DNA of 50,149 bases from Chloroflexota bacterium (GCA_016210585.1 JACQTX010000187.1:1-50149); one strand, 5' to 3'. Shown: positions 1 to 50,149, numbered from the stretch's first letter. Numbers and translations: made by a program. Notes: a model not told the origin generated them from the sequence alone.

Positions 1-36
1 ATAGTATATAGCTTCCAGACATCTTTTCAATCACGC

Positions 37-111
37 TCCCCGATAGCTCAATGGTAGAGCGGGCGGCTGTTAACCGCTAGGTTCTAGGTTCGAGCCCTAG
101 TCGGGGAGCCA
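37..111 (+). tRNA. tRNA-Asn (anticodon GTT), CCA encoded
   Basis: Hand-folded cloverleaf. Acceptor TCCCCGA(37-43)/TCGGGGA(101-107). D stem GCTC/GAGC. Anticodon stem GGCGG/CCGCT with loop CTGTTAA (GTT at 69-71). T stem CTAGG/CCTAG with loop TTCGAGC. Discriminator G108, CCA 109-111. Confidence 0.9.
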
Positions 112-384
112 GTTTATCAATAGACAGAACTTCCTTTGTGGTGGTCAACCGGCTTCTCGCTATTGGCGTAGCATAATGGATAACTACTTGAGATTCGTTG
201 AGTTCGATCCTTTTTATGAAGGATCATAAAGGTCAAGGCTGACGGGAAGCCGGGCAACCCGCCGTCATCAATGCCTTCGTACATTATGATGGAACGTCAT
301 TTTCCTTAGCTTCGGCCCAGCTTTAGCAGGTGTTAAAGACGGGTCAGGCTGCCGTACCTGGCACTACACAATCTTAACTTTTGT

Positions 385-2463
385 TCACCGCCTTCGTAGG
401 CAAAAGACCAGCCCCGCCAGTGCCAGGATAGAGACAACGTATCCGGTTACGTGGACGGCAAACCGCTTATAGACTATCACCTTACCCGTTACAGACCGGG
501 TATTGAACACATTGGTTACGCCCATGTTCTTGAGCGGCTCGGCCCCGTCCAGCCGCCAGCTAGCATTGTATGGCTCTGTGAAAATGACATACCTCTTTGA
601 TGGTTCTGCCTCCAGCACATATTTGCCCGGCGTGACCCTGGTGTAGGGTAGCTGGTGGCTCTCTGATGGCACCATGCTCAAGCTTGAAGGCTCCCCGATG
701 AGATAAACAGCATCGTTAATGTCTTGTTGCTGACTTATGTCCAGTAATTCATCCCAGTCCTTCACCACCGAGAGCTGGTCAACCTCATAAAGCTTGGCGG
801 TCGGGTGCTTGTTCCGCAGCAGGTATAGGTTCTCGGTCTCCTTGACTAACTCCAGATCCTTCTGGTCAAAAAGGAAGGAGTATTCCTTGTAGTCCACCTC
901 TTTGGCCAGGATAATATATTTGACGTTAAGCGGGGCGACCAGCTCACCGAAATTGTCCATGTCTTTACGTTTGTCCAGCAGGAAACTGATATAGTGCTGG
1001 ACAGGGTCGCCCGACTGGGTGGGTATGCCTGGCACCTCAATGTTTTCGCCGCGGATAACGCTCTTATCGAAGAAGCTCGCGGCGGGGTTATCCGTTCTCT
1101 TGTCCTTGTTCGGCACCCATTTGAAGTCCATGTACCAGTGCCATGGGAAGAAAAGCACCTTGAAGTCCTCCTTATCCTGGTTCAAGGTATCATTTACCGC
1201 ATACCAGTCACGCGGGTAGTCCACGGGTCTAAGCTGTCCCCAGAAGCCGCCAAACAAGGGCAGGGCATAAACGATAGGCGTAATCAGGGCCAGAGTCACC
1301 AGCGAGACAGGCGCGATTTTCGCCCGCAGCTTACGCAGATCCCCAAAGCTATTCTTGAGCTGGGTGAGCCCCATGCCGCCGAGATAAGCGTAGGCCAATA
1401 CCAGCAAAGCCACAAACTTCTGGGAATCACGGAAGCCGCTGAAGAGCGGCACGTGGTCAAAGAGGTAATTGAATGCCGAGGCAAACGGGCCGCTGGCGCC
1501 TGTGGCCAGAAAAAGCGCCACTAGCCAGATAGTAGCAAAGGCCTTGCTATGGCTGCTTCTGAAGCCAGTAACGAGGCCGTAAACGCCCAAAAAGAGGATG
1601 ACCAGAAAAAAGACCTGCCACATCGGAATAATGTCTTTGGCATAGATATAGCCCTCGCGCCAGAAGCCATGAAGTGAGGCTACGCTGAAGGCTGTATTGA
1701 AACCGCTGACGGGGCGTGGCGCGAAGACCGGGACATCACTGGCACTGATGCCCGCGACTGGACTGGTGCCGGCTGTAAGTGCTGGCAGCAGCCAGTAGAA
1801 ACTGAGCAAAAAGAACCCTATGCCGCCCAGCAGCGTGAACTTGAATAGGGAAGAGAGTTCCGGTTTCTTGAATACACTGGCAACCTTGAAGATAAAGAGA
1901 ACGAGGTAGACCAGCAGGGTCATAATCAGCACTTGGATATTGAATACGGCTACTAGAGCCGTGCCCAGTACCAGAAGCACAGCCCGCCGGATACCGGGGG
2001 TATCCAGGAAACGAATAAAAAGGAGAACCGCCAGGGGAATCACCGCGTAGCTCAGCAGCAGGGCAAACTGTCCCACGAGGACGCGCGCGTAAAGGAAGGG
2101 GTTTACCATGTAGAGCAGGCCGGCGAAGTACTTACCGACCTGTCCCGCCGGGCAAAGCTTATGGGCAGAAATCCCGGACACGTAAATCACCGCGAATAGC
2201 ACGATTTTCTGGATAATCCACGCCGGCATGGTGAAGTTCAGAATCGTCTCGACAAACAAGAAGGGTAAGCCGCTCCGTATCTGGGTGAAGGACTCCTTCA
2301 AGCCGTAAAGACTTTCGCCAATGTGGAAATGAGTCCGCCACGCCATATCGAGGGAAAAGACATAGCCCGGTAGCAGCAGCCCGTCCATGATTATCAGAGC
2401 TAACGCTGCGTAGAAGACCAGGTAGAAGTATTTCCAGCCGAGGACTTTGCGGAGAGTCGTCAT
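385..2463 (-). CDS. Large polytopic membrane protein (692 aa), putative GT-C-type glycosyltransferase with extracytoplasmic C-domain and C-terminal TM anchor
   Basis: About 400 N-terminal residues are made of many hydrophobic helices. A hydrophilic domain of about 270 aa follows. The protein ends in a hydrophobic helix (VTGYVVSILALAGLVFCLRRR). The start ATG forms an ATGA overlap with the flippase stop (2460-2463). It is the last gene of the glycan operon. The fold assignment is inferred, not motif-proven. Confidence 0.55.
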   Translation of the reverse strand: MTTLRKVLGWKYFYLVFYAALALIIMDGLLLPGYVFSLDMAWRTHFHIGESLYGLKESFTQIRSGLPFLFVETILNFTMPAWIIQKIVLFAVIYVSGISAHKLCPAGQVGKYFAGLLYMVNPFLYARVLVGQFALLLSYAVIPLAVLLFIRFLDTPGIRRAVLLVLGTALVAVFNIQVLIMTLLVYLVLFIFKVASVFKKPELSSLFKFTLLGGIGFFLLSFYWLLPALTAGTSPVAGISASDVPVFAPRPVSGFNTAFSVASLHGFWREGYIYAKDIIPMWQVFFLVILFLGVYGLVTGFRSSHSKAFATIWLVALFLATGASGPFASAFNYLFDHVPLFSGFRDSQKFVALLVLAYAYLGGMGLTQLKNSFGDLRKLRAKIAPVSLVTLALITPIVYALPLFGGFWGQLRPVDYPRDWYAVNDTLNQDKEDFKVLFFPWHWYMDFKWVPNKDKRTDNPAASFFDKSVIRGENIEVPGIPTQSGDPVQHYISFLLDKRKDMDNFGELVAPLNVKYIILAKEVDYKEYSFLFDQKDLELVKETENLYLLRNKHPTAKLYEVDQLSVVKDWDELLDISQQQDINDAVYLIGEPSSLSMVPSESHQLPYTRVTPGKYVLEAEPSKRYVIFTEPYNASWRLDGAEPLKNMGVTNVFNTRSVTGKVIVYKRFAVHVTGYVVSILALAGLVFCLRRR

Positions 2464-3977
2464 AGCACGTTGTTGAGCCGGACAACCATCCGCCTCATCA
2501 GCAAACCACAGCTCTTCAGGAACACGTTATCCGGCAACGCACCCAACAGGATATCAGCATCCTGCTCCTTGAACAGCTTCAAGATCATGAGCACCAGCAC
2601 GTATATTAAGCCGGCACCCACAATGTTTGCCAGTGTCACTAACCGGCCAGGCGCCGGCAGCAGCCATAATAGAGCGCCCAGGACACCCATGGCCACGAGC
2701 ATTGACAGCACCCCTCTGACCTTGACCTTGAGACCGAACATCTGCTGATATACATATCCCAGGATACTAAGGCTGACAAAAGCGGCGATGGCGGCCGCAC
2801 CGGCGGCTCCCGTGATGCCAAAGCGCGGTATCAATACCGGTAGCAGACCTATCTGGACTATGGCTGAAATGGCGAGGACTAACGCCGGTACCCAGGGTCT
2901 GCCGATGCCCTGCAAAACGACACCGATTATGTTGCTGAAACAGAAAAGACCGGTGCCAATGGCTAGTATTGTCAAAGCTGGTGCACTCTGCAAATACGTA
3001 TCAGGATAGAGGAGCCGGATTAGTTCTGCTGGCTGGATGGCTATTATGACACTCAACGGCAAGACGAAAAGGGCTGTATACTTTAGCATCTGTCCGGCAT
3101 AGGCTCCGGCCCCTTTTTTCTCAAACCTCGAGACGAAAGGCAGCAGCACCATCGTCACCGCCCCTGTGACATAAAACGGCACCTTGCCAATGACCAACAC
3201 TGCCTGATAATACCCGGCGGACTCGTTGGCAATGTCACCCTCGGTCAGGAGCTTAACGCCCAGGATGTCAGCGTTCTGCATTGCAAGCATTGCCAGAGCG
3301 ACTAGAAGCATAGGAAAACCGTAGCTGAACACCCTGCGTTCTAATTTCCAGCCGCCCTTCCAGAATTTGACATCACGAAGAAAAACACTCGCCAAAATGA
3401 GGGCTAACATTGCTCCCACGAAATAGCCACCGAATGCCCCCGAGACACCATAGCCGAGGTAAACCAGCCCCACACCTACGAAGAGTTTTATCATTTCGCT
3501 GGTTGCTTCAATGGTGCCCCGTGCTTTAAACCGAAAGGAGCCTACCAGAGCACCGAAATATACTGACCGTAGGGCGATAACCAATATTGTGCTGATAATG
3601 ATAAGAACCACAGTGAAGTACGTTTTGTCACCGGGCATAAATACCCGGTAAAGAATAAAGAAAATTCCAGATGCCAAAACTCCCGTAAGCACGTTACCCA
3701 AAAGGGAGCTCCGAAAAATGAGTGACCTCCGTTCTTCAGCGCAACCCGGCTCGGAAAGCAATTTTGCTGTCGATTGCGGCAAGCCACGCATCAGAAAAAT
3801 GGTCAGTATGTTGAGAATAGCCATCGCGATCCCATAGATGCCATATTCCCCAGGCGAGAGCAGCCACCCCAAGCCGATATTGAAACCATAGTTCACCATT
3901 AGTTCGACTAAGGTAGCTAACATTAGTATCAAGCTGCCCCGGGCGGCACTGGCAAGAGAGGCATTGCCTGTGCTCAT
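2460..3977 (-). CDS. MOP-superfamily polysaccharide/oligosaccharide flippase (Wzx-like)
   Basis: 505 aa, about 12-14 hydrophobic helices throughout. The size and layout fit polysaccharide biosynthesis (Wzx/MOP) proteins. ATGA overlaps at both ends (2460-2463, 3974-3977). Confidence 0.7.
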   Translation of the reverse strand: MSTGNASLASAARGSLILMLATLVELMVNYGFNIGLGWLLSPGEYGIYGIAMAILNILTIFLMRGLPQSTAKLLSEPGCAEERRSLIFRSSLLGNVLTGVLASGIFFILYRVFMPGDKTYFTVVLIIISTILVIALRSVYFGALVGSFRFKARGTIEATSEMIKLFVGVGLVYLGYGVSGAFGGYFVGAMLALILASVFLRDVKFWKGGWKLERRVFSYGFPMLLVALAMLAMQNADILGVKLLTEGDIANESAGYYQAVLVIGKVPFYVTGAVTMVLLPFVSRFEKKGAGAYAGQMLKYTALFVLPLSVIIAIQPAELIRLLYPDTYLQSAPALTILAIGTGLFCFSNIIGVVLQGIGRPWVPALVLAISAIVQIGLLPVLIPRFGITGAAGAAAIAAFVSLSILGYVYQQMFGLKVKVRGVLSMLVAMGVLGALLWLLPAPGRLVTLANIVGAGLIYVLVLMILKLFKEQDADILLGALPDNVFLKSCGLLMRRMVVRLNNVL

Positions 3978-5575
3978 ATTTTGCCCAGACCCTTTAGCTT
4001 CCTTATCCTCCCTTTGACCTTTACCTCTTCCCCCTCACACTGATAAACTACTTTTCGTCTAGCCGGTTCACTGTCTTGTTCAAATATGTCTTGCAACACA
4101 CGTCCATCCATGTTTTCCGATACAGGCAGACCCATGAGATGGAGTATGGTAGGTGTCACATCAGTGACATCGGCGCCATCAATCTTTGTCCCCTGTTTAA
4201 TGTCCGGCCCCCAAGCCAAGAAAATGCCACTCGGAGCATGTTTTCCGCTCCAATACCCGTCTTCTGCCAGATGAGTGCTTATCACTTGGTCGCTAAAATT
4301 ACCAAGTAGCCAATTATCCTGCAACTCAAATACTATGTCCAGCGCATTTTTCACATAGGGACCATGATAGATCTCGTCGCGTCTGAAGACATGACTGAAG
4401 ACCTTCTCCCCAGTTTCTGGGTGCCTTAATTCATTTAACTTGTCTATTACGTATGTTAATAAGCTATCATATTCGTTACCTGACTGGACAATACCTTTCG
4501 GATCCCTTTTCCTTAAATTAACTTTCAAACCGTCAGAGGAGAATGGGTAGTACACCTTTGTTCGAGTCAAGTCGATTTGCCTGAGATCAAATGTCTCCGA
4601 AGGAACCATCTCTATCAGCCGCCTAGGTATCGCCTTTAGCAGCCCGTCAATATTTATCTTTCGGGCCAGTCTCTGCATCAGCGGGCTCAGACGTTGCCTT
4701 GTGAAACCCAGTTTCCGAAGTAACTCAACCAGCAATGAACGCTTATTTCGTAACAGCCCAAGGCGCATCAAAAACGTATTTATGTAGAGTCTCTCCTTTA
4801 CAGAGCAAAACCCATGATCGGAGGTCAGGAAAACGGTCGTTGTCTTGTCAACGTGATTCAGCATTTCCGCTATTATACCATCAATCCTTCTATAAGTTTC
4901 GAGGATTGTATCGCCTTGTGTTCGCCCGATATTTTCCCAGTAAAAATGTTGCATCCGGTCGGTCTCGGTAAAAACCACCATTAGAAAGTCCCAGTCGTGT
5001 TCTCTCATCAAGTCTAAACTTGCCTCTGCCCTTTTCCCCAAACCTTGCCAGACTTTTTGGGCATATTCCTCTTCCGAAACACCAATAAGATGGAGACCAG
5101 CATCACCTTCGGCCTCTACTATGTAGCCCTTGGCGATCAGTTCAGCACCTAGAGCAGTAGGATAGGCAAAAGTGCTTTTTTCCCCCGGTGTCCCCATTCC
5201 GCTTACCATGAAACCGTTCACTGGTACAGGAGGATACGTGAGTGGAATATTTACCATCCCGACATTCAATCCGCCAGCGCCCAAATAGTCCCAGATAGCC
5301 CTTGCCTTCAAAGTTTTGTGATTCGTAACAGCAACCCTTTTCGGGTTATCAAAAGAAAAGAAGCCGTAAATATTATGTTTGCCGGGATTTACTCCTGTTA
5401 CCATAGACATCCACCCTGAAGGTGTGCTGGCAGGAATAGTGCTCCTCAAGCTACCCCAGGTTCCTCCTCTTAGCAACCTATCAAAAGCAGGTAGATGCCC
5501 TGCCTCAACGTATTTCAAAATCACGTCCCACGTAGCACCATCCAGACCTATTACCAGGACTTTTCTTGGATTCAT
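3974..5575 (-). CDS. Alkaline-phosphatase superfamily enzyme (type I phosphodiesterase / nucleotide pyrophosphatase-like)
   Basis: The N-terminus KVLVIGLDGATWDVI and a later TSDHGF motif are typical of the AP/NPP superfamily metal site. The start was trimmed to MNPRKVLVIGLDG (ATG 5575). The longest ORF begins at 5626. Confidence 0.65.
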   Translation of the reverse strand: MNPRKVLVIGLDGATWDVILKYVEAGHLPAFDRLLRGGTWGSLRSTIPASTPSGWMSMVTGVNPGKHNIYGFFSFDNPKRVAVTNHKTLKARAIWDYLGAGGLNVGMVNIPLTYPPVPVNGFMVSGMGTPGEKSTFAYPTALGAELIAKGYIVEAEGDAGLHLIGVSEEEYAQKVWQGLGKRAEASLDLMREHDWDFLMVVFTETDRMQHFYWENIGRTQGDTILETYRRIDGIIAEMLNHVDKTTTVFLTSDHGFCSVKERLYINTFLMRLGLLRNKRSLLVELLRKLGFTRQRLSPLMQRLARKINIDGLLKAIPRRLIEMVPSETFDLRQIDLTRTKVYYPFSSDGLKVNLRKRDPKGIVQSGNEYDSLLTYVIDKLNELRHPETGEKVFSHVFRRDEIYHGPYVKNALDIVFELQDNWLLGNFSDQVISTHLAEDGYWSGKHAPSGIFLAWGPDIKQGTKIDGADVTDVTPTILHLMGLPVSENMDGRVLQDIFEQDSEPARRKVVYQCEGEEVKVKGRIRKLKGLGKI

Positions 5576-5703
5576 TCTTCTCCCCGCCTTATACCTTGCA
5601 TGATATGCCATTGCAAAAGCGACCACATACGCGGTACTTGCCTATAGCCAGAGGGACTAATCTCCCATAATAGCAGACCCCAAAAGAAAAACACTGAAAC
5701 AAA

Positions 5704-6960
5704 CTATTCGACTTTAGTGATCTTCTTACTTATCAAATTCCTAATGGCTCCTTTAAGGAGATACCATTCGAATTTCCACTCTAACAAGAATTTTGTTGCC
5801 CTTACATAATCGAACAGTGATTTCGGCTGAACACTAAGCGCATAATTGGGGACTTCTTTACCCAACAGTTTAAGCACACAAATGCGCGCGGGTGCCCTGT
5901 TCTTGAATGAGTAGCCACCCTTTTGCGCTCTTATGGCATCCGCTCTCGACATACGGGTAAGAGTCAAAACCCCTTTAGCTATAGCCTTCTTAATGAATTC
6001 CTCACCCCTAGCGCTCCTCGTTATGAGCATAGATGTGCCAATAGTATCAGTGGCCAGCTCGGGTAGCCAGGCATCCCCAAAGGAGATGTCTGCCAGCTCA
6101 GCGGTGAGGTCACGGCATGTTAAACACCGCCTCGGGACGAAATGTCCAAATACTTGCCCGAAAACGAAGGCGTAAGGCAGGGAGTATCGGACACCGTCAT
6201 CCGTGACAACAGAGAACTTGCCAGGCCATCCCGCACCGCGGTAGGCTACCTCTCTAACTCTTGCCTTTTCAATGCCAAGGCTCGACAAAACAAATTCGGT
6301 GCCTTTGAAACTAACACTGTGGGCACAGAATATGCCCATGTGCAAAGCTATTTTACCATTTATCTTCGAGTTCAGGCGCTCAGCTTTTCTAATACCATGC
6401 AAGTGGCAGGGAAGCCCGACCACGGCAAACCTTCCTTGTTGATGGATTAGCTGTCCAAAAGCCGACCCAAAATGTGTCGGACAATACTTAGACCTTGAGG
6501 CAGCAAGGATATCCTGCTTACTTCGCGCGATAAAAGGCTCCGGAATCAAGGGATTACTATCTTTCATCCTGGTAACCAGAGCACCGTCTATGAGACCTTC
6601 TTCCAGAGCATAAAGTAAAAGAGCCGTAACGGCGCCGCCGGAAGCACCTTGATATCTCACCGCCTGGTCGTTAGCATGGCCGATGTACAGTGCGTTCCAA
6701 TTCCCCAGTAGTTCATCTCTCGGAGACTCTCCCAAAAAGCGCTGGCTCAGGAGGCCGAAATCTACGGACTGTCCAGGGCATATCTTCAGGCAAAGCTCGC
6801 AGCTATTACACGTATTTTCATCAACTTCTGGCACATAAGTTGACTCAGGCCCGATTATCATAGTGATTGCCGCAATTGGACACACGGATTGGCAAATGCC
6901 GCAGCCGTGACACAGCTTTGATCTTACTATCGGTGAAATGTTCTTCAGAGTAGTCTTCAT
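5704..6960 (-). CDS. FrhB/FdhB-like (coenzyme F420 hydrogenase/dehydrogenase beta-subunit family) protein with N-terminal 2x[4Fe-4S] ferredoxin domain
   Basis: Two CxxCxxCxxxCP motifs (CHGCGICQSVCP, CNSCELCLKICP), followed by a flavin/FeS domain of FrhB-like length. The start was trimmed to MKTTLKN (ATG 6960), one nt after the upstream stop (TAGAATG). Confidence 0.65.
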   Translation of the reverse strand: MKTTLKNISPIVRSKLCHGCGICQSVCPIAAITMIIGPESTYVPEVDENTCNSCELCLKICPGQSVDFGLLSQRFLGESPRDELLGNWNALYIGHANDQAVRYQGASGGAVTALLLYALEEGLIDGALVTRMKDSNPLIPEPFIARSKQDILAASRSKYCPTHFGSAFGQLIHQQGRFAVVGLPCHLHGIRKAERLNSKINGKIALHMGIFCAHSVSFKGTEFVLSSLGIEKARVREVAYRGAGWPGKFSVVTDDGVRYSLPYAFVFGQVFGHFVPRRCLTCRDLTAELADISFGDAWLPELATDTIGTSMLITRSARGEEFIKKAIAKGVLTLTRMSRADAIRAQKGGYSFKNRAPARICVLKLLGKEVPNYALSVQPKSLFDYVRATKFLLEWKFEWYLLKGAIRNLISKKITKVE

Positions 6961-6961
6961 T

Positions 6962-8230
6962 CTATTTGGCATTATTCTCCAGGCAATTCCTGACAAGCTC
7001 GCCAACCGCAATTACCTTCTCCTGTACTGCTTTCAGATGTCTGGTTAACGCCTCCCTTATTTCTTGCCGGTTTCGCCAAATATGATTTATCCTGGAGATC
7101 TGGCCAGCAAACTCCATTTTGGCATAGTCGCATATCCAGTTCTCCTGGCCTAGCTCTCGCATTATGCCGTAGGTTTTGTGGCTATAAGCTATAGCTATAG
7201 TTGGGACACCCGATGACAATGCCGCTATATTGGCATGCATGCGCGCTCCCATGAACAAACTGCAACAGCTTATTATACCTTTCAGCTCCTCGGATGAATA
7301 CTCTTTATCTATTAGTATCACTCTGTCTCTTTCTTTAACCTTATCACGGACCAAAGCACCTACAATCCTATCATCGTCATTAGACCGTACTGATGTGGAA
7401 TGAGGGACAAGTATGATAGTTGCATCAAGCGTTTCAATCAGATAATCTATAGTCCTTACCATATTTTGAATATAGCTGTTATCTGAAGGATTGCTGTACT
7501 TAAGGTTAATATGTTGACTTATTGATAGCCCTATGAGAGGTTTATCATTTGGAATCTGTTCAGCCGACAGGATTTCCAGTATTCTTTGCTGTGGAGCCTT
7601 CTCCAGAAGAAAGGCTACATCACTGCTCAGAAAGATAGGGCTCCTAATCCCTATTTTCTTCAGGTAATCATATGTGATGCTTTCCCTGGCAACAACAAAA
7701 GCTGCTCTATTTAACACTGATCGAGCTGCGAATAGGGATATTTTCCGCCGAAATGGTCCGATGGACTGGGGAAACACAATGAGCCGCTTTCCCAGAATGA
7801 TGGCTAACAGCTTCTGAAAAAGACATGAAACAAACATCTGGAACCCGTAATCGTCGGTGAAGCCATCTCCGTAGCCAAGGTCAATTACCACTTCAGCTCG
7901 CATGTATTCTCTCAGTACCTTTTCATCAACCAATTTCGCCATATTGATACCGAAGAGTTTCTTCATTGTCGCCCAGGTCATGGCCCTGAGCAGGCGCCAG
8001 GGCAAGTTGGCAGCCCAAAGGTAAGGATTGCTATCCTTGACCGTCCTCATCTCCTTCGCGTAATAGGTCAGGGGACTTGCCACATCATAGTAATCCGGAA
8101 ACGAATGAAACAGCACAACATCGGTTTCCCCCAGGCATTTCTTCAATAGACCGATTGAAGCACTCGCCAGGGCAACAACTCCCCTGTTACGAGAGTAGAT
8201 TGAAGTGCCTATGAGAAGTATCCTATGCAT
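6962..8230 (-). CDS. Polysaccharide pyruvyl transferase family protein (CsaB/WcaK-like)
   Basis: About 420 aa. N-terminus MHRILLIGTSIYSRNRGVVAL and a C-terminal ARMHANIAALSSGVPTIAIAYSHK segment resemble the PS_pyruv_trans family. Adjacency to an FrhB-like gene is a recurrent pairing. The start was trimmed to ATG 8230. Confidence 0.65.
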   Translation of the reverse strand: MHRILLIGTSIYSRNRGVVALASASIGLLKKCLGETDVVLFHSFPDYYDVASPLTYYAKEMRTVKDSNPYLWAANLPWRLLRAMTWATMKKLFGINMAKLVDEKVLREYMRAEVVIDLGYGDGFTDDYGFQMFVSCLFQKLLAIILGKRLIVFPQSIGPFRRKISLFAARSVLNRAAFVVARESITYDYLKKIGIRSPIFLSSDVAFLLEKAPQQRILEILSAEQIPNDKPLIGLSISQHINLKYSNPSDNSYIQNMVRTIDYLIETLDATIILVPHSTSVRSNDDDRIVGALVRDKVKERDRVILIDKEYSSEELKGIISCCSLFMGARMHANIAALSSGVPTIAIAYSHKTYGIMRELGQENWICDYAKMEFAGQISRINHIWRNRQEIREALTRHLKAVQEKVIAVGELVRNCLENNAK

Positions 8231-8238
8231 ACGAACCT

Positions 8239-11200
8239 CTATTTCGGCCTTTTCCACCACACAAAGAAACTCACGAGCAGCAAACCGGCGGCAAGTATGA
8301 GTATGGTCTGCCAGGAGAGAAGCAGCTCGCGCCAGGGGAGTTTCCAGTCGCCACGCATCAGCAATTTCGGGTCATTAAGGCGCGGTGGCAACGGCATGTC
8401 TAGTTCTCCATCCGTAGTCAGGTCGCTGATAAATAGCGCCTGTTGTGCTGATGGCGCTATCTCAAGCACGGTCTTTCCTCTGATAGTCATGGGTTCACCG
8501 ATTCTGGACACCAGCCCTTTGGCCGGCTCAATCAGTATTGAAGAGAAGTTTGTTTCCCCGTCTACCTCTATCCTGGGACTGTAGGCAAAAGCGTTTGTGG
8601 CCGAGCTTATAGCCATGGCCAAGACTTGATTACTAATATCAAGCTGAAGGATTTTGCCGCCCTGCTCCACTACCATTCTTCCTGTAGTCCCTGACAGGTC
8701 AAGCTGCCATAAAAGCCCCTCCGGAAACTGCATCATCTGGTAGCCGAGAACAGAGGTCAGCATTTGCTGATTAACTCCTACCGCTTTGGGTGACATTGTC
8801 ACCCTCGGTGCGGTGACATTTGAAGTGGACGGACTATCAATGAAAATCTCCTTTACCCGGACGTTTTCGAGAGTCAGGTTTTCCATGGCAATCTCCAGCC
8901 GGTCAGCGGTGAACTCGGTGTAGAAGGGAATAAAGGATTTAGTCGTAGCTTTTATCTCGCCAGTGAGACTCGCGTCACCAATGGAGTAACCAAGATGCAG
9001 CTCGGCAGGAAACTCCTGCTCCTTATAAGCTGGAAAGATGAGGCGGAAAATCGAGCCCAAAGTAACAATAGTCGGTTTGTTTTTCGAATCCGGAGCTGGT
9101 GCTTCCAGTGCCGAGAAGAAGGGTCTTATATCCACATAGATGATTTCTCCTTGCCCAATCTCTTTGCGGTAGGCAAAAGGGGCGACACTCTTGCCTTGCC
9201 GCGCGTAGCTGGCAATCACCTCTACGGACGGGGCTTTTGATGCGGAAAGGGCTACGTTAATATTTGGTAAGGCAATGGACGCCTCACTACCGGATATCGA
9301 ATCAGCACGCACAGTTTCTGAAGAGTAAACAATTGACGCTAAATCAGCGGCAAAACCAGCGCCGTGGCTGTTTAACACAATCAGCTTGCCGCCTGATTTC
9401 ACCCAGTCCAGGTAAGCCTGATTGTCAACCTGATGGGCATTATGAAAATCGGCAGCTTCAAAGTTGGCGCCTATTTCGGCGAGGCGGATAACAGTTCTTC
9501 CTTGAGCGTCTGCCGGAACAAAGTAACCAAACGTCACTGACTTGATTCGGGTCAGGTCTATCTTTGATGTTCCGGACCTAACCTTATCCTTGACTGGTCT
9601 CAATGTGCCCTGGGATTGTGTCCAACCAGAGCTAGTCAGCTTGACGTCCAGAGATTCAGAGTTGCCTTCCACATCGGCAAAGCTAAACCTGAGAGTTCTG
9701 CCTGTGCCGTCGCCGAAAAACCAGAACTCATATGACTCGTAATCGCTCCAGTCCTGCGTCCGGGGGAAGACATGCTCAATATTGTGCCAGCCCTTTAGCC
9801 CATTGTCAATGGCCCACTTCAAACTCGCCTGTCTGCCTATCTTCTCGGAAGTATCAGTCTCAATGGTATCTGGTCTGACTTCTTCCAGGGACCGCACGAA
9901 TAACGAGTCGAGTAGCATTTCTTTGTCCACTCGGTGAATATAGAAACGGTCAATGCTGCCAACCCGGGCCGCGAAATCCACTCCGTTTGCTGACAGTAGC
10001 TCTTTGCCCCGCTCATCATAGACCGCGTAGTCACTTTTGCCAGCGCGGGCATCCCACTTCACCACAAAACGGTACCATGTGTTAGGGAGGTACCTTATAT
10101 TGCTGTCTGTCCAACCGTTCTTCCCTAAATAGCCGAAGGTCCCCTCGCCAGTTAGAGAGACACCACCCACTTCGGTCAACCCACTACGCAGCGTAATTCT
10201 CCCCAACTGGTAAAGATTTACTTCGCCAATGCGGATGACCGTTTGACCACTCGCCCCAATTGGCGGCACCTCGTAGCCAAACCTTACCGATTTGATTTTC
10301 GTCAGGTCCAGCTTTGTCTTACCGGAGCTGATCCTCTCCTTCAAGGGAGACAACATGCCGGAGAAGTCAGTCCAGCCGGTCTCACTCAGCTTGACATCTG
10401 TATAATCAGAGTTGCCAGCTTCATCTTCGAAGGTAAAGCGGAGAGTGCTACCACTGCCGTCGCCATATACCCAGAATCTAAACGATTGATAGGCACTCCA
10501 GTCCTGCGGCTGGGCATAGCTATACTGAATGCTGTGCCAGCCTTTCATACCAAGCTTAAGTGTCCATTTGAGGCTGGAGCTATTGCTAGTTCTCTCGGTA
10601 GAGTCAGCTACCAGGGAATCTGGCTCCATCTCGTCTAGGCTGCGTATGACCACCGAGTCCATAAGCATTTCTTTATCTACGCGGTGAATGTAAAAGCGGT
10701 CAATACGCTCAACCGGACTTCTGAAATCCACCTCTTCGGGGCCCCAGATTTCTCTGCCCTGCTCATTATAAATAGTGAAGTCTGCCCTGTCCGCCTCGCT
10801 GTCCCATTTCACAACAAAGCGGTACCACGTGTCAGGGGAATATTTCACTTTGCTGTCAATCCAGCCGTTCTTCCCCAGATAGCCAAAGGTCCCATCTCCG
10901 GTGAAGGAAACACCAGTTACCTCGGTTTGACCCCCGCTGCGGAGTGTAATTCTACTTGTCTGATTAATAGTGGGGATGCGCATCCAGAACTCCGCCTGCC
11001 CCTTCGCATATCCTTCAAAAGCGGTGTAAGCCTGGGCAAAACCCGTAGTACTGGCAACCAGGAGGCTCGGTCTTTGCCTCCCGGGCAAGGTAATTACCTC
11101 CAGATTACCACTCCCAATTACCCATTTCCGAACGTCATCCGCTTGCTCCGGGCCAATACGTAGTGCTGAGACAGGCCGGGTCAATAGCTGCCAACCATAC

Positions 11201-14199
11201 ACTTCAGGAGATGTTTTATCTGACGCATTCACTGGTAGCACTATTTGGTTTTGTGCGGGCAGGCGCAGCCAGAACTCCGCCTGCCCTTTTACGAATCCCT
11301 GAAGAGCGGCGTAAGCCTGGGCAAACTGCGTGGTACTGGTAGCCAGCAGGCTTGGGCCTTGCCTTCCGGGTAAAATGGTTGTTTCCAGCTTACCACTCCC
11401 GATTACCCATTTCCGAATATCATCTGCTTGCTCCGGGCCGATACGCTCTTCCGTGATGGGTCTGGTTAGCAGTTGCCAATTATCTGCTCCCGCCCTGCTC
11501 AAGGGGTCATACGGTAACACGATAACCGGCGCGTTAAACTGTGCCGGGTCACCGCCGGCAAAAACGCCATAGTTCGTCCGGGCAGAAGAGAGCATCAGCG
11601 CGGAGAAGACATTGGTACCCTCGGAAGATAGAGGCAACCTCTGTCCAGATAGCCGGGTTTCTCGACCGCTAGCTACCCAGGGAACGGCAAGGGCTACCTC
11701 GGGCTGTGCAACCGGGCGTGACATAGGTGGGACTTCGTATATGGTATGTTCAGCATTTGTAAAGGCTATCGGCAAGAGGGGGAACAGGTTCTTGTTGAAC
11801 CATGACCCCTCTCCCAGCTTCCTAATTTCTTCGATTTCCGTTTTCGTCAGTGGGATGTATTTTACACCGTAAGATGGTAGAGAATATACCACTTGCAGCA
11901 TGTCCTTGTTTTTGAAAAACAGGTCTCGCTTTACATTAAAGAGACGTATTGATTGCGTTTGGGCTCCCAGTGCTCTCTGCCCACTCAATTGTAGTTTCTG
12001 TGAGTTAGCTACCGAAAAAGTAGCCACTTTGTAGGTAGCCGAATTATTGCTCTTCAAGAAATCTACTGCCTCGATGTCTTGGGCAGAGCCTTGCCACCTG
12101 TTTTCTGTGCTTACCGCCTCGCGCTCTATTTGCAAGAGGCTATCCACTGAGCTAAAAACCAAAACCAGGACCAAAAAACCGGTTAGGGCATACTGTGCCA
12201 TACTGGTGTTGCGTATCAGTCCCCTAATCCTGCGGACAATGAACAGTAATGCCCAGGCCCCCAGTAATGCTATGAACACAAAGGACAAGAAGATAAACCG
12301 GAACTCCTCGATAGGAGTCGCACGTGCTGTTGCTCCCATCTTGACAATTGGTGTCCCGTAGAACTCGATGTTCACAACACCAAGAAGTCTACCCAGGATG
12401 ACAAGTATCACAAAACTCAACGCCAGAAAAGCAACCAGTCTTTCTATTCTGCCTGCCCGCAAAACAAGGCTGACCGAAACCAGGGCCAAGACGAGCGGGA
12501 CACCATACTTGACGGGCCAGAAGAACCAGGGGAAAACACCCGCTGACCAGTAGAGGTCATCGCTATCGAAAGGATAGGTGAAGCGATAGGCGGCAATAGC
12601 CAGGAAGAATAGGCCCCATGAAACGTAAAGCAAAGCTATTCGCGGGTAACTATAGATTACCCGCGATAAGTCCAGCCAGCTAAGCCGTTCCATGAGTCTC
12701 TTTGTCCCTCTTGTATTGAGGAGGTACGCCAGTAGTGTCATGAAAAGAGAAACCCCAATACTTAACCACAACAGAAGTCCCGAATAGGTACGAGCCGGGG
12801 AAGTTTCATCAACCAACAGAACCATGAGGCTACCGACCAACGCCGCACATGCTGTCCAGCTAATCCCTTTGGTATTTCCGACATATACTACCAGTGCCGC
12901 GGCGATAACCGTGAGAAAAATGAGCATTTCATACATGTGCACTAAGTAAGCTATGGCAAAGGTAATGGCCCCTAATATTACTTTGAGTCGTGCCGAAATA
13001 TTAGCTCTGAGGAGAAACAACATAGCTACGAAGTCGATGAGGCCAAAGACACGCGGCTTAAATACCCACTCCACAAAAAACTGGTGCTCGCGAAATAGAG
13101 TGGCTGGTCGCACCCCTTGCAGCACCTGCCACCATTGCCCCATGTCATCTATCGGCAGGGCTGCCAGCTTCTTCTGAATAACAAAGACGAAAGCGACACC
13201 GCTGAACAGGACGAAGATACTGGTGCTCAAGGTTGCCAGTTTTCTATTTTTGAATAACGCCATACCCAGCGCGTAGAAGGCAGGAATAATGAGTACCATT
13301 AGAAAATTGAGCAGCATGACAGCATTGACCATCGGAAAGCCGGCGATTCTGAGATAGGCGACCATATTGAGATGGAACCAGTAGGGATACGATTGTTGTC
13401 CCCACCACTCATACCAGCCTTCTCTGAAATAGTTCATCGCTATACCAAAGTGGCTGTACATGTCGCCTCTTAGGACATTCTGGTATTTGAAGTTGATTAG
13501 CACAATCCCAGCCAACACCAGCAGCGCAAGGGTCAGCAAAATAGCCTGGCTGTAGTTGAAGTTCGCCGGGGGCAACCCAGAAGCGTGTCCCTGACGCTCC
13601 GTCAGCCGCAGACTGCTGCGGCGCAACTCAACAGTGACAAAGGGAACGGCGAGAAGCAAACTGATACCCAGATAAGCGGGCAGAAAACCGTCGAAGTTTC
13701 GGATCGTCACTGCCAGGATAAAAAGCGCGGCCGTGCTCAAAAAGTAACTAACGATGAAGGAAAATACCAGCGTCATAGCTCCGGGGAGCTGCTTCTGCCG
13801 GTCAATGAAATAAACAATAATGTAGCCCGGCAGGAAATAGATAAGGAAGAGGGCTGAAATAACCCTGAGGTAGCTGGCAATGGATATTTGCCGCCAGTCC
13901 GGCTCAAAGAGGGCATCACTGGCAGGAACGAGGACAATGAAGGCTACCGCCAGGACATAGCCGGCCACGAATACCATGTTCCAGTTGAAAGAATAGCGAT
14001 ACTGGTCTGGCGAGTCTGCTTCTTCATTTGCCCACAGGTACCTATAGAGCAGATAGGCGAGAACGGCGACTATCGCCGCCAAGGCAAACCGCGTGGGCAG
14101 CCACAGTGTCCAGGATACTACTAGGCCGATGATGATAGCGACCAATACCGCCGGTAGCTCCCGACCGAGCAGGCTTCTTACCCGTGACCCGCGGCTCAT
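8239..14199 (-). CDS. Giant (about 1,986 aa) membrane protein: polytopic N-domain, duplicated beta-sandwich/CBM-like modules, C-terminal TM anchor; putative GT-C-type glycan-processing enzyme
   Basis: The ORF frame 8239-14601 was trimmed to ATG 14199 (MSRGSRV...), which forms an ATGA overlap with the upstream GT2 stop. Residues encoded by about 14199-12150 are almost entirely hydrophobic helices (about 20). The soluble part begins near VDSLLQIER (12121-12147). The terminal helix WQTILILAAGLLLVSFFVWW lies at about 8255-8320. Confidence 0.7.
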   Translation of the reverse strand: MSRGSRVRSLLGRELPAVLVAIIIGLVVSWTLWLPTRFALAAIVAVLAYLLYRYLWANEEADSPDQYRYSFNWNMVFVAGYVLAVAFIVLVPASDALFEPDWRQISIASYLRVISALFLIYFLPGYIIVYFIDRQKQLPGAMTLVFSFIVSYFLSTAALFILAVTIRNFDGFLPAYLGISLLLAVPFVTVELRRSSLRLTERQGHASGLPPANFNYSQAILLTLALLVLAGIVLINFKYQNVLRGDMYSHFGIAMNYFREGWYEWWGQQSYPYWFHLNMVAYLRIAGFPMVNAVMLLNFLMVLIIPAFYALGMALFKNRKLATLSTSIFVLFSGVAFVFVIQKKLAALPIDDMGQWWQVLQGVRPATLFREHQFFVEWVFKPRVFGLIDFVAMLFLLRANISARLKVILGAITFAIAYLVHMYEMLIFLTVIAAALVVYVGNTKGISWTACAALVGSLMVLLVDETSPARTYSGLLLWLSIGVSLFMTLLAYLLNTRGTKRLMERLSWLDLSRVIYSYPRIALLYVSWGLFFLAIAAYRFTYPFDSDDLYWSAGVFPWFFWPVKYGVPLVLALVSVSLVLRAGRIERLVAFLALSFVILVILGRLLGVVNIEFYGTPIVKMGATARATPIEEFRFIFLSFVFIALLGAWALLFIVRRIRGLIRNTSMAQYALTGFLVLVLVFSSVDSLLQIEREAVSTENRWQGSAQDIEAVDFLKSNNSATYKVATFSVANSQKLQLSGQRALGAQTQSIRLFNVKRDLFFKNKDMLQVVYSLPSYGVKYIPLTKTEIEEIRKLGEGSWFNKNLFPLLPIAFTNAEHTIYEVPPMSRPVAQPEVALAVPWVASGRETRLSGQRLPLSSEGTNVFSALMLSSARTNYGVFAGGDPAQFNAPVIVLPYDPLSRAGADNWQLLTRPITEERIGPEQADDIRKWVIGSGKLETTILPGRQGPSLLATSTTQFAQAYAALQGFVKGQAEFWLRLPAQNQIVLPVNASDKTSPEVYGWQLLTRPVSALRIGPEQADDVRKWVIGSGNLEVITLPGRQRPSLLVASTTGFAQAYTAFEGYAKGQAEFWMRIPTINQTSRITLRSGGQTEVTGVSFTGDGTFGYLGKNGWIDSKVKYSPDTWYRFVVKWDSEADRADFTIYNEQGREIWGPEEVDFRSPVERIDRFYIHRVDKEMLMDSVVIRSLDEMEPDSLVADSTERTSNSSSLKWTLKLGMKGWHSIQYSYAQPQDWSAYQSFRFWVYGDGSGSTLRFTFEDEAGNSDYTDVKLSETGWTDFSGMLSPLKERISSGKTKLDLTKIKSVRFGYEVPPIGASGQTVIRIGEVNLYQLGRITLRSGLTEVGGVSLTGEGTFGYLGKNGWTDSNIRYLPNTWYRFVVKWDARAGKSDYAVYDERGKELLSANGVDFAARVGSIDRFYIHRVDKEMLLDSLFVRSLEEVRPDTIETDTSEKIGRQASLKWAIDNGLKGWHNIEHVFPRTQDWSDYESYEFWFFGDGTGRTLRFSFADVEGNSESLDVKLTSSGWTQSQGTLRPVKDKVRSGTSKIDLTRIKSVTFGYFVPADAQGRTVIRLAEIGANFEAADFHNAHQVDNQAYLDWVKSGGKLIVLNSHGAGFAADLASIVYSSETVRADSISGSEASIALPNINVALSASKAPSVEVIASYARQGKSVAPFAYRKEIGQGEIIYVDIRPFFSALEAPAPDSKNKPTIVTLGSIFRLIFPAYKEQEFPAELHLGYSIGDASLTGEIKATTKSFIPFYTEFTADRLEIAMENLTLENVRVKEIFIDSPSTSNVTAPRVTMSPKAVGVNQQMLTSVLGYQMMQFPEGLLWQLDLSGTTGRMVVEQGGKILQLDISNQVLAMAISSATNAFAYSPRIEVDGETNFSSILIEPAKGLVSRIGEPMTIRGKTVLEIAPSAQQALFISDLTTDGELDMPLPPRLNDPKLLMRGDWKLPWRELLLSWQTILILAAGLLLVSFFVWWKRPK
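9448..10953 (-). repeat. Intragenic tandem duplication B1/B2 (2 x 251 aa; each is a lectin/LamG-like half plus a CBM11/CIA30-like half)
   Basis: RITLRSG starts at 10953 and 10200 (period 753 nt). Shared strings include GTFGYLGKNGW, TWYRFVVKWD, IDRFYIHRVDKEML, SLKW, QDWS.Y, FGDG.G.TLRF, KIKSV.FGY and TVIR. Identity is roughly 55-60% by eye. Confidence 0.8.
10954..11478 (-). repeat. Intragenic tandem duplication A1/A2 (WQLLTRP...GQAEFW module; period 285 nt)
   Basis: W codons of the two WQLLTRP motifs lie at 11476-11478 and 11191-11193. A hand alignment of 78 positions gives 56 identities (about 72%). Confidence 0.85.
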
Positions 14200-15245
14200 A
14201 CCGTTCCCTCTCGACCCCACTTGCGCGTGACTGACCATACTTCGCCCAATCTGACCGGGTATGTCGTCTTGCCCAAGGACCGCAACTGGCCTCTCTCCCT
14301 CAGTATGTGACGCAAGTGACGCAAGCCCCACCAGAAAGCCCTTATCTTGGCAAAAGAGTATTTCGGACTCTGCTTGAGCGTAACCCAGCCAACAAAAGTG
14401 GTCACCACCAGCTGAAAGCCCAGCGTGGACAAGATGAGGTGGACGGGCAGATGCTTGATATAGAAGTGGAAGACGCTTCTGAAGTGCTGGTAGGTCCGGA
14501 GCAAAGGTATATCCCCGGAAACCAGTCCCACCATATGGTAGACGATGGCGGAGGGCACCGTCACACAAGTATAGCCGGCCCTTCTGGCCGCCAGGCACCA
14601 ATCGAGGTCTTCGTTCAAGAAGAAATAGTCCTCGTCCAGCAGCCCGATTTTCTCGAAAGCCGCCCGCTTTGTCAGGCTGGCGCAGTTGGCTACAAAGTCC
14701 ACATCAGCTACTACGGCGCTAACGTTTTCCCGCCGTCCATCAAGGGGGACTCCCCAAATTAGACCGGTAAAAGCATCCAGGCGTGAGCCGGCCGACCAGA
14801 CCCGCTCCGTGCCGTGGTAGAATATCAGGCTACCTGCCACGCCAATCCGAGGTGAGCTGGTCAATGCCTTTACCATCTCTGACAGCCAGTTTTTGTCGGC
14901 AATGGCGTCATTATTGAACATGGCAATCAGGTCACCCTTGGCGGCTTTGATGCCCACATTGTTCCCCGCGGCAAAGCCGAGATTCCGCTCATTAACGATG
15001 AGTCTGGCTTTGGGGAACTCCTGCCGCACTATAGTCACCGAGTCATCCGTTGAGGCGTTGTCCACTACGATGACCTCATAGCGAGGATAGGTCTGCGCAA
15101 AGAGTGACTCCAGGCATGGCCTGATGCACTTCTTGCCATTCCAGTTCAGAACGATGATGCTGACTAACGGTGTGCTGGACATAGTGAAATCCATCTCAGG
15201 CAATCTGGGAAAGGTAAGACCCACCACCCTCTTCTCCCCGCTCAT
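14196..15245 (-). CDS. Family 2 glycosyltransferase (paralog 1)
   Basis: VSIIVLNWNGKKC...EVIVVDNASTDDS...NLGFAAGNN...FNNDA is a classic GT2 (GT-A, DxD-type) N-domain. The start is uncertain (ATG 15245, 15194 or 15182; the longest ORF begins at 15320). The stop overlaps the giant gene's start (ATGA). Confidence 0.8.
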   Translation of the reverse strand: MSGEKRVVGLTFPRLPEMDFTMSSTPLVSIIVLNWNGKKCIRPCLESLFAQTYPRYEVIVVDNASTDDSVTIVRQEFPKARLIVNERNLGFAAGNNVGIKAAKGDLIAMFNNDAIADKNWLSEMVKALTSSPRIGVAGSLIFYHGTERVWSAGSRLDAFTGLIWGVPLDGRRENVSAVVADVDFVANCASLTKRAAFEKIGLLDEDYFFLNEDLDWCLAARRAGYTCVTVPSAIVYHMVGLVSGDIPLLRTYQHFRSVFHFYIKHLPVHLILSTLGFQLVVTTFVGWVTLKQSPKYSFAKIRAFWWGLRHLRHILRERGQLRSLGKTTYPVRLGEVWSVTRKWGREGTV

Positions 15246-15249
15246 TATA

Positions 15250-16266
15250 CTAAATCGTGGCCAGCTTTGACTGCGCGCACCGCCTGGTGGACAGGCGCAG
15301 ACACTCAGCGAGGCGGACACGAGGCAACGATTTTTTCAGTCTGCCTCCCGGCTTTGCTCTGCCGTTACGCCGCGCCTGGCTGAGAGCGGCAAAGCAGGCT
15401 CGCCACGAATGGCCTATGCTGTTGAGTGGATAACCCAGAAAGAGGACCTGTGCCACCGGTATGGCAGTGAGCTTCAATATTAGGCTCAGCGGAAGATAGA
15501 ACCACGGCAACCATTTCAACGTAAGCTTGAACTCGCTCTCCAGGTCAAGCAAATGCCTCCGTGAAGGCTCCTTCCTGGTTGAAGCGGAGACAGCATGCCA
15601 GACAACGGCGTCCGCCACTATCTTCAGCTTATAACCGGCCTGCCGCGCCCGCAGGCAGAAATCAACGTCCTCACTGCTGATGAAGAAGCGCTCATCCAGA
15701 AAGCCTATCTGGTCAAATACCTCTTTTCTTATCAGCACCGCACAAAAGGGTATGTAGTCGAAATCGTTGCTCAGGAGGACTTCACGGTCGTATTGCCCCA
15801 GGTGCCAGGTCATTCCGCTGAGCACGTCAAAGCGTCCGGCAATACCCCATAACATATCTTTCGGCTCCCGGTAGTAAATCGGCCCGGAGGCAATACCTGT
15901 TCCGGGGGAGGAGAGTATGCCCTCGCCCAGCCTGGCTAGCCAGTGCGGGTCAGCGCTGGCATCATTGTTGAAGAGCACCACCAGTTCCCCTCTGGCAGCC
16001 TTGATGCCGATATTGTTGCCGGCGGCAAAGCCGAGGTTGCGACCGTTGATAATCAGGCGCGCTGGCGGAAACTCTTTGCGGACTATCTCGGGGGAACCAT
16101 CGGTTGAGGCGTTGTCAACAACGATAACCTCGTAGTTCGGATAGGTCTGCTCAAAAAGCGAGGCCAGACACGGTCTGAGGCAACCTGCCCCATTCCAGTT
16201 CAGGACAATAATAGATACCATGGGAAACGTGTGACCACTCATACCACCAAGTCCACCTACCAGCAC
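15250..16266 (-). CDS. Family 2 glycosyltransferase (paralog 2)
   Basis: VSIIVLNWNGAGC...EVIVVDNASTDGS...NLGFAAGNN...FNNDA is collinear with the downstream GT2, so this is a tandem duplication. Confidence 0.8.
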   Translation of the reverse strand: MLVGGLGGMSGHTFPMVSIIVLNWNGAGCLRPCLASLFEQTYPNYEVIVVDNASTDGSPEIVRKEFPPARLIINGRNLGFAAGNNIGIKAARGELVVLFNNDASADPHWLARLGEGILSSPGTGIASGPIYYREPKDMLWGIAGRFDVLSGMTWHLGQYDREVLLSNDFDYIPFCAVLIRKEVFDQIGFLDERFFISSEDVDFCLRARQAGYKLKIVADAVVWHAVSASTRKEPSRRHLLDLESEFKLTLKWLPWFYLPLSLILKLTAIPVAQVLFLGYPLNSIGHSWRACFAALSQARRNGRAKPGGRLKKSLPRVRLAECLRLSTRRCAQSKLATI

Positions 16267-16272
16267 TGCCCA

Positions 16273-17391
16273 TCAGCCAGTGGCTGCTTTCTGTATTTGC
16301 TCTATGCAAGCGCAAACGTAATCTTTCTGCTCCAGCGTCAACCCGGAACTGGAGGGCAGGTACAGACCCCTTTGGCCCAGTTCGTCAGCTACCGGATAGC
16401 TTTCTCCGGCAAACAGGCCCATCTCGGTAAAGCAGGGCTGGCGGTGCATGGAAAAGAAAAAGGTGCGCGTGCCCACGCCCTTCTCACTGAGCCTGGCCAT
16501 TAGCTCATCACGCGTGAGGCCAAACTCGTCCTGTACCAGGATACCATACATCCAGTATACATTCTTTGCCCAGCTTTTCTCCACTGGCAGGGTGATGCCG
16601 GGTATGTCCTTGAGACGGCTATTGTAATAGTGAGCGTTGCGCCGCCTCATCTCCACAAACTCATCAATTCTTTCTAGCTGGGCCAGGCCAATGGCCGCCT
16701 GAATATTTGTCATGCGGTAGTTGAAACCAATGTCCGTATGCATGAATCTCTTTTCTGGGAAATAGGCCAGGTCCTTTAGACGCCTGGCCCGGTCGGCGAT
16801 TTTGGCATCATTGGTGATAACCATGCCCCCTTCGCCGGTGGTAATTATCTTGTTAGCGTAGAAGCTGAAACAACCGATGTGTCCTATGCCACCCGCTTTT
16901 CTACCATTGTACTCTGCGCCGTGGGCTTCGGCAGCATCCTCAATTACGAACAGGTTATGCCTCCGGGCAATTTCCATTATGGGGTCCATATCGCAGGGGT
17001 GACCGTAGATGTGGACTGGCATGATAGCCTTAGTCCTTTTGGTTATCCGGGCCTCTATCTGGCTAATGTCCAGGTTCCAGGTATCCGGCTCGGCATCAAC
17101 CAGGACGGGCGTGGCACCGGTATAGACAATGGCAAAAATAGAGGCCGCCATGGTGAAGGCAGGCACAATAACCTCGTCACCCTTACCGATGCCAAGAGAA
17201 GCTACCGCCAGGTGAAGGGCCGTGGTGCCGCTGGTAGTCGCACAGCCGTACTTACAGCCGCAATAGCTGGCGAACTTCTGCTCGAACTCACCCAGGTACT
17301 TGCCCTGTGAAGAAATCCAGTTGGTCTTCAAGCAGTCCGTGACGTACTCAAGCTCTCTGGCTCCCGTGAGAGGCTCACAGACTGGAATCAC
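16273..17391 (-). CDS. DegT/DnrJ/EryC1/StrS-family PLP-dependent sugar aminotransferase (GDP-perosamine synthase-like)
   Basis: 372 aa with family-typical segments (LGIGKGDEVIVPAFT, FSFYANKIITTGEGGM). GTG start at 17391 in a GTGA overlap with the cupin stop. Lies two genes downstream of gmd. Confidence 0.8.
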   Translation of the reverse strand: MIPVCEPLTGARELEYVTDCLKTNWISSQGKYLGEFEQKFASYCGCKYGCATTSGTTALHLAVASLGIGKGDEVIVPAFTMAASIFAIVYTGATPVLVDAEPDTWNLDISQIEARITKRTKAIMPVHIYGHPCDMDPIMEIARRHNLFVIEDAAEAHGAEYNGRKAGGIGHIGCFSFYANKIITTGEGGMVITNDAKIADRARRLKDLAYFPEKRFMHTDIGFNYRMTNIQAAIGLAQLERIDEFVEMRRRNAHYYNSRLKDIPGITLPVEKSWAKNVYWMYGILVQDEFGLTRDELMARLSEKGVGTRTFFFSMHRQPCFTEMGLFAGESYPVADELGQRGLYLPSSSGLTLEQKDYVCACIEQIQKAATG

Positions 17392-17804
17392 GGGTTCCCT
17401 CCTTCGGCCAGGCGCACCTTGTCCTCAGCAGTCCCGAAGAACGGCCCCTGCTTCACCTCAATAATCCGGGAATCCTCCAGGATGTGGAAACCGTGCCCGC
17501 CGGAGATGAGAAGAATAGTGTCGCCGGCATTTAACGCGGCACTGGCAACTTTCCGGCCGTCATCCCCGTAGAACTCCGCTTCCACCTTGCCCTGGTCAAT
17601 ATGGAGCACCTCTTCCAGCCTGTTTATTGTTCTGGGGATGTCTTTGTGGACGTGAGGTCTTATCCTGGCACCGGCACGGTGCTTGAGCACACCCAGTTGC
17701 AAGGGGCTGTCCGCCGGCGTAATGAAATCAACGCCCTCAGTGCCGTGATTGCTGCGTAGAATCAACGCCAGGACCTTGTCCTGCCAGGTCACTGTGTCAA
17801 TCAT
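17388..17804 (-). CDS. Small cupin-fold metalloprotein (WbuC/FdtA-like; sugar-nucleotide isomerase/epimerase candidate)
   Basis: 138 aa. Cupin motif 1 G-x5-H-x-H is present (GARIRPHVH) and a second His-containing strand (GGHGFHI). Located between gmd and the aminotransferase. Confidence 0.5.
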   Translation of the reverse strand: MIDTVTWQDKVLALILRSNHGTEGVDFITPADSPLQLGVLKHRAGARIRPHVHKDIPRTINRLEEVLHIDQGKVEAEFYGDDGRKVASAALNAGDTILLISGGHGFHILEDSRIIEVKQGPFFGTAEDKVRLAEGGNP

Positions 17805-17806
17805 GC

Positions 17807-18862
17807 CTAGCGGTCCAGGACAAGCATTCGGGACAAGACCTTATTCTCGTTGGGGTAGTTGGGGGCATCCCAGGGGAACCTCTCACCCCGCGTCCATCTT
17901 TCCCAGCGTCTCAGGTCTTCTTTCACCATTATTTCAACAAGCTTGTCAAACTTTGTCTTGGGACTCCAACCTAGCTTCTCCCTCGCCTTCGCGTAGTCGC
18001 CATGCAGATAGTTTACGTCAAGTGGGCGAAGGAATCTCTTGTCTGTCTTTACGTACCTTTCCCAGTCCAACCCTGCAGTGGCAAAAGATCGTTCCGCGAA
18101 CTCTCTAACCGTGTGCGACTCATCAGTGGCTATTACGTAGTCATCAGGTTCATCCTGCTGGAGCATAAGCCACATTGATTCGGCATACTCGGGGGCGTAG
18201 CCCCAGTCCCGCTTGGCGTCGATATTGCCCAGGTATAGCTCTTTTTCGAGGCCTAAGGCAATCTTGGCAACGGCGTTGGATATTTTCCTGGTGACAAACT
18301 CCAGCCCCCGCAACGGTGACTCGTGATTAAAGAGGATGCCGTTACACGCAAATATGCCGTAGCCCTCACGGTAGAGCTTGGTTATCCAGTAGCCATAGAG
18401 CTTGGCTGCGGCATAGGGGCTGGATGGCCGGAAGGGTGTAGTCTCGCTCAGCGAATGGGAGTTCCCGTTACCATATAGCTCGCTGGTGGACGCCTGATAG
18501 AACTTCATGCCTGGGTTGACATTTCTTATGGCTTCCAGAGTGCGAGTAACGCCCAGGCCGGTAATATCGCCGCTGGCAATCGGCTGCTCGAAAGACGCCC
18601 CGACGAAGCTCTGCGCCGCCAGGTGATAGAGCTCGTCCGGCTGTGCTATTTTGATGGCCTCTGTAATCGAGCCGGCATCAATCAGGTCAGCGGGTATTAA
18701 ATTTACTCTTTCAAAAATATCCAGATATTGAAGGCGCCAGAAATTAGGCGTTGAAAGCCGCCGGTAGATGCCGAATACCTCATAGCCTTTGTCCAGTAAG
18801 AACCTGGCCAGGTATGAGCCATCCTGTCCGGTAACTCCGGTAATTAGTGCGGTCTTGCCCAT
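17807..18862 (-). CDS. gmd: GDP-mannose 4,6-dehydratase
   Basis: ALITGVTGQDGSYLARFLLDKGYEVFGIYRR... is the characteristic Gmd N-terminus. 351 aa, extended SDR. Confidence 0.9.
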   Translation of the reverse strand: MGKTALITGVTGQDGSYLARFLLDKGYEVFGIYRRLSTPNFWRLQYLDIFERVNLIPADLIDAGSITEAIKIAQPDELYHLAAQSFVGASFEQPIASGDITGLGVTRTLEAIRNVNPGMKFYQASTSELYGNGNSHSLSETTPFRPSSPYAAAKLYGYWITKLYREGYGIFACNGILFNHESPLRGLEFVTRKISNAVAKIALGLEKELYLGNIDAKRDWGYAPEYAESMWLMLQQDEPDDYVIATDESHTVREFAERSFATAGLDWERYVKTDKRFLRPLDVNYLHGDYAKAREKLGWSPKTKFDKLVEIMVKEDLRRWERWTRGERFPWDAPNYPNENKVLSRMLVLDR

Positions 18863-18868
18863 TCGGCC

Positions 18869-19849
18869 TTACCCCATACCTATAGGGAGTGCCAAGCGAT
18901 TCTGGTACCAGTCCAGAGTCAACTTGAGACCACTCCGTAAGTCGGTTTTTGGTTGGTAGCCCAGCATTGCGCGCGCCCGGCTAGTGTCTGGTAGTCTTCG
19001 TTTCGGGTCGCCCACACGTGGCGACAGCAGCCTGTAGCTAAATGGCCTTCCAGCAAGCTCATGAAGAACTCTTGCCAATTCAATCATGGTGATCTCATGC
19101 TCGCTGCCGAGGTTAAGGACATCGTTATCAACCTTCATTGCGGCGAGTACCGTAAAGTCAATTAAGTCTGAAATATAGCAAAAGCTTCTCGTCTGTGTGC
19201 CAGGGGCAATAATAGTGAATTCTGGCTCGAGGAGCATCTTTCTGATGAACTCAGGGATGACCTGTCCATATTTGCTGCTATCCATGCGCGGTCCGTAGGT
19301 ATTGAAAAGGCGTAAAATGAGGTACTTGAAGCCAAATGCTTCGGCATACCATTTCGTATAGTATTCGCTGATGACTTTACCTGCAGCGTAGGTATAGCGG
19401 GGGTTACTCAAATTGCCCAGTAAAAAGGGGTGCTGTTCATTAGTGGGCAGGTAAAGTGGGTCGCTATATACCTCGGAACTTGACGCAAAAATGAACTTCT
19501 TTATGTTATGTCGCGCGGAGAGCTTCAGCAGGTTCATGGTACCCTCGGAATTGACTCTCACCACATCAAGGGGCTTGTCATAGAAATGCTCAGTGCCGTT
19601 GATAGCCGCGTAGTGATAAACAACCTCAACACCATTCCTGAAGATCTGTTCAAGTCTGGGAATATCTTCCAGTATATCCAACTTCTCAAACGTGAAAGTA
19701 TCGCCAAGGTGCGCGACGTTTTCCAGCTTGCCCCTGAAGAGGTTGTCCACACCGACTACGGTATGCCCATCTGCCACCAGCCTTTCAGCCAGAAAAGAGC
19801 CAATGAATCCCGCCGCCCCGGTAATCAAAATCTCAGTCAATGCCGACAC
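18869..19849 (-). CDS. NAD-dependent epimerase/dehydratase (extended SDR; UDP-sugar 4-epimerase / UDP-glucuronate decarboxylase-like)
   Basis: Rossmann motif ILITGAAGFIGS and catalytic YAAGK (YxxxK). GTG start at 19849 (alternative TTG 19840). Confidence 0.75.
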   Translation of the reverse strand: MSALTEILITGAAGFIGSFLAERLVADGHTVVGVDNLFRGKLENVAHLGDTFTFEKLDILEDIPRLEQIFRNGVEVVYHYAAINGTEHFYDKPLDVVRVNSEGTMNLLKLSARHNIKKFIFASSSEVYSDPLYLPTNEQHPFLLGNLSNPRYTYAAGKVISEYYTKWYAEAFGFKYLILRLFNTYGPRMDSSKYGQVIPEFIRKMLLEPEFTIIAPGTQTRSFCYISDLIDFTVLAAMKVDNDVLNLGSEHEITMIELARVLHELAGRPFSYRLLSPRVGDPKRRLPDTSRARAMLGYQPKTDLRSGLKLTLDWYQNRLALPIGMG

Positions 19850-21134
19850 CTCTATATCTCAGCCCTGCTTCTTCCACCTCTTCTTTATTGAAGAGCCCCC
19901 AACCATCAAAAAGCAAGCCGCCGGGTTTCACTTTTTGGGCAAACTGGGTTACGTCTAGACTACGGAAAGACTTGTGGTTGGTCATGAAGATGGCAATGTC
20001 AACCGGATTGGCCATGCTGCCGTTCAAGTCTGCAGCATAACTAACGCCAAGATTCCTGATTTTCCATTCCTCGACACAGGGGTCGTAGCCTACTATCAAC
20101 GTGTTCTCTTGCTTCAATAGCCGGACCAGGTCAACAGTAGGGCTTTCCCTCATGTCGTTTGTCTCCGGGTCACCTTTGAAGGCGAAGCCGGCAACAAACA
20201 CCCGTTTATTATCCAGCTTCTCTTCGGCCTTTAGCCTCTCAACTATCCGCCGGGGTATGCGTTCGTTTATTTCCCTGGCCTTGGCGATGAGCTCCAGTTC
20301 CGCAGAAACAGCGCGCGCTGAGCTCATGAGAATATAGGGGTCCTTGGTCAGACAGGCGCCGCCAACACCGGGACTGGGCAGCGGAATGCTGTTTCTGGGG
20401 TACCCATTATTGGCAGCCCTGATAATCTCGAAGGCATTCAGTCCAGCTTTTTCGAAATAGCTGGCGATTTCGTTAGCGTAGGCAAACCTCACATCGCGGT
20501 ACGAATTATCCAGTAGTTTTATAGCCTCTGCTGCCTCAAGTGAGGAAACGGGCACAATGACCGGCGCCGTTTTCTCAAAAAGGGCTCTCGCCCGATGCAA
20601 ACTCTCTTCGTTGATACCACCGACTATCTGGGGTAATGTCCGTAGTTCCAGAAGAGCATTCCCCTCGATGGTCCTTTCCGGAGCAAAGGCAAGGTAGAAA
20701 TCCTCACCTGCTTTCAGTGTGCTTCTCTCAAGGATAGGCTTGACCAGACCATGGGTGGCACCGATTGGCAATGTCGAGCGCATGACCACAAGGTTTCCTG
20801 ACCGCAGGTGTGCCTGTATTTCTTCGGCAGCGTTTTCCACGGCTTTGGAATTCACTTTTTGGGTGTTCTTGTCATAGGGAGTGCTGACGCAGATAACAAA
20901 AACATCAATGTTGCTAGAGTAAGTCTCCTGAGGAGTCCCCACGAAAAGATTCTTGTCCAGATGTTTTCTTATCAGGGGTTCGATATCCGGCTCTCGAATA
21001 TGGGATGTCCCCTTACGGAGGTATTCCAATGTTTTGCTGTCGGTATCTGTGCCATAGACAGTAAAACCTACCTCCGCCAAAGTTACAGCTAGCGTCTGAC
21101 CGACATAACCAAGCCCGGTTATGTTTACTCTCAT
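19833..21134 (-). CDS. Nucleotide-sugar dehydrogenase (UDP-glucose/GDP-mannose dehydrogenase family)
   Basis: N-terminal GLGYVG Rossmann motif and catalytic-Cys segment GVGGACLTKDP. The start was trimmed to MRVNITGLGYVG (ATG 21134), which forms an ATGA overlap with the upstream stop. Confidence 0.8.
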   Translation of the reverse strand: MRVNITGLGYVGQTLAVTLAEVGFTVYGTDTDSKTLEYLRKGTSHIREPDIEPLIRKHLDKNLFVGTPQETYSSNIDVFVICVSTPYDKNTQKVNSKAVENAAEEIQAHLRSGNLVVMRSTLPIGATHGLVKPILERSTLKAGEDFYLAFAPERTIEGNALLELRTLPQIVGGINEESLHRARALFEKTAPVIVPVSSLEAAEAIKLLDNSYRDVRFAYANEIASYFEKAGLNAFEIIRAANNGYPRNSIPLPSPGVGGACLTKDPYILMSSARAVSAELELIAKAREINERIPRRIVERLKAEEKLDNKRVFVAGFAFKGDPETNDMRESPTVDLVRLLKQENTLIVGYDPCVEEWKIRNLGVSYAADLNGSMANPVDIAIFMTNHKSFRSLDVTQFAQKVKPGGLLFDGWGLFNKEEVEEAGLRYRGVGID

Positions 21135-22048
21135 TGGTTTCCTACCTTCGCCGTTGATTGAGGCAATCCTTTGGATGATGGTATTTCCCGCCATACTTTA
21201 AGATGTGAGACTTTTCGTTTGTAGTCCAGCCAGCCCAATATGTAGCTATAGCCCCAGAGGACGAGCATGGTTGACAGCCAGAGCAGCTTCTTGGGATTCG
21301 GCTCGATGCTACGCAGGGCGGTTGGTATTACCTTTCTCAGACTAATGTGTGGTGCTGGAATATCCTCCCGCCTCTGCTGAAGGTGCATATAGATGTTCCG
21401 CCTCTTTTGTTTTAGGAAGTCATTTAGGTTGTCCGGTTCTTTCATATAGGTGATTGCCTGTGGGGCGTGGACAACCTGATAACCCTTGCTCCTTATCATC
21501 ACATCAGCAATTCGCTCAGTATAGACCGCATGAAGTGGCATTGGCCCAAGCAATGTCTTTCTCATGGCGGTGTGTCCTTCGAAATCAACCATAAGATACT
21601 CTGGCTGATAGTTCCACTCGTAGGACTTGTGGGCTATGTAGCCCCATAATGTTTTGGAATTGTTCAGCGGCACGGCCTTGCCCACCACGGCTCCGACAGA
21701 TTGGTCTCGGCGCAGCGGTTCAACCAGGCGAGCGATAGTATGCTCCTCTAACTGCGTGTCCGAGCAACCAGTAATCAGGATTTCGCCACGGGCATTCTCA
21801 AGAATGATGTTTTGTGCCGAAGCCAAGCCTCGTCGCATCTCTTCAACGAACAGTCTAATAACCGGATTCCTTTGCTGGTACTCCTTCACTATGTCTACGG
21901 TACTATCCCGGCAGCCGCTGGCAACAATGATTATTTCTTCAAGCTGTACATCATCCGGAAGCTTCTGCGCCAGCAGGCTATCCAACAGGTTGGCGATGTT
22001 CTGCTCCTCGTTATAGGCAGGATAGCCAATGCTTACTGTGAGAGTCAC
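21131..22048 (-). CDS. Family 2 glycosyltransferase
   Basis: The VSIGYPAYNEEQNIANLLDSLLAQ N-terminus is GT2-type. GTG start at 22048 in a GTGA overlap. Confidence 0.7.
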   Translation of the reverse strand: MTLTVSIGYPAYNEEQNIANLLDSLLAQKLPDDVQLEEIIIVASGCRDSTVDIVKEYQQRNPVIRLFVEEMRRGLASAQNIILENARGEILITGCSDTQLEEHTIARLVEPLRRDQSVGAVVGKAVPLNNSKTLWGYIAHKSYEWNYQPEYLMVDFEGHTAMRKTLLGPMPLHAVYTERIADVMIRSKGYQVVHAPQAITYMKEPDNLNDFLKQKRRNIYMHLQQRREDIPAPHISLRKVIPTALRSIEPNPKKLLWLSTMLVLWGYSYILGWLDYKRKVSHLKVWREIPSSKGLPQSTAKVGNQ

Positions 22049-22821
22049 AGTTCACCTCGTAATGTCTGCCACCTCAGCTGCGGCACCGTTGTCCCGTAGG
22101 AAACACCATATTTCAGAAGCTTGAAGATATTAGTTGAGGTCTTGGACTCATGCTTATGGTTGTAAACGCACCGGTAAGGTATTTCCTTCACTTTGAACCC
22201 CTTTTGCAGGGCATCAAACATGAGACCGACAAAATACTCGCCGTAGCCCTGCCCCAATGGTCGGACGGTCACCTTCTCGAAAACTTCCCGCCTGACCATG
22301 GCATAGCCACTTGTCCAATCATGAACGGCAAAGCCCAGCCACAGGTTGGCGTAGATATTGAAGGCGCGGCTGGTAATGCTTCGAATGAACGGATATTCCT
22401 GGCTACCGCCTTTCATATAGCGGGAGGCCACAACAACGTCCACGTGGTCCATGGCTTCCAGCATCCGGGGCAGCAAGAAAGGCGGGTGAGAGAAATCACA
22501 GTCCATCCAGGTAATATAATCACCGGTAGCTAGGGTAACCCCCTTGGCCAGGGCCGAGGCGAGACCTCTCTCCCGCCGGACATGAAGCTTCAGGTTGGGC
22601 AAATCACGCTCCAGGTTGGCCACAATTCTCCCGGTGCCGTCCGGTGAGCTGTCATCCACTACCACGATTTCCGGTGCTGGCTCCACACTCTGCGAGATAG
22701 CCTGGATCAAGGCCCCGATGTTCTCTTTTTCGTTGAACGTCGGCAGGACGACAGATATCTGGGGCTTAGTTAAGCCCCACATCCCCCCAAAAGATGACTC
22801 TGCCCTATTAATGACCTTCAT
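22045..22821 (-). CDS. Polyprenol-phosphate sugar synthase-like GT2 (Dpm1/GtrB/CsbB-like)
   Basis: ISVVLPTFNEKENIGALIQAI...IVVVDDSSPDGTGRIV matches dolichyl/polyprenyl-phosphate mannose or glucose synthases. First gene of the operon. Confidence 0.7.
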   Translation of the reverse strand: MKVINRAESSFGGMWGLTKPQISVVLPTFNEKENIGALIQAISQSVEPAPEIVVVDDSSPDGTGRIVANLERDLPNLKLHVRRERGLASALAKGVTLATGDYITWMDCDFSHPPFLLPRMLEAMDHVDVVVASRYMKGGSQEYPFIRSITSRAFNIYANLWLGFAVHDWTSGYAMVRREVFEKVTVRPLGQGYGEYFVGLMFDALQKGFKVKEIPYRCVYNHKHESKTSTNIFKLLKYGVSYGTTVPQLRWQTLRGEL

Positions 22822-22825
22822 GTTG

Positions 22826-22833
22826 CCCCCCCC
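22826..22833 (-). repeat. G8 homopolymer (C8 on + strand) 4 nt upstream of the operon's first start codon
   Basis: The minus strand reads ...aaagcGGGGGGGGcaacATG. C run counted at 22826-22833; ATG at 22821-22819. Confidence 0.9.
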
Positions 22834-22994
22834 GCTTTGTTATTCCGGTAATGGAAAGTACCAACTCAGCCCGGAATCTGCTGCTCACCCGGACAAACAA
22901 CAAGAAGAACAAGGCCCCCCTCAATTCCGGGAACTTCCTCGGCTGAATTCCCCTTACCCCCTATGCCAATGCCTTTACAATTCTAGACTGGGAT

Positions 22995-23023
22995 ACTATA
23001 GCATACAAATAGGTCTGATGCAA
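22995..23023 (-). promoter_or_regulatory. Candidate sigma70-type promoter of the glycan operon
   Basis: The minus strand reads TTGCAT (23023-23018), a 17-nt spacer, then TATAGT (23000-22995). This lies about 170 nt upstream of the ATG at 22821. Confidence 0.4.
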
Positions 23024-23059
23024 CTGGTCTTCTGAGATTTTTGTAGTTTTCAATAATAG

Positions 23060-23284
23060 TTGTCTAAAATGATTGAAAAGAATGTTTTGGGGCTTGTCAG
23101 GAATTTCTCATATCAAATTAAGGTCGTCCAAGAAAGGCTGGGACATAGTACAATAGCAGTGACCCTGGATATCTACAGCCATGTCGCGCCAGATTTGCAA
23201 GAGGCTGCCGCAAGGCGCTTTGCTGATATTCCTGGGGTCAGCTATAATGAATCTGAACACAAAGCTGCGGCAAGGATCCGTTAG
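23060..23284 (+). pseudogene. C-terminal remnant of a tyrosine recombinase/phage-type integrase
   Basis: IKVVQERLGHSTIAVTLDIYSHV is the conserved LGH...Y catalytic tail of tyrosine recombinases. Only about 50 homologous residues remain (from about 23115) and no N-terminal part is present upstream in any frame. Confidence 0.7.
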
Positions 23285-23361
23285 CTATCGGTTAGCTGTT
23301 TGTGGTTATGTTAATCCCAAAAGAATCATGGAATGCCTGTTTCAGCTTCAAAAACGAGCCA

Positions 23362-23451
23362 GGAGGGGTGTCCGAGTGGCCTATGGAGACGGTCTTGAAA
23401 ACCGTTGTCCCCGCAAGGGGACCGTGGGTTCGAATCCCACCCCCTCCGCCA
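23362..23451 (+). tRNA. tRNA-Ser (anticodon TGA), long variable arm, CCA encoded
   Basis: Acceptor GGAGGGG/CCCCTCC. Anticodon stem ACGGT/ACCGT with loop CTTGAAA (TGA at 23396-23398). Variable arm TGTCCCCGCAAGGGGACC. T arm GTGGG-TTCGAAT-CCCAC. Discriminator G, CCA ends at 23451. Confidence 0.9.
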
Positions 23452-23530
23452 TACCATCGCAAGGATTTACGATTTGTGATTTAAGGATACACAACATTAT
23501 GAATCGTAAACCATACGGAAGGATAGCGTA

Positions 23531-23773
23531 ATGCCTGAGCTGCCGAAACTAAGGGTGAGATGGTGCTTTGCCTTCAGCAAGGAGGAGGCCGTCTATGACC
23601 TGGCGCAGGCTGAGTCCTCCCTACCCTTTGACCCGAACATGGCGACCTCCGTTGTGGTCGAAGGCCAGTGGGTCGGCTCCTATGCGAAGCTTATCGAGAT
23701 GGTTGCCCAGGAACCATACAAGGGCAAGGAGTTCCTCGATGTGATGCTGGTGCCTTATATTTCTGGGGGGTAA
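23531..23773 (+). CDS. Hypothetical small protein (80 aa)
   Basis: Good SD (GGAAGGA, 7-nt spacer). Co-directional with the amidohydrolase gene and 25 nt upstream of it. No recognisable motif. Confidence 0.5.
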   Translation: MPELPKLRVRWCFAFSKEEAVYDLAQAESSLPFDPNMATSVVVEGQWVGSYAKLIEMVAQEPYKGKEFLDVMLVPYISGG

Positions 23774-23798
23774 GCAAACCCCCAAGGAGTCTTCTGGC

Positions 23799-25028
23799 AT
23801 GAGTGCAGTCGGGAATAGCGGCAAACAGACCACCACTCTGGTGCACAATATTGGGACGCTTGTGAGTGGGGACATTGAAAACCCTGTATTAGACGCCGGT
23901 GCTGTGCTTGTCCGGGAAGGGCTGATTACAGAGGTCGGCCCTTATGAGAAGCTTAAAGACCGGGAGATTGACCAGCGTGTTGACATCCAGGGCATGACCC
24001 TCTGTCCCGGTCTCATTGACACTCATACTCATATCCTCATCGGCGACTGGGCGCCCCGGATAAAGGTGCTGGGCTGGATGGAGAGCATGCTGCACGGGGG
24101 CGTAACTACCCTGATTTCGCAGGGGGAGACGCTTTTCCCGGGCCGGCCGCAGGATGCCGCAGGGGTGAAAGCCCTGGCCATCCTGGCCTGCAAGACCTAT
24201 GCCACCTACCGCCCCGGCGGCATCAAGGTGCACGCCGGTGCCTTGCTGCTGGAGGAAGGGCTTACCGAGGCCGATATCGAAGAAATGGCTCGCGCAGGCG
24301 TCTGGCTACTCGCCGAAATCGGGCTGGGCGGTCTCAAGGATTTCCCCAAGATACTCGCCCTGGCACGGGCCGCCAGGAAACACGGGTTCAAAATCCCTGT
24401 CCACTTTGGACCTGAAGCCATACCGGGCACTTTGAGACTACCGGCAGAGGATATCGTCAAACTGGACCCGGACGTTATTGTGCATCTTAATGGCGGTCCT
24501 ACCGCTAACCCCTTCTCCGAGATGAAAAAAGTGATCGAGGACTGCCCTGCCTATCTCGAGTTCGTCTATACCGGCAACCCCAGGGCAGTGGGTGAAGCCC
24601 TCAAGCTAATACGGGAACGGGGTGAGCTGCGGCGCGTCATCCTCGGCACGGATACCCCTACCGGGCAGGGCATTATGCCCTGGGGCATCCTCAAGCTCGC
24701 CGTGCAGATTGCTTCCCTGAATGGCGTCCCGCCGGCTGCCGCCCTGGCCTTCGCCACCGGCAACGCGGCACGCGCCTACAGCCTGAATACCGGCCTGATA
24801 AGACCAGGCAAAGAAGCCGACCTTATTGTTATTGACGCCCCGCCCGGCTCGCAGGGCAAAACGGCTCTGGAAGCCATGTCAATAGGCGATACACCCGCCC
24901 TGGGCATGATAATGGTGGATGGCAAGGTCATAGCCAGGACTTCTAAACGGATGCTGCCCACCACCCGGAAGGTGCTCATTAACGGCGAGCCGGAGCCAAA
25001 GCGGCCCCTCGATGAAATCCTATTCTAG
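23799..25028 (+). CDS. Metal-dependent amidohydrolase superfamily protein (enamidase/dihydroorotase-like)
   Basis: PGLIDTHTHI carries the HxH metal motif after an N-terminal beta-sandwich segment. The C-terminal ADLIVID...MVDGKVI is typical of the family. SD AAGGAG lies 9 nt upstream. Confidence 0.75.
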   Translation: MSAVGNSGKQTTTLVHNIGTLVSGDIENPVLDAGAVLVREGLITEVGPYEKLKDREIDQRVDIQGMTLCPGLIDTHTHILIGDWAPRIKVLGWMESMLHGGVTTLISQGETLFPGRPQDAAGVKALAILACKTYATYRPGGIKVHAGALLLEEGLTEADIEEMARAGVWLLAEIGLGGLKDFPKILALARAARKHGFKIPVHFGPEAIPGTLRLPAEDIVKLDPDVIVHLNGGPTANPFSEMKKVIEDCPAYLEFVYTGNPRAVGEALKLIRERGELRRVILGTDTPTGQGIMPWGILKLAVQIASLNGVPPAAALAFATGNAARAYSLNTGLIRPGKEADLIVIDAPPGSQGKTALEAMSIGDTPALGMIMVDGKVIARTSKRMLPTTRKVLINGEPEPKRPLDEILF

Positions 25029-25340
25029 TGTCATGCCTGATAGACAAGACGCTAGTGTCTCGTAACGCCTATAACTTGACGGATAAGTCGCCCACGTAGC
25101 TTCTAGTCTAGGTGATTATCTGTAAAGATATAACGGTTACAAGATGCTAGGGTTTCTCTCCTCTTCCCCGGAAATGAAAGGGATTTACTCGTTTCGTGGG
25201 TGCCCCTCGTCACGCAGGTTTGACTGAAACCGCAGGGATAGATTACACTATCTTTGGCCTGGGGCTGACCGGGGAAGGGCGCAGGGAGTAGAGAGGGAAC
25301 GAAAGCAGGCCTTCGGCGTGGAGGGCCTGGATAGGAAAAG

Positions 25341-26312
25341 ATGGGACTAGCCGATAAAGTTCTGGAAGGTAACGTTCAAGCGGCCGCCCGACTCATCACC
25401 GGTATTGAAGACGAGCTCCCCGGTGCCATTCAAGAGCTGGATATCCTCTATCCCCATACCGGCCGGGCACATATTGTCGGTATCACAGGCGCCCCGGGCA
25501 TAGGTAAGAGCACCCTCGTTGACTGCCTCATCGGTGTTTTCCGCAAGCGGGACATGACGGTGGGCGTTATCGCCGTTGACCCCACCAGCCCCTTCACCGG
25601 CGGTGCCATCCTGGGGGATAGAATCCGCATGCAGCACTACGGCACGGACAAGGACGTGTTCATCCGTAGCCTGGCCACACGCGGCTGGTCCGGCGGGCTG
25701 GCCAAGGCGGCCATCAGCACCGTCCACGTCATGGACGCCATGGGCAAGGACGTCATCCTGATTGAGACGGTAGGGACCGGACAGGGCGAGGTCGAGATTG
25801 CCCGCGTGGCCGATACCTGCCTCGTCGTCCTATCACCGGGCACGGGGGATGAAATTCAGGTTATCAAGGCCGGCATCATGGAGATAGCCGACATATTTGT
25901 CATCAACAAAGCCGATAAGCCCGGCGCCGAGAACATCGCCATGGAAATCGAGATGATGCTGGGCATGAAGACCTGCCCACACCCGTCTGAGGCGGATTGG
26001 AAACCAGGCGTTGTGCTAACGGAAGCTATCAGCGGCCGGGGCGCGGAAGAGCTGGTGGAGCAGATATCCAAACACAGGGAGTTCCTGGTGTGCGGCGGCG
26101 GCCTGGAAAGACGCCGTGAAGAGAGGGCCAAGCAGGAGCTGATGGGAGCTATCGAGAGCTTCGTGAGGAGTTACTTCCACCAGGAGATAGAGCGGGGCGG
26201 CGAGATGGAGAAGCTCATTGCCGATTTCGTCCGGAGAAAGGAGAGTCCCCATTCGGCAGCCATGAAAATCATCCGCCAGTTCACCAGCCAATTCAGACCG
26301 GTTACGAGCTAG
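25341..26312 (+). CDS. meaB: MeaB/ArgK-type G3E-family GTPase (methylmalonyl-CoA mutase-associated metallochaperone)
   Basis: P-loop GITGAPGIGKSTL, then VIAVDPTSPFTGGAILGDRIRM, ETVGTGQ and VINKAD motifs in the canonical MeaB order. Confidence 0.85.
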   Translation: MGLADKVLEGNVQAAARLITGIEDELPGAIQELDILYPHTGRAHIVGITGAPGIGKSTLVDCLIGVFRKRDMTVGVIAVDPTSPFTGGAILGDRIRMQHYGTDKDVFIRSLATRGWSGGLAKAAISTVHVMDAMGKDVILIETVGTGQGEVEIARVADTCLVVLSPGTGDEIQVIKAGIMEIADIFVINKADKPGAENIAMEIEMMLGMKTCPHPSEADWKPGVVLTEAISGRGAEELVEQISKHREFLVCGGGLERRREERAKQELMGAIESFVRSYFHQEIERGGEMEKLIADFVRRKESPHSAAMKIIRQFTSQFRPVTS

Positions 26313-26348
26313 GAAACTGTCCAAAAACTTATTTTCTAAGTCGGTTTC

Positions 26349-26427
26349 TGTCATTCCCGTGAAAACGAGAATCCAGAATCGAAGCTGATACTGAAGACCT
26401 GGATTCCCGATCAAGCCGGGAATGACA
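26349..26427. repeat. Nested palindromic repeat, copy 1 (outer TGTCATTCCCG / CGGGAATGACA; inner GAATCCAG / CTGGATTC)
   Basis: Inverted repeats read directly at 26349-26359 / 26417-26427 and about 26369-26376 / 26399-26406. Intergenic between meaB and the first acyl-CoA dehydrogenase gene. Confidence 0.8.
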
Positions 26428-26484
26428 TCCTCTTATTAACTAGACGAAACCTCTCGGCAAGCCAAATCTTTTGAGGAGGCGAGA

Positions 26485-27630
26485 ATGGACTTTGCACTGA
26501 CCGAAGAGCAAAAGATGCTCAAAGCCATGGTGTGTGACTTTGCCCTCAAGGAGCTGGAGCCGATTGCCGCCGAGATTGATGAAGAGGCCCGGTTCCCGGC
26601 AGAAACGGTGAAGAAAATGGGTGAGCTCGGCCTGATGGGTGCCAGCTTCCCGGAGAAGTATGGCGGGGGTGGCGGCGGCAAAATAGAGGGGGCAATTGTC
26701 GGCGAGGAAATCGCCCGTGTCTGTGCCTCTACGGCGGCTATTCATCTGGCTTGCACCTCGCTGGCCACCTATCCCATCTATGAGTTTGGCAACGAAGAGC
26801 AGCGGCAGCGCTTCGTAACCCCTGTGGCCAGAGGGGAAAAGCTGGCCTGCTTCGCCCTCACCGAGGCCGGGGCCGGCAGTGACCCAGCGGCCATGGAGAC
26901 CACGGCCACAAGGCAGGACGGCGGCTATTTCCTCAATGGCACCAAGATTTTCATCACTAACGGCAATGAGGCCGAGATAATACTGGTCTTCGCCACCATT
27001 GATAAGAAGCTGCGGCATAAAGGCATCACTGCCTTTATCGTGGAGAAGGGCACGCCCGGCTTTGCCGTGGGGAAGCTGGAGCATAAGCTGGGGATACGGG
27101 CCAGCTCCACCGCGGAGCTGGTCTTCGATAACTGCTTTGTGCCGGAGGCTAACCGGCTGGGCAAGGAGGGAGATGGCTTCCGCATCGCCCTTGAGGCCAT
27201 AGACAACAGCCGCATCAGTGTGGCGGCGCAGGCGGTGGGCATCGCCCAGGGGGCCTTTGACAGGGCCCTGGCCTACGCCAAGGAGCGCCAGCAGTTCGGC
27301 CAGCCCATCATTAACTTCCAGGCTATCCAGTGGCTGCTGGCCGATATGGCCACGCAGATTGAAGCCGCCCGCCTGCTGACCTACCGGGCTGCCTACCTGA
27401 AAGACAAGGGCCTACCTTACATGAAAGAGGTCTCTATGGCCAAGGTCTTCGCTGCGGAGGCCGCCGGGTTCGTGACCACCAAGGCCATCCAGATTTACGG
27501 CGGCTACGGCTACGTGAAGGACTACCCCGTAGAGCGCTACTTCCGCGATGCTAAAATCACCGAGATCTACGAGGGCACCTCGGAGATGCAACGTATGACC
27601 ATCGCGCGGTGTCTCATGAGGGAGGGGTAA
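26485..27630 (+). CDS. Acyl-CoA dehydrogenase (short/medium-chain, butyryl-CoA dehydrogenase-like), paralog 1
   Basis: 381 aa. LTEAGAGSD, the FITNG-type segment and the C-terminal YEGTSEMQ catalytic-Glu motif are present. Strong SD GAGGAGG. Confidence 0.9.
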   Translation: MDFALTEEQKMLKAMVCDFALKELEPIAAEIDEEARFPAETVKKMGELGLMGASFPEKYGGGGGGKIEGAIVGEEIARVCASTAAIHLACTSLATYPIYEFGNEEQRQRFVTPVARGEKLACFALTEAGAGSDPAAMETTATRQDGGYFLNGTKIFITNGNEAEIILVFATIDKKLRHKGITAFIVEKGTPGFAVGKLEHKLGIRASSTAELVFDNCFVPEANRLGKEGDGFRIALEAIDNSRISVAAQAVGIAQGAFDRALAYAKERQQFGQPIINFQAIQWLLADMATQIEAARLLTYRAAYLKDKGLPYMKEVSMAKVFAAEAAGFVTTKAIQIYGGYGYVKDYPVERYFRDAKITEIYEGTSEMQRMTIARCLMREG

Positions 27631-27645
27631 AGCGAACGCATCAAT

Positions 27646-27754
27646 TGTCATGGCGAGCGCATCCGCCCTGAGAGCTTGTCGAAGGGCGGAGCCGAAGCAA
27701 TCTCGCACCCATATCGGATGGGATTGCTTCGTCGCTATGTTCCTCGCAATGACA
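27646..27754. repeat. Nested palindromic repeat, copy 2 (outer stem plus two internal hairpins)
   Basis: Outer TGTCATGGCGAG (27646-27657) / CTCGCAATGACA (27743-27754). Hairpin TCCGCCCT (27662-27669) / AGGGCGGA (27683-27690). Hairpin CGAAGCAATC (27693-27702) / GATTGCTTCG (27722-27731). Confidence 0.8.
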
Positions 27755-27830
27755 GCCCGATTCGCTCGAAGCCAAAATTTGGGGTTGCTTGGTGCTGTCT
27801 TGTTGCAGTCAAATATACTCGGTGACCATC

Positions 27831-28976
27831 ATGGACTTCTCCCTCACTGAAGCGCAGAAGATGCTCCGGGGCATGGTGTGTGACTTTGCCCTCAAGGAGC
27901 TGGGGCCGGTCGCGGCGCGGCTGGATGAGGAAGCCAGGTACCCCGCCGAGGCGATGAAGAAGATGGGTGAGCTGGGGCTGATGGGGCTAGGGTTTCCCGA
28001 GGCGTACGGCGGGACGGGCGGCGGCACGATTGAGCAGGACATCGTCATCGAGGAGGTCTCCCGTGTTTGCGCCGCCGCCGGTGTCATCTATCTGGTCAGT
28101 TGCCAGGTCTCCGGGGGGATTATCAATGCCCTGGGCACCCCTGAGCAAAAGCAGCGCTTCCTCACGCCTATCGCCCGGGGTGAGTGGATAGGCGCCTTCA
28201 GCCTCACCGAGGCCGGTGCCGGCAGCGACGCCACGTCCCTGCAGACGGCGGCTACCCGGCGAAACGGCGGCTACGTCATCAACGGCACCAAGATGTTCAG
28301 CACCAACGGCGCCGAGGCCGGTGTGGTTGTGGTCTTTGCCACTATTGACCGGAAGCTGCGCCACCGCGGCATTATCCCGCTGGTTGTGGAGAAGGGCACC
28401 CCCGGTCTCTCGGTGGACAGGGTGGAGCGCAAAATGGGCATGCGTGCCAGCTCCACGGCTGAGCTGCACTTTGAGGACTGCTTCGTGCCGGAGGCCAACC
28501 GGCTGGGCGAAGAAGGGCAAGGCATCAGGCCGGCCCTGGAGGCACTGGATGCCAGCCGCACCGGCGTGGCGGCCCAGGCTGTGGGCATCGCCCAGGGGGC
28601 CTTCGATAAAGCCCTGGTTTACGCCAAGGAGCGCCGGCAGTTCGGCCAGCCTATCATCAACTTCCAGGCTCTCCAGTGGCTATTGGCGGACATGGCAACA
28701 CACATTGAGGCTGCCCGGCTGCTGACCTACCGCGCTGCCTGGCTGCACGATAGAGGATTGCCCTTTGTCAAAGAGGCCTCCATGGCCAAGGTCTATGCCG
28801 CGGAGACAGCCGGCTTCGTCACCACCAGGGCCGTTCAGATACATGGCGGCTACGGCTATACCAAGGACTACCCGGTGGAGCGCTACTTCCGTGACGCCAA
28901 GGTCACGGAAATCTATGAAGGCACCTCCGAGATGCAGCGCCTGACCATCGCTAAGTGTCTTATGCGCGAGGGATAA
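27831..28976 (+). CDS. Acyl-CoA dehydrogenase, paralog 2
   Basis: 381 aa, collinear without gaps with paralog 1 (MDFSLTEAQKML vs MDFALTEEQKML; about 70% identity by eye). The start was trimmed from 27789 to ATG 27831 by homology. Confidence 0.9.
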   Translation: MDFSLTEAQKMLRGMVCDFALKELGPVAARLDEEARYPAEAMKKMGELGLMGLGFPEAYGGTGGGTIEQDIVIEEVSRVCAAAGVIYLVSCQVSGGIINALGTPEQKQRFLTPIARGEWIGAFSLTEAGAGSDATSLQTAATRRNGGYVINGTKMFSTNGAEAGVVVVFATIDRKLRHRGIIPLVVEKGTPGLSVDRVERKMGMRASSTAELHFEDCFVPEANRLGEEGQGIRPALEALDASRTGVAAQAVGIAQGAFDKALVYAKERRQFGQPIINFQALQWLLADMATHIEAARLLTYRAAWLHDRGLPFVKEASMAKVYAAETAGFVTTRAVQIHGGYGYTKDYPVERYFRDAKVTEIYEGTSEMQRLTIAKCLMREG

Positions 28977-29028
28977 TGAGAACGCGTTATTCTTTCACTT
29001 CGCCACTGTGGTACCGGGATGTCGCAGG

Positions 29029-30927
29029 TTACCCGGCCCTTGCTGCCACCCGCTCCGGCAAGCATTTCGCCACCCAGGCAATGTCAAGCTCCTGAAGCTT
29101 GCCCAGGGTGGGAACCCCGTTCTCATCCCAGCCGGCCATGCCGTAGTAGGCGGCGATAGCCTCATCGAGCTTTGTCCGGTCAACGCTGACACCCCGCAAC
29201 GGTTCATTGGGTAAAGGCGTGAAGAAGCGGCGCGGCAGGTAATCGTCTTCCCTGGTTTTACCCTCCCGCAGGTTGAAGACACGCCCCATGTTGGTGCACC
29301 GCTCGGCTACCTTCATCAGCTCGAAGACGCTGGTGTCCCAGCCGGTGATGGCCTCCACCAGCTCCGCCGTCTTGCTGGGGCTGAGCGGCACAAAGATGCA
29401 ATAGACCAGGCAGTTCAGCAGATGCCGCCACAGGCTGGCATAGAGCGTCATCCTCACCTTGGCCGGGCTTAGCTCCTGAGCCGGCAGCGGCTCAAAGACG
29501 CCCAGACTGGCAAGCTCGCCGACAATCCGCCGGGTATAGGAGTCATCGTGAATATTGTTGCAGTGCTCGGCGCCCGTCGGCGCGATGGCGTAGCCCACGC
29601 CCATGCCCTGCTTGTAGCGTGGCTCGTGCATGGGCAACTCCTGGCCCTTGATGTGATTGGCAAAGTCCTCCGCGCCCTTGCCGAAGGTCCTGGCTGACCG
29701 GGCGACACCCTCGGCCAGGATGCCGCCGAGGCCCTGTCTGCGGGCGATCATCTCTACCATCTGCACCATCGCCCCGGCGTTGCCAAAATTCAGCTCCAGG
29801 CCGCCGGTATCTTCCGGGGTAAGGATACCCCGCTCAAAGCACTCCATGGCAAAGGCAATCGTGTTGCCGGTGGAGATGGTATCCAGCCCATTCATGGTGC
29901 AAAGCTCGTTCGCCTTGGCAATGGCCTCCAGGTTATCAATGCCGCAGCTCGAGCCTAAGGCGGCAATTGTCTCATACTCCGGCCCGCCGTTAATGGGGTC
30001 AACGTGGTAAGGCTCACCCACCGCCACCTCCGGCTTGCACCGTATGGCGCAGCCGTAGCAGCTACGGTGCCCCACCAGGATGGTGTCCTTCATGGTCTCC
30101 CCGGCGATTTTGGCGGCGCCCTCGAAGTTACTGGACTGGAAGTTGCGCGTGGGCAGGCCGCCGGCCATACTGAAGGCGACAAGTCGCCCCGGCGTGCCAA
30201 ACTCGCTCATAATCTGGTAAAACCGGCTGGTCTTGACGTAGTCCCGTAGCTGCTTGGCCAGAGAGGTGACCGCCGCCGGGTCAGCCATGGTTATCTTGCG
30301 ATGGCCCCTGACAGCGATGGCTTTCAGGTTCTTGGCACCCATCACCGCCCCCATCCCTGTCCGCCCGGCCGCGTGGGACAGCTCGTTGACAATACAGGCG
30401 TAGCGCACCAGCTTCTCGCCGGCGGGGCCAATCTGGGCAACGCGCACCAGGCTATCACCCAGCTCGTCCCAGATGAGCTTCTGGCTCTCCGTAGTCGTTT
30501 TGCCCCACAGGTAGCCGGCATCCCTGATCTCCACTTTGTCATCGTTAATCCAGATGTAGACCGGGCTGTCCGCTTTGCCCTCTATAATTATGGCGTCATA
30601 ACCCGCCTGTTTCAGCTCCGTCCCCCAGTAGCCGCCCACCTCGGCCTCACCGTAGCCGCCGGTAAGGGGTGACCTGGCGCCGACGCTGTTCCGCCCACCG
30701 CCGCTGATGGGCGCCCCGGTAGCCGGGCCAACGGCGAAGACCAGCTTATTATCCGGGCCCAGCGGCTCCTCACCACCGCTCAGCTCCTTAAGCAAGAAGT
30801 AGCCGATAAACCCGCTGCCACCCAGGTAGCGCCGGTAGAAGTCCTCTTTCGGCTCTTCGACTGATACGGCTTTTCGGGTCAAATCAACCCGTAATATTTT
30901 CCCGTTATATCCTCTGATGTTTGCCAT
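29029..30927 (-). CDS. aor: Aldehyde:ferredoxin oxidoreductase family (tungsto/molybdopterin) enzyme
   Basis: 632 aa. The N-terminus GKILRVDLT....VEE......YLGGSGF and the overall length are typical of the AOR family. Confidence 0.85.
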   Translation of the reverse strand: MANIRGYNGKILRVDLTRKAVSVEEPKEDFYRRYLGGSGFIGYFLLKELSGGEEPLGPDNKLVFAVGPATGAPISGGGRNSVGARSPLTGGYGEAEVGGYWGTELKQAGYDAIIIEGKADSPVYIWINDDKVEIRDAGYLWGKTTTESQKLIWDELGDSLVRVAQIGPAGEKLVRYACIVNELSHAAGRTGMGAVMGAKNLKAIAVRGHRKITMADPAAVTSLAKQLRDYVKTSRFYQIMSEFGTPGRLVAFSMAGGLPTRNFQSSNFEGAAKIAGETMKDTILVGHRSCYGCAIRCKPEVAVGEPYHVDPINGGPEYETIAALGSSCGIDNLEAIAKANELCTMNGLDTISTGNTIAFAMECFERGILTPEDTGGLELNFGNAGAMVQMVEMIARRQGLGGILAEGVARSARTFGKGAEDFANHIKGQELPMHEPRYKQGMGVGYAIAPTGAEHCNNIHDDSYTRRIVGELASLGVFEPLPAQELSPAKVRMTLYASLWRHLLNCLVYCIFVPLSPSKTAELVEAITGWDTSVFELMKVAERCTNMGRVFNLREGKTREDDYLPRRFFTPLPNEPLRGVSVDRTKLDEAIAAYYGMAGWDENGVPTLGKLQELDIAWVAKCLPERVAARAG

Positions 30928-31069
30928 GATAACCCTCTCTCCCTAACCCGGACAAACCGGAAATCCGAAGCACTGAATCCGAGAGCCCTTCGGCTTCGCT
31001 CAGAGCTTGCCCTGAGCAAAGCGAATGGGGCAGGCCTAAACAAGTTCAGATTACCAAAGCTCCAATTCT

Positions 31070-31083
31070 CAAAAACGTTTTTG
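31070..31083. promoter_or_regulatory. Perfect 14-bp palindrome CAAAAACGTTTTTG upstream of aor (candidate operator)
   Basis: Self-complementary as read. Lies about 145 nt upstream of the aor start, inside a repeat-rich 231-nt intergenic region. Confidence 0.25.
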
Positions 31084-31158
31084 TCATTTGATATTATGAC
31101 TTTAGTATTGTTTCGGATTTCGATATTGGGACTTAGGATTTTTCCCATTTTGGGAGGT

Positions 31159-31746
31159 CTAGCGCCGGGCCTCCCGCACAATTTTGTCTATTATTGGGGT
31201 GATGTCCCGCGAGGTATCCACCCGGTAGTGTTTGCGCCCTATTCTTTCCGCTGTAGGTCTCATCTTCTCATAGACCTGCCAGTCCGCCTCTGATTTGGTG
31301 GCCCGGTCCAGTCCCATCTCCCGTGCCAGCAACCTTTCCCGCACCACGGCAGGCGGTGCTATCACCCGGACCAGAATCAGCTTCACATCGAGCCGGCCAG
31401 CGATATTATACAGGTGCTCCCGGTGCTTCTCCGAGAGATTGGTCGCATCTAAAATAACAGATATACCCTTCTTCAGCAATATCTCGATGAGAAAGTGCAA
31501 TGCTCGGAAAAGGCGGGCGCTCTCCGCCAGGCTGTAGGTGGGGGCCGGGAAAAGCGCCCTGCGCAGAGCATCGCTTTCCAGAATGAGCAGCGGCAGTCTT
31601 CCGGCCAACTGGTTGCTGAAATAGCTTTTGCCGGTGCCTGGCAGCCCGCTGACTACGATAAACACCGGCCTGGCCACCGGCTCGGGAAGCTCAGCCAGGC
31701 TCCCCAGCAAGCGCTCTACGTCAGATAGGAGCTGGCTCTCTTCCAC
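31159..31746 (-). CDS. P-loop kinase (AAA_33 / zeta-toxin-like fold family), function unknown
   Basis: Walker A VVSGLPGTGKSY and Walker-B-like VILDATN. 195 aa with a GTG start. Confidence 0.6.
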   Translation of the reverse strand: MEESQLLSDVERLLGSLAELPEPVARPVFIVVSGLPGTGKSYFSNQLAGRLPLLILESDALRRALFPAPTYSLAESARLFRALHFLIEILLKKGISVILDATNLSEKHREHLYNIAGRLDVKLILVRVIAPPAVVRERLLAREMGLDRATKSEADWQVYEKMRPTAERIGRKHYRVDTSRDITPIIDKIVREARR

Positions 31747-31794
31747 AATCTAATTATAGGGTGTTTGGCCCCGATTTGCCAAACTCCAGGTTGC

Positions 31795-32760
31795 CTACCA
31801 TTCTGCCGCCTCCTTTTTTGGAGGACTCTCGGCGACAGACGTTGCCTTTGCCTCCCTTCTGGAGACCACAATAGACAACAGCACGGAGCCGAGTATCAGG
31901 ACCGCTACCACCCCCAGGGAAATGGGGGTCGGTATCTCATAGAGGTCAACAAGCAGCATCTTGATGCCGATGAAGCCGAGGATAATGGCCAGGCCATGCA
32001 CGAGATAGCGGAACATGTGGAAGAGGCCGGCGATAGCGAAGAAAAGGGCCCGTAAGCCCAGGATGGCGAATATATTAGAAGTGTAAACGATGAGCGGGTC
32101 CAGGGTGACACCGAACACCGCCGGGACGGAGTCCACCGCAAACATTATGTCCATGCTTTCGATAGTGAGCAGGACAATGAAAAGGGGTGTGGCGCAGAGC
32201 AGCCCGCTTATCCTCACGAAGAGCCTGCTACCGTGATACGTAGTCTCGCAGCGGATGAACTTGCGCGCCAGCCGCACTACCGGGTTCTTCTCCGGGTGGA
32301 CTTCCTTCTCCTTCTGCGTTATCAGCTTTACGGCAGTGTAGATGAGGATAGCACCCAGCAGGTAGAGAAGGAAATGGAACCTCTCCACCAGGGCAATGCC
32401 GGCGAAAATGAAAATGCCCCGGAAGAATACGGCGCCGAGAATGCCCCACAGCAGCACCTTCCTCTGCGATTCGCGTGGCACGGCGAAATAGCTGAACATG
32501 GCCAGGAAGACGAAAAGGTTGTCTATGCTCAGGGAATACTCAATGAGATAGGCGGTCAAGAACTCAAGCGCTTTGTCCTGCCCTTCCGCGAAATAGACCA
32601 GCACGTTGAAAAGGACGGCCAGGGAAACCCAGAAGGCGACCAGTTTCAGGGCTTCTTTCACAGGGATGACATGCGCCTTACGTTGGAAGACAAATAGATC
32701 AAGGACAAGTGCCGCCACGAAAACGACACCGAAGATAATCCACAGAGAGCTTTGGTTCAT
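31795..32760 (-). CDS. TerC-family integral membrane protein
   Basis: The YLIEYSLSIDNLFVF and MFAVDSVPAVF signature pair is typical of TerC/Alx. About 9 TM helices. Confidence 0.8.
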   Translation of the reverse strand: MNQSSLWIIFGVVFVAALVLDLFVFQRKAHVIPVKEALKLVAFWVSLAVLFNVLVYFAEGQDKALEFLTAYLIEYSLSIDNLFVFLAMFSYFAVPRESQRKVLLWGILGAVFFRGIFIFAGIALVERFHFLLYLLGAILIYTAVKLITQKEKEVHPEKNPVVRLARKFIRCETTYHGSRLFVRISGLLCATPLFIVLLTIESMDIMFAVDSVPAVFGVTLDPLIVYTSNIFAILGLRALFFAIAGLFHMFRYLVHGLAIILGFIGIKMLLVDLYEIPTPISLGVVAVLILGSVLLSIVVSRREAKATSVAESPPKKEAAEW

Positions 32761-32900
32761 TGCGGCGAGGGTATCCCCTCCTTGGTCATGATACAGTATG
32801 ACATGATAGGCAGAGCCAGGCTTTTCTTCCGTCTCCTATATAGTAGCATATTTTGATGGACGCGCGGCAGGCGATTATTAGACTATTCAGCAAGCCGGGC

Positions 32901-32947
32901 TGTCATTGCGAGGAGCCTGCCTGCGGGGCGTTGGTGTCGCAATGACA
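32901..32947. repeat. Palindromic repeat, copy 3 (TGTCATTGCGA-N25-TCGCAATGACA)
   Basis: 11-bp inverted repeat at 32901-32911 / 32937-32947. It starts 17 nt downstream of the methyltransferase stop. Preceded by CAAGCCGGG, which also flanks copy 1. Confidence 0.8.
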
Positions 32948-32963
32948 AATGTATGAACGCGCC

Positions 32964-34499
32964 CTATGCCATCGGAAGCTGCTTACCTTCTTGAGACTTG
33001 ATTTTGGGGGCTTTGGCAAAGGTGACGCTTGTCTGCTGCTGTGGCGGCATATCAACCGTCTTGCCGTCCAGCAGGTCTTCGATGGTCAATATCTGGATTT
33101 TGGGGTAGTCCTTATCATAGATTGGTGAATGGTAATAGCCGGCTTCTAACGCTTCCACTTTCATTGGCTCTGTCGGCGGCTCAAGGGTAATGAGCACGCC
33201 GATAGCCTCTTTGCTCGCCACGGTCTTTAGCTCCCGGACGGCGTTTACGCCCACGTGCCCGCTCTTCACCTGGACAATCACCCGGTTGGCCTTGCCACTG
33301 CTCTCGTCAATAAAGCTGATGACACCATCAATGCCCTTATCGGCACCCTTCTTCTTCTCACCTACCGGACGGGCACCACTCAGGCCCAGCGCCCACCACT
33401 GGAACTGCTCGCGGTCCTCTGGAGCGAGTGCTTTCGCCCCGGGTAAGGCCACCGGCTCACCGATGACCTCGAACTTGAGGCCGGGGAAGCTGTCCTTGAG
33501 GCGGTTGCGCATCAGGTTAATGGCCAGGTGGGTAATATCAATGCCTATCCATTTGCGGTTGAGCTTCTGTGCCGCCACGAGGGTTGTGCCACAGCCACAA
33601 AATGGGTCAAGAACGATATCTCCGTCATCGGAGCTAGCTTTGATGATGCGCTCCAACAGGGCAAGGGGCTTTTGTGTGGGGTAGCCAAGACGTTCTGCCG
33701 AAGCTTTATTGATTATAGGTATGACCCACCAATCTTTAGGGGGAACACCTTCTTTTAGATACTGCCTGTAAGTAAGTCCAGGGTATTGTTGTTCATGCTC
33801 AGGGCCAAGTCCATCAGCTCTACGGATGGGCGAACCTGCAACATTTCTGCCTCTTATTTGGTACCAACCTTTTTCATCTAGATATTTGAACTTCCCTTTT
33901 GTCACTTCAGAATACGGCTCTAATACCCTGTCAAAATAAGTTTTGTGCTTATTCCGCTCTTTTGCATAATAGAAGATGACATCGTGCTTCTTGTTCCACG
34001 TTAGCAAAGTCCTTTCTCGTTCTGAGTAACACCAAATGACCTCGTTTAGGAAGTTTCTGGGCCCAAACACCTGGTCTAGTGCCAGCTTCAGGTAGTGGCT
34101 GGCCGTCGGGTCGCAGTGGAGGTAGAGAGAGCCGGTGGGCTTCAGGACGCGGTGCAACTCAATCAGGCGGATGGTCATCATCACCAGGTAGGCCATGACA
34201 TCATTGCCGCCAATGGCGTCATGCAGGGAAGCTATGAGCTTGGCCACCTTCGGCAGCCCTTTGACCACAATTTCCTGGTAGGCCTCGAAGGCGCTCTTAC
34301 TCCAGTGCCAGCTATCACCGAAAGCCTTGATTTGGGCCTCGGACTCCACGCCACCACTCTCCTTGAACAGCACGTTGTAGTCCTTCTTGCTGTTGAAGGG
34401 CGGGTCAAGGTAGATGAGGTCAACGCACGCGTCAGGGAAATACTCGTGGTTGCGCAGAATTGGGAGGTTATCCCCGAAATATAGAACATTGGTCTTCAT
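32964..34499 (-). CDS. Beta-class N6A/N4C DNA methyltransferase fused to a C-terminal Mrr-like (PD-(D/E)xK) nuclease domain
   Basis: Motif IV DPPF at aa 32-35. Motif I DPFCGCGTT at aa 298-306, giving the IV-before-I (beta-class) order. The C-terminal KGIDGVI...RVIVQVK (aa 388-412) resembles the Mrr_cat D...(Q/E)xK core. Confidence 0.75.
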   Translation of the reverse strand: MKTNVLYFGDNLPILRNHEYFPDACVDLIYLDPPFNSKKDYNVLFKESGGVESEAQIKAFGDSWHWSKSAFEAYQEIVVKGLPKVAKLIASLHDAIGGNDVMAYLVMMTIRLIELHRVLKPTGSLYLHCDPTASHYLKLALDQVFGPRNFLNEVIWCYSERERTLLTWNKKHDVIFYYAKERNKHKTYFDRVLEPYSEVTKGKFKYLDEKGWYQIRGRNVAGSPIRRADGLGPEHEQQYPGLTYRQYLKEGVPPKDWWVIPIINKASAERLGYPTQKPLALLERIIKASSDDGDIVLDPFCGCGTTLVAAQKLNRKWIGIDITHLAINLMRNRLKDSFPGLKFEVIGEPVALPGAKALAPEDREQFQWWALGLSGARPVGEKKKGADKGIDGVISFIDESSGKANRVIVQVKSGHVGVNAVRELKTVASKEAIGVLITLEPPTEPMKVEALEAGYYHSPIYDKDYPKIQILTIEDLLDGKTVDMPPQQQTSVTFAKAPKIKSQEGKQLPMA

Positions 34500-34534
34500 G
34501 CTAGTTCAGCCGCTTTCTTCAAATGCTTGACTAG

Positions 34535-34563
34535 ATTATAGGTGAGATAGACCTACGATTCAA
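34535..34563 (-). promoter_or_regulatory. Candidate sigma70 promoter of the methyltransferase gene
   Basis: The minus strand reads TTGAAT (34563-34558), a 17-nt spacer, then TATAAT (34540-34535). This lies about 35 nt upstream of ATG 34499. Confidence 0.5.
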
Positions 34564-34640
34564 CTGCCAAAGTGTTTAGCACACGGGACTGTTACTGCAA
34601 GACCAGTTCTCTGGCGGATACCGCCCGGAAAACGGCCCTG

Positions 34641-34649
34641 TGCTATAAT
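34641..34649 (+). promoter_or_regulatory. Extended -10 element TGcTATAAT, 9 nt upstream of the dnaE start
   Basis: TG at 34641-34642 and TATAAT at 34644-34649. ATG at 34659. No SD lies between them. Confidence 0.4.
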
Positions 34650-34658
34650 GAAAAAGCC

Positions 34659-37600
34659 ATGTTTTGCCACCTGCATACACACACGGAATACAGCCTGCTG
34701 GACGGTATGTGCCGCATTCCGCAGCTTGTCGCTCGTGCCAGGGAGCTGGGCATGGACAGCCTGGCCACCACCGACCACGGCGTCCTCTACGGGGCTGTCC
34801 AGTTCTATCTGGCGGCCAGAGAGGCCGGCATAAAGCCCATTATCGGCTGTGAGGTCTATGTGGCCCAGCGCAGCCGTTTTGACCGCACGGCGACCAAAGA
34901 TACCCATCATCTCATCCTCCTGGCCCGGGACCGCACCGGTTACCAAAATCTTATTCAACTCGTGACCCGCGCCCACCTGGAGAGCTTCTACTACAAGCCA
35001 CGGGTGGACAAGGAGCTTCTCCAACAATACCGCGGAGGGCTTATCGCCCTCTCAAGCTGCCTGGGCGGGGAAATCCCGGCCTTGCTCTTGCAGGGACGCA
35101 TCGCCGAGGCAAGGGAGGCCGCCCTCTGGTACAAACAGACCTTCGGCGATTTCTATCTCGAGGTCATGCGGCACCCCATACCGGAGCTGGAACAGGTGAA
35201 CCGGACGCTTATCCCGCTGGGCCAAGAACTGGGCATTCCTCTAGTGGCCACCAACGATACGCATTACATCCACCAGAATGATGCCAGCACGCATGACCTG
35301 CTGCTGTGCATCGGCACTAACACAACTATTCAGGACGAAAAGCGCATCAAAATGCCCGGGGCTTTCTACTACCTGAAAAGCCCACAGGAGATGGCCGAGC
35401 TATTCCGGGACATACCCGCTGCCTACGCCAATACGGAACGCATCGCGGAGATGTGCAACCTTGAGCTTGACTTCGGGCGGCTCCACCTGCCGGAGATTGG
35501 CCTGCCTCAGCACAAGACGCCTGACGAGTTCCTGGCTGACCTCTGCTATCAGGGCTTACCGCAGTACTATCCCCAGCCTACGGAGGAGATAAAGCAACGT
35601 CTGGCATACGAGTTGGACGTCATCCGGCAGACCCAGTTCGCCAACTACTTCCTCGCTGTGTGGGATATCATTAGCTTCACCAAGAAACACAATATTCTCT
35701 ATGGCGTCCGGGGCAGCGCTGCCGCCAGCATTGTCCTGCACTGCCTGGGCATCACCGAGATTGACCCGATTGCGCACAAGCTGGTCTTCGAGCGCTTCCT
35801 TAACATCGAGCGGCGGGAGATGCCGGATATAGACCTGGACTTTGAGGATGACCGCCGTGACGAGGTCATCGCCTACGTCACCGCGAAATATGGGCCAGAC
35901 CACGTAGCCCAGATTATCACCTTCGGCACGCTCGGCGCCCGGGCGGCGCTCCGGGACGTGGGACGGGCGCTCGGCCTGTCCTACGCCGACGTTGACCGCG
36001 TGGCCAAGCTGGTGCCACCAATGCTCAACATGACCCTGGAAAGGGCTATGGCGGAGAGCAGCGAGCTACGGGATATCTACCGCGAGGATAGCCTTATCCG
36101 CAACCTGGTTGACTCGGCCCGCAAGGTGGAGGGCATTGTCCGTCACGCCAGCACCCATGCCGCCGGCATCGTCATCGCCAGAGAGCCGCTCACCAAATAT
36201 GTCCCACTGCAGCGCACCAGTAAGGGTAACGGGCAGGAAGCCGTCATGACCCAGTTCACCATGGAGGATATTGCCCGCATCGGCCTGCTGAAGATGGACT
36301 TCCTCGGCCTGGCCAACCTGACCATCCTGGACAAGGCGCGGGAGCTTATCAAACAAACCCGTGGTATTGACATTGACCTGCACCACCTGCCGATGAATGA
36401 CAGGAAGACCTTTGAGCTATTGTCAGCGGGCGAGACGACAGGTGTCTTCCAGCTTGAAGGTGCCGGCATGCGCCGCCATATCAAGCAGCTCAAGCCAAAC
36501 GCCTTCGGTGACATCGCCGCCATGGTGGCCCTCTACCGTCCCGGCCCGATGGAGCACATCCCGACCTATATCAAGCGCAAGCACGGCGAGGAAAAGCCTG
36601 ACTACCCGCACCCGGTGCTGTCCAATATCCTGGCTGATACCTACGGGGTGATTGTCTATCAGGAGCAGGTGCTCTTCATCGTGCAGGCCCTGGCGGGCTA
36701 CAGCCTGGGCCAGGCGGACATCTTCCGTAAGGCTATGGGCAAGAAAATCCCGGAGGTCATGCAGAAGGAGAGGCACCGTTTCCTGAGCGGCGCGGCGGAA
36801 AAAGGCTTCTCCGCCGAGGTCGCCAGTGCTGTCTTCGCCCTCATCGAGCCTTTCGCCGGCTACGCCTTCAACAAGGCCCACGCCGTGAGCTATGCCGTCA
36901 TCGCCTACCAGACCGCCTACCTCAAGGCGAACTACCCGGCGGAGTATTTCACCGCCTTTCTCATCACCCATAACGGGGACGCCGCCAAGGTGGCCAGCGC
37001 CGTTACCGAATGCCGCCGCCTGGGCATTGACGTCCTACCACCGGACATCAACCGCAGCCAGGTCAATTTCTCCATTGAAAAAGGCAATGGCGGCACCGCC
37101 ATCCGCTTCGGGCTTTCGGCAATCAAGAATGTAGGCGCCGGTGCCGTCGAGCCTATTGTCGCCGAGCGGCACAAGGGGGGCATCTTCAAGTCGGTAGAAG
37201 ACCTGTGCCGGCGTGCCGACCTGCGCGCCGCCAACAAGCGGGTGCTGGAGAGTCTCGTTAAGGTAGGCGCCCTGGACTCGCTGGGCAACCGGGGCGCCCT
37301 TCTCGCCAATATTGACCGCATCCTCTCCCTGGCCCAGCGGGAGCAGCACCTGCGGGAGACCGGCCAGAGCACCATGTTCGACCTTTTCGGGCAGACCGCT
37401 CCGGTGCCCCTGCCAAGCCTCGAGCTGAAGGATGCGGATGTCCCCCTGCGGGAGAAGCTGGCCTGGGAGCGGGAACTGCTCGGTGTGCGCCTGTCGCTGG
37501 CCACCATCAAGACCAGCCCGGAAACCGCCCTCTGTGGCCAGGTTGACGCCGAGATGAGCGGGCAGGTCATCACGATTGTGGGGGAAGTAGCCTCGGTCCA

Positions 37601-38156
37601 GCAGTTGGTCACCAGGGACAAGCGCCCCTTTGTCAGTGCCGGGCTGGAGGACGTCAGCGGGCAGGTGGAGGTCATGGTCTGGCCCAAGCTCTTTGCCGAG
37701 ACCAGGGAGATGTGGACGGAAGGGAACATATTACAGGTCAGAGGCCAGGTAAGGGTGAAAGACGAGCGCGTCCAGGTGACCTGTAGTGATGTGCGCCCCT
37801 ACCAGCCCGAGACTGTGCCAAAAGCGGAGACGGCCAGTAAGCCGGAAGAGGTGCCAGCTGCGGTTCCTGAAGCTGTGCCGCCACTGCCACCACGTGAGGT
37901 CCGCCGGCTGACCGTGACCATCAATCAAACGGAAGATAATGACAATGACGAAGCTCTGCTAAAAGGACTGCTCAGTGCCTTGAACGATTTCCCTGGGCAG
38001 GACGAGGTAGTCCTGCGTGTCAACAACGGGGAGAAGGTCACCAACCTCAAGTTCCCCAACGTTTTCGTGGGGTGCTCACCGGAGCTGCACGCCCGCCTTG
38101 CCAGTCTGGTAGGTGAAGAAGGGCTGAGGGTGGAGACGTATACTGAGGTGGTGTAA
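34659..38156 (+). CDS. dnaE: DNA polymerase III alpha subunit
   Basis: PHP-domain start MFCHLHTHTEYSLLDG. The polymerase core and an OB-fold C-terminus follow (1,165 aa). The start was trimmed from 34572. Confidence 0.95.
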   Translation: MFCHLHTHTEYSLLDGMCRIPQLVARARELGMDSLATTDHGVLYGAVQFYLAAREAGIKPIIGCEVYVAQRSRFDRTATKDTHHLILLARDRTGYQNLIQLVTRAHLESFYYKPRVDKELLQQYRGGLIALSSCLGGEIPALLLQGRIAEAREAALWYKQTFGDFYLEVMRHPIPELEQVNRTLIPLGQELGIPLVATNDTHYIHQNDASTHDLLLCIGTNTTIQDEKRIKMPGAFYYLKSPQEMAELFRDIPAAYANTERIAEMCNLELDFGRLHLPEIGLPQHKTPDEFLADLCYQGLPQYYPQPTEEIKQRLAYELDVIRQTQFANYFLAVWDIISFTKKHNILYGVRGSAAASIVLHCLGITEIDPIAHKLVFERFLNIERREMPDIDLDFEDDRRDEVIAYVTAKYGPDHVAQIITFGTLGARAALRDVGRALGLSYADVDRVAKLVPPMLNMTLERAMAESSELRDIYREDSLIRNLVDSARKVEGIVRHASTHAAGIVIAREPLTKYVPLQRTSKGNGQEAVMTQFTMEDIARIGLLKMDFLGLANLTILDKARELIKQTRGIDIDLHHLPMNDRKTFELLSAGETTGVFQLEGAGMRRHIKQLKPNAFGDIAAMVALYRPGPMEHIPTYIKRKHGEEKPDYPHPVLSNILADTYGVIVYQEQVLFIVQALAGYSLGQADIFRKAMGKKIPEVMQKERHRFLSGAAEKGFSAEVASAVFALIEPFAGYAFNKAHAVSYAVIAYQTAYLKANYPAEYFTAFLITHNGDAAKVASAVTECRRLGIDVLPPDINRSQVNFSIEKGNGGTAIRFGLSAIKNVGAGAVEPIVAERHKGGIFKSVEDLCRRADLRAANKRVLESLVKVGALDSLGNRGALLANIDRILSLAQREQHLRETGQSTMFDLFGQTAPVPLPSLELKDADVPLREKLAWERELLGVRLSLATIKTSPETALCGQVDAEMSGQVITIVGEVASVQQLVTRDKRPFVSAGLEDVSGQVEVMVWPKLFAETREMWTEGNILQVRGQVRVKDERVQVTCSDVRPYQPETVPKAETASKPEEVPAAVPEAVPPLPPREVRRLTVTINQTEDNDNDEALLKGLLSALNDFPGQDEVVLRVNNGEKVTNLKFPNVFVGCSPELHARLASLVGEEGLRVETYTEVV

Positions 38157-38217
38157 GGATTCAAGTCAAAGCCCAAAGGTCAAAAGTCAAAGCCGGAGAA
38201 GCTGTCAGAAAATAAAA

Positions 38218-38240
38218 GGGAGGAAGCGTTGCTTCCTCCT
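38218..38240. terminator. Bidirectional intrinsic terminator between dnaE and the Zn-peptidase gene
   Basis: Stem GGAGGAAGC (38219-38227) / GCTTCCTCC (38231-38239). Flanked by AAAATAAAA upstream, which gives a U-run for the minus-strand transcript, and by a T-rich stretch downstream. Confidence 0.6.
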
Positions 38241-38330
38241 TCAGTATTCCTTATTTAGTACTGTTGAAAATCGTGAGGGTACATACGCGAAGTCCGACTG
38301 CAAAAGTGCACCTGTTAGCCTGACGAGACC

Positions 38331-39026
38331 TTAGTCTCTCCGCCCCATGCCGGCCACCAGCATGAGGAAGTAGAAAAGCTGGAAGACGGCCTGAAGCAGC
38401 GCGGCTACGTAAGTCAGCGCCGCCGCGGACAGCACGGCACTGGCCCCCTGGTACTCGACAGTAGAGACCATGCCCGTCTTCTGCAGCATCTGGCGGGCGC
38501 GGTTAGAGGCATTGTACTCCACCGGCAGGGTGACCAGGGCGAAAAGCACGGCGGCACTGAAAAGGCCCACCCCCACCCAGGCCAGAGGCTGCCCGAAGGC
38601 CACGTTCAGGCCAACCAGGATAACGCCGATGATGACGAAGATAAAGCCGAGGCGACTGCCCAGGTTGGCCACAGGCACCAGGGCGGCGCGCAGCCGCATA
38701 GGGGCATAGCCCAACTTGTCCTGGACGGCATGCCCGACCTCGTGGGCTACGATTCCCAATGAAGCCACCGAGGCAGTGTTCCCCACCCCACCGGACAGCC
38801 GCAGCACCTTATGCCGCGGGTCATAGTGGTCCGTCAGATGACCCTGCGTCCCCTCTACGCCTACCCGCAAGCCGTTATAGGCAATCAAACGGTTGGCCGC
38901 CTGCACCCCGGTCAGGCCGCCCATACTGCGCACCCGGGAATATTTATTGTAGGCGGATGACACCCTTATCTGGGCGTAAATCATGAAGATAAGCGGCGGC
39001 AGCATGAAAAGCAAGTATAGCAGCAT
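38331..39026 (-). CDS. Membrane zinc metallopeptidase (Zn_peptidase_2 / YugP-like)
   Basis: N-terminal TM segment plus SAYNKYS..., an HEVGHAVQ HExxH motif and two C-terminal TM helices. SD GGAGGTG lies 6 nt upstream. Confidence 0.8.
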   Translation of the reverse strand: MLLYLLFMLPPLIFMIYAQIRVSSAYNKYSRVRSMGGLTGVQAANRLIAYNGLRVGVEGTQGHLTDHYDPRHKVLRLSGGVGNTASVASLGIVAHEVGHAVQDKLGYAPMRLRAALVPVANLGSRLGFIFVIIGVILVGLNVAFGQPLAWVGVGLFSAAVLFALVTLPVEYNASNRARQMLQKTGMVSTVEYQGASAVLSAAALTYVAALLQAVFQLFYFLMLVAGMGRRD

Positions 39027-39100
39027 TCACATCACCTCCACTGCCAAGACTTCTGCATTCATCCTGGCATACTGCATACTACCATATAGTATCCGTAACG

Positions 39101-40051
39101 TCAAGACGGCAGCACGGCACTGAGGATTTGGCGCTGCCCGCGCTGGAACTCGGCGGCAGACATGGCCCGCTTCCCCTCCAACTGCACCTGGGAAATCCCC
39201 ATTACCCCATCACCGGTGGCCACGCCGAAGGCTACTTCAGTGTGGCGCCGCACCGGTGCGACTGCGATAACCGTGCCTGGCTCGGCCCCCTGTTCCCCCG
39301 GCAAGGGCACCACTTCGATAATCTTGAGCTGCTTGCCCTGCCACCGGGTGTAGCAGCCCGGCCAGGGCTGAAAGGCCCGCACCCGCCGCCAGAGCACCAC
39401 CGCCGGAAGGCGCCAGTCAATCTCACCTTCCTCCTTATTGAGTGGCACTGAATACGTGGCCTTGCTGTCATCCTGCGGGCGCGGAGACAGTGCACCTCTC
39501 GTCCAACGCACCAAGACATCAGGCAGCATCCAGGCACCCACCAGTGATAGCTTCGCCGTAAGTGTGCCTGTAGTGTCCTGCCCGGCAACTGGCACCTGCG
39601 CCAGGGCCAGCACTGGCCCGGTATCCATCCCCTTGTCCAGAAGCATGATGCTGACACCGGTGAACTCGTCACCGGCGAGAATCGCCGCGGCCACCGGTGA
39701 GGCACCGCGGTGTTTCGGCAGGAGAGAAGGGTGGATATTGATGCAGCCATAGCGCGGTATGTCCAGCACGGACTGCGGCAGAATCTGGCCAAAGGCCGCC
39801 ACCACGATAACATCGGGCTGCAAAGCCTTTAGCTGGTCCACGGCCTCGGGTGACTTCAGCTTGGCCGGCTGGACAACGGGCAGGCCCGCTGCCAGCGCCG
39901 CTATCTTCACGGGTGACGGCACCGGCGCCAGGCCACGGCCGGACGGTCTATCAGGCTGAGTATAGACGGCGACGACCTCGTATTTGCTGAGCAGCAAGCG
40001 CTCCAGGGGCGGCACAGCAAACTCGGGGGTGCCCATGAAAACAGTCCTCAA
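39101..40051 (-). CDS. fmt: Methionyl-tRNA formyltransferase
   Basis: FMGTPEFAVP...YTQPDRPSGRG...INIHPSLLPKHRG signature. TTG start preceded by GAGGAGG with a 6-nt spacer. Confidence 0.9.
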   Translation of the reverse strand: MRTVFMGTPEFAVPPLERLLLSKYEVVAVYTQPDRPSGRGLAPVPSPVKIAALAAGLPVVQPAKLKSPEAVDQLKALQPDVIVVAAFGQILPQSVLDIPRYGCINIHPSLLPKHRGASPVAAAILAGDEFTGVSIMLLDKGMDTGPVLALAQVPVAGQDTTGTLTAKLSLVGAWMLPDVLVRWTRGALSPRPQDDSKATYSVPLNKEEGEIDWRLPAVVLWRRVRAFQPWPGCYTRWQGKQLKIIEVVPLPGEQGAEPGTVIAVAPVRRHTEVAFGVATGDGVMGISQVQLEGKRAMSAAEFQRGQRQILSAVLPS

Positions 40052-40130
40052 TTATTGCCTCCTCTGCAAATTTTAGCATCAAAAAATTTCACGGACAATA
40101 ACCCGGCCCCCCAAAATTAGCGCTTGGCCA

Positions 40131-40192
40131 CCGTAGGGCAGGTTTCCCAACCTCCCCGCCACTTCAAGTCGGGTTAGGAAACCCGACCTACA
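40131..40192. repeat. Pair of GGTT-tetraloop-AACC hairpin repeats in inverted arrangement
   Basis: 40131-40157 is the reverse complement of a unit like that at 47441-47468 (24 of 27 nt match by hand). 40168-40185 is the hairpin TCGGGTT-agga-AACCCGA, followed by CCTACAG. Confidence 0.7.
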
Positions 40193-40442
40193 GAATGAAT
40201 CGCTGATTTCGGGGCCCCTATCTGTCAGCAAAAAACTGATAAAATTAAAAAGCTCAGCAGACCTTGCAGGCAATGGTAACGGTAAAAAATGCCCAGCAAC
40301 CAGCGCCAGAAACCTTGCCAGCGGCAAAATCAGGTGGTAATCTTGTTGTCGCAGTTTTCGGAACACCCCCGGAAATCAGTCTATCCGGAGGATTTTCCCA
40401 AACCAACAAATTTAGCTGAGGGAGAATTTTTCTTTCAACGCC

Positions 40443-41789
40443 GTGATAGCTCGTGAAATCTGGGGGGCCGCTCTGGGGGAACTACAGCTTCAGGTCAGCA
40501 AGTCTAACTACAAGACCCTGCTTGAGAAGACGACCGGCCTCAGCTTTGAGGGCAACCAGTTCATCGTCGGGGTGCCCAACACCTTTGTCGCCGAATACCT
40601 GGACAAGAACCAGCGTTCCCTCATTGAGAGGACGCTAGCAGGACTGACTCGCCGCCCGGTGCAGGTTGCCTTTCAGGTGGGCACCGTGCCACAACCGGCA
40701 GGTATCGCGGTTGGTAGCCGCCCTGCCACGATGACGGCTGTGGCGGACTGCCCCTTCCTCAACCCGCGCTATACCTTTGATTCCTTCGTTGTAGGCAACA
40801 ACAACCACCTGGCCTATGCCGCCGCTACGGGCGTGGCCCAGAACCCCGGTCGCACCTATAACCCATTGTTCATCTACGGCGGCCCGGGCCTGGGCAAGAC
40901 GCACCTCCTGCACGCCATCGGCCACGTGGCCTTGACCAACTACATGAAGGTGCTCTACGTCAGCGCCGAGCAGTTCACCAACGAGTTCGTCAACGCGATC
41001 CGCGAGCGCCGTGCTGAGGACTTCCGCAGCAAGTACCGCAGCGTTGATCTCCTGCTGATGGATGACGTCCACTTCATCGGTGGCAAGGAGCAGACCGCGG
41101 AAAGCCTGTTCCACACCTTCAACGAGCTGCATAACACCAATCGGCAGATTGCCATCACCAGTGACCGGCCGCCTCAGTCTATCCCGCTACTGGAAGAGCG
41201 CCTGCGCTCCCGCTTTGAGTGGGGCCTGATTGCTGATATCCAGCCGCCTGATTTTGAGACACGCCTGGCCATCCTGCGCAACAAGGCCCAGCAGAAGGAC
41301 CTGCTGGTTGACCCGCAGAACCTTGAGATCATCGCCCAGTATATCAAGCAGAACATTAGAGAGCTGGAGGGTGCCCTCAACCGCGTGGTGGCCTTTGCCC
41401 AGCTACTAAAAGCACCCATCACCCCGGAGCTAACTGCCCGCGCTATTGAGCATATAGCTACCAGAGTGCCCAGGGGGACCCTCACGCCCTCCTTCATCAT
41501 AGAGGCTGTGGCCAGTTGCTTCCAGCTTACACCGGACGACCTCAAGGGCAAAAAGCGGGACAAGGAGACAGCCCTGGCCCGGCAGGTGGCTGTCTTCGTC
41601 ATCAAAGAGGAGATCAACTGCTCACTGGCGCAGATTGGCGAAGAGCTTGGCGGGCGCAATCCGTCCACAGTTACCCATGCTTATCAAAAAATCAGCAATG
41701 CCCTCAGTGATAACCCCTATCTGCGGGACAAAGTCCAGGAAATCCGGCAGAAGGTCCGCCCTTGCCAGCCCGCGAAAGACCGGGCATAA
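40443..41789 (+). CDS. dnaA: Chromosomal replication initiator protein DnaA
   Basis: Domain I start (WGAALGELQ), AAA+ Walker A GGPGLGKTHLLHA and a domain IV helix-turn-helix C-terminus. GTG start. Confidence 0.95.
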   Translation: MIAREIWGAALGELQLQVSKSNYKTLLEKTTGLSFEGNQFIVGVPNTFVAEYLDKNQRSLIERTLAGLTRRPVQVAFQVGTVPQPAGIAVGSRPATMTAVADCPFLNPRYTFDSFVVGNNNHLAYAAATGVAQNPGRTYNPLFIYGGPGLGKTHLLHAIGHVALTNYMKVLYVSAEQFTNEFVNAIRERRAEDFRSKYRSVDLLLMDDVHFIGGKEQTAESLFHTFNELHNTNRQIAITSDRPPQSIPLLEERLRSRFEWGLIADIQPPDFETRLAILRNKAQQKDLLVDPQNLEIIAQYIKQNIRELEGALNRVVAFAQLLKAPITPELTARAIEHIATRVPRGTLTPSFIIEAVASCFQLTPDDLKGKKRDKETALARQVAVFVIKEEINCSLAQIGEELGGRNPSTVTHAYQKISNALSDNPYLRDKVQEIRQKVRPCQPAKDRA

Positions 41790-42008
41790 CTATTGTCAAC
41801 CGCTGACTTACTTAACCTTCACTTTTGATTCTCATTGCAAAAATATTCGATAACTCCGAAAGTCCTTATATTCATTTTCCCCTTTTACCTCGAGCTCCAG
41901 CCCTCTCCCCTCTCTTTCCCGAAGCCAAAAGGCATATTATATTATACTGCTACAACAAACAATGCTAAAATACTAGAGATTACAAGAAGTAGGATTAATT
42001 AGCAAACT

Positions 42009-43274
42009 ATGTTTGACCATGGGAGCATTACTGTGAAGGGTGGCAATGGCGGTAATGGTGTTGTCAGCTTTCGCCGTGAGAAGTTTGTGCCATTTGGTGG
42101 GCCAGATGGCGGTGATGGTGGCAATGGCGGTAATGTAGTCCTGGAGGCTGCCCCGGCGATTACTGATCTGAGAGCCTTCCGCTCGCATGGGGTATACAGA
42201 GCGGAAGACGGCAAGAATGGCCGGGGCAAGAAGCAGCACGGTAAGAACGGTGCCGACCTCGACCTGAAGGTGCCCGTAGGTACCGTGGTGCTAAAAAAGG
42301 AGAGCGTGGGTGAAGGCGGCGTAATAGCGGACCTGTGGGAGCCTGGCCAGCTAGCGGTTATCGCCAGAGGGGGAAAAGGTGGGCGTGGGAATGTTCGATT
42401 TGCTACCTCGACGCAGCAGGCACCGCGCATCGCCGAGAGGGGCGAGGCCGGAGAAGAAGCTGCCGTCATACTGGAGCTCCGTCTCATCGCCGATGTGGGC
42501 ATCATCGGCTACCCGAATGTGGGCAAGTCCAGTTTGCTGGCGGCGGTCTCTGCGGCGCAGCCCAAGGTAGCGGCCTACCCATTCACGACCCGTGAGCCAG
42601 TGCTGGGCATGGTGGAGTCCGGCGAAAAGCGATTTGTGATGGCCGAGATACCTGGCCTGATCGCCGGGGCGCACCTGGGCAGGGGACTGGGGCATGAGTT
42701 CCTGCGCCACGCTATGCGTACCAGGGTGTTCCTGCACCTGATAGACGGGACATCCGCTTCTCCGGTTGAGGACATGATACAGGTGAACAACGAAATTAGC
42801 CTTTTTGACTCAGCCCTGGGACAGAAGCCACAGATGGTTGCCGTGAACAAGATTGACCTGTCCGAGGTGCGTGCCAGTCTGCAGTCTATCAGGCAGGCTT
42901 TTCGCGAGGCCAGCGTGAACGTTTTTTTTGTCTCGGCGGCTACCGGCGAAGGCCTGTCCGAGCTTATGACAGAGATGGGTCGGATGCTGCGGGCCATTGC
43001 CCCTGTGGAGACTCCTGCTGAAGCAGTACCGCAGAAGGTCTTCCGCCCGCAGCCGCGCCGGCGCCGGTTCACCATCAATCGCGAGGACAATGCCTTTGTC
43101 ATTGCAGTTCCTGAGCTGGAACGTATTGTGGCGGGCACACCTGATGCTACAATGGCGTTGGGTCAGCTTCGGGCACGGCTGGACCGTATTGGGGTGAGGA
43201 AAGCCCTGGAGAAGGCTGGGATTAAGCCGGGGGACCGGGTGCGTTGCGGTGATTTTGAGTGGCTGTGGGAATAG
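42009..43274 (+). CDS. obg: GTPase Obg/CgtA
   Basis: Glycine-rich Obg fold (GGNGGNGVVSFRREKFVPFGGPDGGDGGNGG), G-domain GYPNVGKSS, plus a C-terminal extension. Confidence 0.95.
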   Translation: MFDHGSITVKGGNGGNGVVSFRREKFVPFGGPDGGDGGNGGNVVLEAAPAITDLRAFRSHGVYRAEDGKNGRGKKQHGKNGADLDLKVPVGTVVLKKESVGEGGVIADLWEPGQLAVIARGGKGGRGNVRFATSTQQAPRIAERGEAGEEAAVILELRLIADVGIIGYPNVGKSSLLAAVSAAQPKVAAYPFTTREPVLGMVESGEKRFVMAEIPGLIAGAHLGRGLGHEFLRHAMRTRVFLHLIDGTSASPVEDMIQVNNEISLFDSALGQKPQMVAVNKIDLSEVRASLQSIRQAFREASVNVFFVSAATGEGLSELMTEMGRMLRAIAPVETPAEAVPQKVFRPQPRRRRFTINREDNAFVIAVPELERIVAGTPDATMALGQLRARLDRIGVRKALEKAGIKPGDRVRCGDFEWLWE

Positions 43275-43275
43275 C

Positions 43276-43884
43276 ATGGACGTAGGCGTGCTGGGCGGCA
43301 CCTTCGACCCCATCCATGATGGCCACCTGGCTGCGGCGGAAGCGGTAATAGTCCATTTGGGTCTAGCAGAGGTGCTCTTTGTGCCGGCTGGCCAGCCGTG
43401 GCTGAAGACGCAGCTTCAGAGCATTTTACCGGCGGAGCATCGCCTGGCCATGGTCCATCTGGCTATTGCCGGCAAGCCCTATTTCAGACTGGTAACCGTG
43501 GAGATTGACCGTCCTGGGCCGTCTTATACGGTGGATACCCTTAGCGAGCTGCAGCGTCAGCTTGGGCCGGAAGCCAGGCTCCTCTTTATCATGGGCTGGG
43601 ATAGCCTGAACGCGCTGCCATTCTGGTGGGCGCCGCACCGCCTTATCGAGCTATGCCGCTTGGTGGGTGTGCCCCGACCCGGCTACCCGCCCCCCGATTT
43701 GACCACCCTGGAAAAGGCCATACCCGGCATAGCAACAAACGTCATCCTGCTGGATGAGCCGCGTGTTGACATCAGCGCTACGGACATCAGGAAACGCGTG
43801 GCACAGGGCCTGCCCATTAGCGGCCTCGTTCCGGCAGCGGTGGCCAGGTATATCGCAGAGCACCGGCTGTATTTGGACAAATAG
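43276..43884 (+). CDS. nadD: Nicotinate-nucleotide adenylyltransferase
   Basis: GGTFDPIHDGH (HxGH) motif. The start was trimmed to ATG 43276, 1 nt after the obg stop. Confidence 0.9.
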   Translation: MDVGVLGGTFDPIHDGHLAAAEAVIVHLGLAEVLFVPAGQPWLKTQLQSILPAEHRLAMVHLAIAGKPYFRLVTVEIDRPGPSYTVDTLSELQRQLGPEARLLFIMGWDSLNALPFWWAPHRLIELCRLVGVPRPGYPPPDLTTLEKAIPGIATNVILLDEPRVDISATDIRKRVAQGLPISGLVPAAVARYIAEHRLYLDK

Positions 43885-43947
43885 TGCCGTTGCCAATTTC
43901 CGCGCCGTCTTTCCTTTTCGGCGGAATCTCCTGTAGAATAGGGAATC

Positions 43948-46530
43948 ATGAAGGATGGCGTAACCCCCATTCGTCAGCAGTACCTCCGCATAAGAAAGCA
44001 ATACCCGGAGGCGATTGTCCTCTTCCGCCTGGGCGATTTCTACGAGACTTTCGACGAGGACGCTAAGCTGGTCGCCCGTGAGCTTGAGATTGTGCTGACC
44101 TCCCGTGAGATGGGCAAGGGCCACCGCGTGCCCATGGCCGGCATCCCCTACCATGCCGTGGACAGCTACCTGGCCAAACTCATCAGCCGCGGACATCGGG
44201 TGGCTATTTGCGAGCAGATGACCCGGCCAGGGGAGACGAAGGGCATAGTAGAGCGGGATGTGGTGCGTGTCGTCACGCCGGGCACAGTGGTGGAGCCGGG
44301 CCTGCTGGATAGCAAGAGCAACAACTATCTCCTCAGCCTGGTGCCGGGCGTTGAGGCCGCCGGTATCGCCTATGCTGACATAACCACCGGCGAGTTCGCC
44401 ACCACCCAGCTACCTCTGGCACGGCTTGCCCCGGAGCTGGAGCGGCTCAAACCCTCCGAGGTTATCACACCGCAAAGCGCCGCGCTTTCCGGCCTGACCC
44501 TGGCAGCACCGGTGACCCGCCTTGAGGACTACTGGTTTGAGCTTGACGCTGCCCGCCAGAGCCTGCTTGACCACTTCGGGGTGGCCACCCTTGATGGCTA
44601 CGGCTGTGCCCATCTGCCGCTGGCAGTCAGAGCGGCGGGCAGCATTGTCCATTACTTGCAGGAGACACAGAAGGCGGCCCTGGGACAGCTTACCCGCCTG
44701 GCTACCTTCTCCACCGAGACCTACATGGCCCTCGATATGCAGACCCAGCGCAACCTGGAGCTTTTCCAGAGCAGCCGCACGGGCAGTGCCGGCGGCTCGC
44801 TGCTAGCAGCCATTGATTTGACACGGACGGCTATGGGGGGCCGCCTGCTGAAGAAGGGGCTGGGACAGCCCCTTCTTGACGTTACCGAGTTGAACAAGAG
44901 ACAGGAGGCAATCGCCTCTTTCGCTAGTGATACCCTGACGCGGAGACAGGCAATCTTCTTGCTCGGCGATATAGCTGACCTGGAGCGGCTTACCAGCCGG
45001 GCGAAAAGCAATATCGCCCTGCCGCGGGAGCTGGTCACCCTGCGGCGCAGTCTTGAGCATGTGCCGAGGCTCATAGAAGTCTTGCAGACCAGTCCTTTTG
45101 CCGGGCTGAGAGAGGGCCTCAAGCCCTGTCCGGAGGTAGTTGACCTGATTACCAGAGCGATTGAAGATGAACCAGCTGCAAGCCCGTCCGAAGGCGGTGT
45201 TGTCCGGACCGGTTTCTCCGAGGAGCTGGACAACCTGCGCGCTACGTCTAAGAACGCCAGGCAATACCTGGCCAGCCTGGAGCGGCAGGAGCGGGAAAAG
45301 ACGGGCATCAAATCGCTCAAGGTCAGCTACAACCGGGTCTTTGGCTACTATATCGAGGTGTCTAAGTCTAACCTGGCCCAGGTGCCGGCGGACTACATCC
45401 GCAAGCAGACGCTCGTGGGCGGCGAGCGCTTTATCACGCCGGAGCTCAAAGAGTACGAGGTGCTCATCCTGAACGCCCAGGACCGGATGGCCGAGCTTGA
45501 GGCCAGCCTCTTCCGCCAGGTCTGCGGCCAGGTGGCCGCCTTTGCGGAACGCATCCTGGCCTTGGCGGAGACGGTGGCCCAGATTGACGTGTTCTCCAGC
45601 CTGGCCGAGGTCGCCGTCCGCTACGGCTATGTCCGTCCCCAGCTGACCACCGACAACGCCATTATCATCAAGGAAGGCCGCCACCCGGTGGTGGAGAGAA
45701 GCCTGCCGAGCAACCGCTTTGTGCCCAATGACACATATCTATCGGGGGATGATGCTCAGCTCATCATCCTCACCGGCCCTAACATGTCCGGGAAGTCAAC
45801 CTATCTGCGGCAGGTGGCCCTCATTGTGCTGCTGGCCCAGATGGGCAGCTTTGTCCCGGCTACCTCAGCCAGCATCGGGGTAGTGGACCGCATCTTCACC
45901 CGCATCGGTGCCGGGGAGGACATTGCCGCCGGGCAGTCCACCTTCATGGTGGAGATGGTGGAGACGGCCAATATCCTGAACAATGCCACACCCCGCTCGC
46001 TTATTATCCTGGACGAGATTGGACGGGGCACCAGCACCTATGACGGGCTGTCCATCGCTCGCGCCGTGGCTGAGTATATTCACAACCACCCGCGCCTGGG
46101 GGCCAAGACCCTTTTTGCCACGCACTACCACGAGCTGGTGGAGATGGCCAATTTCCTGCCGCGGGTGAAGAACTGCAATGTGAGCGTGGCGGAAGAGGGC
46201 GGGCGGGTGATTTTTCTCTACAAGATCGTGCCCGGCGGCGTGGACAAGAGCTATGGCATCCACGTAGCCCAGCTTGCCGGGCTGCCCCGGCCAGTGGTGC
46301 ACCGTGCCCAGGAGGTCCTGGCTGAGCTGGAAAGCGGCCCGCCGCAGGCGGGCCGCCCTCAGGCCAGGCGCACTGCCAAGAAGCCGCCCGTGCCCTTAGT
46401 CCAGCTTCCCCTGCTGGGCCAGAAGCCCCCCGTCATAGAGGCGCTGGAGAAGCTGGACATCAACTCCCTCAGTCCCCTCGAAGCCCTGACGAAGCTGTAT
46501 GAATTGCAGAAGAAGGCGCAGGAGGGGTAG
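43948..46530 (+). CDS. mutS: DNA mismatch repair protein MutS
   Basis: The N-terminus TPIRQQYLRIRKQYPEAIVLFRLGDFYETF carries the mismatch-binding GxFYE motif. Walker A GPNMSGKST. 860 aa. Confidence 0.95.
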   Translation: MKDGVTPIRQQYLRIRKQYPEAIVLFRLGDFYETFDEDAKLVARELEIVLTSREMGKGHRVPMAGIPYHAVDSYLAKLISRGHRVAICEQMTRPGETKGIVERDVVRVVTPGTVVEPGLLDSKSNNYLLSLVPGVEAAGIAYADITTGEFATTQLPLARLAPELERLKPSEVITPQSAALSGLTLAAPVTRLEDYWFELDAARQSLLDHFGVATLDGYGCAHLPLAVRAAGSIVHYLQETQKAALGQLTRLATFSTETYMALDMQTQRNLELFQSSRTGSAGGSLLAAIDLTRTAMGGRLLKKGLGQPLLDVTELNKRQEAIASFASDTLTRRQAIFLLGDIADLERLTSRAKSNIALPRELVTLRRSLEHVPRLIEVLQTSPFAGLREGLKPCPEVVDLITRAIEDEPAASPSEGGVVRTGFSEELDNLRATSKNARQYLASLERQEREKTGIKSLKVSYNRVFGYYIEVSKSNLAQVPADYIRKQTLVGGERFITPELKEYEVLILNAQDRMAELEASLFRQVCGQVAAFAERILALAETVAQIDVFSSLAEVAVRYGYVRPQLTTDNAIIIKEGRHPVVERSLPSNRFVPNDTYLSGDDAQLIILTGPNMSGKSTYLRQVALIVLLAQMGSFVPATSASIGVVDRIFTRIGAGEDIAAGQSTFMVEMVETANILNNATPRSLIILDEIGRGTSTYDGLSIARAVAEYIHNHPRLGAKTLFATHYHELVEMANFLPRVKNCNVSVAEEGGRVIFLYKIVPGGVDKSYGIHVAQLAGLPRPVVHRAQEVLAELESGPPQAGRPQARRTAKKPPVPLVQLPLLGQKPPVIEALEKLDINSLSPLEALTKLYELQKKAQEG

Positions 46531-46545
46531 CACCATTACGGCATA

Positions 46546-47274
46546 CTACTTATCGGGTTTATCGTGTGTTTCGAAGAAGCGATCGCGAGCTGCAGTGACA
46601 TCGGAAAGACGAGCAACGAAGGGAGACCGAGAAAAGCTTGACAGCATTTCTTGTGTAAAGTTGAAGGAAACTTCTTCCATTTTTCTGTGTTGGGAACGTG
46701 AACAATCAAGGGCAAACACCGTCATGGTATACTCTCCAAAAGGAAGGACGGGTTTATCAGGCGGGTACAAAGGAATATTTGTCCGCTCATGCATTGGCGA
46801 AAAGACGATATTGCGATGTTGTCGCTCTTTGCTTTGAAGATATATCGAACCTATCGCTATCTGACGACCGGTTTCCTTTAATGCCTTCTCAGAATATTCG
46901 GTGGCAAAAAAATACGGATGTAGATACCAGAAAGGATATGCAGTATTTGCGGTACTTAATTTGATCAGAATATCCTTAATACTGCCGCCACGTGCTCCTA
47001 TGTTTATCATAGTAATCGGCAAAATTAAGGCAAGAGAATACTTTTCATCCACTTCGCTGTGTTTCATGTTAGTCAACATTGGGCTGCCCACTTCTAATTT
47101 GAGTTGAAACGGTTTCAGATGCACAGCATACAAGGTGTAGCCAGACAGAAACAAAGCTACTGTTGATATCGCTATTGGCACAGGCGATGAGGTCAGTACA
47201 CCTTGAGTGTGAAAAAACCATAACGTGTAACCTGAAGTAATCAATGCAATGACAGATACTATTATCGCTATCAT
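46546..47274 (-). CDS. Orphan low-GC membrane protein (242 aa; two N-terminal TM helices plus a soluble domain), unknown function
   Basis: Strong SD (GGGAGGGAGAGA then ATG) and its own promoter-like elements. No recognisable motif. Local GC is about 32-40% against about 60% in the flanks. Confidence 0.65.
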   Translation of the reverse strand: MIAIIVSVIALITSGYTLWFFHTQGVLTSSPVPIAISTVALFLSGYTLYAVHLKPFQLKLEVGSPMLTNMKHSEVDEKYSLALILPITMINIGARGGSIKDILIKLSTANTAYPFWYLHPYFFATEYSEKALKETGRQIAIGSIYLQSKERQHRNIVFSPMHERTNIPLYPPDKPVLPFGEYTMTVFALDCSRSQHRKMEEVSFNFTQEMLSSFSRSPFVARLSDVTAARDRFFETHDKPDK

Positions 47275-47295
47275 TCTCTCCCTCCCTTGTGTCCT

Positions 47296-47323
47296 AGCGT
47301 ATTATTCTACCACTATCTGTCAA
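47296..47323 (-). promoter_or_regulatory. Candidate promoter of the orphan gene
   Basis: The minus strand reads TTGACA (47323-47318), a 16-nt spacer, then TACGCT (47301-47296). An alternative extended -10, TGgTAGAAT, has its hexamer at 47309-47304. Confidence 0.45.
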
Positions 47324-47440
47324 GAGACTCGCCAGCGACTTGTAGTGGACTGCGTTGAAAAGCAAGAAACCTTTGCGCGATGAGACCCATCTCCTGCATT
47401 CACTGTCTTGCCCCAAATGTCATTGCATCCACCTGAAGTG

Positions 47441-47468
47441 ACGGACAGGTTGGGAAACCTGCTCTACG
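47441..47468 (+). repeat. GGTTGGGAAACC hairpin repeat (CAGGTT-ggga-AACCTG followed by CTCTACGG)
   Basis: Hairpin at 47446-47461. A related unit in reverse orientation lies at 40131-40157. The partial motif TGTCATTGCA at 47418-47427 sits just upstream. Confidence 0.7.
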
Positions 47469-47599
47469 GTGGTCAATCGCTATTTATGGCTCTCCCGCCT
47501 TCCTTGCACAGTTCCCCCGTTTGTGGCAAGATAAGGCTAATTCGTCTTGTTGTTTTTCCTCTACAGGCGGCTAGGCGGACCAATGGAAGGCGGTGGATA

Positions 47600-49786
47600 A
47601 TGGCGGAATCTAAGGAACAAGTAATTACAACGCTGTGTGCCAGCCATTGCGGCGGCTCCTGCTTACTCAAGCTGCACGTGCAGGATGGCGTCATCAAACG
47701 GATTGAGACGGATGACGGGGAAGAGCCGCAGCTCCGGGCCTGCCAGCGGGGGCGTGCCTACCGCCAGCGGCTCTATGCCCCGGAGCGCCTCCTCTATCCA
47801 TTGAAGCGGGTGGGCGAGCGCGGGGAAGGCAAGTTCCGGCGCATCTCCTGGGATGAAGCCCTCGATACCGTTGCCGGCGAAATCAAGCGGGTCCGTGATA
47901 CCTACGGACCGGCCAGCATTCTCTACATGAACCTGGGTGGTGACCTGGGCCGCCTGCAGACCGTGGTGATGATGGCAAGGGTGCTCGCCCTGGCCGGGGG
48001 CTACACCGAGGCGTGGGGCGTGACCTCCTTCAGCGGCGGCATGCATTCCGACCAGGCCACCTATGGCACCTATTATACGACCAATATGCGGGATGACCTC
48101 GTCAATGCCCGCCTGATTATCCTCTGGGGCTGGAACCCTGCCAGCACCATAGCCGGCGTCAATACCGGCTGGTACCTGGCCCAGGCCAGAGAGGCCGGCG
48201 CCCGGATTATCGCTGTTGACCCCAGGTATACGGACTCCGCGGCCGCCTTCGCCCAACAGTGGCTACCAATCCGCCCCGGCACAGATGGGGCCATGCTGCT
48301 GGCCATGGCCCATACCATGATAAGCGAGGGCCTGCACAGCCAGGCCTTCCTTGACACCTATACGATAGGCTTTGACAAATTCAGAGACTACGTCATGGGC
48401 GTCACCGATGGTGTGGCCAAAACGCCGCAGTGGGCGGAAGCCATTACCGGCGTGCCCGCGTCGGCCATCAAAAACCTGGCCCGTGAGTATGCCACCATCA
48501 AGCCGGCCGCCCTCATGGCCGGCATCGCGCCCGGAAGGACCGCTTACGGCGAGCAGTACCACCGCATCGCCAATACCCTGGCTGCTATGACCGGCAACAT
48601 CGGCGTGCACGGCGGTGATGCTGCGGCGCGTGCCTGGGAGTCCATCGCCCCCTTCGGTGGCTACAACTATAAAATGGGCTATATCCTGGGCACCCGCAAC
48701 CCGGTCAATGAACAGGCGCCGGCACCACCCAAAGGCTCTCCCCCCGGCTACCGTGCCAACAAGCCTCACCGCAATGAGATACCGGACTTCATCGAGAAGG
48801 GGAAGGCCGGCGGCTACCATGCCGATTGCAAGCTCATCGCTGTCGTCAACTTTAGCTGGCTGAACGCCGTCCCCAATATCAACCGGATTGTGCGCGCCCT
48901 CAAATCAGGCAAGGTGGAGTTCATCTACGTCCAGGAGCAGTTCATGACCCCTACCGCTAAGTTTGCTGATGTCATATTGCCGTCCAATACCTTCATGGAG
49001 CGGAATGATATTGCGGTGGGGGCGGGGCTGGCCTTCTACGGCTACCAGAAGAAGGCAATTGGGCCTCTGGGGGAGAGCAAGTCCCATTTTGAGATAGCCT
49101 CACTTCTGGCCGAGCGCCTTGGCATCAAGGGCTTCAGCGATAAGACGGAAGAGGGCTGGCTGCGGGAGATGGTCAAGAACAGTGACATCCCGGACTATGA
49201 CCAGTTCAAGGCGAAGGGTATCTACCGCATCCCTCTCTCCGAGCCATATGTCGCCTTTCAGAAACAGATTGAAGACCCGGCCCACAACCCCTTTCCCACG
49301 CCGTCTGGGAAGATTGAAATCTACTCCCAGCAGTGGGCCGCCCTGAATAACCCGCTGCTGCCTCCGGTGCCCACATATGTCGAACCCTGGGAAGGTCTAA
49401 ACGACCCCCTGGCCCGCAAATACCCCCTCCAGCTCATTAGCTCGCATTTCAAGAAACGGGCCAATAACCAGTTCGCCGGCCACCCCTGGCTGAACGAGTT
49501 TGAGCCGCAGGCGCTGTTGATTAGCTCGGCGGATGCTCAAGACCGGGGCATCAAAGACGGTGACTTGGTGCGTGCCTTCAACCATAGGGGCGAGACCATC
49601 ATCCCGGCGAAGGTGACAGAGAGGATTATGCCCGGCGTGGTTGACCTGCCCCATGGCGCCTGGTATCAGCCGGACGAGAAAGGGATAGACCGGGGTGGCT
49701 GCCCGAACGTGCTCACCAGCGAGGTCTATTCCCCCGGCGGCGCCTATGCCTACAACTCCTGCCTGGTGCAGGTGGCGAGGGCGTAG
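47600..49786 (+). CDS. Molybdopterin oxidoreductase, DMSO reductase family (DmsA-like catalytic subunit), no Tat signal
   Basis: CASHCGGSCLLKLHVQDGVIKRIETDD parallels the DmsA FeS-binding N-terminus (Cx3Cx3C). About 728 aa. The start was trimmed to MAESKEQ (ATG 47600; GGAAGG lies 9 nt upstream). Confidence 0.8.
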   Translation: MAESKEQVITTLCASHCGGSCLLKLHVQDGVIKRIETDDGEEPQLRACQRGRAYRQRLYAPERLLYPLKRVGERGEGKFRRISWDEALDTVAGEIKRVRDTYGPASILYMNLGGDLGRLQTVVMMARVLALAGGYTEAWGVTSFSGGMHSDQATYGTYYTTNMRDDLVNARLIILWGWNPASTIAGVNTGWYLAQAREAGARIIAVDPRYTDSAAAFAQQWLPIRPGTDGAMLLAMAHTMISEGLHSQAFLDTYTIGFDKFRDYVMGVTDGVAKTPQWAEAITGVPASAIKNLAREYATIKPAALMAGIAPGRTAYGEQYHRIANTLAAMTGNIGVHGGDAAARAWESIAPFGGYNYKMGYILGTRNPVNEQAPAPPKGSPPGYRANKPHRNEIPDFIEKGKAGGYHADCKLIAVVNFSWLNAVPNINRIVRALKSGKVEFIYVQEQFMTPTAKFADVILPSNTFMERNDIAVGAGLAFYGYQKKAIGPLGESKSHFEIASLLAERLGIKGFSDKTEEGWLREMVKNSDIPDYDQFKAKGIYRIPLSEPYVAFQKQIEDPAHNPFPTPSGKIEIYSQQWAALNNPLLPPVPTYVEPWEGLNDPLARKYPLQLISSHFKKRANNQFAGHPWLNEFEPQALLISSADAQDRGIKDGDLVRAFNHRGETIIPAKVTERIMPGVVDLPHGAWYQPDEKGIDRGGCPNVLTSEVYSPGGAYAYNSCLVQVARA

Positions 49787-49836
49787 CCCCCAAACAAAGT
49801 ATTGCACAAGAAGGGAAAGACTATCTTAGTTGGCTA

Positions 49837-49867
49837 TCAGCTTTCAGCCGTCAGCACTCAGCCGTCA
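49837..49867 (+). repeat. Heptamer microsatellite (TCAGCnn) x 4.5
   Basis: TCAGC at 49837, 49844, 49851 and 49858, and a degenerate TCATA at 49865. Confidence 0.8.
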
Positions 49868-49928
49868 TAATTTATCGTGCTGGATAACTAACGCCACTAA
49901 TGGTGAAAATGGTAGACACATTACAATC

Positions 49929-49986
49929 TGTCATTCTGGGGAAGCCTGTCCTGGCGACAGGCCAGGGGACAGAATCCAGAATGACG
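49929..49986. repeat. Nested palindromic repeat, copy 4
   Basis: Outer GTCATTCTGG (49930-49939) / CCAGAATGAC (49976-49985). Inner GCCTGTC-ctggc-GACAGGC (49944-49962). Confidence 0.8.
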
Positions 49987-50063
49987 GATTGTGTCCTATT
50001 TTCGGGGTAATCAGCCATGCCCATTTACATGGGCACCACGAAGGATGAAAATAGTTCCCCCTT

Positions 50064-50149
50064 TGTCATTCTGGCGAAGCCTGTCCTGGCGACAGGCCAG
50101 GAGCCAGAATCCAGAAGACAACGGTGAGATTCATAGCCTGGATTCCAGC
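50064..50149. repeat. Nested palindromic repeat, copy 5 (about 54/58 identical to copy 4) plus a GAATCCAG/CTGGATTC arm; truncated by the window end
   Basis: The direct repeat of copy 4 lies 135 nt downstream. It is followed by ...GAATCCAG...CTGGATTCCAGC at the window edge. Confidence 0.75.

Follow-up and report, generated by a model that had tools for sequence, protein, structure and literature searches.

A giant GT-C membrane protein from a Chloroflexi glycan operon is the biggest member of a previously unnamed, mainly archaeal enzyme family

In envelope and protein glycosylation, the last, outward-facing steps fall to enzymes of the GT-C fold, and to our knowledge each new GT-C family so far has brought a new acceptor or linkage. 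The oligosaccharyltransferases (OST) STT3, AglB, and PglB, which we take to make up CAZy family GT66, follow a plan of 13 transmembrane (TM) helices plus a domain, and the agl and pgl loci hold genes for cytoplasmic GTs, sugar-modifying enzymes, and a flippase. DPY19 is a eukaryotic C-mannosyltransferase that has no large ectodomain and acts on the Trp of WxxW peptides, its donor being Dol-P-Man, a monosaccharide donor. The giant protein described here, encoded in a 50,149-nucleotide stretch of DNA from a Chloroflexota bacterium (GCA_016210585.1 JACQTX010000187.1:1-50149, hereafter the window), belongs to a previously unnamed, mainly archaeal GT-C family of the OST/DPY19 structural class and is the biggest member of this rare enzyme family.

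The gene is a single open reading frame at 8239..14199 (-), 1,986 aa plus a stop, as proposed in the initial annotation, with the frame intact across 5,961 nt; an open frame of 1,986 codons in DNA of about 50% GC far exceeds what chance would give. In the ORF finder output the frame is extended to 8239..14601 (-), with a TTG farther upstream as its start; the 1,986-residue product begins at the ATG at 14199. This start codon shares bases with the stop (TGA) of the GT2 ORF upstream of it (14196..15320) in the arrangement ATGA, the translational coupling already noticed there, and a Shine-Dalgarno-like GAGGGA lies a few bases 5' of the ATG. The ATG start is also favored by the alignment with the closest homolog, P0004, in which residue 9 onward pairs with residue 11 of the giant protein. 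Promoter and terminator scans returned scores at or near the shuffled background. The protein is identical to database entry P0001 from the metagenome-assembled genome (MAG) Chloroflexi bacterium HY670_09455, where it is annotated as hypothetical.

An exhaustive HMMER search of 1.84 billion sequence representatives found 191 representatives of the family, to which a word-indexed homolog search is nearly blind (3 and 5 matches). The members with taxonomic placement fall in Bathyarchaeota, Methanomethylicia, and Njordarchaeota. In most members a polytopic N-domain precedes an ectodomain and a TM helix at the C-terminus, the last being present in most full-length relatives, and the usual length is 1,200-1,500 aa as against the 1,986 aa of the giant protein. 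The suggestion that this may be an uncharacterized family has been borne out, in that its members are unnamed and neither Pfam nor NCBIfam holds a family-specific model; no homolog was found with an already assigned, unrelated function, and no description of the family was found in the literature on DUF1616, DUF2298, AglB-independent OST, and new GT-C families. A tblastn search of plasmids gave no match.

In hydropathy analysis, hydrophobic segments follow back-to-back over aa 15-689, and another at aa 1959-1977 is followed by the terminal sequence ...WWKRPK. An AF2 model of aa 1-900, based on a 53-sequence alignment (pLDDT 86.3, pTM 0.90), has 19 TM helices in aa 5-696. Overall, 19 TM helices (aa 1-696) are followed by an extracytoplasmic stretch of about 1,260 residues and by a single TM helix at the C-terminus, the chain ending in KRPK. 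An N-in topology is supported by the K/R residues at the edges of the hydrophobic cores, of which this orientation places 35 inside and 23 outside. Both the large extracytoplasmic region and the single terminal helix before KRPK had been recognized earlier; the anchor (aa 1959-1977), with its short basic cytoplasmic tail, is encoded at 8242..8325 (-). The polytopic N-domain of about 680 residues, earlier drawn to about position 12150, stands as regards its helices but not as a single module, and its end lies at about aa 696: the membrane part is modeled as two modules of 6 and 13 TM helices, N-in/C-out, followed by the ectodomain. The N-terminal 6-TM extension (aa 1-209; 13573..14199 (-)), delimited from the AF2 helices, has conserved W102, LPGY (P124-G125), and S151 and is DUF1616-like in relatives. 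The 13-TM GT-C core (aa 210-696; 12112..13572 (-)) is OST/DPY19-like in Foldseek comparisons (E 1e-5 to 2e-2) and aligns weakly with PglB in hhalign.

When the AF2 model was compared with the PDB by Foldseek, the best 14 matches were exclusively GT-C enzymes (DPY19, STT3, AglB, and PglB) with a probability of 1.0, which agrees with the GT-C assignment first made from the sequence. The E values were 9.7e-6 for DPY19, 3e-5 to 3e-4 for STT3, 1.3e-4 for AglB, and 1e-3 for PglB (3e-5 to 2e-2 over the OST enzymes), with TM-scores of up to 0.51, and the next, non-GT-C matches had TM-scores of about 0.1. AftD, Emb, Aft, and PMT were all absent from the top 50 matches, as were Wzy, WaaL, RodA, and any further polymerase or ligase.

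The protein resembles OST in its GT-C fold, its 13-TM core, its N-in/C-out orientation, and the placement of an extracytoplasmic domain directly after the core. The sequence links to OST are all weak (hhalign probabilities 3-26%) but they are collinear and mutually consistent. Comparison of the giant protein with PglB by hhalign gave an E of 0.003 in one run and a weak collinear alignment of aa 210-917 to PglB 9-676 at E 0.014, and a profile-profile comparison aligned aa 633-781 with PglB 374-514 at E 7e-4. The sole PDB match of the family profile is 3vu0_A (E 0.01), over the WWDYG region, and the distant relative P0153 has a weak archaeo_STT3 match. A sequence search of the PDB with the whole giant protein gave no match, and the STT3 HMM (PF02516) found none at E<=1 in the giant protein and none at E<=0.1 in 34 relatives.

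Conservation was assessed in 113 sequences, in which D246 is retained in 99%, H421 in 97%, R634 in 91%, N292 in 89%, E424 in 81%, and E632 in 79%; all six residues are located at the outer membrane face. D246 (codon 13462..13464 (-)), a candidate catalytic base, is part of the family motif G-D-x-W-x-H-x-G and is invariant in alignments A1-A3. It is located in the loop of aa 239-246 just ahead of the helix 247-256, on the outer side in the first extracytoplasmic loop of the core, where a conserved acidic residue had been predicted beforehand for a GT-C enzyme, and it pairs with PglB D56 in the near-global hhalign alignment. H421 and E424 (codons 12928..12939 (-)) are conserved as a pair in the outer turn that joins core TM5 to TM6. 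R634, in the segment E632-F633-R634 (12298..12306 (-)) at the outer end of core TM12, pairs with PglB R375 in three hhalign runs and, judged from this alignment, may be the residue that contacts the lipid (pyro)phosphate.

Other OST features are absent. The position aligned with WWDYG reads V-A-T-F-S-V-A-N and the family consensus has no W-W-D, so the earlier failure to recognize this motif was correct. The loops of aa 332-381 and 542-566 contain no acidic residue with at least 70% conservation that would correspond to the second acidic motif (PglB D154/D156) or the EL5 Glu (E319); D351/D352 align in the region of the second acidic motif, yet are not conserved in the family. The giant protein further differs from OST in its six additional N-terminal TM helices and in the family's own invariants (W102, LPGY, N292, and H421/E424), and the family differs in its ectodomain of 600-1,260 aa with a probable GATase1-like domain and C-terminal TM anchor. 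Because there is no family-conserved equivalent of D154/D156, E319, or WWDYG, the chemistry of OST is not simply transferable to these proteins.

The loss of several OST catalytic motifs, the very large, non-enzymatic-looking ectodomain, and the proposal that MmpA-type proteins serve as membrane anchors (PMC8698533) could all be accommodated by a degenerate GT-C protein that functions as a non-catalytic scaffold or transport factor, organizing or anchoring an envelope-assembly complex as proposed for MmpA. However, D246, H421, and R634 are near-invariant in sequences that are otherwise only about 20-25% identical across the family, they are at the outer face, and the positions match those of the catalytic Asp and phosphate-binding Arg of OST, which makes a purely structural role very unlikely. 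The protein is, with high probability, an active GT-C transferase that uses a lipid-linked donor.

DPY19 (7zlh/7zlg/7zli) is the top Foldseek match (E 9.7e-6, probability 1.0, target-normalised TM-score 0.43) and, like the giant protein, is a GT-C enzyme without WWDYG, but there is no match between the two at the sequence level and no Dpy19 Pfam match in the giant protein. The analogy with mycobacterial AftD that was drawn in the initial annotation holds for the gross layout, a polytopic GT-C part, carbohydrate-binding modules (two CBM_11 here), and C-terminal TM helices (one here), but does not extend to structural or sequence kinship: AftD is absent from the Foldseek top 50 and from the PDB sequence matches, and the carbohydrate-binding modules of the giant protein belong to a lineage-specific insertion and do not characterize the family. 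The analogy is a better fit for the last gene of the operon (385..2463 (-)), whose 692-aa product, a second GT-C-like candidate, combines a polytopic part, an ectodomain, and a TM helix at the C-terminus and resembles the MmpA family (NF053599, E 1.9e-52, 178.6 bits versus a cut-off of 210); MmpA itself is reported to resemble the membrane part of AftD in sequence (PMC8698533). Homology of the giant protein to this MmpA-like neighbor is not claimed, since the family profile gave a low hhalign probability.

Distant profile links connect the family with DUF2298/Chlor_Arch_YYY (PF10060, TIGR03662), which presumably has the same odd Chloroflexi-plus-Archaea distribution, and with DUF1616 (PF07760). 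The family profile reaches the DUF2298 protein P0154 at E 3e-7 with LPGY-like and D-x-x-x-H motifs aligned, at a low hhalign probability, and DUF1616 matches at sub-threshold level in 8 of 34 relatives, at the equivalent of aa ~105-205 (best 21 bits versus a cut-off of 31.6). Neither model matches the giant protein itself and, because both families lack an assigned function, they add nothing as to mechanism.

The ectodomain begins with an alpha/beta domain, domain A (aa 697-900; 11500..12111 (-)), identified by profile match and AF2 (pLDDT 80-97 except in one loop), which is directly past the last core TM helix, in the position of the OST periplasmic core domain, and matches the start of the periplasmic domain, without WWDYG. 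This is followed by two copies of a repeat, R1 (aa 905-1000 and 1001-1090; 10930..11487 (-)), that resembles the N-terminal half of a LamG/ConA-like domain and by two copies of a second, R2 (aa 1091-1335 and 1341-1580; 9460..10929 (-)), each composed of a LamG-like C-terminal half and then a CBM11 module. The R1 copies (aa 911-985 versus 1006-1080) have 71% aa identity and 75-77% DNA identity, and the R2 copies (aa 1092-1327 versus 1342-1576) have 55% and 66%, respectively. The CBM11-like signatures first seen by eye correspond to two stretches that match Pfam CBM_11 (PF03425) above threshold (E 8e-14, 52.5 bits versus a cut-off of 27), and both modules are predicted to bind carbohydrate; Laminin_G_3 has a weak sub-threshold match (E 0.015, aa ~1070-1143) across the R1b/R2aN junction, and a PDB search with the repeat region gave noise only. 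Laminin_G_3 is found in 6 of 34 relatives and CBM_11 in 2 of 34, and most family members have no repeated modules. The extra size of the giant protein is, as judged from these sequence comparisons, a lineage-specific insertion of diverged LamG-like and CBM11 repeats.

Beyond the repeats, the sequence returns to the family consensus. The segment of aa 1585-1700 (9100..9447 (-); YLxWVxxGGxLIVL ... SPFAxxKxxGxGxIxY) is probably a class-I glutamine-amidotransferase-like domain: of 34 relatives, six have a DUF4350 match in the equivalent segment and one a Glyco_hydro_42M match, both being families that we take to have a GATase1-like fold, and the segment of the giant protein itself has no direct domain-family match. 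The C-terminal part of the ectodomain (aa 1701-1955; 8335..9099 (-)) is conserved and collinear with the family consensus, with invariant G1881 and G1908, and has no Pfam or PDB match.

It should be noted that the sequence comes from a MAG and that the gene contains repeated segments and exceeds most relatives in length by about 500 aa, as would be seen if the ORF were chimeric or had been expanded at repeats during assembly. Such an artefact is, however, extremely improbable. The repeats are merely 66-77% identical in DNA, a divergence too great for collapse or expansion by an assembler, and the conserved parts that flank the insertion on both sides are collinear with the family; also, the closest relative, P0004, enters an R1-like segment past domain A, the frame stays open through all 5,961 nt, and coupling links the gene to its neighbors. 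Both ends of the ectodomain are anchored in the membrane, and the duplicated LamG-like/CBM11 insertion suggests that a glycan, either an envelope polysaccharide acceptor or the growing product, is held beside the active site.

The giant gene is part of a 15-gene same-strand array that also includes a Wzx gene. The first gene (22045..22821 (-)) encodes a GT2 of 258 aa (Pfam GT2), whose best NCBIfam matches are PgfS, dolichyl-P hexose transferase, ArnC, AglJ, and PpgS, all below cut-offs, and which supports the earlier view that the operon starts with a polyprenol-phosphate sugar synthase; it is a candidate for this role and for that of an AglJ/DPM1-like pathway initiator. The following eight genes (14196..22048 (-)) encode a GT2 (305 aa), a UDP-sugar dehydrogenase, an epimerase, a 4,6-dehydratase, a WbuC-like cupin, a DegT aminotransferase, and two tandem GT2s of 338 and 374 aa that are paralogs (repeats D3 and D8). 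Together, the products of these eight genes would provide sugar nucleotides and lengthen the glycan on the cytoplasmic side. Downstream of the giant gene (2460..8260 (-)) are genes for a CsaB/WcaK-like pyruvyl transferase, an FrhB-like Fe-S protein, a phosphodiesterase of the alkaline phosphatase superfamily, and a Wzx-type flippase (2460..3977), followed by the MmpA-like gene. No phosphoglycosyltransferase was found among the scanned ORFs of the window, no tRNA-derived att-like direct repeat flanks the island, and the operon has no recognizable GtrA-type small flippase.

The cluster of cytoplasmic GTs, sugar-modifying enzymes, and flippase around the giant gene resembles the agl and pgl loci. 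In all nine loci examined (the window, L001-L004, L006, L007, and L009 being among them), the family gene is in a glycan cluster, always among GT2/GT4, DegT, epimerase, or flippase genes; Wzx adjoins the family gene in just two, the window and L006. The possibility of a shared acceptor substrate was rejected, the big proteins encoded downstream of the homologs in L001 and L002 being unrelated to each other.

These gene contents bear on what is transferred. In a three-component system, the 258-aa GT2 would make a polyprenyl-phosphate monosaccharide, a flippase would move it, and the giant protein would add single sugars to a pre-formed outer glycan, following the logic of AftD, ArnT, and GtrC-type enzymes, with the CBM11/LamG modules binding the glycan. 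Such systems are widespread (PMC11127046). The best matches of the first operon gene are polyprenyl-phosphate sugar synthases, the top Foldseek match, DPY19, uses a monosaccharide donor, carbohydrate-binding-type modules recur in the family, and a monosaccharide donor would account just as well for the short polyprenyl-phosphate-sugar-synthase-like GT2 of the window and for the short GT2 genes (216-259 aa) that lie close to the family gene at L003 and L004. However, the operon's flippase is not GtrA-type but Wzx-type, and Wzx-type flippases carry oligosaccharide units; in haloarchaeal Agl pathways, the DPM1-like GT2 AglJ is the initiator of an oligosaccharide, not a monosaccharide donor synthase; and no operon gene besides the MmpA-like one is an alternative candidate for transferring, as the last step, the glycan built by the operon's five GT2s. 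Addition of single sugars is therefore a possible but rather unlikely mode of action.

The presence of Wzx in an operon whose proteins matched no Wzy, WaaL, or LCP family raises instead the question of whether the giant protein substitutes for Wzy or WaaL, polymerizing flipped units or ligating the polymer to the cell wall, with its ectodomain as chain-length ruler or product guide. Its anchorage at both ends, the repeated glycan-binding-type modules, and the CsaB-like pyruvyl transferase, an enzyme linked to cell-wall polymers, would suit this role, but its structural neighbors are OST and DPY19, with no polymerase or ligase in the Foldseek top 50, the repeated modules are missing from most family members, and the MmpA-like protein or an undetected Wzy could polymerize; we consider a role of this type improbable.

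The GT-C fold, the conserved acidic residue, the CBM11 modules, and the operon context together support the initial view of a lipid-linked-sugar-dependent envelope glycosyltransferase, or assembly scaffold, of unusual size. The most likely mode appears to be en bloc transfer as the final step of an archaeal Agl-like pathway. From the gene content, the cytoplasmic enzymes of the operon (the AglJ/DPM1-like initiator, four further GT2s, sugar-nucleotide dehydrogenase, epimerase, dehydratase, aminotransferase, and pyruvyl transferase) would build a modified glycan on a polyprenyl phosphate carrier, and the Wzx-type flippase would take the lipid-linked glycan to the outer leaflet. The giant protein would then pass the glycan to an extracytoplasmic acceptor, with R634 binding the lipid phosphate, D246 acting as catalytic base, and H421/E424 nearby. 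Taken as a whole, this reading, an active OST/DPY19-class GT-C enzyme that transfers en bloc as the last step of an Agl-like pathway, has about an even chance of being correct. The acceptor would not be an N-X-S/T sequon, because the protein lacks the sequon-reading WWDYG motif and also two of the three positions that serve as metal ligands in OST.

A more speculative extension, which we put forward as doubtful, is that the family constitutes a second, AglB-independent class of OST that moves a flipped polyprenyl-phosphate-linked oligosaccharide as one block onto an acceptor other than a sequon, for example surface/S-layer proteins (through an O- or another linkage) or a cell-wall polymer. It would operate in Bathyarchaeia, Methanomethylicia, and Asgard archaea, and Chloroflexi would have gained it by an old transfer. 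The lineages to which the family is restricted (Bathyarchaeota, Methanomethylicia, Njordarchaeota, and one Chloroflexi bacterium) are poorly studied, little is known of their surface glycan assembly, and the family gene is there the sole candidate terminal transferase in glycan clusters that otherwise look complete. It retains the scaffold of OST and two key residues, with the sequon-reading and metal-binding motifs replaced by the family's own invariants, and its candidate functional residues can now be named as D246, H421, E424, and R634. The pathway logic of the Chloroflexi operon looks archaeal, with an AglJ-like initiator and no phosphoglycosyltransferase; if this is confirmed, the operon would clearly exemplify the sharing of a glycosylation pathway between domains, and if the family is indeed an AglB-independent class of OST, it would represent new glycosylation chemistry on the OST scaffold.

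The ORF finder lists the gene of the giant membrane protein as 8239..14601 (minus strand), beginning at an upstream TTG; biologically, the ATG at 14199 is the more sensible start: it overlaps in ATGA with the stop codon TGA of the GT2 ORF upstream (14196..15320), it is preceded by a Shine-Dalgarno-like GAGGGA, and the alignment with the nearest homologue begins at residue 9 of the latter. From this ATG the gene (8239..14199, minus strand) encodes 1,986 residues ending in WWKRPK, with contiguous hydrophobic helices at residues 15-689 and a lone helix at residues 1959-1977. The initial annotation had read from the DNA this size and position, the ATGA coupling to a GT2 gene, a polytopic N-terminal part, a single terminal helix before KRPK, and CBM11-like signatures in the hydrophilic region, and this observation is confirmed in all points, the last by two CBM_11 matches (E = 8e-14), the only ones in a Pfam scan. 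An NCBIfam scan gave nothing significant and a PDB sequence search with the protein gave no match; the protein is identical to HY670_09455 of a Chloroflexi MAG, annotated as hypothetical.

A word-indexed homologue search returned just two remote relatives, and an exhaustive HMMER scan with residues 1-720 found 191 proteins at E ≤ 1e-3 (97 at E ≤ 1e-10) among 1.84 billion representatives, so that the family is a rare one. Most full-length members have 1,200-1,500 residues and share a polytopic domain of ~680 residues, a soluble region of 500-800 residues, and a C-terminal TM helix; the window protein is the longest. The alignments define four conserved parts: the N-domain, a domain A directly after the last core TM helix (residues ~697-900), residues ~1585-1700 (with DUF4350 matches in 6 of 34 relatives), and the C-terminal ~260 residues with the TM anchor. 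The suggestion that the family might be uncharacterized was correct, since it has no named member and no covering model in Pfam or NCBIfam, the sole signals being sub-threshold DUF1616 matches in the N-terminal ~200 residues of 8 of 34 members. A subgroup was placed in GTDB species genomes of Bathyarchaeota (two loci), Methanomethylicia, and Njordarchaeota; apart from the Chloroflexi gene, all placed members are archaeal. The window itself is bacterial, encoding DnaA, DNA polymerase III α, Obg, and Fmt.

An AlphaFold2 model of residues 1-900, based on a 53-sequence alignment, has a pLDDT of 86.3 and a pTM of 0.90 (pLDDT 45 with only five sequences). The top 14 Foldseek matches of this model in the PDB are exclusively GT-C enzymes, all with probability 1.0, including Caenorhabditis elegans DPY19 (9.7e-6), yeast and human STT3 (3e-5 to 3e-4), Archaeoglobus fulgidus AglB (1.3e-4), and Campylobacter lari PglB (1e-3); ArnT matches more weakly, and the next unrelated matches, pyrophosphatases and LeuT, have TM-scores near 0.1. 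The GT-C fold proposed for the N-domain is thereby upheld, and the initial interpretation is supported with one correction: the closest structures are the oligosaccharyltransferases (OSTs) and DPY19 rather than AftD, which, like Emb and PMT, is absent from the top 50 matches and resembles the protein in gross layout only. The model contains 19 TM helices, with the N terminus assigned to the cytoplasm because the ectodomain must be outside and Lys and Arg are biased to the inside (35 versus 23 outside). A 6-TM extension (residues 1-209) precedes a 13-TM core (residues 210-696) and an extracytoplasmic domain; OSTs likewise have 13 core TM helices and, after them, an extracytoplasmic domain.

Sequence comparisons used C. 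lari PglB (PDB chain 3rce_A) as reference. The best alignment of the family profile pairs residues 633-728 with PglB 374-463 (E = 0.003) and, against a 14-sequence PglB profile, residues 633-781 with 374-514 (E = 7e-4, probability 26%); a near-global alignment is collinear (residues 210-917 with PglB 9-676, E = 0.014). The only PDB sequence match of the profile is 3vu0_A (E = 0.01), an AglB C-terminal domain, whose WWDYG segment aligns with the start of domain A. These signals are individually weak, but they are mutually consistent and agree with the structural search. Asp246 falls on the catalytic Asp56 of PglB and Arg634 on Arg375, and V-A-T-F-S-V-A-N lies opposite V-V-A-W-W-D-Y-G, in keeping with the earlier remark that an STT3 WWDYG motif is absent. 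Among 113 sequences the conserved positions are Trp102, Pro124-Gly125, Ser151, Asp246 (99%), Asn292, Gly334, His421 (97%), Glu424, Pro557, Gly566 (100%), Glu632, and Arg634 (91%), the polar ones all being in outer loops or at outer helix ends; no conserved acid occupies the positions of PglB Asp154/Asp156 or Glu319. The near-invariance of Asp246, His421, and Arg634 makes a noncatalytic scaffold very improbable. Thus the protein resembles OSTs in its fold and two key residues but lacks three defining OST motifs and does not match the STT3 family HMM, and it is not assigned to the STT3 family. It represents a new, unnamed GT-C family, in which the core is OST-like, the motif set is distinct, six further TM helices form an extra module, and the ectodomain is anchored at both ends.

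Residues ~900-1580, comprising LamG-like halves and two CBM11 modules, are an insertion relative to the family; some members carry insertions that are related to it but simpler (of 34 relatives, 6 match Laminin_G_3 and 2 match CBM_11). The insertion suggests that in the Chloroflexi lineage the protein has a glycan partner. Within residues 905-1440 (window 9880-11487, minus strand), the two halves of a LamG/ConA-like fold appear to have been separated and duplicated out of register, giving the series N-half, N-half, C-half, CBM11, C-half, CBM11; a weak Laminin_G_3 match extends from the second N-half into the first C-half. Residues 911-985 and 1006-1080 are 71% identical (DNA 75%), and residues 1092-1327 and 1342-1576 are 55% identical (DNA 66%). 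With such low DNA identities the repeats are no assembler artifact, and their divergence and the collinearity of the protein with its family leave an assembly chimera hardly credible.

The gene is the tenth of 15 on the minus strand (385..22821) that overlap or lie ≤77 nt apart. The first seven encode an AglJ/DPM1-like GT2, a second GT2, a UDP-sugar dehydrogenase, an epimerase, a 4,6-dehydratase, a WbuC-like cupin, and a DegT aminotransferase. Genes 8 and 9, directly upstream of the giant gene, are tandem GT2 paralogues (14196-16266) with identical NCBIfam match lists; short stretches of the two, spaced 1,054 nt apart, are 80-87% identical in DNA sequence. The next two genes (5704-8260), directly downstream of the giant gene, encode a CsaB/WcaK-like pyruvyl transferase and an FrhB/FdhB-like 4Fe-4S protein, a pairing which suggests that the glycan is pyruvylated. 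Gene 13 (3974-5626) encodes a type I phosphodiesterase of the alkaline phosphatase superfamily (PF01663); such a gene also shares a cluster with the family gene in an unrelated metagenome locus (L004, 1-24) and may recur as a partner of the family, with a role such as carrier-lipid recycling or phospho-substituent addition. Gene 14 encodes a Wzx-type flippase and gene 15 (385-2463) a polytopic protein of 692 residues with an ectodomain and C-terminal TM helix, which scores just under the cut-off of the NCBIfam MmpA trehalose-lipid delivery family (E = 1.9e-52). A resemblance between MmpA (Rv0226c) and the AftD membrane region has been reported (PMC8698533). One would not expect to find an MmpA-like protein outside the mycolate producers, here in a glycan operon of a Chloroflexi bacterium.

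The array lies exactly between tRNA-Asn (37-111) and tRNA-Ser (23362-23451), and its GC content is 0.46-0.56 versus 0.53-0.63 in the rest of the window, suggesting an island gained by horizontal transfer; a search for att-like direct repeats flanking it was negative. With dnaA (40443-41789, plus strand) and the DNA polymerase III α gene (34572-38156, plus strand) within ~20 kb, the island may be near the chromosomal replication origin. In an ORF unrelated to the giant protein (32964-34499, minus strand), an N6/N4 DNA methylase and an Mrr-like/NACHT-associated inactive restriction-endonuclease domain are joined in one polypeptide.

At the loci examined elsewhere, family genes are always within glycan clusters. 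Loci L001 and L002 contain GT4, GT2, and deacetylase genes; L003, epimerase, DegT, short GT2 with DUF2304, PglD-like acetyltransferase, and GT4 genes; and L004, epimerases, short GT2 genes, and the phosphodiesterase. In Bathyarchaeota (L006), three GT4, one GT2, and a methyltransferase gene are upstream and Wzx immediately downstream; in Methanomethylicia (L007), three GT4, DegT, epimerase, and GT2 genes are immediately upstream, as is a GT2 gene at L009. In the archaeal-type locus L003 (4955-6095), the 259-residue GT2 is followed at once by the small DUF2304 membrane protein, and this pair, upstream of the family gene, adjoins the aminotransferase and acetyltransferase genes, a set resembling a bacillosamine-type pathway.

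The giant protein combines a GT-C fold with conserved residues that face outward, among them an Asp in the first external loop and an Arg where OSTs bind phosphate, and it is constantly associated with cytoplasmic GTs and sugar-modifying enzymes. It would act at the outer leaflet, transferring a polyprenyl-phosphate-linked glycan to an extracytoplasmic acceptor. No phosphoglycosyltransferase, Wzy, WaaL, LCP, or STT3 was detected among the scanned window ORFs; that the protein substitutes for a Wzy/WaaL-like polymerase or ligase is considered unlikely. A three-component GT-C that adds monosaccharides, to which the polyprenyl-P-sugar-synthase-like GT2 of the operon and the similarity to DPY19 both point, is a tentative alternative. 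The favored reading is an Agl-like pathway that ends with the en bloc transfer of an oligosaccharide flipped by Wzx, because the operon otherwise has no terminal transferase and the fold and post-TM domain are OST-like. The lack of a phosphoglycosyltransferase would then be accounted for, since an AglJ-like GT2 begins such a pathway on polyprenyl monophosphate; an N-X-S/T sequon is an unlikely acceptor, given that WWDYG is absent. The general chemistry would be familiar, and the family is of concern to glycobiologists and to those who study archaeal cell surfaces.
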